A DNA stretch of 64,000 nucleotides, taken from a bacterium (GTDB lineage Bacteria; UBA8248). A program made the translations under genes and the position numbers. This document shows, piece by piece, positions 1 to 64,000 of the stretch (positions are counted from its first letter, which is position 1; each line of letters opens with the position of its first letter). The notes under the pieces were generated by a model. That model was not told where the DNA came from. It searched no databases and saw only the letters and a list, made by a program, of their open reading frames with translations. Location of the stretch: contig OZ251456.1 of NCBI GenBank assembly GCA_965242545.1, positions 316,076-380,075 on the forward strand. The letters are read 5' to 3'.

Positions 1-178
1 ATTGCTAGCACGCCCGGCGCGGCCTGTCAAACCGGGGCGGGGCGGCGTCCGCCCGACGTTATTAACTTTCGGGCAACGCGATCGAAACGGGGCCGAAATA
101 ATTCCCGGATAGAAAAGAGAGGATTTTTTTCGTGAATCGAGGTTCTCGCGGGAGCCGAAACGCATCGGAGGAAGGGGC

Positions 179-1570
179 ATGAGAAGAAAAAACCTCTATA
201 TCGCGGCGGCGCTGACTTTCAGCGCGGGGGCGCTGGTCTTCGCCGCCGACGTCCGGGCGCAGGACGTCAAGGCCGTGGCCAGGAGCATCGCGGACCTGCG
301 GGTCGCGGCGGACACCATGTGGGTGATGGTGGCCGGCTTTCTGGTGTTCTGGATGCACGCTGGCTTCGCCATGCTCGAGTCGGGGCTCTGCCGGGCGAAG
401 AACGCCGTGGCCATCCTCTACAAGAATTTCGGCGTCGTGGCCGTCTCGTCCCTGGCGTTCTGGATGCTGGGCTTCGCCCTCATGTTCGGGGACGGCGGCG
501 CGATCCTCGGAACGAACGGCTTTTTCCTCTCGGGGGCGGACAACAGCCCGGCCACGGGAGATCTCTACAAGGGCGTTTTCTCCTCCCTCAACTGGACGGG
601 CGTGCCGCTCTACGCGAAGTTCTTCTTCCAGCTCGTGTTCGCGGCGACGGCGGCCACCATCGTTTCGGGCTGCGTGGCCGAGCGCATCAAGTTCTCCTCG
701 TTCATGATCTTCAGCTTCGCGCTCGTCGCCGTCGTCTACCCCATCCAGGGACACTGGATCTGGGGCGGCGGCTGGCTGGGCGGAATGGGCTTTCTCGACT
801 TCGCCGGCTCGACCGTGGTTCACTCCGTGGGCGGCTGGGCCGGGCTCGCCGGCATCATCGTTCTCGGCCCCCGGCTCGGAAAATACGGCGCCGACGGCCG
901 GATGCAGCCCATTCCCGGCCACAACATGCCGCTCGTCACCCTGGGCGGATTCATCCTGTGGCTCGGATGGTTCGGGTTCAACCCGGGCAGCACGATGGCC
1001 GCCGACCCGGGCGCCATCGCGCGCATCGCGGTGACGACGAACCTCGCCGCCGCGGCGGGCGTCACAGCCTCGAGCCTCACCTCCCGCGCCATGTTCGGCA
1101 AGGCGGATCTTTCCATGAGCGTGAACGGCGCGCTGGCGGGGCTGGTCGCCATCACGGCGCCGTGCGCCAACGTCACCCCGCTGGGGGCGGTCCTCATCGG
1201 CCTGGCCGCGGGCGTCATCGTGTGCGTCTCGGTTCCGTTCCTGGACAGGATCAGGATAGACGACCCGGTCGGCGCGGTCTCGGTTCACCTCGTGTGCGGC
1301 GTGTTCGGAACGCTGGCGCTCGGCCTGTTCGCCGCGCCCTCCATCGACGAGAGCGTCGCGGGGCTGTTCTACGGGGGCGGCGCGGGGCTGTTCATCAAGC
1401 AGCTGACGGGCGTCGTCTCGGTCGGCGCGTTCACCTTCGTCCTGTCCTTCATCCTCTGGCGCGTCGTGCGGGCCGCGATGGGCGTGCGCGTCTCCGCCGA
1501 GGAGGAATCGGCGGGTCTCGACCTCGCCGAGCACGGCATGGAGGCCTACGCGGGCGAGAGGCTGCTATAG
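179..1570 (+). CDS. amtB: Ammonium transporter (Amt family)
   Basis: 463-aa ORF with signal-like N-terminus and about 11 hydrophobic segments. Amt-typical motifs (FLVFWMHAGFAMLESG, DFAGSTVVH) are present, and it sits immediately upstream of a PII gene. RBS-like GGAGGAAGGGG precedes the ATG. Confidence 0.9.
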   Translation: MRRKNLYIAAALTFSAGALVFAADVRAQDVKAVARSIADLRVAADTMWVMVAGFLVFWMHAGFAMLESGLCRAKNAVAILYKNFGVVAVSSLAFWMLGFALMFGDGGAILGTNGFFLSGADNSPATGDLYKGVFSSLNWTGVPLYAKFFFQLVFAATAATIVSGCVAERIKFSSFMIFSFALVAVVYPIQGHWIWGGGWLGGMGFLDFAGSTVVHSVGGWAGLAGIIVLGPRLGKYGADGRMQPIPGHNMPLVTLGGFILWLGWFGFNPGSTMAADPGAIARIAVTTNLAAAAGVTASSLTSRAMFGKADLSMSVNGALAGLVAITAPCANVTPLGAVLIGLAAGVIVCVSVPFLDRIRIDDPVGAVSVHLVCGVFGTLALGLFAAPSIDESVAGLFYGGGAGLFIKQLTGVVSVGAFTFVLSFILWRVVRAAMGVRVSAEEESAGLDLAEHGMEAYAGERLL

Positions 1571-1626
1571 AAGAGCGGCCGCCTGCGCCGGATGAGTCCA
1601 TCCATCACCAATGAGAGGAAAGAACA

Positions 1627-1965
1627 ATGCGTTTGGTCACGGCGATCATCAAGCCATTCAGGCTGGAGAACGTGAAGGAGGCGCTGGGCGACGCCGGCGT
1701 GACGGGCATGACGGTGAGCGAGGTGAAGGGCTTCGGCCGCCAGAAGGGGCACACGGAACTCTATCGCGGCAGTGAATACGTGGTCGATTTCCTGCCGAAA
1801 ATCAAGGTCGAGGTGCTGACGCGGGACGCGAACGCCGACGCCGTCGTCGCGGCGATTTGCGAGGCGGCGAATTCGGGCCAGATAGGAGACGGCAAGATAT
1901 TCGTCCAGGCGGTGGAGGATTGCGCGCGCATCCGCACTGGCGACAGGGGCGACGACGCGCTCTAG
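1627..1965 (+). CDS. glnK: Nitrogen regulatory protein P-II (GlnK/GlnB family)
   Basis: 112-aa ORF MRLVTAIIKPFRLENVKEAL...GRQKGHTELYRGSEY, the canonical PII fold with a T-loop Tyr. Linkage to amtB is the basis for the glnK rather than glnB assignment. Confidence 0.9.
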   Translation: MRLVTAIIKPFRLENVKEALGDAGVTGMTVSEVKGFGRQKGHTELYRGSEYVVDFLPKIKVEVLTRDANADAVVAAICEAANSGQIGDGKIFVQAVEDCARIRTGDRGDDAL

Positions 1966-2087
1966 GCCGGTAGCCCCTCGCCGCCCCTCGCCCGGGATCC
2001 ATACGGGGGCGGGAAGGCGGGTGATCGCATGTTTCCGGGAATCCGCCGCCGGCCCCATTTCCGAAAAAGACAGGCGTCAACCATCAG

Positions 2088-2124
2088 GGCCGGCCCCGCT
2101 TCGGGGCCGGCTTCCTCGTTCTCC
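2088..2124 (+). terminator. Putative intrinsic terminator of amtB-glnK
   Basis: About 10-bp GC stem (GGCCGGCCCCG / CGGGGCCGGC) with a small loop, followed by a weak U-rich stretch TTCCTCGTTCTCC, roughly 120 nt after the glnK stop. Confidence 0.45.
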
Positions 2125-2217
2125 CCGTTTGTGAAGCCCGATTCTTTTTGATTCTCGATTGTGTCGGCCGGGGCGCTGAAGCCGCCGCTTGTCGGGCGGC
2201 CGCGGCGCGCCGAAAAA

Positions 2218-2281
2218 TTTAGGCGCGTCTAAAAATATGTTCTCGAAGGGTTGACTTTGTTTTCGCCGGACGCCTAGAATT
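2218..2281 (+). promoter_or_regulatory. Candidate sigma70-like promoter (TTGACT-N18-TAGAAT) with an upstream near-palindrome TTTAGGCGCGTCTAAA
   Basis: TTGACT at about 2252 and TAGAAT at about 2276, roughly 40 nt upstream of the 2320 start. A 16-bp imperfect palindrome at 2218-2233 could be an operator. Confidence 0.3.
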
Positions 2282-2319
2282 TCTCCGCTGACGTTTTTTC
2301 GACGCGGAGAACCGCCAAC

Positions 2320-4278
2320 ATGAGCCGTCATCCCGAAGCGACCGAAGAAAAAGCGGGCCCGACCGACCGGCGCCTTTCACCCGCGCCGGCGCTTCTCTTG
2401 GGCGTCGGTCTGCTCCTGACGACCTTCGGCGCGGCTTCGGCGCACGTCGTTCCTCCCGAGGAACTGCACCCGGCCGCCGAGAGCTACCGCCGCGCCGGCT
2501 TCATCCTGAACCTGAACCCGGTCGTCTGGCCGCAGGTCTGGCCCGACGTGAGGCGCGTCGGGAAAGTGCTCGAGGCCGTGAATCCCCAAGCAGCCGCGAG
2601 TTTCCGGAAGGAGCTCGCCGCCGCGAGGCGCGCGGCGCGGCCCGCCGCGAAAGACGGCGGGAAGCCGGACGCGACCGCCGCGCGCGAGAAGGGCCGGCGC
2701 CTGGTTTTCTCCCTGGCGACGCGGGGCGTTTCCGCGCTTCTCGTCTCCCATCTGGATCGAATCAAGGCGAATTCCGGGAGGGCGGAGGTCGAAAGCCGCC
2801 TGAACGAGGCGCGAAGAATTTCCCGGGCCTTCAGCGAGACCCTGCCGCATCTCGATCCCGCCGGCTGGAAGCGAATGGAAATCCATTGGCTGGAGGCGCG
2901 CTCCCATCTGGGGGCGGCCGGCGTGCTGGGCGCCGGCGCGCGGCCGATGAATCTGGAGAAAATTCGTGAAAATCTCTCCTTCATCCGCCGGTATTTCCAC
3001 TCGAATTTCTCGGACTTCCGGGCCGGCGGACGGAATTGGCTGCTCCCCCGGCCGAGGGCGAGCGCGACGTATATCGAGACGGCGAAGGTTCCGCGGCGGC
3101 TCCCGCCCGGCGCCGACGTCAACAAGCAGCTGCCGCGCCCCCGGCAGATTCTCGGAATGGCGGAGCGCGGGGCGAACGAGGCGGAGACCTTTCTCATCGC
3201 CCTGGGAGACATGGCCTTCGACAGCCCGGAGATATTCGGCGAGCCGGCGCGCGGTCTCGGAATCAGCTGCAACACCTGCCACAACAAGGGGGTGACGAAT
3301 CCCAACCTGTTCATCCCGGGGCTCTCCCTCCGAAGGGGGGGGGTGGACGTATCCAACAGCTTCTTCGCCGGCCACGCCAACAACGGCCTGCGCGATCCGC
3401 TGGATACGCCCGACCTGAGAGGCATCCGCTTCACGGCGCCCTACGGCAGGAACGGCCGCTTCGCCTCGCTGCGGGAGTTCGCGCGCAACGTCATCGTCAA
3501 CGAGTTCGACGGGCCGGAGCCGGACCCGATGCTGCTGGACGGCCTGGTCGCCTACATGAACGAGTTCGAGTTCCTGCCGAATCCGAAGCTGCGGAAAAGC
3601 GGAAGGCTCGACCCTGCGAAAGTCTCCAAAGCGGCGCTTCGGGGCGAGAAGATATTTCATCGGAAATTCCCCCGGATGATGGGCGGCGTGAGCTGCGCGA
3701 CCTGCCACGTTCCGGGCGCGAATTTCCTGGACCACAAGCGGCACGACATCGGCTCCGCCGGAAAGGAGGGGGCCTTCCGCGCGGGGGGACTGGACACGCC
3801 CACCCTGCTCTCCTCCAGGTTCACGGCCCCTTATTTTCACGACGGAAGCCTGCCCACGCTGAGGGCGGTGAACGAGTGGTTCAACGAATCCTTCGGGCTG
3901 GGCCTGAGCCGGCGGGATATCGATGACCTCACCGCTTATCTCGAAGCCGTGGGAGACGGCGTGGACGGGATGGAGGAGACGGTTCACACGCTGGACGCGG
4001 AGCTGGAGGAGTTCAAATTTTTCCTCTCCACCTATGAGCGTCTGAAGCGCAGAAAGAAAAAGGGGCTGATCGCCATCCTGCTGAAGACCGTGGCGCGCGA
4101 GGTGCGCGTCCACAAGTGGGACGTTCAGGACAAGAGCGGCCTGCCGATTCTCGACGAGATGGAGAAGCGGCTGGACGAGGCCCTGGCCGCGCACCTCGCC
4201 GGCGACGAGAGGACGACCGACGGCAAGCTGGCGGCCTACCGCGCCCTTTACGAGAAAAACGCGGACAGACTGAAATGA
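2320..4278 (+). CDS. Di-heme cytochrome c peroxidase family protein (CCP/MauG-like) with ~290-aa N-terminal extension
   Basis: Two CxxCH heme motifs (CNTCH, CATCH) spaced as in bacterial CCPs, and CCP-like conserved blocks (RFTAPYGRNGRFASL, FTAPYFHDGSLPTL). Signal/TM segment near the N-terminus. Confidence 0.75.
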   Translation: MSRHPEATEEKAGPTDRRLSPAPALLLGVGLLLTTFGAASAHVVPPEELHPAAESYRRAGFILNLNPVVWPQVWPDVRRVGKVLEAVNPQAAASFRKELAAARRAARPAAKDGGKPDATAAREKGRRLVFSLATRGVSALLVSHLDRIKANSGRAEVESRLNEARRISRAFSETLPHLDPAGWKRMEIHWLEARSHLGAAGVLGAGARPMNLEKIRENLSFIRRYFHSNFSDFRAGGRNWLLPRPRASATYIETAKVPRRLPPGADVNKQLPRPRQILGMAERGANEAETFLIALGDMAFDSPEIFGEPARGLGISCNTCHNKGVTNPNLFIPGLSLRRGGVDVSNSFFAGHANNGLRDPLDTPDLRGIRFTAPYGRNGRFASLREFARNVIVNEFDGPEPDPMLLDGLVAYMNEFEFLPNPKLRKSGRLDPAKVSKAALRGEKIFHRKFPRMMGGVSCATCHVPGANFLDHKRHDIGSAGKEGAFRAGGLDTPTLLSSRFTAPYFHDGSLPTLRAVNEWFNESFGLGLSRRDIDDLTAYLEAVGDGVDGMEETVHTLDAELEEFKFFLSTYERLKRRKKKGLIAILLKTVAREVRVHKWDVQDKSGLPILDEMEKRLDEALAAHLAGDERTTDGKLAAYRALYEKNADRLK

Positions 4279-5186
4279 GGGACGCCATGCGCTTCGCCCG
4301 GAAATTCTTCCCGTTCTTCTTGCCGGGGCCGGCTCTCCTCGCGGCTTTCATGCTGCTGGCCGCTCCGGGCTCTTCGGCGGCGGGCGAGGGGGCGCTGCGG
4401 ATCGCGTTCATTCCGATCGAGAATCCCGAGAAGCTCATCAGCGACGTCCGGCCCGCGATGAAATTCCTCGAGCGGGAAATGGGGCGGAAGGTCCGCCATT
4501 TCATCACCCTGAGCTACTCGGCGGCGGTGGAGGCGATGGTCTCCGAAAAGGCGGACGTCAGCTTCATGTCGCCGCTGCCCTACGTTCTGGCGAACAGGCG
4601 CGCGGGGGTCGAGGCCGTTCTCGGCGAGATATACGACGGGAAGCCTTACTATCATTCCCGGATCTTCGTCCGGAGGGACGGCGGCGTGAAGAAGCTCTCC
4701 GACCTCCGGGGCGGGACCATCGCCTACGTCGATCCCATTTCGAGCTCCGGCTTCATGTACCCCCACGATCTGTTCGTCCGCGCCGGCCTCGTCAGGGGCG
4801 GGGCGGAGAAGCCCGAGGGCGGGTTCTTCCGCAGGGTCTATTTCGCGGGCGGGGATCAGCAGGCGATCGGCGCGGTGCTGGGCGGCTTCGTGGACGCCGC
4901 CGGCGTCAGCCAATACGCCCTCAATCTCCTCCGCCCGGAACAGCGCGGCCAAATCGTCGCCATCGGGCGGTCCGCCCGAATCCCCAGCCACAACGTGGTG
5001 GTTCGCAAGGGGCTGGCGCCCGAGGTCAGGCGAAAGTTCATCGCGGCGATGATGAAGCTGAACCGGCCGGAGCATCGCGCGCTTCGGCGGGTCTTATACG
5101 GGACGGACGGCTACGTCAGGGTCGGCGGCGGCCATTACGAGGCGGTGGCCGCCATGGCCCGCAAATATGGCTTTTTGAAGGAGTAG
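4275..5186 (+). CDS. phnD: Phosphonate ABC transporter substrate-binding protein
   Basis: Signal peptide followed by a PhnD-like sequence (LRIAFIPIENPEKL...YYHSRIFVRRD...GFMYPHDLF). ATGA overlap with the upstream stop. Followed by phnC and phnE. Confidence 0.8.
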   Translation: MRDAMRFARKFFPFFLPGPALLAAFMLLAAPGSSAAGEGALRIAFIPIENPEKLISDVRPAMKFLEREMGRKVRHFITLSYSAAVEAMVSEKADVSFMSPLPYVLANRRAGVEAVLGEIYDGKPYYHSRIFVRRDGGVKKLSDLRGGTIAYVDPISSSGFMYPHDLFVRAGLVRGGAEKPEGGFFRRVYFAGGDQQAIGAVLGGFVDAAGVSQYALNLLRPEQRGQIVAIGRSARIPSHNVVVRKGLAPEVRRKFIAAMMKLNRPEHRALRRVLYGTDGYVRVGGGHYEAVAAMARKYGFLKE

Positions 5187-5190
5187 GGAA

Positions 5191-6036
<846 letters not shown>

Positions 6037-6753
6037 CGCGCTTCTTGTCTGGTCGTTTCGGGGCTCCGAGTTCTCGATCGGTCAATTCTGGCGCGGGATT
6101 CCCCAGCTGCTTCACTTCTTCGGCCGGATGGCGCCGCCGGACTGGTCGGTGTGGGACGTTCTGGCGGCCTCGGCGGTCGAGACGCTGCAAACCACCATCG
6201 CGGGCACGTTTCTGGGCGCGTTGTTCGCCTATCCTCTGGGCGTGCTGGCGGCCTCGAACTGGACGCCGGCCTGGGTGCATCTCCCCGTCAAGGCGTTCAT
6301 GGCGTTCATCCGCTCCATTCCGCTCCTGCTTCTCGCCCTGCTGTTCGTCTCCGCCGTGGGGCTCGGCCCCTTTCCCGGCGCGCTCGCGCTGGCGGCGCAC
6401 TCCGTCGGCGCGCTGGGCAGGTTCGTGGCGGAGGAGATCGAGGCGACCGACCCCGGACCCATGCTCGCCCTCCGGGGGACGGGCGCCTCCTCCGCGCAGG
6501 TCATTCAGCACGGCCTCATCCCCCAGGTGCTTCCGCAGATGGTCGCCCACCTCGCCATCCGCTTCGAGATGAACCTGCGCGACTCCACGATTCTGGGCCT
6601 AGTCGGCGCGGGCGGGCTGGGGTTTTACGTGTTCCTGTACGTCAAGCAGTTCCAGTGGCAGAAGTCGGGCGTGCTGGTGCTGGCCATCATCGCGCTGGTC
6701 TTCGCGGGCGAGTTCGCCGCCTGGCAGGTGCGAAAGCGGTTGATCTAGCCTAA

Positions 6754-6951
6754 TCAATTACCCCAACGTTCTTTTTCATACTTACTTTGATCTTCTCGGT
6801 TGAGCGGTTGCGATGAACAGTCTGCTCGAACAAAAAAATCTTGCTTGTCCTCAAATTTCGTGAAAACCGGTTTGCCACTTCGGGCTACCTTGATATGGCA
6901 AATTTCACAATCGTCATATATCGGGGTTAATTCTGGCTTGTAGCTCTTCAT
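6754..6951 (-). CDS. Small hypothetical protein (65 aa) in low-GC islet
   Basis: ORF overlapping the 3' end of the GmrSD-like gene. It has a low-GC composition like the islet, contains Cys/His (CEICH), and has no recognisable domain. Confidence 0.2.
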   Translation of the reverse strand: MKSYKPELTPIYDDCEICHIKVARSGKPVFTKFEDKQDFFVRADCSSQPLNREDQSKYEKERWGN

Positions 6952-8539
6952 ATATCCGCTCAGATCTGGCTTTCAGAAATGTGTCGTAATCATTGCTTTC
7001 AATTCCAAATCCGGCCAGATCAATGAAATGGGAATTTAATGCCTTATTGATCTCGGTGTTTTCATCTTGGAAAGTGCTGATATAGCTAGATGGTGCCTGC
7101 GCTTTGATTTTCTGTTTATTGAGACGTTCGCTAACCAGGGTTATATTGACCAAACTGTCGCTGTTGGAGGCATCAGCCTTGTTCTTTAAGTAAGCTTTGG
7201 GGAAGAAGTGATGATAATTCCTGCTGCTCGCTCTCTTCAGCCACGAGTTATCAAGAATTACTTTACCGCTATCTTGGAAGTCTTTCGGTTCTTGGGATGC
7301 CAGCAAACACAGAACTGCTTTACAGTAGCTGTTTCCTGCGCGGAAATTTGTATCAATCAAAGACTGCGGAGAGTCGAGATGGACTTTAATATCGCCATAA
7401 TCGGGCCGTTCATTAGCCAATATACGATCGATCCTTCTAGTGTCTTGAGCTAGTTTTGATTCCGTTGAGCTTGAATAACGACCTGACAAAGCCATGCGCC
7501 AGAAAAACTCTTGGAGATATTTTCGTTGGCGGGCCGTGGGTTCCTTCTTGTTCTGATAAAAGAAATACGCAAAAGGCACCAGCAAAAAATCGTATGGAAG
7601 TAGTTGCGATACCGGAATATGGTACTTGGTTCTGAAATACTCGATGCTGTCTTTGAGAGCGGAAATCGTCCCATCCCAATGATCGATGATAGATTGCTTG
7701 TCTAGCGCCAAAATAGTTTTACGCTTGCATTCCTTGGTGCGACTTAATGTCAATGATAGCAAATTTAGAATGACCGTGCTGGAAATACCTTCATATTCAA
7801 CATTTTCTAGGTCTTTGACGAAGCTCTTCCACTTCACTTGCATGTCAAATTTTTGGGCTTCGTCATAGGTTTTTGCAGACATGATTTCAAAGAGCGTAAG
7901 AGTTTGTCCGCTTGTGTTAATGCGAGTGAATACTTCGATTGCCGAGTCTATATCTTCTTTTCGCAAAACTACCGTTGAAAATTCGTAAGTCTTGAACGCC
8001 TCTGAATATGTGCCAACGGTTTTTAGCTCCTCGTGACTTAATCCATAATGTTTCCGAAGTTCTTCGCCGTCCGCAATGCCGGAAGTCAAAACTTTATGGA
8101 GCGATAGATATTTATTCCCTGTTGGTTCGGAAGTTATTATCTGATCGTCATTTTCGCAGTCGAGATTGACGACGATGTCGCGGTAATTGGTGGTCTTACT
8201 TTCGTCGCGCTTTGGTATTTCGGCGCCACGATAGGCGGCGAAGAGCGCCGTGATACGTTGCTGGCCGTCAAGTACATACTGGACCTTATTTCCTGCTCGT
8301 GTATGGGGAATTTTCAAATTGCCGACATTTCTGATATCGTTGAGACGCTGATCGGTTTCCCAAAGAATGAAGGTGCCGATTGGATAACCTTTAAGAATGC
8401 TGTCCAGTAATTTAGCGGTTTGCTCTATGCTCCAGACAGATTCGCGCTAGAATTTCGGAATTTTGATAATTCCTTTCTCAATTTCATAGATCAAATCAGA
8501 GTAGCCCTTTGAAGCTGGTTTTGGTTGTTCATGGCTCAT
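6914..8539 (-). pseudogene. GmrSD-like type IV restriction endonuclease (DUF262 N-terminal ParB-like domain plus DUF1524 HNH-like C-terminus), interrupted by an in-frame amber codon
   Basis: DGQQR motif and C-terminal HHFFPKAYL (DUF1524-like His-Me finger). Translation from ATG 8537-8539 reads MSHEQPKPASKGYSDLIYEIEKGIIKIPKF-TAG-RESVWSIEQTAKLLDSILKGYPIGTF. The TAG at 8447-8449 sits where the family has Gln in the conserved IP.FQR motif. The track ORF instead restarts at a TTG at 8317. GC is about 40%, against about 67% in the flanks. Confidence 0.6.
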
Positions 8540-8697
8540 GTCGAAATGATCCCTTTTGGGTTCAAGTGGGGATTGATCTGAATCGTTTTCAAAATACTTG
8601 GATTCCCGTTTATACTCCCTTCAAACGCCTTTTGATAATGTGGCGGGTCAACGCTTCTTCATCCAATCTTCGGCTTGGCCGAAGCGGGAGAAAACCC

Positions 8698-10377
8698 ATG
8701 GATACCCTGATCAGCCTCCTGAACGAGGCGGCGGCGAAATTTCCCGATTCCGTCGCTCTGGAGGGCGAGGTGGAGGGGCGGGGGCGCGTCGCTCTCACGA
8801 GGGCGGATTTGATCGGGCGCGCGTCCGCCCTGGCGCGGGCGCTGCTGGAGGCGGGCGTGAAGCCGGGGGACATGGTCGCCCTCCTGGCGCCGAACCAGCC
8901 GGAATGGGCGGTGGGCTATTTCGGCGCGCTGCTGGCGGGCGGCGTTCTCGCGCCGCTGGACGTGAACCTGAAGGACGGCGAACTCGCGAACGTTCTGGAG
9001 AGGGCGCGGCCCGTCCTTCTGCTGACGGACGCCGGGCAGGAGGCGCGCGCCGCCGCCCTGGCGGGAGGCGCCTCGTCGGCCTGCGGGACGCTGCGCTTCG
9101 ACGAGGAGAGGGAGGCCGTCCCCGGCGCATCGCCCGAGGAGCTTCCCGGCGCGGGGCGGGGGGCGGACGATCTCGCGCTCATCTCGTTTTCATCGGGAAC
9201 GACGGGCGCGCCCAAGGGCGTGATGCTCTCTCACGGGAACATCGCCTCCAACGTGCGCGCCGTGCTCGGAACGTTCGAGGCGGGGGAGGGGGACGTCTTT
9301 CTCTCGATTCTGCCGCTTCACCACATGTTCGAGAGCACGGGCGGCCTGCTGATACCCCTGATGAGCGGCGCCAGGGTGCATTATCTCTCCTCGCTGAATC
9401 CGCGCCTCATCTCGGACGCCATGCGGAGCGAGGGCATCACCATCTGCCTGATGGTGCCGGCGCTCGCGCGGCTCATCCACAAGCGCATTTTCTCGAACGT
9501 CGAAGCCCTGACGGGGGCGAAGAAGATGGTTTTCCGCCTCCTTTTCGCGGTTTCCGGGCTTTGCCTGTCGATGGGCCGGCGCGTCGGGCGGTTCCTGTTT
9601 CCGCGGGTGAAGAAAAGCCTCGGCGAGCATCTGCGCTATTTCGTGAGCGGGGGCGCCGCGCTCGATCCGGCGGTCGCCCGCGATTTGCTCGTCCTGGGAA
9701 TCGAGGTGATTCAGGGATACGGGCTGACGGAGACCTCTCCCATCACCCACGCGAATCCGCCGGGAGCGCGCAACAGAATCGGAACCGTCGGCCCGCCGAT
9801 ACCGGGCGTGGAGGCGCGGGTCGAGCCCGTGGAGGGAGCGGACGCCGGCGAGGGAGAAGTCCTCATCCGCGGGCCGAACGTGATGCGGGGCTATTTCGAG
9901 AACCCGCGGATGACGGCCGAAGTCCTGCGGGAGGGCTGGTTTCGCACCGGAGACATCGGCCGGCTGGACGAGGCGGGCTACCTCACCATCTGCGGCCGCT
10001 CGAAGAACGTCATCGTCTCCGAATCGGGCCGGAACGTCTATCCCGAAGAGGTGGAGGAGCATTTTCTGAAAAGCGAATGGTTCCGGGAGGTCTGCGTCCT
10101 GGGGAGGAAAACCCCGCGCGGCGGGGAGGAGGCGTTCGCCGTCCTCGCGCTCGACCCCGAGGCGGCCGGCCTGCCGGAAGGAGAGGAGGAGCGGGCGGCG
10201 CTGGCTGACGCCGAACTGAAGCGCCTGGGCGCGCAGCTGGCGGACTACAAGAGGCCGACCGGCTTTTTTCTCTGGCCCGACGAGGAACTGCCCAGAACCA
10301 CGACGCGCAAACACAAGCGCGAGGACATCAAGGCGATTCTGAGGGCGCGGCCCGAATTTTCCCCGGAGGATTTCTGA
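8698..10377 (+). CDS. Long-chain fatty acid-CoA ligase (AMP-binding enzyme family)
   Basis: AMP-binding signature SFSSGTTGAPKGVMLSH, and the YGLTE and TGDIGR...GYL motifs. Start taken at ATG 8698 (MDTLISLL). Confidence 0.85.
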   Translation: MDTLISLLNEAAAKFPDSVALEGEVEGRGRVALTRADLIGRASALARALLEAGVKPGDMVALLAPNQPEWAVGYFGALLAGGVLAPLDVNLKDGELANVLERARPVLLLTDAGQEARAAALAGGASSACGTLRFDEEREAVPGASPEELPGAGRGADDLALISFSSGTTGAPKGVMLSHGNIASNVRAVLGTFEAGEGDVFLSILPLHHMFESTGGLLIPLMSGARVHYLSSLNPRLISDAMRSEGITICLMVPALARLIHKRIFSNVEALTGAKKMVFRLLFAVSGLCLSMGRRVGRFLFPRVKKSLGEHLRYFVSGGAALDPAVARDLLVLGIEVIQGYGLTETSPITHANPPGARNRIGTVGPPIPGVEARVEPVEGADAGEGEVLIRGPNVMRGYFENPRMTAEVLREGWFRTGDIGRLDEAGYLTICGRSKNVIVSESGRNVYPEEVEEHFLKSEWFREVCVLGRKTPRGGEEAFAVLALDPEAAGLPEGEEERAALADAELKRLGAQLADYKRPTGFFLWPDEELPRTTTRKHKREDIKAILRARPEFSPEDF

Positions 10378-10517
10378 TCCATCGGGGAGAGGGAGACGCC
10401 TTTCGGGAAGCGTTCGCCGGGTTCGTTCTCACGGCGCTTGATGTGATTTCGACGCGGCGCGCTTTCTTTTGACGCGCTGTCGAAAATGGACTATGCGGGT
10501 TCCTTTTTGAGGGAGTT

Positions 10518-10805
10518 TTGACCGTGAGCGGATCCAGACCTCGCTCGATATGGACGGTTGCCGAGGCCAAGGCGCGGCTGTCGGAAATCCTGCGCCTCTC
10601 CGAAGAGGAAGGGCCGCAGCGCATCGGCGTGAGGAGGGCTTTCGTGGTGGCGCCGGAGCGCGCGTGGCGAAAGCGCGCGCCGGGTCGCCGCGATCCCTTG
10701 GGACGGTGGCTCGTTGACAACGTGCCGCGCGGCGCCGCTCTTGAAGCCCCGGACCGCCGCGAACCCGGCCGCGAGGTTCCGTTCCTGAAGACGGATGGTG
10801 AATGA
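10518..10805 (+). CDS. vapB: Type II antitoxin (VapB/Phd-like)
   Basis: 95-aa ORF immediately upstream of a PIN-domain gene with a 4-bp overlap. Contains an antitoxin-like N-terminal motif (AEAKARLSEIL). Confidence 0.65.
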   Translation: MTVSGSRPRSIWTVAEAKARLSEILRLSEEEGPQRIGVRRAFVVAPERAWRKRAPGRRDPLGRWLVDNVPRGAALEAPDRREPGREVPFLKTDGE

Positions 10806-11221
10806 GCGCCTGCCTCATCGACACGAACGTGATATCGGAGTTGACGAAGGCGTCGCCGGATTCGGGCGTCGTCGCGTTTCTGTCGGAACGCGATGATCTG
10901 TGGCTCTCCCCGGTTGTGGTTCACGAGCTGGAATTCGGCCTGCGCCGCCTTCCTCGCGGACGCCGCCGCGTCCGCATCAGAGCCGCCTTGTCCGCGTTCG
11001 TTGCGGCGTATGAGGATCGAATTCTGCCGGTGGGCCGTCCGGAAGCCGAGCGGGCGGCCGCGCTGAGGGCGCAGACGCATCGCGCCGGCCGGACCCTGCA
11101 TCTGGGCGATGCGCTCATTGCGGGGACGGCCATGGCGCGCGGCCTCTCGATAGCGACGCGGAATACCGGAGATTTCAAAGGGCTGGCCGTCAATGTCGTC
11201 AATCCGTGGCGAACCCCATGA
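10802..11221 (+). CDS. vapC: PIN-domain ribonuclease toxin VapC
   Basis: MSACLIDTNVISE... carries PIN acidic residues (D at position 7, later E and D). 139 aa, translationally coupled to the antitoxin. Confidence 0.75.
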   Translation: MSACLIDTNVISELTKASPDSGVVAFLSERDDLWLSPVVVHELEFGLRRLPRGRRRVRIRAALSAFVAAYEDRILPVGRPEAERAAALRAQTHRAGRTLHLGDALIAGTAMARGLSIATRNTGDFKGLAVNVVNPWRTP

Positions 11222-11426
11222 GCATCGCCGAATCCGTCGTCCCGGCGGCCGGACCGGCGAGCGAAGAATCGGGCGGCGCATTGTTCCCGCTTCGTCGTTT
11301 GTGATAGCTACCCTTCATTGAAAGCGCATTCAAAAAGCCTTCCGTTTCCCTCCGGCAAGGTTCGCCGTCCGCGCCGGCGCGCGGCGCCGGGATCGACGAC
11401 ATGAATTCACAAGAGGCGCGACGACC

Positions 11427-12632
11427 ATGACGCAGGCGATGCGGGACGCCTCCCTGGCCCTGAAGCCCTGGCTTTCGGAGATCAGGCGCGGGATTCACAT
11501 GAACCCGGAGCTCGGCTACGAGGAGCATGAAACGTCCCGGCTCGTCGCGGAGAATCTCGAAAGTTTCGGGCTTGGCGTCCGGGCCGGCGTCGCGGAGACG
11601 GGGGTGGTCGGCCTGCTCGATACCGGACGCCCCGGCCCCGTCCTCGGCATCCGCGCCGACATGGACGCGCTCCCCATAGAGGAGGCGGGCGACGCTCCCT
11701 ACAAGAGCCGCCGCCCGGGGAAGATGCACGCCTGCGGCCACGACGCCCACGTGAGCATGCTGCTGGGGGCGGCGCGCCTGCTCTCCGGGAACGGGGAGTG
11801 GCTCGACGGCCTGGGCGGCGGCGTCAAGTTCATCTTTCAGCCCGCGGAGGAGGGGAAGGCCGGCGGCAGGAGAATGGTGGAGGAGGGAATTCTGGAAGAT
11901 CCCCGGGTGGACGCGCTCATCGCCGCGCACGTGTGGCCGAGCATGCCCGCGGGCCGCATCGGCGTTCGCCCGGGCTCCGTCATGGCGACCTCGGACAAGC
12001 TCTTCTTTCACGTCCGGGGGGAGGGCTCGCACGCGGCCTATCCCCACCAGTCGCAGGACGCCCTGCTGGCCGCCTCGCATCTGGTGAGCGCGCTGCAAAG
12101 CGTCGTGAGCAGAAACGTCGCCCCGCTGGAGTCCGCCGTTCTTTCCGTCACGGGCTTCGAGTCCGGCGTCGCCATCAACATCGTGCCCCAGGAGGCCAGG
12201 CTTCGGGGCACCGTCCGCACGCACGCTCCGAGGGTCCGGGAGATGATCCGCAAGCGGGTGCGGGAGGTGGCGCGCGGCGTGGCGGAAGCCTTCGACGTGG
12301 AGATAGAGATCGAAATCGCGCCGGGCTATCCCGCCCTGGTGAACCACGAGGCGGCCGTCGCGCTCATTGAGGACGCCGGGGCGCGGGTTCTCGGCGCGGA
12401 GAACGTGAGCGAGATGCCGCTCTCGATGGGGGCGGAGGATTTCGCCTACATGGCGGCGGAGCGGCCGGGCGCCATGTTCCGCGTGGGCGTGCTGAACGAG
12501 GAAAAGGGGTTCGTTCACGGGCTGCACTCCGACCGCTTCGATCTGGACGAGGACGCCCTGCCGGTCGGCGCGGGCGTCTTCGCGCAGGCGGCCGTCGAGT
12601 TTCTGGGGAATCCGGAAAAGTATCTCGCCTGA
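11427..12632 (+). CDS. M20 family amidohydrolase (hippurate hydrolase / N-acyl-amino acid amidohydrolase-like)
   Basis: M20D hallmark blocks MHACGHDAH and FQPAEEG, with a dimerisation-domain layout. RBS AAGAGG precedes the start. Confidence 0.8.
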   Translation: MTQAMRDASLALKPWLSEIRRGIHMNPELGYEEHETSRLVAENLESFGLGVRAGVAETGVVGLLDTGRPGPVLGIRADMDALPIEEAGDAPYKSRRPGKMHACGHDAHVSMLLGAARLLSGNGEWLDGLGGGVKFIFQPAEEGKAGGRRMVEEGILEDPRVDALIAAHVWPSMPAGRIGVRPGSVMATSDKLFFHVRGEGSHAAYPHQSQDALLAASHLVSALQSVVSRNVAPLESAVLSVTGFESGVAINIVPQEARLRGTVRTHAPRVREMIRKRVREVARGVAEAFDVEIEIEIAPGYPALVNHEAAVALIEDAGARVLGAENVSEMPLSMGAEDFAYMAAERPGAMFRVGVLNEEKGFVHGLHSDRFDLDEDALPVGAGVFAQAAVEFLGNPEKYLA

Positions 12633-12828
12633 GGCCGGTCGCGCGGGGGCTTCCGGAAAAGACGCCTCGAGGGGCGGCGCCGCGCCCCTCCGCCGCCGTT
12701 CCGGGCGGAACCCGGAAGCGCCTGCCGGAAGATCCCCGCTCCCGTGGGCAGGCCGGGGAAAGCGGGGCTGAAACGCCTGCCGGGCGCGTCGTTCCCGATC
12801 ATTCCCCGTCGAGCGGAGAAGCCGGGCC

Positions 12829-13698
12829 TTGCCGATCGAGCCGTTCATCCTTTTCGCCCTGGGCGCGGCGGCGTGCTTCACCTGCGCGGATTTCCTCGCG
12901 CGCCGGGGGCTGCGTTACGCCGATCATTTCGCGGGCGCCGTCATCACGCTGGCGGGGGAGCTGGTTTTTTTCGTTCCGCTGGTACTGCTCCTGGGTTCGC
13001 CGTTCCCGGAAGCGGGCGCGCATTATTTCTGGGTGATGCTCGGCGGAACCTGCAACCCGGGGCTTTTCCTCATCTTTTTTCTCATCGGCATTCGTCGGGT
13101 CGGCGTGGCGCGTGCGGCGCCGCTCAAGGGGACGTCCCCCCTGTTCGCCGCCCTGCTGGGGCTTGTCGTCCTGGGGGAGGAGCCGGCCTGGTATCACCTG
13201 GCGGGCGTGGCCTCGGTGGCGGGCGGCGTCGTCCTGCTCCTGTCGGGCGGGACCGGGGGAGGATGGCGCCGCCGGGACGCCCGTTGGCCCGTTTTCGCGG
13301 CGATGATATCCGCGGTCGGCTCCGTCTCCTGGAAAAAAGGACTCGCCGCCTTCCCGAGCGCGCTCGCCGCCTCGACGATAGGCGCGGCGGCCGCTCTCGT
13401 CGTGGTGGGCGCCTGCGCGCGCTGGGCCTTGCGGGAGAAGGGCGCGGGAGACGTGAAGCGGGCGTTCTGGCCGTATCTGCTGGGCGGCGCGGCGGCCGGG
13501 GCGGGCATTTTCCTGTTCACCTCCGCCCTGGGGCGAAGCGACGTTTTCAGGGTCGTGCCGTTGGTGCAGACGAGCCCCTTGTTCACCGTGCTCTTCAGCG
13601 TCGTTTTTCTCAGGCGGGCGGAGGGCGTCACCTGGCGCGTCCCCGTTGGGGCGGCGCTCACCGTGAGCGGGGCGATACTCGTCGTCCTGCGCGCCTGA
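12829..13698 (+). CDS. EamA/DMT-family membrane transporter
   Basis: About 10 hydrophobic helices in two repeated halves, 289 aa. Confidence 0.6.
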   Translation: MPIEPFILFALGAAACFTCADFLARRGLRYADHFAGAVITLAGELVFFVPLVLLLGSPFPEAGAHYFWVMLGGTCNPGLFLIFFLIGIRRVGVARAAPLKGTSPLFAALLGLVVLGEEPAWYHLAGVASVAGGVVLLLSGGTGGGWRRRDARWPVFAAMISAVGSVSWKKGLAAFPSALAASTIGAAAALVVVGACARWALREKGAGDVKRAFWPYLLGGAAAGAGIFLFTSALGRSDVFRVVPLVQTSPLFTVLFSVVFLRRAEGVTWRVPVGAALTVSGAILVVLRA

Positions 13699-13796
13699 AG
13701 GGCGCCGCCGGATGGACGCGGGCGTTCAAAACTGGTATAAGTCCGCCCCTTGAGAAGCAGGGCTTCGCGCCTCCGGGCCCGATTGGCCGCTCACCC

Positions 13797-13874
13797 GTCC
13801 CCATCGTCTAGCCTGGCCCAGGACACCGGCCTTTCACGCCGGCAACAGGGGTTCGAATCCCCTTGGGGACGCCA
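13797..13874 (+). tRNA. tRNA-Glu (anticodon UUC)
   Basis: Cloverleaf read by hand. Acceptor GTCCCCA/TGGGGAC, D-arm TAGCCTGGCCCAGGA, anticodon stem CCGGC/GCCGG with loop CTTTCAC (UUC), T-arm AGGGGTTCGAATCCCCT, and an encoded 3' CCA. Confidence 0.85.
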
Positions 13875-13914
13875 GGGCGAAGGGGGGAGGCTCGGCGATG
13901 ATTGATAGAAGCGA

Positions 13915-15804
13915 ATGAAACAGCTCATCCTCACGAAAATCGATCCCGCATCGGACGAGCGCCAAGCCGAGCATCTGGGTCCCTGGTCGCTTTCAGACGC
14001 CCAGTTTTTCGAGTGGGAATGGGAAAAATACGGAATCAGGCGGGTATTGCAGGCCGAGGATATCCTGCCCGTTTCTCGCAGCCTGGAAAAGGTTTGTGAA
14101 TTTTACCTTCACCGCCTGGTCCGCCGGCAAAACGAAAGACACGGGCGCTCCTATTCCGCCCGATATTGGCGCATCTTGCTGATGCCGTGGCTTTGCAGGT
14201 TGGTCATGTGTTCTTTCGAGCGGTTTCTGCGAATCAGGAGTCGGATATCGAGCGGCGTTCCATATCTGGCGTATCTCTCGCCCCGGGATGAAGCCCCCTC
14301 ATCCATCGCAACGAGCCACTTTAATCGGATGATACTCGATGATCCGTTGAACCGCCTCATCTTCAGCAGATTTCTGCGCGCCTATGAACCCGAAGGATGG
14401 ATCATGCGGGACGGCGCGCCCGCCCCGCCGGATGAATATTTTTCCGTGAGCGATCAAAAAAAGACGTTCATACGGGACAACTATGGCGACCATGCCAAAG
14501 CCAGAAAATCGCAAAGAAAAATGGAAATATATCATTGGGCCAGCATTCTGGCCTGCAATTTGGGATGCGTCCAGTTTCATCGGGTTTATGGCCTGGGACT
14601 GCTGGACAGTCTGCATCTTTCTTTTCGCGTGATGCTTCGCAGCAGGAGACGCTGGAGGGATGCGGCGAGGTCGTTTCAGAAAATATCCGAAGCGGAAAAT
14701 AAAAATCTCTCGAAGGACGCCATGATTGAAGAGATCAAATCGATTCAGGGGATGAGTGCCGAAGAAGCGGAGATTTTCCTGCGGGTTCTGGATGGGTTGA
14801 TTGAAGAGACGATGCCGAAACAGTTCACGGAGTGTTTTCGGGAAAACGAGAAAAAGGCGCTGAGGAAAATAAGGGCGACGGCCCCCTGGACGGACGCGAT
14901 AGTCAGCGGGCTTGTGACGAGTGAAAACGACCCGTGGCGGTTTTATGCGGCCGGTCTCCTGGAGGATCGCCCCGTAAGGCTGATCGGCAGTCAGCACGGG
15001 GGATTGGTCGGCTTGGCCGAAGCGGCATCCTTTTACAATCTTGTGGAATACGAGACGGATGATCGGTTCGTATCGTGGGGCTGGGAGCGTCAGTCCGACT
15101 ATGAAGCAGCCGCGCCGGCTTCCTCTCCTCTTCTGTCGAAAATGAAGCGAGGCGCGAAGCGAAATTCATCCATCATTATGATAGGCTCCGCCTTGTTGGT
15201 CTATTCCGAATGGCTGCAAACGGGTTATCAGCCCGATGACATAGCGCGGCTTATGAAGAACAAAACAAGTTTCATCGAGCATCTGAAAAATGAATTGCGC
15301 TCCGCCTTGTGGTATCGGCCGCACGTCACCAAAGCGAGCGACCGCTATGACCGCTCCTATATGCAAGAAAGATACCCCGATTTGAAAATTTTGTCCGGGA
15401 AATTGCTAAACCATAAATCGAACCGGATGTCTTCCGCGTTGTCGCAATGCGGCGTTTGCGTTTTTGATGGGATGGGGGCTACGGAATTGTTCACGATGGC
15501 GGCGGAGATACCGGCCGTCTTTTTCTGGAACGAGAATGTGTGGCGGATCTCGCGTCAGGCGAAGCCCCATGTCGAAAAACTGTCGGCCGTGAATGTTGTT
15601 CACTCATCCCCGGAGAGCGCCGCGAGACACCTGAACGCCATCTGGCCCGATATCGATTCATGGTGGGAGGACGGCAGGACGCGGGAAGCCATCAGGGAAT
15701 TTGCGCATCGTTATTGTCGAAGCAGCGAAAACTGGCGTTCGGAATGGGTGGAATTGTTCTCTTCGGCGGATTCGGAATTATGGAAGCCAGCGAGCCGAAG
15801 ATGA
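13915..15804 (+). CDS. Large hypothetical protein (629 aa), possibly a glycan-locus transferase
   Basis: Long soluble ORF with no obvious catalytic motifs. First gene after tRNA-Glu and co-directional with the ABC exporter and sugar-nucleotide genes. From memory only, it resembles the ~600-aa uncharacterised transferase-like proteins of surface polysaccharide loci. Confidence 0.4.
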   Translation: MKQLILTKIDPASDERQAEHLGPWSLSDAQFFEWEWEKYGIRRVLQAEDILPVSRSLEKVCEFYLHRLVRRQNERHGRSYSARYWRILLMPWLCRLVMCSFERFLRIRSRISSGVPYLAYLSPRDEAPSSIATSHFNRMILDDPLNRLIFSRFLRAYEPEGWIMRDGAPAPPDEYFSVSDQKKTFIRDNYGDHAKARKSQRKMEIYHWASILACNLGCVQFHRVYGLGLLDSLHLSFRVMLRSRRRWRDAARSFQKISEAENKNLSKDAMIEEIKSIQGMSAEEAEIFLRVLDGLIEETMPKQFTECFRENEKKALRKIRATAPWTDAIVSGLVTSENDPWRFYAAGLLEDRPVRLIGSQHGGLVGLAEAASFYNLVEYETDDRFVSWGWERQSDYEAAAPASSPLLSKMKRGAKRNSSIIMIGSALLVYSEWLQTGYQPDDIARLMKNKTSFIEHLKNELRSALWYRPHVTKASDRYDRSYMQERYPDLKILSGKLLNHKSNRMSSALSQCGVCVFDGMGATELFTMAAEIPAVFFWNENVWRISRQAKPHVEKLSAVNVVHSSPESAARHLNAIWPDIDSWWEDGRTREAIREFAHRYCRSSENWRSEWVELFSSADSELWKPASRR

Positions 15805-15863
15805 AGAACCGACGGGCGCCTGCGCCCTCGCCATGCCGGAAAAGCAAAGGATAGAGAAATCGC

Positions 15864-17627
15864 ATGTTCGGCGATAAGCAAAAGAACATTCTCGCCGTCG
15901 CCCGGAATTACAAGCGGCTGTTGCTTTTATATTTTTTCGTTCTCGTTTCGGCGACGATGTTCGAGAGCATCGGCTTGGGCATGTTGATGCCCATTTTCCA
16001 AACGATACAAGGGATAGAAACAAACCATGTCCTTGAGGCGTACGCCAAATGGGGGCTTGGAATTATCGGCCTGGAGTATTCGTTCGCGAACCTTATCACG
16101 CTGTTCACAATCGCCATGCTGTTCAAATTCGCTTTGGTGGCGATTTCCACGCATCTCGCGCGGGTGCTGAGTTCGAGAATCACGTGCGATATGAGGGAAA
16201 AGGTTTTCAGAAACCTGATGAACCTTCCGCTCTCGTATTTTTATCAAAAAAAGACGGGCGATCTCATCGCCGTCCAATTCACCTCCACGCAGAATGCCGG
16301 CTTTCTTTTTGAACACATGATGCTCATCATCAACAGTATTTTTTTCTGCATCCTGTATCTGGCCATGAATCTGGCGGTCTCCTTTTCGCTCACCGTTCTG
16401 GTGGTAGGCTTGTTTTCCATCTCCTATCTTTTTCTCTTCCCGCGCTTTGAAAAGGGATATTTGAAGGGCGAAGAAGAGTCACGGGGCATGCAGGGCATCA
16501 ATTCCTATCTTCATGACGTCTTTTCCGGCGTCAAGACGGTAAAAGTGTTTGGAAATATCGCGCGCCACGTCGAACACTACAGAAGCCATACGAACGATTA
16601 TCGTCGGGTTTCCGTTGAGATCATGGACAACAAGATTATCGCCTCTCTGTTTTACGAGCCCCTGCTTTTTTTCTTCATGGTTCTTTGTCTGGTTTTCGCC
16701 GTCGTATTTCTGGAAATTCCCTTTGCGATTCTCGCCGTATTCCTGGTCATCTTTCTGCACGTTCTTCCCAAGCTGAAAGTGATCAACCACTACTGGCTCC
16801 TCGCCAATGAATTCGCTCCCCATCTGGAGAGGGTTCAGGAATACGCGGAAAACGGGAACAAGGAACATCCGACGGAAGGGCGCGCTTCCGTCGGCGAACT
16901 GAAAAAGAGCGTGCGATTCGAGAACGTGTCGTTCGCCTATCCGGGCTCCGGGGACGACGCGCTGAACGGGGTAAGCGCATCGGTCGAAAAAGGCGCGACG
17001 ACGGCGCTGGTGGGCTCCTCCGGAAGCGGGAAAACCACTTTCGTCGATCTGTTTCTGCGCCTTCATGATCCGACGCGGGGCGCCATTTACGTTGACGACG
17101 CGGACTTGAGGGACGTTTCCGTGGGCGAGTGGCGAAGCCTCATCGGGGTGGTGGAGCAGGACCCCTATCTTTTCAACGATACGGTCTACAACAACATTCT
17201 TTACGGAAATCCCGAAGCGGATGAAGCGCAGGCGCGGAAGGCGGCGGAAACGGCTTACGCCCATGAATACATCGAGGAATTGCCCGAAGGATACCGGACG
17301 GTCATCGGGAGTCGGGGGATCAAGTTGTCCGGCGGCCAGAAGCAGCGCCTCGCGCTCGCGAGAGCCCTGGTTCGCTCTCCCCGGATACTCGTGCTGGACG
17401 AGGCGACGAGTTCGCTCGACAGCGAATTCGAGCGTCTTATCCAGACCACCTTGCAGGATCTCGCCGGGCGGGTGACCATCCTGGTCGTCGCCCATCGTCT
17501 TTCCACCATCAAGAGCGCGGACAAGATTCTGGTTCTCGAGAATGGGCGAATCGTTCAGGAGGGGAGCCACGCCTCTCTCATGCGGGAGGAAGGGCGGTAT
17601 AAAAAGTTCCTGGCCTTGCAGGCGTAA
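15864..17627 (+). CDS. ABC exporter, fused permease plus ATPase (MsbA/lipid A-type family)
   Basis: N-terminal 6-TM domain, then Walker A GSSGSGKTT, signature LSGGQKQRLALARAL, Walker B ILVLDEATS and an H-loop. Confidence 0.85.
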   Translation: MFGDKQKNILAVARNYKRLLLLYFFVLVSATMFESIGLGMLMPIFQTIQGIETNHVLEAYAKWGLGIIGLEYSFANLITLFTIAMLFKFALVAISTHLARVLSSRITCDMREKVFRNLMNLPLSYFYQKKTGDLIAVQFTSTQNAGFLFEHMMLIINSIFFCILYLAMNLAVSFSLTVLVVGLFSISYLFLFPRFEKGYLKGEEESRGMQGINSYLHDVFSGVKTVKVFGNIARHVEHYRSHTNDYRRVSVEIMDNKIIASLFYEPLLFFFMVLCLVFAVVFLEIPFAILAVFLVIFLHVLPKLKVINHYWLLANEFAPHLERVQEYAENGNKEHPTEGRASVGELKKSVRFENVSFAYPGSGDDALNGVSASVEKGATTALVGSSGSGKTTFVDLFLRLHDPTRGAIYVDDADLRDVSVGEWRSLIGVVEQDPYLFNDTVYNNILYGNPEADEAQARKAAETAYAHEYIEELPEGYRTVIGSRGIKLSGGQKQRLALARALVRSPRILVLDEATSSLDSEFERLIQTTLQDLAGRVTILVVAHRLSTIKSADKILVLENGRIVQEGSHASLMREEGRYKKFLALQA

Positions 17628-17680
17628 GAATCTCAAGAGTTCGCTTGGAATCGTCGGATGAGGCATGAGGGCTTCAAAAA

Positions 17681-18475
17681 ATGAAGGGGAAGCGGAATCG
17701 CGTAGCTGCCTTGTCGTTGGGAAGGAAGGGAAGTGCGGGCTTTCCCGGCAAGAATACCTATCCGGTTCTCGGGAAGCCGCTTTCTTATTATCCCTTGAAG
17801 GCGGCGCTGGATGCGCCCGGCGTCGATGCCGTCTATCTTTCGACGGACGATGAGGAATTGATGGCGCTCGCCCGCGGCATGGGCGCCCGGGTGATCGTCC
17901 GCCCCCCGGAGCTGGCGACAAAAGAGGCTCTTAGCGAAGACGCCTATGCGCACGGGTATCGAGTCATTACGGATGAGCAGAAGAAACTGGGCGGGGAGAT
18001 GGAGTTCTTCGTGCTTCTCTATTGCAACGCGCCCATGATCCTGCCTGAAATGATTGAGGAGGGAATTCGGGTGTTGCGGGAGAACCCGTCCTACGATTCC
18101 GCCGTCACCGTTTCCTGCTATAATATGTGGAGTCCGCTCCGCGCGCGGAAGATTGAAGAGGACGGCCTTTTGCGTCCCTTCGTGCCGTTCGAGGCCTTTG
18201 GCGATCCGGAGACGTTGAGTTGCGACCGGGATTCACAGGGGGATTCGTGGTTTGCGGACGCGGGGGCGGCTATTGTTCGCCCTCGGTGTTTTGAAAACAT
18301 CAATAGCGGTCTATTGCCTTTCAAATGGATGGGACGGAAAATTTACCCGTTGCGGCAATGGGGAGGAGTGGACGTTGACCATGAATGGCAAATGCCGCTC
18401 GTGAAGCATTGGCTGATGGCGCACGGGTTCGACGCCGAAGGGCGCAGGAAGTCTCCGTTTGGTGATGAATCGTGA
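17681..18475 (+). CDS. CMP-sugar cytidylyltransferase (NeuA/KdsB acylneuraminate cytidylyltransferase family)
   Basis: N-terminal ALSLGRKGSAGFPGKN matches the CTP-binding loop of CMP-NeuAc/CMP-Kdo synthetases. 264 aa. Confidence 0.7.
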   Translation: MKGKRNRVAALSLGRKGSAGFPGKNTYPVLGKPLSYYPLKAALDAPGVDAVYLSTDDEELMALARGMGARVIVRPPELATKEALSEDAYAHGYRVITDEQKKLGGEMEFFVLLYCNAPMILPEMIEEGIRVLRENPSYDSAVTVSCYNMWSPLRARKIEEDGLLRPFVPFEAFGDPETLSCDRDSQGDSWFADAGAAIVRPRCFENINSGLLPFKWMGRKIYPLRQWGGVDVDHEWQMPLVKHWLMAHGFDAEGRRKSPFGDES

Positions 18476-18487
18476 GGTTCCGTTTGC

Positions 18488-19213
18488 ATGAATGTTTTGG
18501 TGACGGGCGCGAGTTCGGGCATCGGGCTGTCTATCCTGCGTCTTTTGCTCGACAAGGGAGACAGCATTTTCGCTCATTACAGAAAGAGCAGCCCCGAGTT
18601 GGAAAAGCTCGTCGAAGAATACGCTCCCCAAGGGCGCTTGCGGGTTCATCGGGCCGATTTTGAATATCCGGAGCAGGTGGAATCCCTGATGGACGCCTGC
18701 GACGCGGAGTGGGGGAGACTGGACGCGCTCGTCAACAACGCCGGCGCGGTAATCGAGGAAGCCAGGCTGGAGGAGATAGACCTGAAGCTTTGGAGGCGCG
18801 CCTTCGCGGTCAACGTGGAGGCCCCCTTTTTGCTGTCCCGGTGGGCGTTCCTGAAGATGGGGGAAGGGGGAGGGAAAATACTCAATATCGGCTCGATTTC
18901 CGCGAAATACGTTGGTGGGGAAACGACTTTTCACTACGGCGTCTCCAAGGCGACGGTGGACGCGCTGACCCTGGGTTTCGCCCGCCGGGGCGCGGACAAG
19001 GGCATTTGCGTCAACGCCGTCCGGCCGGGAGTGACGGATACGGACGCGCATCAGAAATACACGCCCGGCAAGGACATGACGGAAAGAATCTCCATGGTTC
19101 CGATGAAGAGAATGGCGCGGCCTGATGAAATCGCCTCACTGTCCGTTTATTTGCTCTCGAAGGAAGCGGACTACATTACGGGGCAAATCGTATCCATCGC
19201 GGGGGGAGATTGA
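18488..19213 (+). CDS. SDR-family short-chain dehydrogenase
   Basis: TGASSGIG Rossmann motif, NNAG, and a YxxxK-type catalytic region. 241 aa. Confidence 0.8.
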   Translation: MNVLVTGASSGIGLSILRLLLDKGDSIFAHYRKSSPELEKLVEEYAPQGRLRVHRADFEYPEQVESLMDACDAEWGRLDALVNNAGAVIEEARLEEIDLKLWRRAFAVNVEAPFLLSRWAFLKMGEGGGKILNIGSISAKYVGGETTFHYGVSKATVDALTLGFARRGADKGICVNAVRPGVTDTDAHQKYTPGKDMTERISMVPMKRMARPDEIASLSVYLLSKEADYITGQIVSIAGGD

Positions 19214-19216
19214 TTC

Positions 19217-20179
19217 TTGGGCGGGAAATGGAAAGTCGTTGTTTTCGGCGGTTCGGGCTTCATCGGCAGCCACTTGGCCGATGCGCTGTCTGATGAAGGA
19301 CATGAGGTTCTTCTGTTCGACTTGAAGCCCTCCGCGTATTTGCGGTCGGATCAAAGGATGTATGTCGGCGATATTCTGAACACCGAGCAAGTGCGTGAAG
19401 CGGTGAAGGGCCATGACGCCGTCTATAATTTCGCGGGCATCGCGGATCTTGATGACGCGAAAACAAAAGCCGCTCAAACTGTCGCCCAGAACGTCCTGGG
19501 AACTGTGAACATACTTGACGCGGCGCGCAGTGCGGGCGTCAAACGCTATATGCACGCCAGTTCCATATACGCTTACAGCGATCGAGGCGGTTTCTACCGG
19601 TGCAGCAAGCAGGCGGCGGAACTCTACATAGAAGAATACCAGAAGCAGTATGGGCTGAATTATGTGATTTTTCGCTTCGGAACCATATTCGGCACTCGGG
19701 CCGATGAAAGAAACAGCGTCCATCGCTATCTTCGGCAGGCGCTTTCCGAGAAGCGCATCGAAAGCTTCGTCGCCGGCGATGAGATTCGTGAATACGTCAA
19801 TGTAAAGGACGCGGCTCGCCTTTGCGTTCAGGTGCTTGCTGAGAATCCTGCCAGCCAGCACCTGATAATCACCGGCCCCTATCCCATGCGCACGAGAGAG
19901 TTTCTTGAAATGATAAATGAAATCGTGGGGGGAGGCGTCGAATTGAAGTTCGACGAGAATGGCCAGTCGGGCCACTATCGGATGACGCCCTACACGTTCG
20001 AGCCTAAAATCGGCCGGAAGCTCGCCATCAACGAGTATATGGACATGGGAGGAGGATTGCTGGAGTGCCTGCGCGAGATTTATGAGGATATGCAGGCGAC
20101 TTCACCCGGGAAAACGGCAGCCTTCGCGGACCCGCCTCCCCCGTCTTGTTCCCGTCCGCAGGCGGGGGGATCAGAATGA
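19217..20179 (+). CDS. NAD-dependent epimerase/dehydratase family protein
   Basis: GGSGFIGSH Rossmann motif. 320 aa, extended SDR. TTG start as in the track. Confidence 0.75.
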   Translation: MGGKWKVVVFGGSGFIGSHLADALSDEGHEVLLFDLKPSAYLRSDQRMYVGDILNTEQVREAVKGHDAVYNFAGIADLDDAKTKAAQTVAQNVLGTVNILDAARSAGVKRYMHASSIYAYSDRGGFYRCSKQAAELYIEEYQKQYGLNYVIFRFGTIFGTRADERNSVHRYLRQALSEKRIESFVAGDEIREYVNVKDAARLCVQVLAENPASQHLIITGPYPMRTREFLEMINEIVGGGVELKFDENGQSGHYRMTPYTFEPKIGRKLAINEYMDMGGGLLECLREIYEDMQATSPGKTAAFADPPPPSCSRPQAGGSE

Positions 20180-21000
20180 TAAGCGTCGTCATAACGGCCT
20201 ACAACGCCGAGGAATATGTTGCGGACGCCGTGAAAAGCATTCTGGCGCAGACGGAGGTCGATCTGGAATGCGTCATCGTCGATGACGGCTCGACGGACGA
20301 TACCGTCCGCGTATTGACGGGCTTCGGCGATCCTCGAATTCGTCTCATCGAAGCGGGACGAATCGGGCGCGTGAGAGCGCTCAACCTCGGCGTCCGCGAG
20401 AGCCGGGGGGAGTATGTCGCCATCCAGGACGCGGATGACTTGTCCCATCCCAAAAGACTGGAAATTCAAAGGCTGGCGATGGAGCAATCGCCGGATTATT
20501 GCGCCGTCGGTTCGCCCCCGTTCGCCTTTTACGCCAACGGGAGGCCCGATTGGCCCTCATTCGGGCCGGATGAGAAAAATCCTTCGTTAGCGGATATCGG
20601 AAGAAAACTCATGCTTTCCAATGCCGTCAACCACACGTCGCTGTTCGCCAGAAGCGAGGCGATGAAAAAAATTCAGGGCTACGATGAGAAATTTCGCATG
20701 ATTCATGATTTCGATTTGCTTGTCCGAATGTATGAAAATGGAATGAAGGTCGGGTTTTTGAAAGTTCCCGTGGCGGCGAAAAGAATTCATGTGGAGCAGT
20801 TTTTCGAGCGAAATACGAGGCTCCGGGACGTGTTTGACGGCATCCTTGTGCAAAGCAGGGCGATTCGCGCCTGTGGAGGCGGTCTCCCGTATCGCGTCCT
20901 GCTGCCGTTCTGGTTTTCGTATCGCTTGCTGCCGCCCAAAGCGCGCATGTGGATCAGGGCCAAGGGAGGCTATTTTTCCTGCGCCGACGAGCTGAAATAA
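20176..21000 (+). CDS. Family 2 glycosyltransferase
   Basis: ISVVITAYNAEEYV...VIVDDGSTDDT...QDADD is the GT2 DxD architecture. Start at ATG 20176. Confidence 0.8.
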   Translation: MISVVITAYNAEEYVADAVKSILAQTEVDLECVIVDDGSTDDTVRVLTGFGDPRIRLIEAGRIGRVRALNLGVRESRGEYVAIQDADDLSHPKRLEIQRLAMEQSPDYCAVGSPPFAFYANGRPDWPSFGPDEKNPSLADIGRKLMLSNAVNHTSLFARSEAMKKIQGYDEKFRMIHDFDLLVRMYENGMKVGFLKVPVAAKRIHVEQFFERNTRLRDVFDGILVQSRAIRACGGGLPYRVLLPFWFSYRLLPPKARMWIRAKGGYFSCADELK

Positions 21001-21157
21001 TCCACCCGTCTTTTGGAACTTTCTCGAAACCGCCGGCGCTCCGCCCTCTTGAAGATTTTTGCGTGGATTCGCCCGCTCGGTCAGTAAAATTCCACATGTT
21101 TCAAGGTTTGCGGTTTCATGGGCGGAGCCTCGAAAGACAAAAGGTTGTGGTTGAAGC

Positions 21158-23142
21158 ATGTTGTTGTTCGTTTTTGATGAGAGTTTCTCGGATGAAGAAG
21201 CGCCGGACGGGTTCCGGGGCGGGCGCGATTCGATCTCCCTGTTCGCCTTGACGGGAAACTGGAGGCTGGCGAGGCGTCTCGAGCGAGCGCTTCTGAAGCG
21301 CGGCCTGAAGCAGGTCGCCGCGCTGAATTCGGCCAGGCTCGTCGAGCGGGAAATCGAAGCCATTTGCCGCGAACTCCCAAAATGGTCCGCCGAGCGGGGG
21401 GACTCGCGCATCCGCGATGTCTCCGTTCGGCGTTTTTTCATGACGAGCGAGGACGGGATGAGCGGCTTCTGGCTGGGGCCCATTTCGGAGAAAAATCCCC
21501 TGAAAACGGATACGTTCCTCCGGCTGGCCCAGGCGCTTGCGGTTCAAGGAGAACTGCGAACCGGAAAATACGACGGGGTGGCCGTAGCCGTAAAGAACGG
21601 CAACCTCCACAAGTCCATCAGGCGCATGGCGGATGCTTTCAGCGTCCCGTTTCATGTTGTGGAAAAGCCCGGGACGCTCGCTGTCCAAAATATGAGGTCG
21701 CTCCTGCCGGGCATGTTGTCGCTCGCGCTCGCGGGCTGGCTGCAGGCCTGCTGGAAGGCCATGCTCGCCAAGGCGGTGATGGGCTTTTCCCGCCGCAGAG
21801 AGATTTCCACGCCCCCCCCGTGTTCGTCAGCTATTTTCCATATCTGAACGAGGATGCGGAAGGCGCGTTTCGCAACAAGTATTTCGAGCCGGTTCAGAAT
21901 ATCTGCCCGAAGCGAAAAGAGCGCATTTTCTGGCTTTTGATGTTCACGCATATCCAGGGCGCCACTTTTCTGGAATCCTTGAAAATCGCGAAGAAATTCA
22001 AGAAAAACGGAGAACGGCTCGCGTTCTTCGATGAGTTTTTCGGCTTCCGGGAAGCTGTCGGAGCGTTTTATTTATGGACAAGGCAGTTGGGAAGATATTT
22101 CTTTCTTGCGAGAAACTTCTCGGAAGAACGGATGTGCGGAGATCTGTTCCCCGTTGAATGCTATCCCCTCGTCAGAGATTTATGGCGCCGGTCGTTTTGC
22201 GGCGTCGAGGCCGTTCGCGGGTTGATCCAGTATAAAGCGTTCAGGAGGTTTTTCAGGGACTCGGGCGGCGCCTCTCAATGCGTGTATGCGTGCGAGATGC
22301 AGGCGTGGGAAAAGGCGCTGAATAAAGCGATAGAACGCGAAAGGCCGGAACTGGAGTCTGTCGGCTTCATTCACACGGTCATCTCCCGGCATTATGTGTT
22401 TTACGCTCACCATGAATCGGAGATAGAATCATCCCGTCTTGCCGATGGCTTGCCGCTCCCCGGGAAAATCGCCGCCAATGGCGCGGCGGCGCACGCTCTC
22501 CTCTCCGAGTGGGGCTATCCGGGCCTTTGCAAGGTGGAGGCGATACGCCAGTTGCCGCTGGCTGCGAGGATGAACGATCCGCGGCCCTTGGAGAAGGGGA
22601 GCAAGCCGACCTTGCTGGTTGCGGGAACCAGCGTCCAGGAAGAAACGAAGTCCCTGTTGCTGTTGCTTTCGGGGGCTTGTCCGCTCGCTGGCGAATGGGA
22701 CGTTTGGCTGAAGGGACATCCGGCAATGCCCATGGATTCATTGCTGAAGGGCTTGGGGATTCATCCGGCGGCGCGCCGTTGGGAGATCAAGGAAGGGGAT
22801 ATCAATACGCATCTTGAAAAGGCCGATGTCGTCCTCGTGCCCACGAGCGCCGTATCGGTGGACGCTCTTGCTTTCGGATGCGAGGTTTTCACGCTCGTTT
22901 TCAGTTCCGGATTCACCATGAACGTGTTGTCGGGATTTGAAGACTATTACCATTCCGTGAGCACGCCCGATGAATTGAGGGAAAAACTGGAGAACTACCT
23001 GAAAAACGGCTCTCGAAAGGGACTGGATGAGAAAAGGGATTTCGTGCGAAGCTACTGGAACCTTGACGCTCAGCTCCCGGGATGGCGAAGGCTGTTGAAC
23101 GTGGAGGCGAGCGATAAGGACAGCCTTGGCCCAGGTGGTTGA
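21158..23142 (+). pseudogene. KpsC/KpsS-like capsule polysaccharide biosynthesis protein (Capsule_synth-like, putative beta-Kdo-type transferase), broken by a frameshift at a C8 homopolymer
   Basis: ORF 21158..21847 (frame 2) and the C-terminal 430 aa of ORF 21364..23142 (frame 1) join at the C8 run 21812-21819; one extra C would fuse them into an ORF of about 660 aa. The C-terminal part has a GT-B-like block with a KGHP motif (LLVAGTSVQEE...WLKGHPAMP...VLVPTSAVSVDALAFGCEV), as in the KpsC/KpsS family. The first 150 aa of the frame-1 ORF are Arg-rich out-of-frame junk. Confidence 0.45.
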
Positions 23143-23417
23143 AAGTCCCCCGGGATATTTGATACTTGCGAGAACGTTCTGGATGTTGTGGCGATGAATA
23201 GAGGCATCGACCGGGGAGTGAAATGGTGAAACGGGCCTTGGAAAACGAAGACTTCGATCGGGCGGCTTGGAAAGGGGGAAACGCGCTTTCTGTTTTGGGG
23301 CTTCGCTGTCTTTGGCGGCGCTCCCGCCTCTTCGATCAGGCGCTTCAGGACGCCTATAGGGAATCTCTGGAAGCCCGCTTCAAGTGCGACACCCTTTTCG
23401 CCGTCATCACCGTTTGA

Positions 23418-24443
23418 ATGAGCATGACGCTTAAGGCGGGCATCGTCGGGTTCGGCGGCATGGGGCAGAGGCATTATCGCGCCTACGAGGGAACGCCCTG
23501 CGAAGTCGCCGCCATTTGTGAGTGGCGGCCCGAGCGCGTCGGCGAGGTTTTGCCGGATTTCCCCCCCGCCCGCGTTTATTCGGATTATCGGGAGCTGCTT
23601 GCGAATGAAGCGCTCGACGTCCTGAGCGTGGTCTCGAACGGGCCCACCCACGCGGAAATCGTCATCGCCGCCGCCGACGCCGGAATCCCCCGCATCGTCT
23701 GCGAGAAGCCGCTGGCGACGAGCCTCCGGGACGCCGACGGGGTGCTGGAGGCCGTGAGCCGGACGAGCGCCCGGGTGACGGTCAACCACATACGCCGCTG
23801 GAGCCCGGCGTATCATCGACTGAAGGACGCCGTCCGGGAAGGCGTCATAGGCGATCTTCGCCATGCGTATTTCCACATCGGCAGCGTGGGTCTCGGCAAT
23901 TACGTCATTCATATTTTCGATTTGATGCGGTTTCTTTCCGACTCCGAACCCGCCTGGGTGATGGGCGCGCTGGATCGCACGGGCACCCCCAATCCGAGAG
24001 GCCCGCAATATGAGGATCCAGCCGGATTCGGCGTCGTCGTATTCGAGAACGGCATGAGGAGCTACGTGGAGTCGTGCGAGGATACGGGCGTTCAGTATCT
24101 GATCGTTCTCGCGGGCGCATACGGCAGAATCGTCATCGACGAACTCAACGCCTCCTGGCGCGTGTACGCTCGCGCCGGGGAAGCCAGATCCGTTCCTTTG
24201 ACCCGATACGGGACGCCCATGGAGGAGAGGTCGTTCGACGGCGGAGATTTCGACATCGTTGAACTCACGCGGAACGGCATTCTCGAGCTTCTGGGGTCTG
24301 AGGAGTTGAGTTGCTCCCTGGAAGATGGAATGAAGTCGCTGGAAATGGTGATCGCCTTCCATGAATCCGAAGCGCTGGGCAACGGGCGTCTTGATTTTCC
24401 GTTGAGCGCGAAGGCTCGGGAGCGCGTTGTTCATATCGCCTGA
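23418..24443 (+). CDS. Gfo/Idh/MocA family oxidoreductase
   Basis: N-terminal Rossmann GIVGFGGMG, the EKP motif (CEKPLA) and a C-terminal alpha/beta domain. Confidence 0.8.
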   Translation: MSMTLKAGIVGFGGMGQRHYRAYEGTPCEVAAICEWRPERVGEVLPDFPPARVYSDYRELLANEALDVLSVVSNGPTHAEIVIAAADAGIPRIVCEKPLATSLRDADGVLEAVSRTSARVTVNHIRRWSPAYHRLKDAVREGVIGDLRHAYFHIGSVGLGNYVIHIFDLMRFLSDSEPAWVMGALDRTGTPNPRGPQYEDPAGFGVVVFENGMRSYVESCEDTGVQYLIVLAGAYGRIVIDELNASWRVYARAGEARSVPLTRYGTPMEERSFDGGDFDIVELTRNGILELLGSEELSCSLEDGMKSLEMVIAFHESEALGNGRLDFPLSAKARERVVHIA

Positions 24444-24524
24444 GCGCTTCACGGGCGGGATGAACGTCTCCTCGAAAAGAGGCTTTTCCCGATATACCGA
24501 TATGCCTGATTTTGAGCGGAAGGC

Positions 24525-25514
24525 GTGAGGATGAGCGAAGCTCTTGTCAGTCTTGGTTCTTTCGGCTCATTCAGCCGCAAGCCCCTGATGATTCTTGAAG
24601 AAGCGGGCATCGGATACTCCTTTCAGCCGCACCCGCGCCGCCCGAGCGAGAGCGAGATGTGCGGCCTTGTGGGCGAGACCCGTTATATCATCGCGGGCGT
24701 GGAGCCGCTTACGGCGAAGGTGATGGAAAGCGCCCCGAACCTGAGGCTCATCTCGCGCGTCGGCGTCGGGCTGGACAGCGTGGATCTGCTGGCGGCCAGG
24801 GAGCGGGGCATCCAGGTTGCGTATACGCCCGAGGCGCCCTCCGCGGCCGTGGCCGATTTGACCATCGCTCTGATGGCGTCCATGCTTCGGGGCATCCGCA
24901 AGGCGGACGCGGCTCTGCGCGAGGGAAGATGGGAGAGGCGGGTCGGCCGAGGGATTGGCGATGTGACGGCTGGAATTATCGGGGTGAATCGCATCGGCAA
25001 GCGCGTCGCCCGGCTCCTCAGGGCGTTCGGCGCGGACATTTTGGGCCACGACGTCAAGCCGGACGTGGATTTCGGCGCCGAAACCGGAATCGCCTGGGTG
25101 GAGAAAAAAGAAATTTTCCGGCGGGCGGACGTGATTACCCTCCACCTGCCCATGAGTCCGCGGACGGAGAATTACGTCGGGCGGGCGGAATTGTCGTTGA
25201 TGAAGCCGGACGCCGTCTTGGTGAATACCGCGCGCGGGGGACTGATTGACGAAAAAGCCCTGGCCGAGGCGCTGGAGGCGGGAAGAATCGGCGGAGCGGC
25301 GCTGGACGTGTTCGCCGATGAGCCCTACGCCGGCCCTCTGGCGAATCTCGACAATGTTCTGCTGACGAGTCATATCGGTTCTTTTACGAAAGAATCCCGG
25401 GTGCGGATGGAGTCGGAGGCGGCGGAAAGCGTGGTTTTTTTCCATCGGGGGCTCCCCGTCTCCCGATTGGTGCCGGAGGCGGAGTATGAATTGCAGGGGA
25501 TCGCGCCTGAATAG
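24525..25514 (+). CDS. D-isomer-specific 2-hydroxyacid dehydrogenase (PGDH/GyaR-like)
   Basis: NAD-binding GIIGVNRIGKRVA, catalytic-domain layout, and HIGSFT near the C-terminus. Confidence 0.8.
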   Translation: MRMSEALVSLGSFGSFSRKPLMILEEAGIGYSFQPHPRRPSESEMCGLVGETRYIIAGVEPLTAKVMESAPNLRLISRVGVGLDSVDLLAARERGIQVAYTPEAPSAAVADLTIALMASMLRGIRKADAALREGRWERRVGRGIGDVTAGIIGVNRIGKRVARLLRAFGADILGHDVKPDVDFGAETGIAWVEKKEIFRRADVITLHLPMSPRTENYVGRAELSLMKPDAVLVNTARGGLIDEKALAEALEAGRIGGAALDVFADEPYAGPLANLDNVLLTSHIGSFTKESRVRMESEAAESVVFFHRGLPVSRLVPEAEYELQGIAPE

Positions 25515-25573
25515 GGCTCGCCGGGCGCTGGCGACGCGCTTTGGAAGCGGGTTATGCTTTGACGCGCGGGTGA

Positions 25574-27631
25574 ATGTGGATTGCTGAAAGGTTGAAAAAC
25601 CGGAGACACTCGGGAATGGAAGCCGAGGATCGAATATCTTTTCAGGAAATCGTGGAGGCGCTGAAGCGGCGCCGGCGTTTGCTTGTCGCGCTTCCCGCGA
25701 TATTCACGGCGGCCATCGTCGCGCTCTCCCTTTTGCAGGCGAGAGAATACAAAGCGACAGCCACGCTGCGCGTCGGCTTGCTGCGATTACAGGATGTCAC
25801 GTTGGAGCGCAGCCTATCGGGTCGGCGGATACAGACGGCCGTCAAACTGATCCCGAGTCTGGTGACCGCCAGGGAAGTGGTGCGAAAGTTCAAGTTGGAC
25901 GTCGATCCTTACAATGCGCGGACCGATGAGTTTTGGGACAATATCGGCTTGGTGAAAATCGTCAAGGGGACGGAGCTGATCGAAATATCGGCGTTCACGA
26001 TGAATCCCCGGCTGTCGAAGGACATAGCGAATTATATTGCCAATCAGACGATCAGCAGGCAGATGAAGCATGCGCAGTCTGACGCCTTGCGAGTACAAGA
26101 GGGGGTCAGAAAAAGGCTTGACGGCGCGAAGCGGCGCCTGGATAGCGCGGAGGACGCGCTGTTGAAATTCCACCAGGAATCGAGGCTGGACGAGTTGCGG
26201 CAGGATATCCGGACTTTGCTGGCCCAGCGGGAGTACTTGGCTTCCATGCGCTTCGCGAGCCTCCTCAACGCGCAAGATACCGATCGGGACGCTCTCTCCA
26301 AAGAAAAGGAAGAAGTGCTGAAATTGCTCCGGGGCGACGCGGAATTCCCGGAATTGAAGATGGCGATGGATAAGAACGACAGCTTGCTGGAGCGCCATCG
26401 CGCGCTTTCAAGGAAGATGCTGGAAATGAAGAGTCGGTTCTCCGCCATGCTCTCGGCGACGAATGGTGATTCAAGAGGCGATGCCCCGTTGAGCGCGCAA
26501 AGAAAATCAATAGAAAACGCGGGGGCGGGAGATGTCGTTCGGGCCGCGTCCGGGCTTGAAAAAATTCGGAGCGAGAAAAGATCGCTGGAAGCTGAAAGAA
26601 AAAATCTTTCGACCTCTCTGCCCGTCCTGACAGTCGAGATTCAGGTTTCCATGAGCAGATTGAAATCGCTCGAGACGGCGATGAGCGATTTCAGGAATGC
26701 GAGCCGGGCCGGATCATTTTCCGCGGATGGGCGCACCCGGTCGGACGCGCCGCGGAAAAACGGAGGCGCGAGTGATGAAAGGGCGTCTGGCGCGCCGTTC
26801 GACGCCGTATCCGTGAAAATCGTGGATGAGGAATCTCGTCTGGCGGGGCTGAAAGAAAAAAAGAAGCGGCATCAGGAGAGAATCGCCAGGATTGACGCGG
26901 AGCTGCCGGAGGTGTCCGGGAAATTGCGGGAGCTGGAGGCGAGGAGCCTGCTTCTGAAAATTTCCCGAACGTCGGACGAGATAAAGAAAATCGAATCTGA
27001 AATTCTCGCGAACCGCAGGGAAATCGCGGAGCGGCGGGGGCGGAGAAACAGTTTGCTTGCGAGGCTGGGCGCATTGGAGGAAGTGTCGTCGGGCGTTGGA
27101 AAAATCGATATTTCTTTTTTCAACGCCTCGCGCTCCGCCCGCCCGCTTGATTCCGAGGGGCCGGAGGATGGCGGTTCCCCGGAAAGGGAGCATTTCTCGC
27201 CGAATATATTGTTGAACAGGCTGCGGGTTTTGGACAGGGATATCCTGACGGCGGAGCGTTTGAGGCATCGGGAGAAATTGTTTGACGCCCGGTTGAAGGA
27301 TGTGGATAGAGAACTGGGCAAAAAGATCACGGAGAAAGCGGCTTCGGTTTCCCTTCGCGAACAAGTGGAGCTCGATCATTCGCTGGCGAAACGAACTTAC
27401 AGCGACATCTCCAAGGACTATAACCAGGCGGCGGCGGCCGTGTTGTCCAGCAGCACCGATTTGAGGATTGTCAGCCCTGCGAGATTGCCCGAGATGCCGG
27501 TTTCCGGACGGCATTTGGCGATCATGGCGTCATTGAGTTTTGTCTTCGGCTTGTTGTTCGCCATGTTCACGGCGCTGTTTCTCGAGTTCCGCCAAGCGAT
27601 TCTCGCGCGAAAAGAACCGGATGGCGCGTAG
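25574..27631 (+). CDS. Polysaccharide chain-length determinant / co-polymerase (Wzz/GumC-like, no kinase domain)
   Basis: N-terminal TM, long coiled-coil periplasmic region and a C-terminal TM (LAIMASLSFVFGLLFAMFTALFL). The start could be 25616 (MEAEDRISF). Confidence 0.7.
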   Translation: MWIAERLKNRRHSGMEAEDRISFQEIVEALKRRRRLLVALPAIFTAAIVALSLLQAREYKATATLRVGLLRLQDVTLERSLSGRRIQTAVKLIPSLVTAREVVRKFKLDVDPYNARTDEFWDNIGLVKIVKGTELIEISAFTMNPRLSKDIANYIANQTISRQMKHAQSDALRVQEGVRKRLDGAKRRLDSAEDALLKFHQESRLDELRQDIRTLLAQREYLASMRFASLLNAQDTDRDALSKEKEEVLKLLRGDAEFPELKMAMDKNDSLLERHRALSRKMLEMKSRFSAMLSATNGDSRGDAPLSAQRKSIENAGAGDVVRAASGLEKIRSEKRSLEAERKNLSTSLPVLTVEIQVSMSRLKSLETAMSDFRNASRAGSFSADGRTRSDAPRKNGGASDERASGAPFDAVSVKIVDEESRLAGLKEKKKRHQERIARIDAELPEVSGKLRELEARSLLLKISRTSDEIKKIESEILANRREIAERRGRRNSLLARLGALEEVSSGVGKIDISFFNASRSARPLDSEGPEDGGSPEREHFSPNILLNRLRVLDRDILTAERLRHREKLFDARLKDVDRELGKKITEKAASVSLREQVELDHSLAKRTYSDISKDYNQAAAAVLSSSTDLRIVSPARLPEMPVSGRHLAIMASLSFVFGLLFAMFTALFLEFRQAILARKEPDGA

Positions 27632-27760
27632 TTCCGCGGATTCGGCTCGCTCCTCGTCAAGGCTGAACGGAGGAAGGCTTCAAGCGTTCAGCCCTTCGCC
27701 CGCGTCGCGCTCCAGGGGCGCTTTCACAAGCCGCCGCGTCCTCGGGTAGCAACCCTTTCC

Positions 27761-29248
27761 ATGCCTGAAGAACGAACGTCAAACAACGAACGGACCGCAG
27801 GGGAGAAAGCGTTTTCTCCTTTCCGGCTTACCAATGCGGTCATTTATCTGCACGTGGTTCATTTCCTCATTCCATGGCGAAGCGTCCCTTACTTTCCGAG
27901 TCAGCTGACTCCTTACAGGGTCTTGATGGTCCTTGCCGCCATGCTGTGCGCGGCCTGGGTGATCGAACTCCTGCTGTTCGGGGCGAGGAAGCCGAAGCTG
28001 GCGTTCGGCGTCGCCGTGTTCTGGTTCTGGGTGATATTCTGGGGAGGGGTTCTGAAGGGCTACATGGACGACGACCCCATCAAGACGTATGTACCCCTAT
28101 ACAAGCTCCTGGGCTGGACCGTTCCATACGTGGACGGGATGCTCGTATGGTATTTGATTCGGAACAACGGGTGGGGCATGGCGGAGTTCGAGCGCGCGCT
28201 GAAGTGCGTCTTCTGGGTCTCCCTGGCCATAAGCATCGAGAACGTCCTGGTCTATTATCTGGGCGTTCCCGTTTCTTATTCGATGTTTCACGGGTCCGGG
28301 GTTCGTGTTTTCATGAGCATGTTCGTCCAGACCCACGAAACGGTCTCCAGACTCGGGTTGATATTGACGGGCGTCGGCTTTTATTTCTTTTTGAGAGAGA
28401 AGAGGCATTTTTATTTTTTCGCGTCGCTGTCCGGCGTCCTCATGGTTTTTTCCACCGGGAGCCGAGCGGCGATTCTGGCCCTGTTCGCGGGCGTATTGCT
28501 CGCCATCGTCTTTTTTCTGAAATTCAGAAAACGCGCGGGCGCGAGCGGGAAGCTCGGCTCTCTTTACGCCTTTTGTCTCGCGCCTTTGGCGTTCGCCCTG
28601 TTCGTTTCCGTCGGACTGACGATGGGAGCGGCGTCGAGAGAGCACTTCATCGATCTGACGCAAAGCGTCGTGCTCCGAGCCTATCAATACGCGCGCGCGG
28701 TGGATGTATTTCTGGAGCGGCCTCTTTTGGGGGGCGGGCCTTGGCTGGGCTTCATGTATCTGTATTCGAGGGATACGCCGCCCGTGTTCTCGGAGTATGT
28801 TTTCGGCGATCTCACGCATGACAACGTTGGCGAGCTCACCGGATGGACCGGCTGGGCGCATTACGACTGGCTTCAGGAAAACCCGATGGCGGAGAAATCG
28901 CGGTTGAACTCCCGGGAATTCCAGGAAAGCCACAACATACACCATCTGCATAGTCTGCCGCTCCAGGTTCTCGTTGACCTGGGGCTGTTGGGGCTGGTTT
29001 TGCTGATGATCATGCTCGCCGCCGGCGCGATATATTTTTTCAGGATCATGCTCCTGCGGCGACATGAGAACTCGTTTTCGCGCGCGATGCCCTTCGCCGT
29101 CATTTTCTCCACCGTGGTCGCCGTTTTCATAGGCGTTCTCAGCGTCGCCCTGTTTTATCCGTTCTGGCTTTTCGCCATCCTGCTGTGTTTCACGCGCTGC
29201 CTGTATCGGGAGGCATTGACGGCGTCCGGAGCTTCGGCTTCCGCATGA
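27761..29248 (+). CDS. O-antigen ligase/Wzy-like membrane protein
   Basis: More than 10 TM helices. O-antigen-ligase-domain motif STGSRAAILALFAGVLL and a large periplasmic loop with HNIHHLHSLPLQVLVDLGLLG. Confidence 0.65.
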   Translation: MPEERTSNNERTAGEKAFSPFRLTNAVIYLHVVHFLIPWRSVPYFPSQLTPYRVLMVLAAMLCAAWVIELLLFGARKPKLAFGVAVFWFWVIFWGGVLKGYMDDDPIKTYVPLYKLLGWTVPYVDGMLVWYLIRNNGWGMAEFERALKCVFWVSLAISIENVLVYYLGVPVSYSMFHGSGVRVFMSMFVQTHETVSRLGLILTGVGFYFFLREKRHFYFFASLSGVLMVFSTGSRAAILALFAGVLLAIVFFLKFRKRAGASGKLGSLYAFCLAPLAFALFVSVGLTMGAASREHFIDLTQSVVLRAYQYARAVDVFLERPLLGGGPWLGFMYLYSRDTPPVFSEYVFGDLTHDNVGELTGWTGWAHYDWLQENPMAEKSRLNSREFQESHNIHHLHSLPLQVLVDLGLLGLVLLMIMLAAGAIYFFRIMLLRRHENSFSRAMPFAVIFSTVVAVFIGVLSVALFYPFWLFAILLCFTRCLYREALTASGASASA

Positions 29249-29379
29249 AGACCCGGCGCCCATGCCGTCCGGTTCTGACGAGAGGCGCCGGCCGTCGCCC
29301 TGAACAGGGAGCGACGGCGCCTTGACCGGAGCGCGCGCCCTTGGATCTTTCCGTCCGCGCGCCGAGGGAGAGATCGCAA

Positions 29380-30960
29380 CTATTCTCGGCGAGCGGTTTT
29401 TCGCGCCGTCAGGCAAAAAGCCGTCAGCGCCCAGTAGAGACAGGCGGTTTTGGGAAACGAAAAAATGGTCTCGGTTCCGGCCTGAAGGAGAACGCCGGCG
29501 CAGCCGGCCCACGCCCACGCTTCCGGGGCGCCCGGCGAGAGCCTCCCCTCTCTTCTCAGATGAAGAAGCGCCTCCCATAATCCCCCCATCATCAGGCAGA
29601 GGAAGAGGACGCCCCCCAAAAGTCCCGTTTCGACAAAGGCTTGCAGGTAAGAGGAGTGGGCCGAGAGCGGCGGAAGGCTTCCGTATATCGTCCACGGAGG
29701 ATGGTCTATTCCCCAAGGCTGGAGAAGGGCGCTCTTCGCCCAGGAATCGGGGGAGAGTATGCCGTAGAACTTGGGATCATCCATCCTCCACAGCGGCACT
29801 TTATCCAGTCCGTTGTTTTCCAGCTGATCTTTCTCCGCGTCTCGAGACGCCTCGGGAAAGAGGCCGCTCCCGTAGCCCGCCAAGGGGCGATCGGAGATCA
29901 TTTTCCCGGCGATTCGATAGATATAGACCCTCGGCAGCACCGATGTCTCCACGAATCCGCTGTGGGTGGCGACGGCGGCGCCGGTCGCCAGGATGAAGGA
30001 AGCGCACGCGAAGAGAAGGAGAAGGCGGGCTTTCGCCGGAGAAACATGAGCGGAAATCGTTTTCGTCAATCGCCCCCTGTTGAGGCAGAGGAGCGTCAGA
30101 AGGAAGAGGGCGAGGCTCAGCAGTCCTCCCAGACTCCCGCTCTTCCACAGGACGCCCAGGTGCGCGGCGCCGACGATGAACGCCGCCGGGCGGGAGAAGC
30201 GGAAAATCAAAGGGACCGCGGCGGCCGACAAAAGCAGGCAGGCGGCGAGAAAGTTCGGATTTCCGATGGGCCCGGGCCGGAAATAAAAGAAAAAGCGGGA
30301 TGACAGGGGAAACGGCGAATACAGCAAATCCGCGCGGAAGCTCGAATGCCACCCCCATAGCTTCCATGGAATGTGAAATGCCAGATTCTGGAGGATGACG
30401 GCCGCCATCATGATGAGGCCGCCGCAGAGGACAGCTTTCAGAATCCGCTTGCGGGAGGTTTCCTCCCCGCAAACCTCCAGAAAAACGAGGAAGGTGACGA
30501 AGTAGGCGACGTTTTCGGCGAGGCCCCAGAATTGCTTCGAGAGTGGCGCGCCGCTCAGCCACGCCGCCGCGAGGCTCCAGGCGAGGTAGGCGAGCCAGAG
30601 GTGGAAGGTGATCGGTCTGCTTTTCAGGAGCGGGGCCCTTCCGCCTTTGAGGACGCGCCACCCGAACCCGGCGGCCAGCGCGGCGAGCGCTAGTTTGTCG
30701 TATGAAACGCTCCTCCCGGTCTCGCCGAAGGCGACCTCGACGTTGACGAGCGGGTTCAGAAACAGGAAAAGCGCGCCGCCGGCGGCGAGGCTGTAGAAGC
30801 CCGTCGCGGCGACGGCCGCCGCGCCGATCGCCATGACGCCAATCGCCGCGAATTCAGGGTTCATCGTGAAGGGGCGCCTCGGGGAGCGAGCGGCTGAACG
30901 GAATCCAACGCTTTTGGGTGGACATGAAACAGCATATCGCATAATTTTCAGACTCGGCAA
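29380..30960 (-). CDS. O-antigen ligase/Wzy-like membrane protein (second copy, divergent)
   Basis: Multi-TM protein with HSSYLQAFVETGLLGGVLFL, the Wzy_C/O-antigen-ligase signature. Alternative start at 30864 (MNPEFAAIG). Confidence 0.65.
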   Translation of the reverse strand: MPSLKIMRYAVSCPPKSVGFRSAARSPRRPFTMNPEFAAIGVMAIGAAAVAATGFYSLAAGGALFLFLNPLVNVEVAFGETGRSVSYDKLALAALAAGFGWRVLKGGRAPLLKSRPITFHLWLAYLAWSLAAAWLSGAPLSKQFWGLAENVAYFVTFLVFLEVCGEETSRKRILKAVLCGGLIMMAAVILQNLAFHIPWKLWGWHSSFRADLLYSPFPLSSRFFFYFRPGPIGNPNFLAACLLLSAAAVPLIFRFSRPAAFIVGAAHLGVLWKSGSLGGLLSLALFLLTLLCLNRGRLTKTISAHVSPAKARLLLLFACASFILATGAAVATHSGFVETSVLPRVYIYRIAGKMISDRPLAGYGSGLFPEASRDAEKDQLENNGLDKVPLWRMDDPKFYGILSPDSWAKSALLQPWGIDHPPWTIYGSLPPLSAHSSYLQAFVETGLLGGVLFLCLMMGGLWEALLHLRREGRLSPGAPEAWAWAGCAGVLLQAGTETIFSFPKTACLYWALTAFCLTARKTARRE

Positions 30961-30983
30961 GTTTCATCCACGGAGACCGCCGC

Positions 30984-32432
30984 ATGAGCGACGAGAGAGA
31001 AAGAGGGGGAGCGTGGCCGGGGGGGGGGGCGACTCCGGTGATCACGCGAAGCGCGGGCATCCCGGTAAAAGGGCGCCTCGGGAAACTGGCGTCATCCGCG
31101 CAGGATCGCTCCTTCATACTGCTCGATGTTCTCTCGCTCATCCTCGCGGAGCGGCTGACGCGCTTTTTGTGGGGCGGTCTCGACGGCCTGCTGTTCTTCC
31201 GTCCTGACGTCGTCTGGCTGTCCGCGCTGAGTTTTTGCCTTTTCTGCTTCTGCGACCTCTACGCGTACATTCGCTACGTTCGCGTCTTCCTCTCCTCCTG
31301 GCTGGTGTTCAAGGCTTTGTTCATCAGTTTCATCCTGCGCGAGGCGCTCGACGGCGTTTTCTTCGGGTTTCAGGAGGGCGTCTGGTTCTGGCTTTCGCTC
31401 TACGCCGCGACCTTCGCGGTTGTTATGCTGGCGCGCCTGATTTTCAAGAAAATCGTCCTGAAGGGCGCGCTGGAATGCAAAATCGTGGTTTTGAAGACCG
31501 GGACCGTCAAATCCGACGTCTCCTCCATGTTGTCGGAGGAGAACGACCGGAACCTGGAGATCGCCGGGGAGATTGCGGCGGACGACGACCCCGCCCGGAT
31601 TGCCGGGCGGCTTGGGGAGGCCCTGGATTCCAGCCCCGACGTTCGGTTCGTGGTGTGCGAGCAGGGCTATCTCGATCAGTCGGGCGCCGCCGCGATCCTC
31701 GGCGCGTGCGCGGCGCGTCATGTGTCATGCGTCGCTTGGCCGGGTTTCGTCTCGTTGATGGAGGGACGGATTCCGTTGGAGAGCGTTTCCGAAGCCAGAA
31801 ACTTCTTCGACTCGGATTCCCTATATCGGGTGCCGAGCCGGAGGCAGCGTTTTTGCAAACGGGCGCTCGATCTGGCGTTCAGCATCGCGGCCCTGGTCTT
31901 GTTCGCCCCTTTTGGCCTCCTCATCGCCGTTCTGAGCAAGCTCTCGAGCGAGGGGCCTGTCTTTTATTCCCAGACCCGCGTCACCCAGTTCGGCAGATTG
32001 TTCACCGTCCATAAATTCCGGACGATGAACGTGGATGCGGAACAAGCGGGGAAAGCGGAGTGGAGCAAGGCGAATGATCAGAGAGTCTATCCGTTCGGGC
32101 GCCTGCTCCGCCGCTACCATCTCGATGAGTTCCCGCAGTTCTGGAACGTCGTCAAGGGGGAGATGAGCATTGTCGGCCCCAGACCGGAGAGGCCCGAATT
32201 TTTGAAAGTTTTGCGGGATCGTTATCCGGAATTTCAATACCGCGAACTCGCTCCGGCGGGCATCACGGGCTGGGCGCAAATTCAGCAAGGATACGTCAAC
32301 AGGATTGAAGATTCTAAAACAAAGCTGGAATATGATTTATACTACATTCTGAACTACTCTTTTTATATGGACGTTCAGGTGATATTCCTCACCGCGCTCA
32401 CGTTCTTGCGCCTGCGCGGCCACGGCGTCTAG
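30984..32432 (+). CDS. Polyprenyl-phosphate glycosylphosphotransferase (bacterial sugar transferase, WbaP/EpsB-like priming enzyme)
   Basis: C-terminal catalytic domain KRALDLAFSIAALVLFAPFGLLIAVLSKLSSEGPVFYSQTRVTQFGRLFTVHKFRTM...DEFPQFWNVVKGEMSIVGPRPERPEF. N-terminal TM helices. A G11 tract at 31009-31019 lies within or just before the start (alternative GTG at 31030). Confidence 0.85.
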   Translation: MSDERERGGAWPGGGATPVITRSAGIPVKGRLGKLASSAQDRSFILLDVLSLILAERLTRFLWGGLDGLLFFRPDVVWLSALSFCLFCFCDLYAYIRYVRVFLSSWLVFKALFISFILREALDGVFFGFQEGVWFWLSLYAATFAVVMLARLIFKKIVLKGALECKIVVLKTGTVKSDVSSMLSEENDRNLEIAGEIAADDDPARIAGRLGEALDSSPDVRFVVCEQGYLDQSGAAAILGACAARHVSCVAWPGFVSLMEGRIPLESVSEARNFFDSDSLYRVPSRRQRFCKRALDLAFSIAALVLFAPFGLLIAVLSKLSSEGPVFYSQTRVTQFGRLFTVHKFRTMNVDAEQAGKAEWSKANDQRVYPFGRLLRRYHLDEFPQFWNVVKGEMSIVGPRPERPEFLKVLRDRYPEFQYRELAPAGITGWAQIQQGYVNRIEDSKTKLEYDLYYILNYSFYMDVQVIFLTALTFLRLRGHGV

Positions 32433-32434
32433 GT

Positions 32435-33607
32435 CTAGGCGCCGTCTCCCGCTTTTCGAGATTCGCCCGACGGCGCTTCCGCGTTGCTCGCCCGCTCATA
32501 CAGCGCGAGAATGCTTCCGATGACAATGTCGTCGGAAAACTCCTCTTCCACGATCCGCCGCCCGGCCGCGCCCATCTCGCGCCTGAGCTCCGCGTCCCGC
32601 GCCAGCGTTCGGATGGCGTCGGCCAGGCGCCCGGCGTCCCGGGGCGGGACGAGAAGGCCGTTCACCCCGTCTCTCACAATCTCCCGGCAGCCGGGAACAT
32701 CGGTCGCCACGATCGGGCGTCCGCGCGCCGCCGCTTCCAGCAAGCCTCTCGGGAGTCCTTCCCGGTAGGAGGGCAAAACGGCGACGTGGCAGCTCCCCCA
32801 CGCCTCGCGCATGTCCTCCCTGTAGCCCCACCATTCGACCTCGCCGCTCTCGCGCCAGCCGGCGAGCGCGCTCTCCGGGATGGAGGAGGGGTTTTTGGGG
32901 TCGGGCGCTCCCGCCAGCGCCATGCGAACCTCCACGCCCTCCGCCTTCAGCAGGCGCGCGGCCTCCACGAATTCGTTCACTCCCTTGTCCGCGAGCATCC
33001 GGGAGGCGAGAACCGCCAGCGGCGCGCCGGGAGGCTCGGGCGCCGGGCGAAAAAATTGAACGTCAACGCCCGAGCCGCGAACGAGGGTCAGCCGGGATTC
33101 GTCGGGAAGCGCGCTTTTCAGGAGCGTCGCCCCGTCGTCTTCGTTCTGGACGATCGCGTGGGTGTTTTTCCGCCGGTGAAAGGCTTTGAGCAGGAGCAGG
33201 ACGATTTTCTTCAGCGCGCTCATTTTCAGCGAGCCCGGAGCGAACAGCGAACCCAGCCCCACGAATGAGTTGACGACGACGGGCGTTCGCGTCAGCCAGG
33301 CGGCGAGCGAGCCGAGCGGCAGGTTTCGCACGCCGATGTGATGGGCGATGCGCGGCCGATGCTTCCGGTAGAGGCGAACGAGTTTGACGAGCGCCCGAAA
33401 CTCCGCCCACGGGCTGACGCCCTCCCCGTTTTGGCCCAGGACGCAGCACTCGAAGCCCTCCGCGCGGATCCGCTCCGCGCGCGCTCCGCCGATTCTCGCG
33501 CATACGACGACGCGGTAGCCCGCTTCCCTGGCGGCCAGAGCGAGGGCGCGCCTGTGGCTCAGAAAATATCCGTCCTCGAGGTCCAGCAAAAGCAGCGTTC
33601 CGCTCAT
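32435..33607 (-). CDS. GT4/GT-B glycosyltransferase
   Basis: 390 aa, C-terminal E-x7-E-like region (GLPRGLLEAAARGRPIVATDVPGCREIV), group-1 glycosyltransferase layout. Confidence 0.75.
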   Translation of the reverse strand: MSGTLLLLDLEDGYFLSHRRALALAAREAGYRVVVCARIGGARAERIRAEGFECCVLGQNGEGVSPWAEFRALVKLVRLYRKHRPRIAHHIGVRNLPLGSLAAWLTRTPVVVNSFVGLGSLFAPGSLKMSALKKIVLLLLKAFHRRKNTHAIVQNEDDGATLLKSALPDESRLTLVRGSGVDVQFFRPAPEPPGAPLAVLASRMLADKGVNEFVEAARLLKAEGVEVRMALAGAPDPKNPSSIPESALAGWRESGEVEWWGYREDMREAWGSCHVAVLPSYREGLPRGLLEAAARGRPIVATDVPGCREIVRDGVNGLLVPPRDAGRLADAIRTLARDAELRREMGAAGRRIVEEEFSDDIVIGSILALYERASNAEAPSGESRKAGDGA

Positions 33608-33608
33608 C

Positions 33609-35558
33609 TCATCGCCCTTGCGCGTCCAGCCACGCCTGGAACATCAGCGCGTCCCAAAGGTGATGCGCCCAGTCCCTTTCCCCGGAGAGATGCTGCGTCC
33701 ACCTGTCGCGGATGGGCTTCGGGTGAAAAAAGCCCTCCGCCTCGAGGCGCGATTCCCGCAGGAGCTCCTCCGCCCAGTCCCGGAGCGGACCTCTCAGCCA
33801 TTCCCCGATGGGCGCGGAGAACCCCATCTTGGGCCTTTCGATCAGGGAGGCGGGCGCGTAGCGGGAGAACAATCGCTTCAATATCCATTTCCCTTCGCCG
33901 CCGCGCACCTTCAGCTCCAGCGGCAGAGACCAGGCGAACTCCACGACCCGGTGATCCAGAAAGGGCGCCCGCGCTTCAAGACTCGCCCCCATGGCCGCCC
34001 TGTCCACCTTCACCAGGAGGTCGTCGGGCAGGTATTCCGTCATGTCCCGATACATCATCTTCTCGATCGGACGCAGGCGCGCCAGTTCGGGGTCCGCGGA
34101 AAGCGCGTTTTCCGGCGCCCGATTTCCGTCGGCGCAAATCGCTTCTTCCCAGTACCTGTGGATCAGCAACTCATATATTTCATCAAGGCCGGCCGCGTCG
34201 AGAAGCGTTCCCAGCTTCCGCAGTTTGCTCCCGATCATCTCGACCTGAAAGCGTCCGGGCAGGATCGGGGATATTTTCCGGTAGGCGCGCGCCAGCCCCA
34301 CGCTTCGCGCCGCCAGCGCCTTCGCCATGGGTTTTCTCAGCCGCTTCGGCACCCGGCGGATGGAATTCCACACCCTGGGTGTCCAGAAATAGCGATTGTA
34401 GCCGCCGAAAAGCTCATCGCCGCCATCGCCCGACAGGGCGACCGTCACGCGCTCCCGCGTGAGGGCGCACAACAGGAACGTCGGGATCTGCGAGGAATCC
34501 GCGAACGGTTCGTCATAGAGCCGGGGGAGACGCGGAACGACGTCGAGCGCTTCTTTCGGGCCGGCGTAGAGTTCCGTGTGCGCCGTTCCCAGGCGGCGGG
34601 CCACGGCGCGCGCGTGAGGGGCCTCGTCATGTTCATCTTCCCGGAAGCCGATGGAGAACGTCCGGATGGGAGCGTCGCTCTGCGCCTGCGCCAGGGCGGT
34701 TACCACCGAGGAATCGACCCCGCCCGAAAGAAACGCGCCGATCGGCACGTCCGCCCGCAGCGTCCCCCGCACGGCGCGCCTCACCACTTCATCGAGTTGA
34801 TCGATCGCCTCCTCGTCCGACAGGGCCGGCCGGCGGGGCGATGCGCTCAGCACCGCGTCTTTCGCGCGCCAGTAGACGGCGGGCCGCGGCAGGCGCCCGG
34901 GCGGGTCCTGCGCGTGGAGGCTGAGAACCGCGCCGGGGACGAGCTTGCGGATTCCCCGATAGATGGAATAAGGAGCCGGGACGCAGCTGCGCTTCATGTA
35001 AAGGGCCAGCGCGTCGGATGAAATCTCCCCTTCCCAGTCGGGATGTTCGCGAAGGGCCTTCAGTTCCGAGCCGAAGACGAAGGACTTGCCGCGCCAGCCG
35101 TAATAAAGCGGCTTCTCGCCCATCCTGTCGCGCGCGAGGCGCAGCGTTCGCTCCCGGCGATCCCAAAGGGCGAAGGCGAACATGCCGACGAATCGCCGGA
35201 GAGCCGCCTCCGGCCCCCAGGCCTCCACCGCGGCGAGGAGGACCTCGGTGTCCGAGTTTCCCCTGAACCGCGCGCCCTCGCGCGTCAGCTCCTCGCGCAG
35301 ATCGAGAAAGTTGTAAATCTCTCCGTTGTAGACGACGACGTAGCGCCCGCTGTTCGAGATCATGGGCTGGCGGCCGTCTGGGCTCAAATCGATGATGGAA
35401 AGCCGCCGGAACCCCAGAGCGACGCCCGCCGCCTCGTCCACCCAGCTTCCCTCGTCGTCCGGCCCGCGGTGTCGGAGCTGCTCCGCCATGCGCGCGACGA
35501 CGTCCCGGGAGGCGTCCGTTTCCCGATGCGTGAAGAGAAACCCCGCGAAGCCGCACAT
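33609..35558 (-). CDS. Asparagine synthase (glutamine-hydrolysing) paralog
   Basis: MCGFAGFL N-terminal Ntn-glutaminase Cys2, and the SGGVDSS PP-loop. 649 aa. Embedded in a polysaccharide locus rather than an amino-acid context. Confidence 0.85.
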   Translation of the reverse strand: MCGFAGFLFTHRETDASRDVVARMAEQLRHRGPDDEGSWVDEAAGVALGFRRLSIIDLSPDGRQPMISNSGRYVVVYNGEIYNFLDLREELTREGARFRGNSDTEVLLAAVEAWGPEAALRRFVGMFAFALWDRRERTLRLARDRMGEKPLYYGWRGKSFVFGSELKALREHPDWEGEISSDALALYMKRSCVPAPYSIYRGIRKLVPGAVLSLHAQDPPGRLPRPAVYWRAKDAVLSASPRRPALSDEEAIDQLDEVVRRAVRGTLRADVPIGAFLSGGVDSSVVTALAQAQSDAPIRTFSIGFREDEHDEAPHARAVARRLGTAHTELYAGPKEALDVVPRLPRLYDEPFADSSQIPTFLLCALTRERVTVALSGDGGDELFGGYNRYFWTPRVWNSIRRVPKRLRKPMAKALAARSVGLARAYRKISPILPGRFQVEMIGSKLRKLGTLLDAAGLDEIYELLIHRYWEEAICADGNRAPENALSADPELARLRPIEKMMYRDMTEYLPDDLLVKVDRAAMGASLEARAPFLDHRVVEFAWSLPLELKVRGGEGKWILKRLFSRYAPASLIERPKMGFSAPIGEWLRGPLRDWAEELLRESRLEAEGFFHPKPIRDRWTQHLSGERDWAHHLWDALMFQAWLDAQGR

Positions 35559-35611
35559 GCCGCCCGCTCAGTTCCGGCCGGATGAATGGAGGCGCGCCCG
35601 GGCTTTCATTC

Positions 35612-36367
35612 TCATTTTTTCCGCAAGGCGACGCTGAACGTTTCCGCCGCCCGCTCGCGCGCCAGGAGATGGAAGACGCACAGCCAGCACCGCCAGAAAA
35701 CGTGCAGGGGGGCGAGGAAGGTGAAGTAATCACTGCGATAATACGCCCTTTTCTCGACGACGGCCAAACCGCTCGCTCGCGCCGTCTCCTCGAACGCCGC
35801 CAGCGTGCAGCGGTCGTAATAAGCCGGAAAGCCGGTTTTATCGTCAAGTTCGGGGAAAAGGAGCCGCAGCGTCCTCCGCTTCAGGCTCTCCGGCGTCAGG
35901 AGGTTGACGCGCGCGTAGACGGCGTTTCTCGACGGAGCGAAAAGGAGGGCGACGCCACCTTTTCTCAGGATGCTCGCCAGGCCGGCGAAGGCGGAAGCGG
36001 CGTCCGGGACGTGTTCCAGCAGAGCCTGGCAAATCACGACGTCGGCGTCCGCGCGCCCTCTGTATTCCGTGATGTCGGCGCGGATGACTTCGTCATAAGC
36101 TCCGCGCGGCGCGCGCGCCAGTTCGCTCTGGTCGATGTCGAGGCCGACGACCCGCAAATTCAGCCGCGCCTTCTCCTCGGCGGAATGGAAGGGACGCTTC
36201 CCCCCGCCGACGTCATACACCAGCGCGCCGTCGGGGATGTGAGGCGGCGCGAAGTTTTCCTGGAAATGGGCGTTTCCGTCCACCCGGAATTTTCCGGGCA
36301 GCAGCTCGTCGAAGCGTCTCGACAGATATTTGTTGAACCGGATGAATCTCGCCGGCGGAGCGCGCAT
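35612..36367 (-). CDS. Class I SAM-dependent methyltransferase
   Basis: Motif I-like VYDVGGGK and a methyltransferase-fold layout. 251 aa. Confidence 0.65.
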   Translation of the reverse strand: MRAPPARFIRFNKYLSRRFDELLPGKFRVDGNAHFQENFAPPHIPDGALVYDVGGGKRPFHSAEEKARLNLRVVGLDIDQSELARAPRGAYDEVIRADITEYRGRADADVVICQALLEHVPDAASAFAGLASILRKGGVALLFAPSRNAVYARVNLLTPESLKRRTLRLLFPELDDKTGFPAYYDRCTLAAFEETARASGLAVVEKRAYYRSDYFTFLAPLHVFWRCWLCVFHLLARERAAETFSVALRKK

Positions 36368-36525
36368 GAATGCGGTAGTTCCTCATCGCGGAAAGGCGTA
36401 GGCGAAAGCGCGAGGCCCCGGACACTCCGGGGCCGCGCCCGTCATCGAAATCACTCGAAAATTTCCTGAACCCGTCCGGTTTTTCGGCCCACCCGCTGGT
36501 TCGGAAGGATTAGGCCGCGGCCGCC

Positions 36526-37806
36526 TTAGCGGCGGTAGGTATGGGGAAGCCTGAAGCCCCGGGAGCGGAGAAATTCAAAAAGCCGGATGAGGCCGTTCGC
36601 CCCCAGCAGGGCGCGTCCCAGCAGGAGCCCGGCGAGCGGCATCGTCATGCGGCGCCCGGCGCTCCGCCGGATGGCTCCCCGGAACGATTCCGCGTCGCCC
36701 GCGCGCAGATAATGAAACGCCTGACGCGCGTAGTGAACGGCCAGCGCGGAGTCCGCCAGCTTTCTGGGGATATGGTACATCTCGCAGATTCGCTCCACGA
36801 CGGAGATGAGCGCGGGTATCCATACAAGGGGGGAGTTGCCTTCCGTGATGCTCTGTTTGTTTATTCTGTAGAAGCCGCAGACTTTTTCGACGTGCTCAAA
36901 TTCAAAATCATGGGTGATTCTGAGCCACAGGTCGTAGTCCTCGCCGATGCGCAGCGAGGGGTCGAACACGCCAGCCTTCTGAAGGGCGGAACGCCGCACC
37001 ATCGCCATGGCGGTGCATATGAAATTCGCGTGGAGCAGCTTCTCGAATACCCTTCCGGTGGGAACGTTGCCCCGGAGCATAACCTTTCCGCCCAGGGGGT
37101 GATCGCCCAGGCATTGAAAGTTGCAGGCGACGATGCCGCAGTTCGGGTTCGCCTTCATCGCCTCTGCCTGGCGCTCCAGCTTGTCGGGAAGCCATAAATC
37201 GTCCGCATCCAGAAAGGCGATGAATTCTCCCGTTGATCGGGCGATGCCGACGTTGCGGGCGACGGCGGGCAGGCCGCTGTTCTCCTGCCGGAAATAGCGC
37301 AGCCTCTCGTCGTCAAACGATTCGACGACCTCCTTCGTGTCGTCGGTCGAGCCGTCGTCGATGACGTGGACGTCGAAATCCCGAAACGTCTGCTCCAGGA
37401 CGGAGCGAATCGCCTCGCCGATGAAGGCGCCCTGGTTGTAGGCGGGAATCACGACGCTTACGGCGGGCATCCGCTTCTCCTGTCGGGCTTCCATTCGGCG
37501 CGGGAAGAGCCTTCGCGCGGGTTCCGGGAGCCGCTCCGCCTCTCGTTCGCGGCGCTCGCCGATTTCGCGCCAGACGGGCACCCACAGATCATCGGTCGTC
37601 CCCTTCAGGGAGGCGACCGCGCTTTTGAGCTCCTCGACGTCTTCGATCATGTGGAGCCATCGCCGGTAGAAGCCCCCGTGTTCCACGGCGAAGGGGTCTT
37701 CGCTGGGAGCGAAAGGGAGATGCCCGGCGGGGGGATCGCTCATCGCATCATCCTCCCGGGCCTCCCGGGGGCGGCTTTGAAGCAGCCACGTGGCGGGGGG
37801 AATCAT
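36526..37806 (-). CDS. Family 2 glycosyltransferase
   Basis: VSVVIPAYNQGAFI...VHVIDDGSTDDT...LDADD GT2 core, preceded by an N-terminal extension of about 110 aa. The true start may be internal. Confidence 0.75.
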   Translation of the reverse strand: MIPPATWLLQSRPREAREDDAMSDPPAGHLPFAPSEDPFAVEHGGFYRRWLHMIEDVEELKSAVASLKGTTDDLWVPVWREIGERREREAERLPEPARRLFPRRMEARQEKRMPAVSVVIPAYNQGAFIGEAIRSVLEQTFRDFDVHVIDDGSTDDTKEVVESFDDERLRYFRQENSGLPAVARNVGIARSTGEFIAFLDADDLWLPDKLERQAEAMKANPNCGIVACNFQCLGDHPLGGKVMLRGNVPTGRVFEKLLHANFICTAMAMVRRSALQKAGVFDPSLRIGEDYDLWLRITHDFEFEHVEKVCGFYRINKQSITEGNSPLVWIPALISVVERICEMYHIPRKLADSALAVHYARQAFHYLRAGDAESFRGAIRRSAGRRMTMPLAGLLLGRALLGANGLIRLFEFLRSRGFRLPHTYRR

Positions 37807-38243
37807 GCGCCCGGCGCGGCGTCCAGGTGTTCGTAGATCTCAACGATCATCCCGCCCTTGACAACGCCGTCGCTCAGGTGGCCGGTCAGGACTTTTTCCG
37901 GTTCGCCCGGGCCGCCGCTGATGGCCATGTGCACGTGGACGTAGGGCCGGGGCTCCTCCCACCGCTCATCGCCCAGCGCCGCGGGCGCCTCGGCGGGCCA
38001 GGTGATGTTCCCCAGGGCGATGAGCTCGCGCCAGCCCTCGAAGCGGAGGCGGTCGACGTCGTAGCCGTCCATGCTCCTGAACCCCGAGATCATCTTCGTT
38101 TCGGAGAGCGCGCCGATGAGAAAAACCGAACCCGCGCGGATGTTTTTCTCCTTCACGAATCGGGTCAGGTTCGCGTAAAAATGGTCGCCCGCCTCCAGCG
38201 TGACGCGAAAGATGCGGCCCAGTTTTTTTTCTTCCACTTTCAT
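37803..38243 (-). CDS. PPC/DUF296 domain protein
   Basis: 146 aa, resembles PPC (DUF296) domain proteins (FRVTLEAGDHFYANLTRFVKEKNIRAGSVF...VHVHMAISGG). ATGA overlap with the upstream GT2. Confidence 0.5.
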   Translation of the reverse strand: MKVEEKKLGRIFRVTLEAGDHFYANLTRFVKEKNIRAGSVFLIGALSETKMISGFRSMDGYDVDRLRFEGWRELIALGNITWPAEAPAALGDERWEEPRPYVHVHMAISGGPGEPEKVLTGHLSDGVVKGGMIVEIYEHLDAAPGA

Positions 38244-38272
38244 CGCGCGCTTTTTCTCCGTTGGAAAAGGCT

Positions 38273-39140
38273 TCAGCTTCGCCGCTCCGAGGCGACTTCG
38301 TCATAGACGCGCTCGAGCCCCTCGCGGAAGACGTCTTTTCGCTGCCGGAGCCAGTATGCGCCGAGCGAATCGTCCGCGTGAAAATACTTGAGAAATTTTG
38401 GATCCGCCACCGCTTCCGCCCTTTCCTTGCCGGAGGCGACGGCCTCGGCCATGATTTCCATCATCCCGCTCAGGCGCGCTTTCAGCCCGGCGGCGACCTC
38501 CTTTCCGCATATCTCTCCGTGGCCGGGGACGATTGTCCCGACGTCGAGGCTCTCCACCCAGGCGAGCGCCTCTATCCATTCGCCCATGCGGGCGTCCCGC
38601 ATCCCCGCCGAGGGGCCGTTGATGACGACGTCCCCCGAGAAGAGCACGCCCTCCTCGGGCACGAGGACGGAGGCGCACGCGGGCGAGTGCCCGCCTTTGC
38701 GATGAATCTCGAACGTGAGGGGCGGCAGGCGCAGCGTGAGGCCATCCTCGAAGCAGAATTGGGGCAGCGGAACGGCGGCGTTCTCGATTTCCTCCGCCTC
38801 GTCCGAATGCCCCCGGTCTCTCAGCGTTTCCACGAAGATTTCCTTGGAGAAGGCGTTGTCGCCCCTGGCGATTTCATCATAGACGCGTTGAGGGGCGATG
38901 ATGCTCACCTCCCCCTCGATGAAGGACGCGCCCGTGGTATGGTCGCCGTGATAATCGGTGGCGACGAGGTAGCGAACGCCCAGCGGGCTCAGGCGGGAGA
39001 CCCGGCTTTGCCATTCGCGCGAGTGCGTCGGCCGCACCGGGCAGTCGAGGAGGAGGACGCCCTTTTCCGTGACGGCCGCCCCCACGTTCGCCCAATCGTA
39101 GGCGGTCTCCGCGTATAGATGCTCGGAGAGGCGGCGCATG
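38273..39140 (-). CDS. MBL-fold metallo-hydrolase
   Basis: HxHxDH-type motif (TDYHGDHTTG) plus downstream His/Asp ligands. Start at ATG 39138-39140 (MRRLSEHLY). The longer track ORF upstream is antisense to the next gene. Confidence 0.7.
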
Positions 39141-39301
39141 GCGGACGCTTCCTCTTTTGACCGGGGTGAACGATAATTCCCGAATGGCGAGGATACCCTC
39201 GGAGGCTCGCTCCGGCAAGCGCCGCGCCGACGGCTTCCGCATGTTCCCGCGGGTCCGCGCGCTAAACCCGCGTCAACCTGCTTCAGTGGGGAAAACCCGT
39301 T

Positions 39302-40117
39302 TTGGAGCTCATCCTTCTGGGCGTGGGCGCGCCGCCCCCGACCCCCGAGAAAAGCGGTCCGTGCAACGGCGTCGTCAAGGGCGGGAAGCTCTACCTGGTT
39401 GACGCCGCCCGGCACGCCGCGACCCAGATCGTGAAGGCGGGCTTTCGCGTCGCCGGCGTGGACCACTTGTTTTTCACGCATTTTCACTCTGACCACTATA
39501 CGGGATTCGGCGACTTCTTCCTCTCCCGGTGGATCATGGGCGCCGGGACGCCTTTGAAGGTCTATGGCCCGTCGCCGGTTCACGAGATAGTCCGGCGGAT
39601 GCTTCATTATTACGAATACGACATCAATCTCCGGGTGGATGAGGGAAAGCCCGGGGAGGGCGCCGAAGTCGAGGCGGCCGCGCTCGCGCCCGGTGATTCG
39701 ATCGAGGTGGACGGCATCGAGGTTCGCGCGGAGAAGGGCACGCGCCACGGCAACGTGGACGACATCCTCTCCTATTCCTTTGCGGCGGAGGGAAGAAAAA
39801 TCGTCATGGCGAGCGATGGAAGCCCCACGGAAAAGCTGGCGTCCCTCGCCCGGGGCGCGGACGTTCTGGTGATGCACCCCTGCGTCCCGGAGTTGATAGG
39901 CGAGCGTTTCGGCGGATTCAGGGGCACGGCGAAGCTGGTGGCGGCCCATCACGCCACGGCGGAGGAGGTCGGGAGAACGGCCGCTCGCGCCGGCGCGGGC
40001 AAGCTCGTTTTCTCCCACGTGGTTCCCCCCCTGGCGCCGAACGAAAGGGTGAGGGAGGCGATAGTCCCTTATTTCGACGGCCCCGTCATCGCCGGCGAGG
40101 ATTTGATGCGGCTTTGA
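39302..40117 (+). CDS. MBL-fold metallo-hydrolase (RNase Z/Lactamase_B_2-like)
   Basis: FFTHFHSDHYTG motif. 271 aa. Confidence 0.7.
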   Translation: MELILLGVGAPPPTPEKSGPCNGVVKGGKLYLVDAARHAATQIVKAGFRVAGVDHLFFTHFHSDHYTGFGDFFLSRWIMGAGTPLKVYGPSPVHEIVRRMLHYYEYDINLRVDEGKPGEGAEVEAAALAPGDSIEVDGIEVRAEKGTRHGNVDDILSYSFAAEGRKIVMASDGSPTEKLASLARGADVLVMHPCVPELIGERFGGFRGTAKLVAAHHATAEEVGRTAARAGAGKLVFSHVVPPLAPNERVREAIVPYFDGPVIAGEDLMRL

Positions 40118-40257
40118 GCCCGCACGCGCTTTCCGGATTTCGCCTTGATGCAATCCGGGCGCGCCTGTGGCATACTCCCCGCATTCCATACAGGGCGGCG
40201 GCGCGCCATTTCGGCTTCGGGAGGTTCGTCTTTTCATTTCTTGGAGGAGGAAACGAG

Positions 40258-41268
40258 ATGAGAAAGTTGTTTGGGCTTCTGAGTCTGCTCCTCGTTTTAA
40301 GCCTCACGCCGGTCGATTCCTTCGTCCGCGACGCGCGGGCGGCCAAGTTCCGCATCGGGATGCACCGCCAGACGTTCGGAGCCTTCACCGCGGTCGCCAT
40401 GGGGATGGGTTATTTCGACGAGGAATTCGGAAAGGGCAACTGGTCGGTGAAGGTTTTCCCGCAGGGCAAACTCGTCATCGAGGCGCTGCTCTCCCGCAGC
40501 CTCGACGTGGGACACGGCGCCACGCGGCCTTTCGTGGACGGCGTGGCCAAAAAGGCGGGCCTGACGATGATTTCCGTCAGTTCCTCCTGGTGCAAATCCA
40601 TCTCCATCTGGGTGCCGCTGGACTCCCCCGTCAAGACGGTGGCCGACCTCAGGGGAAAGACCATCGCCGAGAAAAAAGGCACGTCCACGCACTTCGTCCT
40701 GGACAACGGCATTCTGCCCGCGTTCGGCATGAAGCCGGGCGACATCAAGATCATGAACACCACGACGGCGGAGCGCCTCTCCGCCTACAGGGCGAAGGTG
40801 GTTTCCGCCATGGTGATCGGCGCGCCCACGTCGTTCCGCCTCACGGACAAGAAATGGGGGCGGCCCATCGTTGATTACTGCAAATACGACAATCCGCCGG
40901 CCATGATCTTCATCGAGCTCGCCAATCCCAGAACGCTGAAAAGCAACCCGGAAGGCGTGGTGAAATATCTGCGCGCCTATCTGAAATCCGCGCAGCTTTG
41001 GAAAAAGGACCCCGACAAGTTCGCCAGGGTCTATCACAAATGGCTCATCTCGAAGGGGCGCAAGGTGGATTATTCCATCGCCAGGCGCGCCATCAACGTG
41101 GTGCGGCCGCTGTACAAAATCACCCCCCGCATCATCAACGCGCTCAACGCGACGGCCAAGGTGCAAAAGGGCCGGGGCAAGATTCGCCGCTTGCCTGATT
41201 TCGCGGGCGGTGAAGGCATCAATGACGGCCCGATCAAAAAGGCGCTGGCCAGCATGAACATGAACTGA
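40258..41268 (+). CDS. ABC-type substrate-binding protein (NMT1/SsuA/TauA-like) with signal peptide
   Basis: Signal peptide MRKLFGLLSLLLVLSL, periplasmic-binding-protein type 2 layout. No cognate permease or ATPase adjacent. Confidence 0.6.
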   Translation: MRKLFGLLSLLLVLSLTPVDSFVRDARAAKFRIGMHRQTFGAFTAVAMGMGYFDEEFGKGNWSVKVFPQGKLVIEALLSRSLDVGHGATRPFVDGVAKKAGLTMISVSSSWCKSISIWVPLDSPVKTVADLRGKTIAEKKGTSTHFVLDNGILPAFGMKPGDIKIMNTTTAERLSAYRAKVVSAMVIGAPTSFRLTDKKWGRPIVDYCKYDNPPAMIFIELANPRTLKSNPEGVVKYLRAYLKSAQLWKKDPDKFARVYHKWLISKGRKVDYSIARRAINVVRPLYKITPRIINALNATAKVQKGRGKIRRLPDFAGGEGINDGPIKKALASMNMN

Positions 41269-41342
41269 GGCTTTTTGGGCCCGGCATTCGAGGCTGCGGA
41301 GGCGTTTTTCTGAGCTTCCGCAGCCTTTGCCGCGTTTCGGGC

Positions 41343-42452
41343 GTGAGAGCGGATGGAATGTGCCGGATGGCCGGTTTGAAAATAGCGAAGATAGAAGCGA
41401 AGTCCATCAGGACGCCCTTGTCCCGCCCCATAGGGAGCGCGAGCGGGGCGAAATCGGAACTGGATTATCTGCTGGTTTTTCTCCACACCGAGAACGGCCC
41501 GACCGGTTGCGGCTTCGTGATGAGTCTGGGCGAAGCGGCCTCGACCGCCCTCGTTCCCTACGTTGAAAAGGAACTGGCGCCTCTGGCGAAGGGGCGGGAC
41601 GCGCTCGCGCCCGAGGCGCTTTGGCGGCGTCTTTGGGGGCCGAACAAGGCGAGAATGCGCGGCGGGCTGGGCGTTCAGGCGCTCTCCGCGGTGGACACCG
41701 CCTGTTGGGACGCGCTCGCGAAGGCGGCGGACATGCCGCTTTCCCGCGTCCTGGGCGGGTTCGGAAGCGAGGTTCCCGTCTATGGCAGCGGAGGGTGGCT
41801 CACGTTCACGGACGCCGAGATGGTGGAGGAATGCCGGGGCTTCGCGGAGAAGGGAATCGGCGCCTACAAACTGAAACTGGGGACGGAGCGGGACGAGGAG
41901 CGAATCCGCGTTTTGAGAAGGGAGATGGGAGAGGAAATCGTTTTGTTCGCGGACGCGAACCAGAAATACAACGCGCGCGAAGCCCTGGAGGCGGCCGCGA
42001 TGCTCGCCGAATACGACGTGAAATGGTTCGAGGAGCCGGTGTTGGCGGATTCCGTGGACGACCTCGCAGAGGTGGCGCGAAGGAGTCCGACGCCCGTCGC
42101 GGCGGGGGAAAACGCTTATATGCGCTGGGGTTTTCGGGAGATTTGCGAAAGAAGGGCGGCTTCGTTTCTGCAGCCCGACGTGGGCCGCTGCGGCGGCGTG
42201 ACGGAATTTCGCAAGGCGGCTCATCTGGCGGAAGCCTGGAGCCTTCCGCTGTGCAGCCATTTGCTCCAGGAGGTTTCGGTCGGCCTCATCGCCTCGACGC
42301 CGAGCGGCTACATGGTGGAGTATATGGAACTTCTTCCCCCGGATGTCCTGACGCGGGATTTTCCCGTCGCGAACGGCCGCATGAAGGTTCCCGACGCGCC
42401 CGGCCACGGTGTGGAATTCACCGAGCGCGCCATCCGAAAATACGCGGTTTGA
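41343..42452 (+). CDS. Enolase-superfamily enzyme (mandelate racemase/muconate lactonising enzyme family)
   Basis: KLKLG...FADANQ...WFEEP...GENA metal-ligand and barrel pattern. The start may be 41367 (MAGLKIAKIE). Confidence 0.8.
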   Translation: MRADGMCRMAGLKIAKIEAKSIRTPLSRPIGSASGAKSELDYLLVFLHTENGPTGCGFVMSLGEAASTALVPYVEKELAPLAKGRDALAPEALWRRLWGPNKARMRGGLGVQALSAVDTACWDALAKAADMPLSRVLGGFGSEVPVYGSGGWLTFTDAEMVEECRGFAEKGIGAYKLKLGTERDEERIRVLRREMGEEIVLFADANQKYNAREALEAAAMLAEYDVKWFEEPVLADSVDDLAEVARRSPTPVAAGENAYMRWGFREICERRAASFLQPDVGRCGGVTEFRKAAHLAEAWSLPLCSHLLQEVSVGLIASTPSGYMVEYMELLPPDVLTRDFPVANGRMKVPDAPGHGVEFTERAIRKYAV

Positions 42453-42464
42453 GGAGGATCGGAT

Positions 42465-43349
42465 TTGGCTGAAAAAGTCGCGTTTCTGGGCCTGGGAAAC
42501 ATGGGCGGCGCCCTTGCGGCCAATCTGGTGAAGGCCGGCTTCGAGGTGTCGGGCTTCGATCCGAGCCCGCCCGCCCGGGAGGCGACGGAAAAAGCGGGCG
42601 TCCCCGTTTTCGATTCTCCCGCCGAGGCGGCCAAGGGCGCGGATTACGTTTGCAGCGCGGTGCCCACGGGCGCGCAGGCGCGCGACGCCTATCTGGGCGA
42701 AAAGGGCGCGCTCCTCGCCGCCGGGGAGGGCGCCGTCTGCTTCGACTTTTCGACCATCCTGCCCGAGGAGAGCATCTCCATCGCGGAGGAAGCCGAGTCC
42801 CGCGGTTTTCACTTTCTGGATACCCCCGTCAGCGGGAACGCGCTCATCGCGCGCGACGCGAAAATCGGCCTCATGGTGGGCGGGAAAAAGGAGGTTCTGG
42901 ACGCGCACCGGGCGGTGCTGGAGAGCGTGTGCGAACTGCTCGATTATTTCGGCCCCAATGGTTCGGGCTTGAGAATGAAGTTGATCGCGAATCAGTTGGT
43001 GTCGTGCCAGCTGTGCGCTCTGGCGGAGGGATTCACCCTTGGGGTGAAGTCGGGCCTCGACCCGGATCAAATGATGGAATATCTCTACTCGAGCACGGTG
43101 TTTCGCGTGATGAGCGCGCGCGGCTGGGGCTTGAGAAAAAAGGAGTATGAACCCGTGAAGTTCGCCCTCGCCCTCATGCGCAAGGACCTGGGCCTCATCA
43201 GGGAGTTCGCCCGGTCGAACGGCGTCCCCCTGCCGCTGACCGACGCGGTTCAAAAGGCGTATCAGGGAGCGATGGACATGGGGCTCGGCGATTTGGACCA
43301 GGGCGTCATACGCGAATGGTTCGAGCGCGAAGCAGGGCTCGGCGGCTAG
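42465..43349 (+). CDS. NAD(P)-dependent oxidoreductase (3-hydroxyisobutyrate dehydrogenase/6-phosphogluconate dehydrogenase-like)
   Basis: VAFLGLGNMGGALAANL Rossmann motif and the HIBADH-family layout. Confidence 0.8.
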   Translation: MAEKVAFLGLGNMGGALAANLVKAGFEVSGFDPSPPAREATEKAGVPVFDSPAEAAKGADYVCSAVPTGAQARDAYLGEKGALLAAGEGAVCFDFSTILPEESISIAEEAESRGFHFLDTPVSGNALIARDAKIGLMVGGKKEVLDAHRAVLESVCELLDYFGPNGSGLRMKLIANQLVSCQLCALAEGFTLGVKSGLDPDQMMEYLYSSTVFRVMSARGWGLRKKEYEPVKFALALMRKDLGLIREFARSNGVPLPLTDAVQKAYQGAMDMGLGDLDQGVIREWFEREAGLGG

Positions 43350-43390
43350 GCGGGGCTGTCTTTTCAGACGCCGTTCAGGAGGGTGGGCGA

Positions 43391-44266
43391 TTGGAGCGAT
43401 TGACCGAAAACGTCTTTTATTACGACTGCTACCCGACGGTGGGCATGGTGGCGACCGACGAGGGCGTCCTCGCCGTGGACGGCCCCATGCGGCCCTCCGA
43501 GGCGATCGCCTGGCGCGACTTCATCAGGGAGAAAGGCCCGCTGCGCTACCTCGTCAACACGGAGCATCACCAGGATCACATCGCGGGCAACTGGCTCCTG
43601 CGGCCCGAGACGATCATTTCCAGCGAAGTCGCGTATGCGGATTTTTACGCCTCCATCGCCACGGCGGAGGAGGGCAGGGAGCGCATGCTCAAATACGACC
43701 CCGGGAGCGAGGCGCTGCTCGACGGCTTCGAGCTCCGCCCTCCCGACGTCACCTACAGGGAGCGGATGACGATTCGCATGGGCGGCAAAACGTTCATTCT
43801 CATCCATTCCGCCGGCCACACGCGGGGGCAAACCATCGTTCACGCGGTGGAGGATCGCGTCGCCTTCACCGCGGACAACCTGACGCCCGCCTACAACGTG
43901 GCGCTTCACTCGGCCGACGTGTGGGGCTGGTTCCAGTCGCTGGGAATGATCGAGGCGCTGGACGTGGACTGGTACGTTCCCGGCCACGGCCGGCCCTGCG
44001 GCAAGGAGGAGATACCGCGCCAGCGCGAAAAGCTCCACGCGCTCGTCGAGAAGGTCAGGGCCATGAAGAACGAGGGGCTGAGCCGGGAGCAGGTGCGCGA
44101 GAGGGTCTTTGAAGTCTATGAGACGGACCTCAAGAGCAACGATCACATGGGAGAGCGCCTCACGATGCTGAGAAAGGGGGGGCTGGGCAACGTCTACGAT
44201 TATCTGGAGGAGCACCCCTCGGGCCCCCTGAACAACCGCACCGACCCCGTGTGGCCTCACCTGTGA
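43391..44266 (+). CDS. MBL-fold metallo-hydrolase
   Basis: NTEHHQDHIAGN His motif. TTG start at 43391 with an AGGAG RBS; the track ORF begins upstream at 43316. Confidence 0.65.
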   Translation: MERLTENVFYYDCYPTVGMVATDEGVLAVDGPMRPSEAIAWRDFIREKGPLRYLVNTEHHQDHIAGNWLLRPETIISSEVAYADFYASIATAEEGRERMLKYDPGSEALLDGFELRPPDVTYRERMTIRMGGKTFILIHSAGHTRGQTIVHAVEDRVAFTADNLTPAYNVALHSADVWGWFQSLGMIEALDVDWYVPGHGRPCGKEEIPRQREKLHALVEKVRAMKNEGLSREQVRERVFEVYETDLKSNDHMGERLTMLRKGGLGNVYDYLEEHPSGPLNNRTDPVWPHL

Positions 44267-44315
44267 ACGCGGCGCTTCGCGCCGTGAAGCCGCCCTCGAT
44301 GAGGGAGCTTTCGAT

Positions 44316-45770
44316 ATGGAGCCGATGAACCTGCTCGTCATCATGTCGGATGAGCACAACGTCAAAACGCTCGGCTGCTGCGGGCACCCCATGGTGAAGA
44401 CGCCGAACATCGACCGCTTGGCGGCTTCGGGGACCCGGTTCGCGAGCGCCTATACGAACTCCCCGATCTGCATGGTCGCCCGGGCGATCTTCGCCACGGG
44501 CCGCCCCGCGCATGAAACCGGCCTTTGGGACAACGCGAGTCCCTACGCGGGAAAGCCGCCGGGCTGGGCGCATCGCCTTCAGGCCGAGGGCCATCGCGTC
44601 ACCTCCATCGGGAAGCTGCACTACAGAAATTCCTCGGACCCCACCGGCTTCGATGAGCAGATCGTCCCCATGCACGCCCGCGACGGCGTGGGCAACGCGC
44701 TGGGCTCCATCCGGGATGAGCTGATCGTTCAGAAGGCGGACAGTCTGGCGCGTGAAATAGGCCCGGGCGAGACGAGCTATTCGAACTACGACCTCGACGT
44801 CGCCGACAGGGTGCGCGCGTGGCTCGAAAACGACGCCCGGAAATACGGCGACAAGCCCTGGATGACTTTCGTCTCCTTCGTCTCGCCTCATTTCCCCCTG
44901 ATGGCGCCCCGGGCGTATTACGACATGTACCCGCCCGATTCCGTGCCCATGCCCAAGCCTCACGCGCTCGACGGCCGACCACGGCATCCGTGGCTGGAGG
45001 CGTATCGAAAATACGTGCCCTCGGACAGTTTTTTCGACGACGAGAAAAGGCGCGTCGCCATTGCGTCCTATTTCGGCCTTTGCACGTTTCTGGACGCCCA
45101 GGTCGGCCGCGTCCTGGAGAGCCTGGAGCGCGCGGGCCTCGAAGGCTCCACCCGCGTCTTCTTCGCGAGCGATCATGGAGAGAATCTGGGGGCGCGGGGA
45201 ACGTGGGGCAAGGGCACGATGTATGAGGAATCGGCCGCGGTGCCGCTCATCATGGCGGGGCCCGGCGTCGAGGCGGGCAGGGTGGTCGAGACGCCCGTCT
45301 CGCTTCTGGATTTCCATCCCACCATCCTGGAGTCGGTCGGCGCGCCGCCCGGCGAGGAGGACGGGCGGCGCGCGGGGCGCTCGCTCTATGAAATCGCGCG
45401 CGCGCCCTATGACGCTGAGCGGGTCGTTTTCAGCGAATACCACGCGTCGGGGGCGGAGACGGCGGCCTACCTCATTCGCAAGGGACGCATGAAGTATGTT
45501 CATTACGTAGGCTACCCGCCCGAGCTGTATGACTTGGCGAGCGATCCCGAGGAGCAGAACGACGTCGCGGGCAGGCCCGAAAGCAAAGCGATCCTCGATG
45601 AACTGGAAGGCGACCTGCGCGAAATTCTCGACCCCGAGGAGACGGACAGGCGGGCGAAGCGGGATCAGGCGGCGCTGGTCGAGCGCCTGGGCGGCCGCGC
45701 CCGCGTCATCGAGACGGCCGCTGCGGGCGCCACGCCCACCCCGGGAAACTACGCCGACGACGGGTATTGA
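44316..45770 (+). CDS. Sulfatase-family hydrolase (alkaline phosphatase superfamily)
   Basis: LVIMSDEHN...NSPICMVARA active-site region and a later metal-binding block (FASDHGE). Confidence 0.75.
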   Translation: MEPMNLLVIMSDEHNVKTLGCCGHPMVKTPNIDRLAASGTRFASAYTNSPICMVARAIFATGRPAHETGLWDNASPYAGKPPGWAHRLQAEGHRVTSIGKLHYRNSSDPTGFDEQIVPMHARDGVGNALGSIRDELIVQKADSLAREIGPGETSYSNYDLDVADRVRAWLENDARKYGDKPWMTFVSFVSPHFPLMAPRAYYDMYPPDSVPMPKPHALDGRPRHPWLEAYRKYVPSDSFFDDEKRRVAIASYFGLCTFLDAQVGRVLESLERAGLEGSTRVFFASDHGENLGARGTWGKGTMYEESAAVPLIMAGPGVEAGRVVETPVSLLDFHPTILESVGAPPGEEDGRRAGRSLYEIARAPYDAERVVFSEYHASGAETAAYLIRKGRMKYVHYVGYPPELYDLASDPEEQNDVAGRPESKAILDELEGDLREILDPEETDRRAKRDQAALVERLGGRARVIETAAAGATPTPGNYADDGY

Positions 45771-45776
45771 GTCGGC

Positions 45777-46475
45777 TTATCCGGAAAGCTGGAGCTGGCG
45801 CGGCGCTTGATCGTTGGTAGAACAATACGGAACAATCCATCCCCGGGATGTGAGTCTATTTATTTCGATCTTCGTTATATCAATGGTACAGGATGCGGAT
45901 TTTGGTTCTTCTTTCCCCAAAAGATACGCCTTAAATGTGAATGTGAGCTTGTCAGTTTTACTGAGCACATCCAAGGCTTCTTTCTTAAATAAATGATTAC
46001 AGCCTGGTTGTTTGAAACACGGTTTCGGGTAAAAATAGATCTCCCTACTCAATGAATTGCCAGCTTTGATTGGCCTTGGTGCCGCTGCCGCAATGAACTT
46101 ATTGTTAAGATTACCGTCCTCCGCTGGGTCGGAAAATTGCCATTCTGAGTGCCAAACCTGAATATATTCCTTTCCATCAAGTGTGAACGACACATACTCA
46201 TGGTGCACCACCGCATTGTAGTCTCGGGTACCCGTATTAACGTATGCCATGCGCGCACCGATTCGCAAAAAACGGCGATCATCGTTATTCGGATCATTCC
46301 GGTCCTTCTCGAACTTTAGCAAAACTTGCTCTGGCGGAAAAAAAGAGATTGAGGCTCCTTTTATGTAAAATATAACGTTAATGATGGCATTGACGAAGGA
46401 GATTAGTAACGCCAGACCAGCTATGAAATTGGTTATGGTCATCCCCCGTGCCATTTGAGTTTTAGAATCGTTCAT
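45777..46475 (-). CDS. Hypothetical membrane-anchored protein (232 aa) in low-GC islet
   Basis: N-terminal TM (ITNFIAGLALLISFVNAIINVIFYI), then a soluble domain with 4 Cys. Local GC is about 42%. Confidence 0.45.
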   Translation of the reverse strand: MNDSKTQMARGMTITNFIAGLALLISFVNAIINVIFYIKGASISFFPPEQVLLKFEKDRNDPNNDDRRFLRIGARMAYVNTGTRDYNAVVHHEYVSFTLDGKEYIQVWHSEWQFSDPAEDGNLNNKFIAAAAPRPIKAGNSLSREIYFYPKPCFKQPGCNHLFKKEALDVLSKTDKLTFTFKAYLLGKEEPKSASCTIDITKIEINRLTSRGWIVPYCSTNDQAPRQLQLSG

Positions 46476-46494
46476 GATGAAGCTTTACGGAGTA

Positions 46495-46731
46495 CTACGC
46501 CATGTTTCGAGGAGGCGGTGGCGGAGGTGGTGGCGATGGCGGTGGCGGATCCGGTGCCGGCATAAATGTCGAAGAAAGAGCGAAAGAGGGGAAGGATAGT
46601 TGTTCAATCGTAGGAAGCAAGAAGCTGATGGACACGATGGAAGCCAAAAGGAGCATTTTCATGTCGAAGAATCCTCCCGTCAACCAATCAGCGGCAAATT
46701 TTAATATATGATTTTTGATCTTCTTTGTCAA
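46495..46731 (-). CDS. Small hypothetical membrane protein with Pro-rich tail (78 aa)
   Basis: Central hydrophobic helix, C-terminal PAPDPPPPSPPPPPPPP encoded by a GGN/CCN repeat. An antisense Gly-rich ORF (46502..46711 +) exists, so the coding strand is uncertain. Confidence 0.3.
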   Translation of the reverse strand: MTKKIKNHILKFAADWLTGGFFDMKMLLLASIVSISFLLPTIEQLSFPSFALSSTFMPAPDPPPPSPPPPPPPPRNMA

Positions 46732-46747
46732 GGGCCAGCGTCCCTTC

Positions 46748-47377
46748 TCACTCCCCCGCCTCGGGGAACTCCTCCGGCCAGTCGGCCAGCAGCGCCTCCA
46801 GATACGCCTTGAGGTCGTCCGGCCTTTTCCGGCGAATCCTGTTCCGATCGATTTCCTCCTGCGCTTCGATGGGAATCCCCAGCGCGTCGTTGAATTTGTT
46901 TCTCATGTTGAAATAGGTGACGACCATGGTGAGCTCCACGATTTCCGCGTCGCTGAAATGCTTCCTGACCCCGGCGAAAACGTCGTCCCTCTCCCCGGCC
47001 GTGCCCAGCGTCACGTGCTCCGCCCAGAGGAGGACGGCGCGCTCTTTCTCCGTGAAGGAGGCGTAGTCGCCCTCGCCGATGGCCGCGATCCGCTCTTCCG
47101 TAATGCCCACCGATTGACCAACCGGCGCGTTGTGCGCCAGTCAGTAGGCGCAGTCGTTGAGCTGGCTGGTCTTGATGATGGCCAGCTCCTTGGTCTTCGT
47201 GCTCAGCGCCGAGCCCAGCCCCTGGCGCAGGAGCGACGAGGTGAGCGGCAGCATGAATTTCGCGATGAAGGGCTGGTTCGCCATCACCCGCCAGGCGTTG
47301 GGGACGCGGTTCAGGAGAACGCTCGCGTGGTCGAACAGATGGTTCACGACGGGGTCATCGGATCCGGATTCGAGCAT
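46748..47377 (-). CDS. Carboxymuconolactone decarboxylase (AhpD-like) family protein with in-frame TGA at the CxxC position, a candidate selenoprotein
   Basis: ORFs 47141..47731 and 46748..47110 are in the same frame, separated only by TGA 47141-47143. The read-through protein is ...KTSQLNDCAY-U-LAHNAPVGQS-VGITEERIAAIGEGDYASF..., i.e. the AhpD/CMD redox motif with the second Cys replaced by the TGA codon. The likely start is ATG 47375-47377 (MLESGSDD). A GC hairpin (CUGGCGC-ACAAC-GCGCCGG) follows the TGA directly. Confidence 0.6.
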
Positions 47378-47537
47378 GGGGACGCGGGACACGGGGTCTG
47401 CTCCTCTCTTTTGACGGATAATGGAGAAAACGACGCATTGTCCGATGAAACGCGAATTTTTTGAACCGTGATATGCTTCGCCCCGCGAGCAGCGCGGCGT
47501 TGGACGGACGCGCCCGCCGCCTGGTTCCCGCGCTTTC

Positions 47538-48659
47538 TTGAAGGCGACGCCCATGATCCCGGACGAGACGACAAGGCCCATCGGCCTGGCGGTGGTGGGA
47601 TGCGGCAGGATCGGGCGCATCCGGGCGGAATTCGCGCGCCGCAACCCGGCGGTCGAATGGATCGGGCTGTGCGACGTGAACGAGAATACGGGCCGGACGC
47701 TGGCGAAAGACCTGCGCGCCGATTTTTTCACGACGGACTACCGGGAGCTCCTGAAGCGGGACGAGGTGAACGGCGTCGTCCTGGCCACGTACGCGAACGA
47801 GCGGCTCGAACCCGTCATGGCGAGCGTGGAGCGCGGCCACCGGATGCTCATCGAAAAGCCCCTGGCGGTGGACGCGCGGACCTCCGCCCGGCTGGTGAAG
47901 GCCATCGACGACGCGGGGGCGGACGCCGTCCTGGGATATACGCAAAGGTTCCGCCGCCGCTTTCTGGCGGCGAAGGAGAAGGTTCGCTCCGGCGCGCTGG
48001 GCGACGTCTCCTCCGTCACGGCCCGCGCCTTTTTGAACCGCATGAATCCGGCGGCGAACTCCGCCAGGAGCGAATCCCCCGCGACATTCACCCCGATGGT
48101 CATCTCCGGCACCCACAGCGTGGACTTGTGCTCCTGGCTGCTGGAGGGGCGGCGTCCGGTCGAGGTGTACGCGCGCTCGGTGGACAAGGCGATGGCGCCC
48201 TGCCTCACCAAGGATTCAACGTTCGCCATCGTCACCTATGAGGACGGGACGATATGGAGCATGAACGTGAGCTGGGCGCTGCCGCGCGTCTGGCCGTCTG
48301 AGGTCTATTCGCTCGAGTTGGGGATCGTGGGAACGGGAGGCGCGCTCACCATAGACGATACCCACCGCGACGTGGTGTTCGCCACCGAGGCGCCGCGCGA
48401 ATCCGCGCGCCTGAAGGAAGGGCGGAACGTGAGTTTTCTGACGAGCTATCCGCCGGGAGACGTGGCGTTCGAGCAGCTCTGGGGCCCCATGCGCGAGGAG
48501 ACGCGCTCATGGTTCGACAGGATTTATCTGGGCGTTTCCACGCCGCACGCGACGGCGAAGGAGGCGCATGAGAACCTGATGCTGTGCCTGGCGATGGATC
48601 ACTCGGCGAAAACGGGCCGGGCGGCGCCGCTTCCGGCGTCCCCGGAGGATTTTGAATAG
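47538..48659 (+). CDS. Gfo/Idh/MocA family oxidoreductase (paralog 1)
   Basis: GLAVVGCGRIGRIR Rossmann motif, IEKPLA, GYTQRFRRRF. Confidence 0.8.
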   Translation: MKATPMIPDETTRPIGLAVVGCGRIGRIRAEFARRNPAVEWIGLCDVNENTGRTLAKDLRADFFTTDYRELLKRDEVNGVVLATYANERLEPVMASVERGHRMLIEKPLAVDARTSARLVKAIDDAGADAVLGYTQRFRRRFLAAKEKVRSGALGDVSSVTARAFLNRMNPAANSARSESPATFTPMVISGTHSVDLCSWLLEGRRPVEVYARSVDKAMAPCLTKDSTFAIVTYEDGTIWSMNVSWALPRVWPSEVYSLELGIVGTGGALTIDDTHRDVVFATEAPRESARLKEGRNVSFLTSYPPGDVAFEQLWGPMREETRSWFDRIYLGVSTPHATAKEAHENLMLCLAMDHSAKTGRAAPLPASPEDFE

Positions 48660-48768
48660 ATGAACGGGCGCGCGTCGCCGCTTGCGGGCGAGGCCGCGCC
48701 CTTTCGTCTTGAGCTCGAGGCTTCCGCCCGCTTTTATCCATGACCTGACGACTTCGCGGGAGATAGCG

Positions 48769-49899
48769 ATGACGGCCGCCGGGGGGGAGAGAACCCCGAT
48801 TGGTTTGGCGATAGTGGGCTGCGGCAGGGTGGGCCGCATTCGCGCGCGCTGCGCCCGGGAATATCCGGGCGCGGAGTGGCTCGGCTGCTGCGATATCGAC
48901 GAGAAAAAAGGCAGGGCCATGGCGGAGGAATTCGACGCCGACTTTTTCACCGCCGACTTTTCGGAGCTTCTCCAAAGGCCGGAAGTCAACGCCGTCGTCA
49001 TCGCCACGGACGAGGAATGGCACGCGAAGCCTCTGTGGGAGTCCATTGAGCGAGGCCACAGGATACTGGTGGAAAAGCCGCTGGCCACGAGCGTGACGGA
49101 ATCGGCGAAAATCGTGGAGGCCGCGGAGGCGGCGGGCGTGGAGTTGCTCGTGGGCTACACTCAGCGCTTCAGGAGGCGCTGGCTCGCGGCGAGGGAGCAC
49201 GCGCAGTCCGGCGTCCTTGGCGAGATTACCTCCGCGACGACGCGCGCGCTGCTCAACCGCCAGGTCGGGATCACGCGATTGTCGAGGAACGAGGATCGCT
49301 CCACCCTGACGCCCATGGTGATATCCGGCACCCACGCGCTGGACGTCATGCTGTTCATCCTGGGGCCGGAGAAGCGGCCCGTGGAGGTCGTCTCGCGCTC
49401 GATCTCGAGGGTGATGGCGGGGGTCGGCTCGCAGGACGCCACGTTCAGCATCTTCACCTTCGACGACGGCGCCATCTGGAGCATGGAGTGCCACTGGGGA
49501 ATGCCCGCCATCTGGCCCGCGTCAACCTACGGCGTCGCCGTCAGCGTGGTGGGCGCGGAAGGCGCCCTGACCATCGACGACACCCACGCCGACTTCATCA
49601 TGGCGTCCGAGAACCCGCTGGCTTCTCACCGGGGAGAGGAGCGCCACGTGCACCTGCTGGGGAGCTATCCGGCGGGGGACATGTCCAGGGGCCAGTTCTG
49701 GGGGCCGATGCGCGATGAAACCATCGCCTGGCTCACGCATCTCTGCACGGGCGCGGACATGCCCCACGCCACCGGAGCCGAGGGACACCGAAACCTCATG
49801 CTCTGCATGGCGTGCGACTTGTCGGCCAAGCGGGGGGAAGCCGTCAGGCTGCCCGCCGCGCCGGAAGAGCTGCAGGCGGGCCTGCAGGCGAAAGCCTAA
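48769..49899 (+). CDS. Gfo/Idh/MocA family oxidoreductase (paralog 2, tandem duplicate)
   Basis: About 50% identical to the upstream gene over its full length (GLAIVGCGRVGRIR, VEKPLA, GYTQRFRRRW, TPMVISGTH). Confidence 0.8.
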   Translation: MTAAGGERTPIGLAIVGCGRVGRIRARCAREYPGAEWLGCCDIDEKKGRAMAEEFDADFFTADFSELLQRPEVNAVVIATDEEWHAKPLWESIERGHRILVEKPLATSVTESAKIVEAAEAAGVELLVGYTQRFRRRWLAAREHAQSGVLGEITSATTRALLNRQVGITRLSRNEDRSTLTPMVISGTHALDVMLFILGPEKRPVEVVSRSISRVMAGVGSQDATFSIFTFDDGAIWSMECHWGMPAIWPASTYGVAVSVVGAEGALTIDDTHADFIMASENPLASHRGEERHVHLLGSYPAGDMSRGQFWGPMRDETIAWLTHLCTGADMPHATGAEGHRNLMLCMACDLSAKRGEAVRLPAAPEELQAGLQAKA

Positions 49900-50246
49900 T
49901 CCATCGTGGCGGTCGGCGGCGGCCAGTCTTCCGACCTGTTCTTGAACGAGAGGTAGATGAACTCGCCGTCGCCTTCGTTCCTGAACTCGTGCTCCGTTCC
50001 TTCGGGAATGTGGACTACGTCGCCCGCGGCGACGGTTTTTTCCTCATCGCCCACCCGGAACCACGCGGTTCCCTCGACGACGTTGATGATTTGCTCGCAG
50101 CCGTGCGCGTGCGGGCGCGCCAGCTTGCCGGGCTGGCTCACCGATCGGTTCAGGGTGACGTGCTCGCCGATGATGATGCTGCCCTCCGAATCCGAGGGCT
50201 TGGCCAGGTTTTTTCGCCGCATCTCCTCCCAGCGGTAAAACGGCAT
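49896..50246 (-). CDS. Cupin-domain protein
   Basis: Two His-containing cupin motifs (HAHGCEQIINVVEG ... HIPEGTEHEF). Start at ATG 50244-50246. Confidence 0.65.
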   Translation of the reverse strand: MPFYRWEEMRRKNLAKPSDSEGSIIIGEHVTLNRSVSQPGKLARPHAHGCEQIINVVEGTAWFRVGDEEKTVAAGDVVHIPEGTEHEFRNEGDGEFIYLSFKNRSEDWPPPTATMD

Positions 50247-50552
50247 TTTCAGGCTCCTTTCCGGGGAAACGATTTTGCGGGGTTGTCCCATGCTTCGGAA
50301 CGCGAATGCGCTCCCGTCGCCCATCATTCGTTGACAGCGAAGCGCCCTCGTCTGTAAGATGGCTCCCAAGCATACAGAAAAACGTGCTGGTTTGGAACGA
50401 AGCGCCGGGAATATCCTGCTTGAGGGCGTCACGAAGGGCGGCGTTTCGCCGCGCGGGGCGCCGGACGCGCGCCGCATGGAAACCGGCGCGGCGAGCCGGA
50501 GCGAATTGATGGAGTTCTTGAAGCGCAGTTCATTTCATCGGGGAGAGAGAAA

Positions 50553-51536
50553 ATGAAGAAAATCACCATGACGTTCGGCGTCCTGGCGCTGGCCCTGTCG
50601 TTTTTGACGACGGGCGGCGCCTACGGCGCGCCCGCGAAATACGACCTGGCGGTCGGCAGTCTGCGCGGGACGATGGGCAGGCTGGGCGCGGGCCTCACCG
50701 AGATTTTCAACAAGAAGCAGAACAAGGCCGCCATCAACGTGGTTCCCGGCGGCGGACGGGCGAACCCGGCGCGCCTGGGAACGGGCGGCGCGGATTTCGC
50801 CTATTCGTTCTCGAACTTCGCCAGCGCGGCGATCAGCGGCAAGACCCCCTACAAGAAGGCTTACAAGAACATCCGGGGCGTCGCCACGTTCTGGGCCTCC
50901 TGCTATCACCAGTACGCGGCCAGGGAGCTCTATGACGCGGGCGTCAGGACCTGGGGCGACATCATCAAGTCGAAGAAGCCCCTGAAGCTCGCCCCGGCCA
51001 AGAAGGGAACCAGCTCGGAATACGTGGCGAGCCTGATCGTCAAGCACTACGGCACGAGCTACAAGGAGCTCACGAAGCGGGGCTACAAGCTCACCTTCCC
51101 GGGCGCGGGCGGCATGTCGCGCGCGATTCGGGCGCGACAGATCGATTTCTACTTTCACAACTCGGGCGATCCCAACGGCGCGGGCATCCAGGCGGCTCTG
51201 GGCCGGAACCTCGTGTTCCTGGACATGGCCGACGACGTGAAGAAGATGCTGGCGAGCCATGGGTTCACGCCCTGCCGGATTCCGGGCGGCATCTACAAGG
51301 GCAGCGACGAGCCGAAGGATTCGATGGGGCTGTCCGGCGTGCTGCTCACCACGACCAAGATGAGCGCCGACGTGGTCTATTCGATTCTCAAGACGGCGCG
51401 GAGCGAGAAGAAATTCCTCTCGGGCGTCCACAAGATCTACAAGAGGTGGGACCCGAAGAAGGCGGGCATGAACGTCGGCGCGCCCCTGCACGAGGGCGCC
51501 AAGCGCTTCTACAGGGAGATCGGGGCGCTGAACTAG
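50553..51536 (+). CDS. TRAP transporter solute receptor, TAXI family
   Basis: Signal peptide. TAXI-family layout (GSLRGTMGRLGAGLTEIF...VVPGGG.ANP). Confidence 0.8.
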   Translation: MKKITMTFGVLALALSFLTTGGAYGAPAKYDLAVGSLRGTMGRLGAGLTEIFNKKQNKAAINVVPGGGRANPARLGTGGADFAYSFSNFASAAISGKTPYKKAYKNIRGVATFWASCYHQYAARELYDAGVRTWGDIIKSKKPLKLAPAKKGTSSEYVASLIVKHYGTSYKELTKRGYKLTFPGAGGMSRAIRARQIDFYFHNSGDPNGAGIQAALGRNLVFLDMADDVKKMLASHGFTPCRIPGGIYKGSDEPKDSMGLSGVLLTTTKMSADVVYSILKTARSEKKFLSGVHKIYKRWDPKKAGMNVGAPLHEGAKRFYREIGALN

Positions 51537-51561
51537 CCCCTTTCGGCGAAGAGGCGCAGGC

Positions 51562-53517
51562 GTGAGCGACGATAAGGAAAGGACGCCCCTGGACTGGCTC
51601 GTTCTGGCGATAGCGGTCGCCATGTCCGTCTTTCACATCCAGGTCGCCTACACGGGAGGCTATGAGCCGCTTTACCAGCGGGCGCTTTCCTACCTGTTCG
51701 GGATGGCCCTGATCTTCATCGTCTACGGAAGACCGGCGGGAGGAGGATGGCGCGCCGCCCTGGCGGCGGCCGTCTTCCTCCTGGCGGTCGTCTCGATCGC
51801 CTACCCGATACTGAACATCGACTATTTTCTGGATCGCCTCTATTACGTCGATCCGCTGACGCCCGTCGATTTGATCCTGGGCACGGCGGTTCTGGCGCTC
51901 ACCTTCGAGGCGGCGCGGAGAACCATCAACCTGGCGCTGCCGATGATATCGCTTTTCTTCATCGTCTATTCCTACTTCGGCCCCTATTTTCCCTGGCATC
52001 TGGCGCACAAGGGCGCTTCCTACATGCACATCGTGGATCATCAATACATGACCTACGACGGCCTCTGGACGGCGCCCCTGAGCGTTTTCTCGGTCTACAT
52101 CTTCCTGTTCATCCTGTTCGGCGCCTTTCTGGACCGCATGGGCGCCGCCGATTTCTACGTGAAGCTCTCCATGGCCGCCGCGGGCAATCTGCGGGGGGGA
52201 CCCGCCAAGGCGGCGGTTTTCGCCAGCGCGATGACCGGAACCATCATGGGCAGCGCCAACGCGAACGTGGTGACGACCGGCTCGTTCACCATTCCGATGA
52301 TGAAGCGCGCGGGATTCCGGCCGGAGATATCGGCGGCGATCGAGACGGCGGCCTCCACGGGGGGGCAAATCATGCCGCCCGTCATGGGCGCGTCCGCGTT
52401 CCTGATCGTGGAGTTCACCGGCATCTCGTATTGGGAGATCGTCAAGGTATCCATCCTGCCCGCCGCTCTGTATTTCTTCTCCGTCTACGCGATTGTTCAC
52501 CTGGAGGCGAGAAAGGAGGGACTGGTGGGCGTGCCGAGGGAGATGATTCCCCCTCTGGGCCCCATCCTGAGAGAAGGGTGGTTCTACCTTCTTCCGCCCG
52601 TCGTGATTCTGCTGGTTCTCATGACGGGGCGAAGCGTTCCCTACGCGGGCCTCGCCGGCATTCTCTCCGTCGTGCTTCTGGCGGGACTCAAGGGCGGCCT
52701 GGCCCTGTGGCGGAAAGCGAGGACGCGGGGGACGAGCGTCGGCGAGGTGGCGGGCGAGGCGCTCAGGGGGCTTTGGAACGTCGTGCTGGCGCTGGAGAAG
52801 GGCGCGGTGCAGTCGCTTCCGATATGCGCCGCCGTGGGCGCGGTGGGCATCATCATGGGGGCGCTGTTTCAGACCGGCCTGGGGCTCAAGTTCTCCTCCC
52901 TGGTTACGAATCTGGCGAACGACAGCCTGTTTCTGGGGATTCTTCTGGTGGGCGTGGCCTCGTTCGTGCTCGGCATGGGCCTGCCGACGAGCGCCGCCTA
53001 CATCGTCCTGTCGGTCATGGCGGTGCCCGCGCTCCTGGAGCTCGGCGAGCCGTACGGCCTCTCGCTTCTCTCCGCCCACCTCATCGTCTTCTGGTACAGC
53101 CTGGACAGCTGCTTCACGCCCCCCGTGTGCGTGCCCGCCTATACGGCGGCGGGCATCGCGAACGCCAACCCGGCGAAGGCCGCCTGGGCTTCTTTCCGCA
53201 CGGCCAAGGGCATGTATATCGTCCCCTTGATGTTCGCCTTCACCCCGATTCTGCTCATCCGCCAACCATGGCTCTCCCTGGAGACGTTCCTCGCCGCCCT
53301 GCTCGGTTTTCAGGCGCTGGCGGCCGCGATGGTCGGGTTCATGTATTTCTCCTTCACGAGGCTGACGCGCGCGCTTCTTTTCCTCTCGGCGGGGCTCCTG
53401 TTCTGGCCGGCCTACGAATGCCACGCGGCGGGCGCGCTCATCCTGGGCGCGATATTCGTGCTGCAGAAAAGACGCCTCGCCGAGGAAGGAGAGCCCGCCC
53501 CCGCCGCCGCGTCCTGA
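51562..53517 (+). CDS. TRAP transporter fused permease (TAXI-associated DctQM-like)
   Basis: 651 aa with about 18 TM helices, immediately downstream of the TAXI receptor. Confidence 0.8.
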   Translation: MSDDKERTPLDWLVLAIAVAMSVFHIQVAYTGGYEPLYQRALSYLFGMALIFIVYGRPAGGGWRAALAAAVFLLAVVSIAYPILNIDYFLDRLYYVDPLTPVDLILGTAVLALTFEAARRTINLALPMISLFFIVYSYFGPYFPWHLAHKGASYMHIVDHQYMTYDGLWTAPLSVFSVYIFLFILFGAFLDRMGAADFYVKLSMAAAGNLRGGPAKAAVFASAMTGTIMGSANANVVTTGSFTIPMMKRAGFRPEISAAIETAASTGGQIMPPVMGASAFLIVEFTGISYWEIVKVSILPAALYFFSVYAIVHLEARKEGLVGVPREMIPPLGPILREGWFYLLPPVVILLVLMTGRSVPYAGLAGILSVVLLAGLKGGLALWRKARTRGTSVGEVAGEALRGLWNVVLALEKGAVQSLPICAAVGAVGIIMGALFQTGLGLKFSSLVTNLANDSLFLGILLVGVASFVLGMGLPTSAAYIVLSVMAVPALLELGEPYGLSLLSAHLIVFWYSLDSCFTPPVCVPAYTAAGIANANPAKAAWASFRTAKGMYIVPLMFAFTPILLIRQPWLSLETFLAALLGFQALAAAMVGFMYFSFTRLTRALLFLSAGLLFWPAYECHAAGALILGAIFVLQKRRLAEEGEPAPAAAS

Positions 53518-53634
53518 GAGGCCGGCTCCACGCGAAGCGGCGGCGCTCCCTCGCGCCGAATCCGCATCGCCCGTCCGCCTTTTGCCCGCGCTCCCGACCC
53601 GTGAAGTCCCGCGGGGGCGCGCCGGGAGGTTCGC

Positions 53635-54534
53635 TTGCGCGTCACGCTGCTTGAGAATTTCCGCGCCGTTTTCTACGCGCCGTTCTACGCCGCCCTCGCG
53701 CTGGGGCTCTACGAGGAGGAGGGCGTCGAGGTTCGCCTCGAACAATCGCCCGATCCCGCTCAAACCGCGGACCTGCTCATGTCCGGCGGCGCGCGGGTGA
53801 GCTGGGGCGGGCCCATGCGCGTCATGGCGGCGTATGATCGCGCGCCCGGCTGCGATCTGAAAATTTTCTGCGAGGTCGTCCGGCGGGACCCGTTCTTTCT
53901 CATCGGGAAGGAGCCGAACCCGGCGTTTCGGATGCGCGATTTGACGGACGGGAAAATCGCCGTCGTCAGCGAGGTGCCCACCCCCTGGCTCTGCCTTCAG
54001 CGCGACTTGCGCCTGGCAGGCCTCGAGCCGGAGGCGCTGAACGGAATCACGGATCGGACGATGGCCGAAAACGCCGCGGCGCTCCGCGCGGGCGAGGTGG
54101 ACGTCGTTCAGGCGTTTCAGCCCCTGGCGGAGGAACTGATCGAGGAGGGCGCGGGCCACCTCTGGTATGCGGCGGCGGATCGGGGGCTGACGACCTACAC
54201 GGCTCTTTACGCGCGGGCCGCGTTTTTGCGGGAGGCGCCCGAAGCCGCCCTCGCCATGACGAAAGCCATGCGCGGAGCGGGGCGCTGGCTCGCCGGGCGT
54301 GGCGCGGAGGAGGTCGCCCGGAGCGTGCGTCCCTGGTTCGAGGACGTTCCTTTCGGGCTTCTGGCGCGCGCGATCGCGCGCTATCAGCAACTCGGCCTCT
54401 GGAACGAAAGCCCCCGCCTCGCGCGCGGGAGCTTCGAGTGGCTGCGCGCCGCCTGCCTGAGCGGCGGGCTGATAAAAACGGGCGTCTCCTACGATCGGGC
54501 GGTGGACATGCGCTTCGCCGACGCGGTCGCCTGA
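53635..54534 (+). CDS. NMT1/THI5-like (SsuA/TauA-fold) binding-domain protein without an obvious signal peptide
   Basis: Periplasmic-binding-protein type 2 fold signatures. No clear ATG start; GTG or TTG likely. Confidence 0.5.
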   Translation: MRVTLLENFRAVFYAPFYAALALGLYEEEGVEVRLEQSPDPAQTADLLMSGGARVSWGGPMRVMAAYDRAPGCDLKIFCEVVRRDPFFLIGKEPNPAFRMRDLTDGKIAVVSEVPTPWLCLQRDLRLAGLEPEALNGITDRTMAENAAALRAGEVDVVQAFQPLAEELIEEGAGHLWYAAADRGLTTYTALYARAAFLREAPEAALAMTKAMRGAGRWLAGRGAEEVARSVRPWFEDVPFGLLARAIARYQQLGLWNESPRLARGSFEWLRAACLSGGLIKTGVSYDRAVDMRFADAVA

Positions 54535-54557
54535 GCGGCGGCCGACGCGGATCGCCG

Positions 54558-54777
54558 CAGGGACAACCCCCCGTGGTTGTCCCGTTTTCATCGCGCCGCC
54601 GGACGCGAAACGGGACGCATATATGCGTGGGACGCGCCCCTCGGCGCGTCACCTACAAAAACCGCCGCCCGCCTTGTTTTGTCGATGGAATGTTTCGCCC
54701 GTAGGGGGCGCATACATGCGCCCCGCGCATAGGTTGGCGACGACGCGGCGCGAACAACCACGGGGGGTTGTCCCTAC
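54558..54777. repeat. Structured intergenic element: about 24-bp terminal inverted repeats (GGGACAACCCCCCGTGGTTGTCCC / GAACAACCACGGGGGGTTGTCCC) flanking about 170 bp with nested palindromes
   Basis: The left arm at 54560-54583 is itself a 9-bp hairpin. The right arm at 54752-54774 is its reverse complement with complementary loops. Internal palindromes ACGCATATATGCGT (about 54614) and GGGGCGCATACATGCGCCCC (about 54704). ACAAAA...TTTTGT arms lie around a GC core. Confidence 0.5.
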
Positions 54778-55127
54778 GGAATCGACAAAACCCGCGCATT
54801 TGCCCGCATTTGCGGTCGCCCGAAAAGAAGCGAAAAAGGGACCATTCGAGCCGAAACGCGCCCGATCCCCGATCAAAAGGGCGTCTTTTTCCGTCGAACC
54901 GAGAACCTTTCAATTCAAATACAATCGAGCGAATTCAAAACGAATTCAAGGCGTTTTCAGGCGAGTTGACGCGCTTTCAGGAACGCATAACCGATTGATT
55001 CAAAACGAAAAACGCCGAAAGATGGGGAATTTTATCGAAAAAGACGGGATCGGGTTGATCGCCCTCTCGCCCCGATCGACCCCTTCGTCCGCTCCGATCT
55101 GCCTTCGCCGCCCCTGCCGGGGTCGGC

Positions 55128-56339
55128 TCATCCTCCGGCGGGTTGAGAGCCCGGGGCGCGGACGACGCCCGACGAGAGCAGCGCCCGGACGCGCTCCTCC
55201 GGCAGGCCGAGAATCCCCCGGAGAACCTCCTCGGTGTCGCCTCCGAGCAGGGGAGCCGGCGCGGGGTCGGGGTTTCCGCCGGCCGCGCGGTTCAGGATGG
55301 GGTTGCCCACCACCTTCACCCGGCCGGCTTCGGGGTATTCGTATTCCCGGATCAGGCGCCGCGCCCTGACCTGCTCGTTGTCCAGGGCGCGATCCAGCGG
55401 GTTCACCGGCGCGGAGGGCACGCCCGCCGCCTCGAAGAGCGCGAGCCATTCCTCGCCCGGCCGCCGGGCGAGAATCTCCTCCATGACGGGCAGCAGCGCG
55501 TCCCGGTTCTCGGCGCGGAGGTTGTTCGTGCGGAAGCGCGGGTCGTCCGCCAGCGCGTCCATGCCCATGACCTCGCACATCTTCCGCCAGAAGCGCTCCT
55601 CGCGCGGGGAGAGCACGATGTAGATCGTCGCGGTCGGAAACGCCTGATAGGGCACCATGTATTCGTGCGCGCTGCCGGGCGGCTCGGGCACGTCGCCGCC
55701 GTTCAGGAACATGGTGGCGATGTATCCGAGCATGGCGAGCTGCACGTCGAACATGGGCACCTCGAGGTGCGCCGCGCCCCCGCCCTTCGCCCTGCCGAGG
55801 AGTCCCGCCATGCAGGCGATGGCGGTATAGAGGGCGGTGGAGATGTCCGCCGTGGGCGAGCCGTTCCTGGCGGGCGGGCGGTTCGGCTCGCCGGTGATGG
55901 ACATGTGGCCGCTCACGGCCTGCTCGACGAGATCGAAGGCGGGCTTGTCGCGCCACGGGCCCTGCTCGCCGTATCCGCTCGAATCGACGAACACGATTTC
56001 GGGGTTTCGCTCCCTCATCGCCTCGAAGCCCAGACCCAGCCGCGCCATCGTCCCGGGCCGGAAGTTCACCATCACGGCGTCGGACTTCTCCACGAGGGAG
56101 AGGAAGACCTCCCGGCCTTCGGGCTTTTTCAGGTCGATGACGACGCTCTTCTTGCCCCGGTTGAAGGTGAGGAAGATGCTCGAGACGGGGCCGATGCCGG
56201 CGATGGCGGGATTGCGCCCGATGTCGCCCTGGGGGGATTCGATCTTGATGACCTCGGCGCCCATGTCGGCCAGAATCATGCCGCCGATCGCGCCGGCGAT
56301 GACCTGTCCGAGATCGAGAACGCGGTAGCCTTCCAGCAT
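55128..56339 (-). CDS. CoA-transferase family III (CaiB/BaiF/formyl-CoA transferase-like)
   Basis: MLEGYRVLDLGQVIAGAIGGMILADMGAEVIKIE N-terminal signature. 403 aa. Confidence 0.85.
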   Translation of the reverse strand: MLEGYRVLDLGQVIAGAIGGMILADMGAEVIKIESPQGDIGRNPAIAGIGPVSSIFLTFNRGKKSVVIDLKKPEGREVFLSLVEKSDAVMVNFRPGTMARLGLGFEAMRERNPEIVFVDSSGYGEQGPWRDKPAFDLVEQAVSGHMSITGEPNRPPARNGSPTADISTALYTAIACMAGLLGRAKGGGAAHLEVPMFDVQLAMLGYIATMFLNGGDVPEPPGSAHEYMVPYQAFPTATIYIVLSPREERFWRKMCEVMGMDALADDPRFRTNNLRAENRDALLPVMEEILARRPGEEWLALFEAAGVPSAPVNPLDRALDNEQVRARRLIREYEYPEAGRVKVVGNPILNRAAGGNPDPAPAPLLGGDTEEVLRGILGLPEERVRALLSSGVVRAPGSQPAGG

Positions 56340-56357
56340 GGCGGGAGAACCCCGGAA

Positions 56358-56789
56358 TCAGCCCTGGGGCGCGGCGGTCGCCGCGGCCTTGATGAGGGTT
56401 TCGCCGCGCTGGTTCACCGCGCTCGCCTCAACGTCCACGAGGCGCTCCCCCGCCTCTTCGTATCGGCGTGAGACCGCCGCCTTGCAGATCACCGCGTCGC
56501 CAGGCCACGCCTGCGCGCTGAAGCGGAGCCTGAGGCTTTTCAGCGAGGCGGGCCCGAGCCATTCGGCGAGCAGACGGGCGAGGTATCCGCCCTGGAGCAT
56601 CCCGTGCGCGAAGGGCTTGTCGAACCCGGCGCGAATGGCGTAAACCTCGTCGTGGTGGTTGGGGTTGAAGTCCCCGCTAGCGCCCGCGTAGCGGACGAGG
56701 TCCGTCCGGGTGATGGGCCCCGCCCTCAGCTCACGCTCGACGCCCTCGGCGAGGTCCTCCCATTTCGCGTATTCCGGGGTTTTCGCCAT
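56358..56789 (-). CDS. MaoC-like (R)-specific enoyl-CoA hydratase/dehydratase (hot-dog fold)
   Basis: DFNPNHHDEVYA hot-dog active-site motif. Confidence 0.8.
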   Translation of the reverse strand: MAKTPEYAKWEDLAEGVERELRAGPITRTDLVRYAGASGDFNPNHHDEVYAIRAGFDKPFAHGMLQGGYLARLLAEWLGPASLKSLRLRFSAQAWPGDAVICKAAVSRRYEEAGERLVDVEASAVNQRGETLIKAAATAAPQG

Positions 56790-56801
56790 CGGCAGGCTCC
56801 T

Positions 56802-57314
56802 TCAGCCCTCTTTGGGAGGGGCCGCCGTTTCGATGAGGGTGCGCCTCGCCACCTGCGCCAGCTCGCCCGCCTCGTCCACGAATCTGGTTTCGATGACGAC
56901 GAAGGTCATCATCCCCCCCCGGCGGCCTTCCTTCTCGCGGGTGGAGACGATGGCGTTTCGGCCCTTGAGGTTCATGCCGGCGACCAGGGGCTTGTGGTAT
57001 TCAAACTCCTGCTCCCCGTGAAGGCGGCGCTTCGGGTCGTAGCCCAGATGCGGCATGGGGTCGTTCTCGGGCGCTTCGTGCCAGAACTGGCGCACGAACG
57101 TGGGCGGAGCGAGCAGATCGTCGAAACCCGCGGCCCTGGCGGCCTCGAGATCCGTGTGCACCGGGTCGGTCAGGCCGAGGGCGAGGGCGTATTCCCGGAT
57201 TTTTCCGCGCTCGACCCGGAATTCAAAATCGGGGAACGTCTTTTCCAGCACGCTTTTGTCCAGGGGCATGAAGCCGGCTTCCTCCATGAATGTCGCCGCG
57301 TCGGTTCCTCGCAT
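56802..57314 (-). CDS. MaoC N-terminal-like hot-dog dehydratase partner subunit
   Basis: 170-aa hot-dog protein lacking the catalytic D-x4-H, paired with the downstream MaoC-like gene (HadA/HadB-like arrangement). Confidence 0.6.
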   Translation of the reverse strand: MRGTDAATFMEEAGFMPLDKSVLEKTFPDFEFRVERGKIREYALALGLTDPVHTDLEAARAAGFDDLLAPPTFVRQFWHEAPENDPMPHLGYDPKRRLHGEQEFEYHKPLVAGMNLKGRNAIVSTREKEGRRGGMMTFVVIETRFVDEAGELAQVARRTLIETAAPPKEG

Positions 57315-57370
57315 CGTTCGGAGGCGTCAGTTTCGGCTCTTTGGGCGAAATCATCAAGTCCCCGGGAGCG

Positions 57371-58513
57371 TTAAAGTCCCAGCGCCTTGGCGATAATGTT
57401 TCTCTGCACCTCGCTCGTCCCGGCGCCGATGGTGGCCAGCCGCGCGTCCCGGTAGTGGCGCTCCATGGCGTATTCTCCGCTGTAGCCGTATCCGCCCATC
57501 ACCTGCACGCCCAGATCGGCCACCTTCTTGTAGGCTTCTCCGGCGAAGAGTTTGAGCGTCGCCGCCTCAATGCGCCCCGCTTTTCCCTGGGAGACCAGCC
57601 AGGCGAAGCGATACACCTGAAGCCTCGCCGTGTCCACGAGCACGTGCATTTCGGTGAGCATGTGGCTCACGGCCTGGAACTTGCCGATGGGGCGGCCGAA
57701 CTGCCTTCTCTCCTTCGCGTGCTCCAGGGCCAGTTCGAGCGCCGCCGCCGCCGCTCCCGTGCGCGCCGCGGACAGGCACAGGCGCTCGGTGGTGATGTAG
57801 GCCATGAGTCCCTTCCAGCCCTCCCCCACCGCTCCGAGCACGTCCGCGCCGCTCGCCTCCACGGCGTTGTAGTGCGCCACGCAGGTGCCCATCGCCCGAT
57901 GGCCGAGCAAATCGAGCTTCGACCAGCTGACGCCCTCCGCATCGGCGGGAAGGATGAAGTTCGTGATGCCCTCGTGCTTCTCGCCCGAATTGTCCGTTCG
58001 CGCGGCGACGAGGACGTGCGTCGCCGTCGGCATTCCTGAGGTGAAGTTTTTCGTGCCCGTGAGCCGAAAGCGGTCACCTTCCCGATCCGCGCGGGTGATG
58101 ATGGCCGCGGCGTCGGAGCCGGCGTCCGGCTCGGTGAGGCTGAACGCGAAGAACTTCTCCCCCTTGACGGTCGCCGGGATGAACTCTTTTTTCTGCGCGT
58201 CCGTTCCGCTCACCAGAAGGGCGTCCACGCCGTAGCAGACGTTTCTGAAGATCATGGTGGCGAGGTCGAGGTAGCGCGTCCCCGTGGTTTCGAGGACGAG
58301 CGCCAAATCGACCGCGTCCCCCCCCATTCCGCCGTATTCCTCGGGCGCGGAGACGCCGATCCACCCGTCATCGGCCAGCGCCTTGTAGGCGTTAATGGGG
58401 GCTTCGCCCTTCCTGTCGCAGTCCATCGCGTATTCGGGCGGGCAGACGCGATCGAGGCGCTCACGGAGCGTGCGGCGCATGAGTTCCTGGCGCTCGTTGA
58501 AGGCGAAGTCCAA
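57371..58513 (-). CDS. Acyl-CoA dehydrogenase
   Basis: ACAD N/M/C domain layout. C-terminal catalytic region YRDARLATIGAGTSEVQRNIIA. Confidence 0.85.
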   Translation of the reverse strand: MDFAFNERQELMRRTLRERLDRVCPPEYAMDCDRKGEAPINAYKALADDGWIGVSAPEEYGGMGGDAVDLALVLETTGTRYLDLATMIFRNVCYGVDALLVSGTDAQKKEFIPATVKGEKFFAFSLTEPDAGSDAAAIITRADREGDRFRLTGTKNFTSGMPTATHVLVAARTDNSGEKHEGITNFILPADAEGVSWSKLDLLGHRAMGTCVAHYNAVEASGADVLGAVGEGWKGLMAYITTERLCLSAARTGAAAAALELALEHAKERRQFGRPIGKFQAVSHMLTEMHVLVDTARLQVYRFAWLVSQGKAGRIEAATLKLFAGEAYKKVADLGVQVMGGYGYSGEYAMERHYRDARLATIGAGTSEVQRNIIAKALGL

Positions 58514-58620
58514 CCTGACGAACCTCGAAGGTAAAACGGGTTTCCCGACTTCGGGAGAGCATTCGACACCGACGCGCGCGAAAAATCAAGCCCGCCGCCG
58601 AACCTGCGCGAAATCGCTTG

Positions 58621-59589
58621 TCAGGCGAGAACTTCCGGGTTGTGGATGTTGATCGGCCTGCCCGCGGCGAAGGCGTTGATCTGGTCGAAGGCGATCCCGA
58701 AGTATTTCTCGAAAGTGCCCCTCGTCACATATCCCAGGTGGGGCGTGCAGATCGCGTTCTCCATGGCCAGAAGCGGATGCGCGGCCCCTTGAACCGGCTC
58801 TTTCTCATAGACGTCCACTGCGGCGAAGCCGGGCCTTCCCGTTTTGAGCGCCGCCTCGAGCGCGCCTTCTTCTATCAGCCCGGCGCGGCTGGTGTTCACG
58901 AGAAGGGCGTCCGGCTTCATGCGGCTCAAATCCTGCGCCGTCACAATGCCCTTCGTCTGCGGCGTGAGGCGAATATGGAGGCTGAGGACGTCGGATGTCC
59001 CGAAAAGCGCTTCCCGGCTGGGCGCCACCGGCAGGCCGTCCCTCCGGGCGCGTTCGGCGGAGCCCTCTCTCCCGTAGGCGATGACGCTCATGCCGAACGC
59101 CTTGCCCACGGCGGCCACCTGGCTGCCGATTTTGCCGTAGGCGTAGACGCCGAGCGTTTTCCCGCAGAGGTCTTCTCCCAGCGTTGTTTGCCAGCCGCCC
59201 TCGGCCAGATTGCGTATTTCTTTGGGGATGGAGCGCATGGCGCAGAGGATGAGCCCCCACGCGAGCTCGCATGTCGAGCGCGTGCCCGCGCCTCCCGCGG
59301 CTACGGCCACGCGGCGGCGCGTGCAGGCTTCCAGATCGATGTGCGCGGCGAAGCCGGCGCCGGTCTGGCTCACCAATTTGAGACTGGGGAGTCTGGCGAG
59401 CAATTCGGCCGTGATGCGGGTGCGCTCCCTGATCAGCACGATGGCCTCCGCTTCCCGGAACCGCGCTTCAAGCGCGTCGAGGTCGTCCACCGTGTCATGG
59501 TGAATGGTGACGTCGTGTTCCGCCATCCTGGAGAAGCACTCGAGGCGGCGGACGCAGTCCTGATAATCGTCCGAAATCACGACTTTCAT
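58621..59589 (-). CDS. D-isomer-specific 2-hydroxyacid dehydrogenase
   Basis: NAD-binding GVYAYGKIGSQVA, and NTSRAGLIEEGAL. Start at ATG 59587-59589 (MKVVISDDY). Confidence 0.8.
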   Translation of the reverse strand: MKVVISDDYQDCVRRLECFSRMAEHDVTIHHDTVDDLDALEARFREAEAIVLIRERTRITAELLARLPSLKLVSQTGAGFAAHIDLEACTRRRVAVAAGGAGTRSTCELAWGLILCAMRSIPKEIRNLAEGGWQTTLGEDLCGKTLGVYAYGKIGSQVAAVGKAFGMSVIAYGREGSAERARRDGLPVAPSREALFGTSDVLSLHIRLTPQTKGIVTAQDLSRMKPDALLVNTSRAGLIEEGALEAALKTGRPGFAAVDVYEKEPVQGAAHPLLAMENAICTPHLGYVTRGTFEKYFGIAFDQINAFAAGRPINIHNPEVLA

Positions 59590-59712
59590 GCAGGCGTCCT
59601 TTCCGGGTGGAACGCGCGGAAAAGAAATGTTTTGTCCTATACCGTGGAGATGTATTATCATCCCTTCTGCCGGGGGTTTTTACAAGCCTCATCATTATTT
59701 TCGGGAGCGGGC

Positions 59713-60810
59713 ATGGCAACGGCATCGGAGAGAAAGGAGCGCCTCACCCGGATGGTCAGGGCGGGGGGCTGAGGCTCGAAACTGGGTCCGGAGGACCTGA
59801 GAGAGGCGTTGAGCGGGTTCGAGCCGTTTTCCGATCCGAATCTTCTTTACGGGACGAACGCCGGAGACGACACGGGCGTTTATCGGCTCAGAGAGGATTT
59901 GGCCATCGTTCAGACGGTGGACTTCTTCACGCCCATCGTGGACGACGCCTACGCCTACGGCCAGATAGCCGCGGCCAACGCGCTGAGCGATTGCTTCACC
60001 ATGGGCGCGCAGCCGGTCACGGGGCTGAACCTGGCGTGTTTCCCCTGCCGTCTTGGACTGGATGCGCTGGGGAGAATTCTGGCCGGCGGCGCGGACAAGA
60101 TGCGCGAGGCGGGCGGCGTCATCGTGGGCGGCCACAGCGTGGATGACGCGGAGCCCAAATACGGCATCGCCGTCACCGGAACGGTCGACCCCAGGGAGAT
60201 GGTGACGAACCGGGGAGCGAGACCCGGCGACAAACTCGTTTTGACGAAAAAAATCGGCACCGGCGTCGTCACCAACGTGACGAAGCAGCTGAACCCGATG
60301 CTGAGGGCCGCGCGCGGCATCTTCGGGAAAAACGGAAAACTCCGAGACGGCGTGTTCGAGGAGGCGGTCGCCTCGATGAAGGCGCTCAACAAGCGGGCGA
60401 GCGAGTGCATGATGCGCGTGGGCGTGAACGCCTGCACGGATGTGACGGGCTTCGGCCTTCTTGGGCATTTGCGCAACGTGATGGAAGCCAGCGGCGCGCG
60501 GGCGCGCGTCGTTTTCTCCGACGTTCCTCAGTTCGAGGGACTTCTTCCGCACGCCATCGCCGGCACGGCGGGCGGAGGAGAGCGCAACCGCGCGTGGACC
60601 AAGTCGTTCGTCGAGCCGAAGCCGGGCGTGGACGAGGAAATGCTCGCTTTGCTCAACGACGCGCAAACCTCCGGGGGGCTCATCATTGCGGTCGAAACGG
60701 AAAAGGCGGAATATCTTTTGAGAGAACTGCTTGGAGCGGGCGTCGCCGCCGGGGCCGTGTTCGGCGAGGTGGTGGAGGGCCCGCCCGGCAGCGTGGAGAT
60801 AGAGCCGTAA
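59713..60810 (+). CDS. selD: Selenide, water dikinase (selenophosphate synthetase), selenocysteine-containing form with in-frame TGA
   Basis: The track ORF starts at a TTG at 59809, but reading upstream in frame gives MATASERKERLTRMVRAGG-TGA-GSKLGPEDLREALSGFEPFSDPNLLYG..., which matches the SelD N-terminal active-site loop (LTQ..HGAG[C/U]G.K). The TGA is at 59770-59772, a GGGAG RBS precedes ATG 59713, and a hairpin (GGGUCC-GGA-GGACCU) starts about 12 nt after the TGA. The rest of the protein is full-length SelD (DFFTPIVDD, VTDVTGFGLLGH). Confidence 0.8.
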
Positions 60811-60836
60811 TTCTGGTTTCCAGCAAGGGAGCGATC

Positions 60837-61304
60837 ATGGAAAAGGCCATGTTCGGCGCGGGCTGTTTTTGGGGCGTGGAGGAGGCGTTTCGCCGAGTGG
60901 AAGGCGTGACGCGCACCGCGGTGGGGTATTCGGGCGGTGAAAAAGAGGAGCCTTCCTACAGGGAAGTGTGCTCGGGCCGCACGGGGCACGCGGAGGTCGT
61001 CTATCTGGAGTTTGAACCGGAGAAGGTGACTTATCGGGAGCTGCTGGATCTGTTCTGGCGGATTCACGATCCGTGCACGCTGAACCGGCAGGGTCCCGAC
61101 GTCGGCACCCAGTATCGCTCGGCGATTTATTTCTTCTCGCCCGAACAGGAGTCCGCGGCGCGGACATCCAGAGCGGAGGAAGAGGCGTCGGGCCGCCATC
61201 GCGGGCCGATAGTGACGGAGATTACGCCCGCGTCGAGATTCTGGATGGGCGAGGATTACCATCAGCAATATCTCGAAAAACGCGGAATCGCTCACTGCCA
61301 CTAG
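60837..61304 (+). CDS. msrA: Peptide methionine sulfoxide reductase MsrA (Cys form)
   Basis: MEKAMFGAGCFWGVE active-site motif. 155 aa. Confidence 0.9.
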   Translation: MEKAMFGAGCFWGVEEAFRRVEGVTRTAVGYSGGEKEEPSYREVCSGRTGHAEVVYLEFEPEKVTYRELLDLFWRIHDPCTLNRQGPDVGTQYRSAIYFFSPEQESAARTSRAEEEASGRHRGPIVTEITPASRFWMGEDYHQQYLEKRGIAHCH

Positions 61305-61321
61305 CGGGGTTCGGACGACAA

Positions 61322-61358
61322 AGACCCCCGACGGGCTCGCAGCTCGCCGGGAGTCTTT
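61322..61358 (+). terminator. Possible terminator after msrA
   Basis: GC-rich imperfect stem (CCCGACGGGCTCGCAGCTCGCCGGG) followed by TCTTTTT. Convergent with the LLM gene on the other strand. Confidence 0.3.
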
Positions 61359-61367
61359 TTCCGCGTC

Positions 61368-62207
61368 TCAGCCGAATTTCGCCACGAGGTCGGCCAGTTC
61401 GTCAAGTTTCGGCAGAACGACGCCGGCCTCCGCGGAAGGCAGGACGAAGAGGCTTCTCGTCACCCCTTTGCTCTCGAGATCGCGCAGCTTCACGGGATCC
61501 GGAGGAGCGAAGAACATGGTGACGGGAATGGGCGCGCGTCCCGCCTTGGCCGCCAGTTCCTGAAGCTCCTGGATGCGCGGGGTCCAATCCACGTCCCCCC
61601 GGGGGAGGGGCATCCACTCGTCCCCGTAGCGAACCACGCGATCGAGCGTCCTTTCTCCGTTTCCGCCCACCAGTATGGGCGGGTGCGGCTTTTGCGTCGG
61701 CTTGGGCCAGGACCAGATGCGATCGAAGTCCACGAAATTTCCATGATAGCTCGCCTCATCCTCCGCCCAGATGGCTTTCATGGCCTCAATGCGCTCACGC
61801 AGGATAATCCAGCGCTTGGAGAAGCTTGTTCCATGGTTTTCCATCTCTTCGCGGTTCCAGCCGCCGCCGACGCCGAAAAGCGCGCGGCCGTCCGATAGGT
61901 GATCGAGCGTGGCCACCTCATTGGCCAGAGTGATGGGGTCGCGCTCGATCACGAGGCATATTCCCGTGCCCAGCATGATTTTTTCCGTCGCCGCGGCTGC
62001 CGCCCCGAGCGCCACGAAAAGATCGAGCGAGTGCGAGTATTCCAAGGGCAGGTCCGCGCCGCCGGGCCAAGGGGTTTTTCTGCTCGCCGGAATATGGGTG
62101 TGCTCCGGGAAGAATATGGATTCAAAGCCTCTGTCCTCGGCTTCTTTGGCGATCCGGTGCGGGCCGATGGAATAGTCGGTCGGGAAAATCGCAACGCCGA
62201 ATTTCAT
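61368..62207 (-). CDS. LLM-class (luciferase-like) flavin/F420-dependent oxidoreductase
   Basis: MKFGVAIFPTD...IFFPEHTH TIM-barrel LLM signature. 279 aa. Confidence 0.75.
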   Translation of the reverse strand: MKFGVAIFPTDYSIGPHRIAKEAEDRGFESIFFPEHTHIPASRKTPWPGGADLPLEYSHSLDLFVALGAAAAATEKIMLGTGICLVIERDPITLANEVATLDHLSDGRALFGVGGGWNREEMENHGTSFSKRWIILRERIEAMKAIWAEDEASYHGNFVDFDRIWSWPKPTQKPHPPILVGGNGERTLDRVVRYGDEWMPLPRGDVDWTPRIQELQELAAKAGRAPIPVTMFFAPPDPVKLRDLESKGVTRSLFVLPSAEAGVVLPKLDELADLVAKFG

Positions 62208-62253
62208 GGTGCGCTCTCCTGGCTCATGGGGATGAATGACTTTCGGATAACGC

Positions 62254-63576
62254 CTATCTCATGCCCAAGGGGTTCGGCTTCTGTCCCTCGGGAATGATGG
62301 GGTCATAGGTGAAGCCCTTTGTTTTGCTTGCGAACTCCTCTCGCACCTGCTTCAGCAGGTTCTCGTCTTCGATGAGTTCCAGCGCCGTGGCCGCCAGCGT
62401 TTTGGCGGCGGTCATCATGCCCTTCTCGCCGATTTCCATGCCGTATTGCTGCGTGGCGAGCCACGAGTGCCCGGGCGTTCCCGGCGCGTGGCAGGCGGTC
62501 ATCAGGTTGCCCAGGGGCGTGAGCCAGCTCACGTTCCCGCGCTCGTTGCTCGGGCGAATGTCCGCGGGGTCGAGGGGGGAGATCGTCTCGGAGAGCGGCG
62601 CGTCGTATCCCAGGCTTCGGGCGAACTCCTTCGCCTCGTCCGAATAAGCGTGCGCGCCCACGAATTCCAGGTTGCGCTGCACGCAGTGCGCCAAGGCGTC
62701 GTTGGGCAGGTTCTCGTAGACGGCGGTGAGCAGCGTTTCCTTCATTCTCGTGCCGGACGCCAGCGCGCCCGCTTTCGCGCAGTTTCGGACGCGCCCGGTC
62801 AATTCATCGACCATTTTTCTTTTGGGCGCCCGAACGTAATACCACACCCGCGAATAGGAGGGCACGACGTTGGGCGCCACGCCTCCGTCCGTGATGACGT
62901 AGTGAATCTTGGCCGGCTCGATGACGTGCTCGCGCATCATGTTGACGCCGTAGTTCATGATTTCCACGCCGTCAAGGGCGCTTCTTCCGTTCCATGGGTC
63001 CCGGGCCGAGTGAGCGGTTTCGCCGTAAAACTCGAAGACAATGGAATCCATGGCGTTGGTGCTGCCTCCGCGGGTGAAGTTCTTCTCTCCGGGGTGCCAG
63101 GTGATGGCGGCGTCGATGCCGTCGAACGCGCCGTCGCGCGCCATATACACCTTTCCCTCCAGCGTTTCTTCCGCCGGACAGCCGAAACAGACGATTTGGC
63201 CCTTCGCGTCCGATTCGCGCAGCGCGCGCGCCGCCGCGATGGCTGCGTAGGCGCTCGCCGTGCCGAAAAGGTTGTGTCCGCAGCCGTGGCCCTGTTTTTC
63301 GTGTGAATCTCCGCAGTGGGGCAAGGCGTCGTATTCTCCGAGAATGCCGACGGCGGGGCCGTCCTCGCCCCATCTCGCAATGAAGGCGGTGGGAAGATCG
63401 CCCACGCCGCGCCGCACCTCGAACCCGTTCTCCTCCAGGACGTCTTCCAGCAGTTCCGCCGATTTGAATTCTTCGAGCGCGATTTCCGCGAAATTCCAGA
63501 TTTCCCGGGCGATTTCCCGCGCCTCGCCCGCTTGCGCGTCGAGATACTCAAGGGCTTTTTGTTTGAGGGCGTCCAT
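62254..63576 (-). CDS. M20-family amidohydrolase (AbgB/aminobenzoyl-glutamate hydrolase-like)
   Basis: HGCGHNLFG and CPAEE metal-binding blocks. Start at ATG 63574-63576 (MDALKQKALEYLD). Confidence 0.75.
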   Translation of the reverse strand: MDALKQKALEYLDAQAGEAREIAREIWNFAEIALEEFKSAELLEDVLEENGFEVRRGVGDLPTAFIARWGEDGPAVGILGEYDALPHCGDSHEKQGHGCGHNLFGTASAYAAIAAARALRESDAKGQIVCFGCPAEETLEGKVYMARDGAFDGIDAAITWHPGEKNFTRGGSTNAMDSIVFEFYGETAHSARDPWNGRSALDGVEIMNYGVNMMREHVIEPAKIHYVITDGGVAPNVVPSYSRVWYYVRAPKRKMVDELTGRVRNCAKAGALASGTRMKETLLTAVYENLPNDALAHCVQRNLEFVGAHAYSDEAKEFARSLGYDAPLSETISPLDPADIRPSNERGNVSWLTPLGNLMTACHAPGTPGHSWLATQQYGMEIGEKGMMTAAKTLAATALELIEDENLLKQVREEFASKTKGFTYDPIIPEGQKPNPLGMR

Positions 63577-63797
63577 GTTCTCCTCCGGGTGATGGCGGCT
63601 GGATGGAAGACAAGTATAGCCCAGGCGCAGCGTTTCGTATATGAACCGGTTTGATTGCGGATGTCGACGAAACAAGGATATGATGTAGGCGTTTTCGCGC
63701 AATCCACCGTCATTTCCCGGATGAGGATACAAGGCGTCTTGTGGTCGCCTCGCCCGGGTACTAAAGTATTCCCTGCTTTTATTTATGGAGAGAAGCC

Positions 63798-64000
63798 ATG
63801 GAGAGAAGAACGCTCGGACGCTCGGGTTTGGAGGTTACGGTCATCGGTTTCGGCGCGATGACCATCGGGGGCGCGTTCGGCCCGGTGGACGATGAGGAGA
63901 GCAGCCGCGCGCTGCACGTCGCCATCGACGCCGGCATGAATTTCATCGACACCTCGGATGCTTACGGCGCGGGCCACAGCGAGACGGTCATCGGCAAATT
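63798..64000 (+). CDS. Aldo/keto reductase (3' truncated by window end)
   Basis: MERRTLGRSGLEVTVIGFGAMTIGG...DTSDAYG AKR N-terminal signature. The ORF runs off the window. Confidence 0.7.
   Translation, partial: MERRTLGRSGLEVTVIGFGAMTIGGAFGPVDDEESSRALHVAIDAGMNFIDTSDAYGAGHSETVIGK

What the first reader, a model, noticed from the sequence alone, without database searches (positions are those of the whole stretch)
59713..60810. selD is a selenoprotein here: N-terminus missed by ORF calling because of an in-frame UGA
The track ORF starts with a TTG at 59809, but the in-frame upstream sequence from ATG 59713 encodes MATASERKERLTRMVRAGG-[TGA]-GSKLGPEDL.... This is the SelD active-site loop, with UGA at 59770-59772 where Cys or Sec sits. 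Sec-containing SelD is established in several anaerobic lineages. The true gene is therefore 59713..60810, with a Sec codon and a hairpin (GGGUCCGGAGGACCU, about 59784-59798) roughly 12 nt downstream. This anchors the selenium-utilisation trait for the whole window.
Basis: partly seen in the sequence, partly recalled or inferred. Interest (0 to 1): 0.6.

Follow-up and report, generated by a model that had tools for sequence, protein, structure and literature searches.

The report
Selenocysteine-containing selD gene, mis-called short
The gene for selenophosphate synthetase (SelD) really runs from 59713 to 60810 and has an in-frame UGA read as selenocysteine with the help of a small RNA hairpin; this is correct, but it is a well-known and common kind of gene that ORF callers routinely truncate.

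Summary
There is an ATG at 59713, an in-frame TGA at 59770-59772, a hairpin GGGUCC-GGA-GGACCU at 59784-59798 and a stop at 60808-60810.

- Read through the TGA, the 365-aa product is a full-length SelD (TIGR00476, 336.7 bits against a cutoff of 125).
- The UGA sits on the catalytic Cys17 of E. coli SelD, with the catalytic Lys three residues later.
- All 79 related genomic loci carry TGA at this column, with a conserved peptide upstream. More distant homologs have Cys there.
- TGA ends 24 of 43 family-supported genes in the window, so the genetic code is not reassigned.
- The hairpin fits the published bacterial SECIS model and starts 11 nt after the UGA.
- Its codons are the most synonymously conserved 5-codon stretch of the gene (rank 1 of 309).
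- Four Cys-type genes encoding the same peptide use other codons; three form no hairpin and one only a weak, different one.

selA, selB and tRNA-Sec are not in the window. A second selenoprotein gene is: an AhpD-like CxxU protein at 46748-47377 on the minus strand.

Sec-SelD is the second most widespread prokaryotic selenoprotein family, and this lineage (GTDB UBA8248) is already catalogued as selenoprotein-rich. The finding is an annotation correction, not a discovery.

The parts
59703..59707 (+). Shine-Dalgarno-like GGGAG, 5 nt before the start codon
   Evidence: Read directly from the sequence; not tested further.
59713..60810 (+). Complete selD coding sequence (365 residues, Sec at residue 20, TAA stop)
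   Evidence: Translation. TIGR00476 selD scores 336.7 bits against a cutoff of 125, covering profile positions 1-310 of 311. PDB SelD chains match with E = 1e-65 to 6e-56. The start Met is conserved in relatives, and some have in-frame stops just upstream of it.
59770..59772 (+). In-frame UGA read as selenocysteine (Sec20), equivalent to E. coli Cys17
   Evidence: Aligns with Cys of the GAGCGCK loop in 3u0o and with the active-site position in 2yye. TGA is present in 79/79 related loci. More distant homologs have Cys, encoded by TGC in the four genes read at DNA level.
59779..59781 (+). Codon for Lys23, equivalent to the catalytic Lys20 of E. coli SelD
   Evidence: Alignment. Invariant Lys in all 31 distinct close sequences. 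The catalytic role of the Lys is established knowledge of E. coli SelD and was not tested here.
59773..59783 (+). 11-nt spacer between the UGA and the base of the hairpin
   Evidence: Counted from the sequence. It matches the 11-nt spacing required for the E. coli minimal SECIS (PMC11431864).
59784..59798 (+). SECIS apical hairpin: 5' arm 59784-59789 (GGGUCC), loop 59790-59792 (GGA), 3' arm 59793-59798 (GGACCU)
   Evidence: Predicted in the 46-nt fold. Energy is -7.4 kcal/mol for the bare 15-mer and -8.2 with 2-nt flanks. Invariant in 28 of 29 distinct sequences; L024 keeps 5 bp with an AGC loop. Codons 24-28 have zero synonymous diversity, rank 1 of 309 windows. Of four Cys-type genes encoding GPEDL, three form no hairpin and L080 forms only a weak, different one.
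59773..59825 (+). Possible lower SECIS helix, 59773-59780 pairing with 59818-59825 (weakly supported)
   Evidence: Part of the MFE fold of 59767-59830. Across 29 sequences 92.7% of cells are paired and 3 pairs change on both sides, but one pair is unpaired in 10 of 29 sequences. Inconclusive.
60837..61304 (+). msrA (Cys-type, GCFWG motif), 26 nt downstream of selD; probably co-transcribed
   Evidence: PF01625 PMSR, E = 1.9e-62. The order hydroxyacid dehydrogenase(-) / selD / msrA / luciferase-like monooxygenase(-) is kept in 21 close loci. Co-transcription is inferred from the spacing only.

Best explanation
Window 59713-60810 (+) encodes a full-length selenophosphate synthetase (SelD) whose catalytic N-terminal loop residue is selenocysteine, encoded by UGA at 59770-59772.

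Proposed mechanism:
1. Translation starts at ATG 59713.
2. [quoted passage not shown]
3. SelB delivers Sec to the A site instead of release factor 2, and the ribosome continues to the TAA at 60808.
4. The product has the loop RAGG-U-GSK, which corresponds to E. coli HGAG-C17-GCK20. It makes selenophosphate from selenide and ATP for SelA, and so for its own synthesis (a positive feedback loop).

Shown here: the reading frame, the SelD identity, the placement of the UGA on the catalytic Cys, conservation of the UGA and its flanks, and nucleotide-level constraint on the hairpin.

Inferred from established knowledge of bacterial Sec decoding: SelB binding, actual Sec insertion, enzyme activity and the feedback loop.
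For: - SelD identity of the extended protein, aligned from its first ten residues: TIGR00476 at 336.7 bits (cutoff 125) over profile positions 1-310 of 311; PDB SelD of A. aeolicus and E. coli.
- The UGA aligns with E. coli Cys17, and a Lys follows at +3.
- TGA is at the same column in 79/79 related loci from two lineages, with conserved peptide upstream (LTRMVKAGG in one, LTxLAxCAG in the other).
- Full-length homologs at 52-59% identity have Cys there (GGCGSK). TGC was confirmed at DNA level in four of them.
- All the closest database proteins are 333-aa truncations, so the same interruption is present throughout the clade.
- TGA is the ordinary stop of 24 of 43 Pfam-supported genes in the window, so the code is not reassigned.
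- The hairpin fits the bSECIS model of PMC13188914: 3-nt loop starting with GG, 6-bp stem, 17 nt between UGA and loop, and MFE of -8.2 to -15.5 kcal/mol in context.
- The 11-nt gap to the hairpin base matches the E. coli minimal SECIS (PMC11431864).
- Codons 24-28 (LGPED, 59782-59796) have zero synonymous diversity among 24 relatives, rank 1 of 309 windows. The mean heterozygosity is 0.28, and only 39 of 353 degenerate codons are invariant.
- Cys-type genes encoding the same GPEDL use GGC and GAT/GAA; three form no hairpin and one only a weak, different one.
- BSepDB shows an almost identical hairpin (GGGUCCGGCGGACCU) as the canonical SECIS of Acetomicrobium mobile Sec-SelD. It also lists UBA8248 MAGs with 48-54 selenoprotein genes, including FO_M_Nitrospinota_01, which is my locus L019 at 77% identity (PMC13326102).
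- A second gene in the window has a conserved CxxU UGA and a canonical GGUC-loop SECIS.
Against: - selA, selB and tRNA-Sec are absent from the window. No tRNA-Sec gene lies within 3 kb of selD in 60 related loci. The decoding machinery of this genome was therefore not seen.
- The hairpin stem shows no compensatory change, only invariance, so there is no covariation proof.
- The single-sequence fold is not better than shuffles (z = -1.0 and -1.56).
- The bare 15-mer folds at -7.4 kcal/mol, just short of the -7.5 threshold of the published model.
- No Rfam family matches the region.
- There is no experimental evidence of Se incorporation.
Confidence: 0.93

Rival explanations
1. The gene is a truncated SelD or a pseudogene. 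The UGA terminates a 19-residue peptide, and a 333-aa protein lacking the catalytic loop is made from TTG 59809, or nothing functional is made.
For: This is what a conventional ORF caller reports. All the closest database entries are annotated this way, as 333-aa proteins.
Against: - The 19 codons upstream of the UGA and the 12 between the UGA and TTG 59809 are conserved as protein in 79 loci down to 45% identity.
- They align with the catalytic loop of solved SelD structures.
- TTG 59809 is an internal Leu codon in the conserved motif EALSxFEPF.
- A protein without the Sec/Cys and Lys loop would lack the residues known to be essential in E. coli SelD (established knowledge).
- A pseudogene would not keep the same single TGA in 79 independent genomes.
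Confidence: 0.02
2. The UGA is decoded as a standard amino acid, either by a reassigned genetic code (UGA = Trp or Gly) or by generic near-cognate read-through, not as Sec.
For: One homolog of the other UGA-containing gene in the window is deposited with Trp at the site (P0155, CAYW). Some pipeline therefore translated such a contig with a UGA = Trp code.
Against: - TGA ends 24 of 43 family-supported genes in this window.
- The two internal TGAs found both sit exactly on catalytic or redox Cys positions.
- Each is followed, at canonical distance, by a conserved hairpin whose loop begins with G.
- The lineage is catalogued with about 50 selenoproteins per genome (PMC13326102).
Confidence: 0.03
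3. The TGA is a sequencing or assembly error for TGC/TGT (Cys).
For: One base separates TGA from TGC or TGT, and Cys-type SelD homologs exist.
Against: TGA occurs at this codon in 79 of 79 independently assembled loci, including long-read chromosome-level MAGs. The hairpin-forming synonymous codons are specific to the TGA-containing genes.
Confidence: 0.01

Closest known systems
Selenocysteine-containing SelD (selenophosphate synthetase) of bacteria, e.g. Aquifex aeolicus SelD (PDB 2yye/2zod) and the Sec-SelD entries of BSepDB
   Same: - Same family: TIGR00476 above cutoff, and the best PDB match is the A. aeolicus enzyme (E = 1.2e-65).
- Same position of Sec in the N-terminal Gly-rich loop, followed by Lys at +3.
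- Same recoding logic: a UGA followed by an intragenic SECIS.
[quoted passage not shown]
   Different: Nothing of kind. The loop is GG-U-GSK rather than the SG-U-AAK form seen in the BSepDB example and in my Dehalococcoidia loci. Identity to the solved structures is moderate.
E. coli SelD (PDB 3u0o), the Cys-type enzyme
   Same: It aligns over residues 5-358 (E = 5.9e-56). The conserved motifs DDxxVY, DFFxPIVDD, NAxSD and TDVTGFGLLGH are all present.
   Different: E. coli has Cys17 in GAGCGCK where the window has UGA. The E. coli gene needs no SECIS.
SECIS of Acetomicrobium mobile (Synergistota) SelD as shown in BSepDB (PMC13326102)
   Same: Almost the same hairpin on the same codons. A. mobile has UUGGGUCCGGCGGACCUC encoding LGPADL; the window has CUGGGUCCGGAGGACCUG encoding LGPEDL. 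Both have a 3-nt loop beginning GG at the same distance from the UGA.
   Different: One loop nucleotide differs (GGC against GGA, Ala against Glu codon), and so does the flanking lower stem. The two organisms belong to different phyla.
E. coli fdhF minimal SECIS (17-nt upper stem-loop, 11 nt from the UGA; PMC11431864)
   Same: An 11-nt spacer between the UGA and the base of the apical hairpin, a short G+C-rich stem, and G at the start of the loop.
   Different: The window hairpin is 15 nt, has a 3-nt GGA loop and has no bulged U. The fdhF element has a GGUC-containing loop (minimal sequence in PMC10945757) and a bulged U (own knowledge). The AhpD-like gene in the same window does carry a GGUC loop.
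Selenoprotein-rich UBA8248 ('Nitrospinota'-labelled) MAGs in BSepDB (PMC13326102)
   Same: The closest loci (74-90% identity) are MAGs labelled Nitrospinota, Nitrospinae or Tectomicrobia. One of them, FO_M_Nitrospinota_01 (L019), is listed with 54 selenoprotein genes (PMC13326102).
   Different: The window's exact protein is not on record in the collection searched, so this particular genome may be unlisted.

Membership tests
SelD / selenophosphate synthetase (NCBIfam TIGR00476; PurM-like AIRS superfamily) | Full-length match to the equivalog profile above its curated cutoff | tested here: met
   336.7 bits against a cutoff of 125, covering profile positions 1-310 of 311 and protein residues 10-331. 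ThiL and other AIRS relatives score far below their own cutoffs.
SelD / selenophosphate synthetase (NCBIfam TIGR00476; PurM-like AIRS superfamily) | AIRS N-terminal and C-terminal domains (PF00586 + PF02769) | tested here: met
   All 120 listed homologs carry PF00586 + PF02769 in the precomputed annotation, including P0001 at 96% identity. Pfam was not run on the window protein itself.
SelD / selenophosphate synthetase (NCBIfam TIGR00476; PurM-like AIRS superfamily) | N-terminal Gly-rich loop with catalytic Sec/Cys and a Lys three residues later (E. coli Cys17, Lys20) | tested here: met
   RAGG-U-GSK aligns with HGAG-C-GCK of 3u0o and SSG-C-AAK of 2yye. This holds only if the UGA is read through.
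SelD / selenophosphate synthetase (NCBIfam TIGR00476; PurM-like AIRS superfamily) | Enzyme activity: selenide + ATP gives selenophosphate + AMP + Pi | not testable with these tools
   Needs a biochemical assay.
Bacterial selenoprotein gene (SelB/SECIS-dependent UGA recoding) | In-frame UGA aligned with Cys in homologs (Sec/Cys pair) | tested here: met
   Homologs P0040-P0084 have GGCGSK. TGC was confirmed in four genes at DNA level. E. coli Cys17 aligns with the UGA.
Bacterial selenoprotein gene (SelB/SECIS-dependent UGA recoding) | Protein-level conservation on both sides of the UGA, and conservation of the UGA itself among orthologs | tested here: met
   79/79 loci have TGA, and the flanks are conserved.
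Bacterial selenoprotein gene (SelB/SECIS-dependent UGA recoding) | bSECIS consensus: apical loop of 3-9 nt, upper stem of 4-16 bp, G in the first two loop positions, 16-37 nt between UGA and loop, MFE <= -7.5 kcal/mol (PMC13188914) | tested here: met
   Loop GGA (3 nt), 6-bp stem, 17 nt spacing. MFE is -8.2 kcal/mol with 2-nt flanks and -15.5 for UGA plus 43 nt; the bare 15-mer is -7.4, which is borderline. Synonymous-site invariance supports function.
Bacterial selenoprotein gene (SelB/SECIS-dependent UGA recoding) | selA, selB and tRNA-Sec (selC) in the same genome | not testable with these tools
   None is in the 64-kb window (ARAGORN; Rfam; Pfam on about 50 ORFs). The rest of the genome is not available, and the source contig is not on record. 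Indirect support only: related UBA8248 MAGs are in BSepDB, which admits only species with at least two Sec-pathway genes (PMC13326102).
Bacterial selenoprotein gene (SelB/SECIS-dependent UGA recoding) | Physical incorporation of selenium at the UGA position | not testable with these tools
   Needs 75Se labelling or mass spectrometry.
E. coli fdhF-type SECIS | Apical hairpin placed 11 nt after the UGA | tested here: met
   59773-59783 is 11 nt; the requirement is cited in PMC11431864.
E. coli fdhF-type SECIS | GU in the loop and a bulged U in the upper stem as SelB contacts (own knowledge of the E. coli element) | tested here: not met
   The loop is GGA and the stem is perfectly paired without a bulge. 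The element works like a SECIS and fits the general bacterial model, but it is not of the fdhF sequence type.

The most novel reading that the evidence does not exclude
The 18-nt block CUGGGUCCGGAGGACCUG is invariant in 28 of 29 distinct UBA8248-type selD sequences (down to 55% protein identity). An almost identical block is catalogued in a Synergistota SelD. It could therefore define a SelD-specific SECIS class that is kept across phyla, either because it moves with selD by horizontal transfer or because it does something more than recruit SelB. One such extra role would be selenium-dependent autoregulation of selD translation together with the possible long-range lower helix 59773-59780/59818-59825.
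Probability: 0.12. Interest if true: 0.3.

Novelty: already known. Interest (0 to 1): 0.15.

Why it matters
The practical value is in annotation. The 333-aa ORF call is wrong: the true product is 365 aa with Sec at residue 20. The same truncation affects essentially every close homolog in the public protein collections.

The corrected gene, together with the AhpD-like CxxU gene 12 kb upstream, marks this organism as a Sec decoder. Other in-frame TGAs in its genome should therefore be examined before genes are called truncated or broken. Related MAGs of the same lineage are reported to carry about 50 selenoprotein genes each.

Nothing here changes what is understood about selenocysteine biology.

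Tried and rejected
- Rfam: nothing but tRNA-Glu at gathering thresholds over the whole window. A permissive search of 59700-59900 gave only chance-level hits with E of 0.8 or more.
- Single-sequence folding significance: z = -1.0 and -1.56, not informative.
- Long-range lower stem 59773-59780 with 59818-59825: 92.7% of cells paired and three pairs changed on both sides, but one pair is unpaired in 10 of 29 sequences. The variable sites are third codon positions that tolerate G-U. Left as inconclusive.
- Alternative lower stem 59774-59779 with 59809-59814, from the 46-nt MFE fold: no covariation above shuffles, rejected.
- tRNA-Sec: none in the window, and none in the 3-kb flanks of 60 related loci.
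- selA and selB: no match among about 50 window ORFs scanned against Pfam.
- Look-up of the window's own 333-aa ORF to find the source contig: not on record.
- Scan of all in-frame TGAs for further selenoprotein candidates. TGA 42450-42452 looked like a 668-aa read-through ORF, but it is the ordinary stop of a 369-aa ORF (41343-42452) followed by a separate 294-aa ORF (42465-43349); both went unscanned against any family library. The TGA junctions at 56358 and 56802 are ordinary stops between adjacent MaoC-like and CoA-transferase genes. The remaining hits lie antisense to genes with family matches.
- My first crude gene call for 41070-43253 (-), 727 aa with no Pfam hit, is probably a shadow ORF of the plus-strand ORFs there.

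Full report
**Observation**

The longest conventional ORF in this frame starts at TTG 59809 and ends at 60810, giving 333 aa. Translating from ATG 59713 gives MATASERKERLTRMVRAGG*GSKLGPEDLREAL... The only internal stop is a TGA at 59770-59772, and the terminal TAA is at 60808-60810. A GGGAG motif lies 5 nt before the ATG. The hairpin GGGUCC-GGA-GGACCU occupies exactly 59784-59798, and 11 nt separate it from the UGA.

**What the protein is**

With the UGA position filled by Cys for the search, the 365-aa protein matches the SelD equivalog TIGR00476 at 336.7 bits (cutoff 125). The match covers profile positions 1-310 of 311 and begins at residue 10. It also matches the solved SelD structures of Aquifex aeolicus (2yye/2zod, E = 1.2e-65) and E. 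coli (3u0o, E = 5.9e-56). These alignments begin at residues 5-10, well upstream of the TTG.

In the E. coli alignment the UGA falls on the Cys of GAGCGCK (Cys17), and Lys23 of the window protein falls on Lys20.

**Is the UGA real and conserved?**

A scan of one genome per species returned 79 loci encoding relatives. Thirty are 55-90% identical and come from MAGs labelled Nitrospinota, Nitrospinae, Tectomicrobia or just 'bacterium'. The other 49 are 45-52% identical and are almost all Dehalococcoidia or Chloroflexota.

Every one of the 79 has TGA at the aligned codon. The peptide upstream of it is conserved: LTRMVKAGG in the first group and LTxLAxCAG in the second. The start Met is conserved in the close group, and several loci have an in-frame stop three or four codons upstream of it, which fixes the start at 59713.

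In the protein database the closest 30 or so homologs are nearly all N-terminally truncated (mostly 297-334 aa), so they share the interruption. Full-length homologs at 52-59% identity read KAGG-C-GSK. Four of them were confirmed at DNA level to have TGC. This Sec/Cys pair is the classical criterion for a selenoprotein.

**Rivals: pseudogene, error or altered code**

- A pseudogene or an assembly error would not reproduce one TGA in 79 independent assemblies, with purifying selection on both sides.
- A reassigned code is excluded because TGA terminates 24 of the 43 window genes that have a Pfam match.

**The SECIS element**

On the single sequence the fold is unremarkable (z = -1.0 and -1.56). 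The argument is therefore comparative.

- Among 29 distinct sequences of the close group, the block CTGGGTCCGGAGGACCT is identical in 28. The neighbouring synonymous sites vary freely: GGC/GGT/GGG, TCG/TCA/TCC/TCT and AAA/AAG before it, and CGA/AGA/CGG/CGC after it.
- Over the whole gene in 24 gap-free relatives, mean synonymous heterozygosity is 0.28, and only 39 of 353 degenerate codons are invariant.
- The five codons LGPED (59782-59796) sum to 0.0. That is the lowest of all 309 five-codon windows.
- The one variant, L024, keeps a 5-bp GGUCC/GGACC stem with an AGC loop.
- As a control, four Cys-type genes encoding the same GPEDL peptide use GGC for Gly and GAT for Asp or GAA for Glu. Three form no hairpin and one forms only a weak, different one.

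The hairpin-forming codon choice therefore goes with the UGA.

The published bacterial SECIS model requires a 3-9 nt apical loop, a 4-16 bp upper stem, a G in the first two loop positions, 16-37 nt between UGA and loop, and MFE of -7.5 kcal/mol or lower (PMC13188914). The window element has a GGA loop, a 6-bp stem and 17 nt spacing. Its energy is -8.2 kcal/mol with 2-nt flanks and -15.5 kcal/mol for the first 46 nt. The bare 15-mer is -7.4, which is borderline. The 11-nt gap to the hairpin base equals the spacing required of the E. coli minimal SECIS (PMC11431864).

BSepDB prints the canonical SECIS of the Sec-SelD of Acetomicrobium mobile as ...UUGGGUCCGGCGGACCUC.... This is the same hairpin on the same codons with one loop base changed (PMC13326102).

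A longer lower helix (59773-59780 with 59818-59825) appears in the 64-nt MFE fold. It is 92.7% paired across relatives and three pairs change on both sides, but one pair is unpaired in a third of the sequences. I leave it as possible. A different lower helix from the 46-nt fold has no support.

**Mechanism**

The best-supported reading is ordinary bacterial Sec decoding:
1. SelB with GTP and Sec-tRNA(Sec) binds the apical hairpin.
2. It delivers Sec at the UGA in competition with release factor 2.
3. Translation continues to 60810.
4. The product carries Sec in the flexible N-terminal loop and makes selenophosphate, on which its own synthesis depends.

The frame, the family, the catalytic position, the conservation and the RNA constraint are shown here. 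SelB binding, selenium insertion and enzyme activity are inferred from established knowledge of the pathway.

**The rest of the trait**

The window has no tRNA-Sec; tRNA-Glu at 13797-13874 is the only tRNA. None of about 50 ORFs scanned against Pfam is SelA or SelB. No tRNA-Sec lies within 3 kb of selD in 60 related loci either. The machinery therefore cannot be checked with the sequence at hand.

Two things speak for its presence.

First, the window holds a second gene with the same signature, at 47377..46748 on the minus strand:
- It is a CMD/AhpD-like protein (PF02627, E = 4.5e-12) with an in-frame TGA at 47143-47141 in the motif NDCAY-U-LAHN.
- Full-length homologs have CAYC, and close homologs are deposited as 120-122-aa C-terminal fragments.
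- The TGA is conserved in three fetched loci, including one at only about 54% identity.
- A hairpin CGCCGGUU-GGUC-AAUCGGUG places a GGUC loop 21 nt after the UGA. In the distant locus the loop and its position are kept while the stem sequence differs and still pairs.
- AhpD-like CxxU proteins are a known and abundant selenoprotein family (PMC2398784).

Second, the literature: BSepDB lists MAGs of GTDB phylum UBA8248 with 48-54 selenoprotein genes, among the ten richest bacterial selenoproteomes. One of them is FO_M_Nitrospinota_01, which is my locus L019 (PMC13326102).

**Context**

selD is flanked by a divergently transcribed D-2-hydroxyacid dehydrogenase gene (58621-59661, minus strand) and followed after 26 nt by a Cys-type msrA (60837-61304). 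The order dehydrogenase(-) / selD / msrA / luciferase-like monooxygenase(-) is kept in 21 close loci. A sigma-70-like match lies at 59632-59661. It was not examined further.

**Comparison with what is known, and novelty**

Sec-containing SelD is textbook. [quoted passage not shown] It is one of the two most widespread selenoproteins in ocean metagenomes (PMC2398784). It is explicitly noted as frequently misannotated in public databases because of the UGA (PMC13326102). Sec-SelD has been described for many bacteria, the hairpin type has been catalogued for a Synergistota SelD, and the UBA8248 lineage is already catalogued as selenoprotein-rich. The gene passes every membership test that could be run. 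The untestable ones are the trans-acting machinery and the chemistry.

I rate the finding as already known and of low interest. Its value is to correct the gene model and to warn that other in-frame TGAs in this genome may be Sec codons.

The most novel reading not excluded is that the invariant SelD hairpin is a cross-phylum, SelD-specific SECIS class with an additional regulatory role. I give that about 12%.

Noticed in passing
window 46748-47377 (-); TGA at 47141-47143; hairpin 47108-47127: A second selenoprotein gene, encoding an AhpD-like/CMD-family protein (PF02627) with motif NDCAY-U-LAHN (CxxU). The ORF caller reports only the 120-aa C-terminal part (46748-47110). Cys homologs have CAYC. 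The TGA is conserved in three related loci. A hairpin CGCCGGUU-GGUC-AAUCGGUG puts a GGUC loop 21 nt after the UGA, and a distant locus keeps the loop with a different stem that still pairs.
   Followed up: yes
loci L030-L079 (mostly Dehalococcoidia/Chloroflexota selD), first 50 nt after the TGA: The same Sec codon is served by different hairpins in that lineage. One type is GGACCUGG-GNN-CCAGGUCC, starting about 19-22 nt after the UGA. The other is CUGGCGCAG-GUN-CUGCGYCAG, starting about 24 nt after it. Both have three-base loops beginning with G. The SECIS has therefore been remodelled while the Sec codon stayed.
   Followed up: partly
protein P0155 (homolog of the AhpD-like gene): It is deposited with Trp at the Sec position (NGCAYWYAHN). 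That contig was probably translated with a UGA = Trp code, so the TGA is hidden in the protein record.
   Followed up: no
window 58621-62207 and loci L001-L018, L027, L029, L032: The gene order 2-hydroxyacid dehydrogenase(-) / selD(+) / msrA(+) / luciferase-like monooxygenase(-) is conserved in 21 close relatives. selD and the Cys-type msrA are about 26-30 nt apart and may form an operon linking selenium activation with methionine-sulfoxide repair.
   Followed up: partly
window 13797-32432: A tRNA-Glu (13797-13874) is followed by about 18 kb of lower G+C (0.55-0.60 against 0.63-0.67 elsewhere). The stretch encodes polysaccharide functions: cytidylyltransferase, epimerase, glycosyltransferases, Wzz, two O-antigen-ligase-like proteins and a sugar transferase. 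It may be an island inserted next to the tRNA.
   Followed up: no
window 6914-8317 (-) and 45777-46731 (-): ORFs with much lower third-position G+C than the rest of the window (0.47-0.52 against about 0.8). One has a GmrSD restriction-endonuclease N-terminal domain. They look like recently acquired DNA.
   Followed up: no
window 41070-43253 (-) versus 40114-43349 (+): A 727-aa minus-strand ORF with no family match is probably a shadow of three plus-strand ORFs: 40114-41268, 41343-42452 and 42465-43349. From their sequences I read these as a substrate-binding protein, an enolase-superfamily enzyme and a 3-hydroxyisobutyrate-dehydrogenase-like protein, but none was scanned against a family library. 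The TGA at 42450-42452 is an ordinary stop between two same-frame ORFs, not a Sec codon.
   Followed up: partly
loci L002 and L029 (MAG CBDCMA01, contig_4 and contig_2): The same MAG carries two selD loci with identical sequence around the Sec codon. This is either a recent duplication or an assembly duplicate.
   Followed up: no
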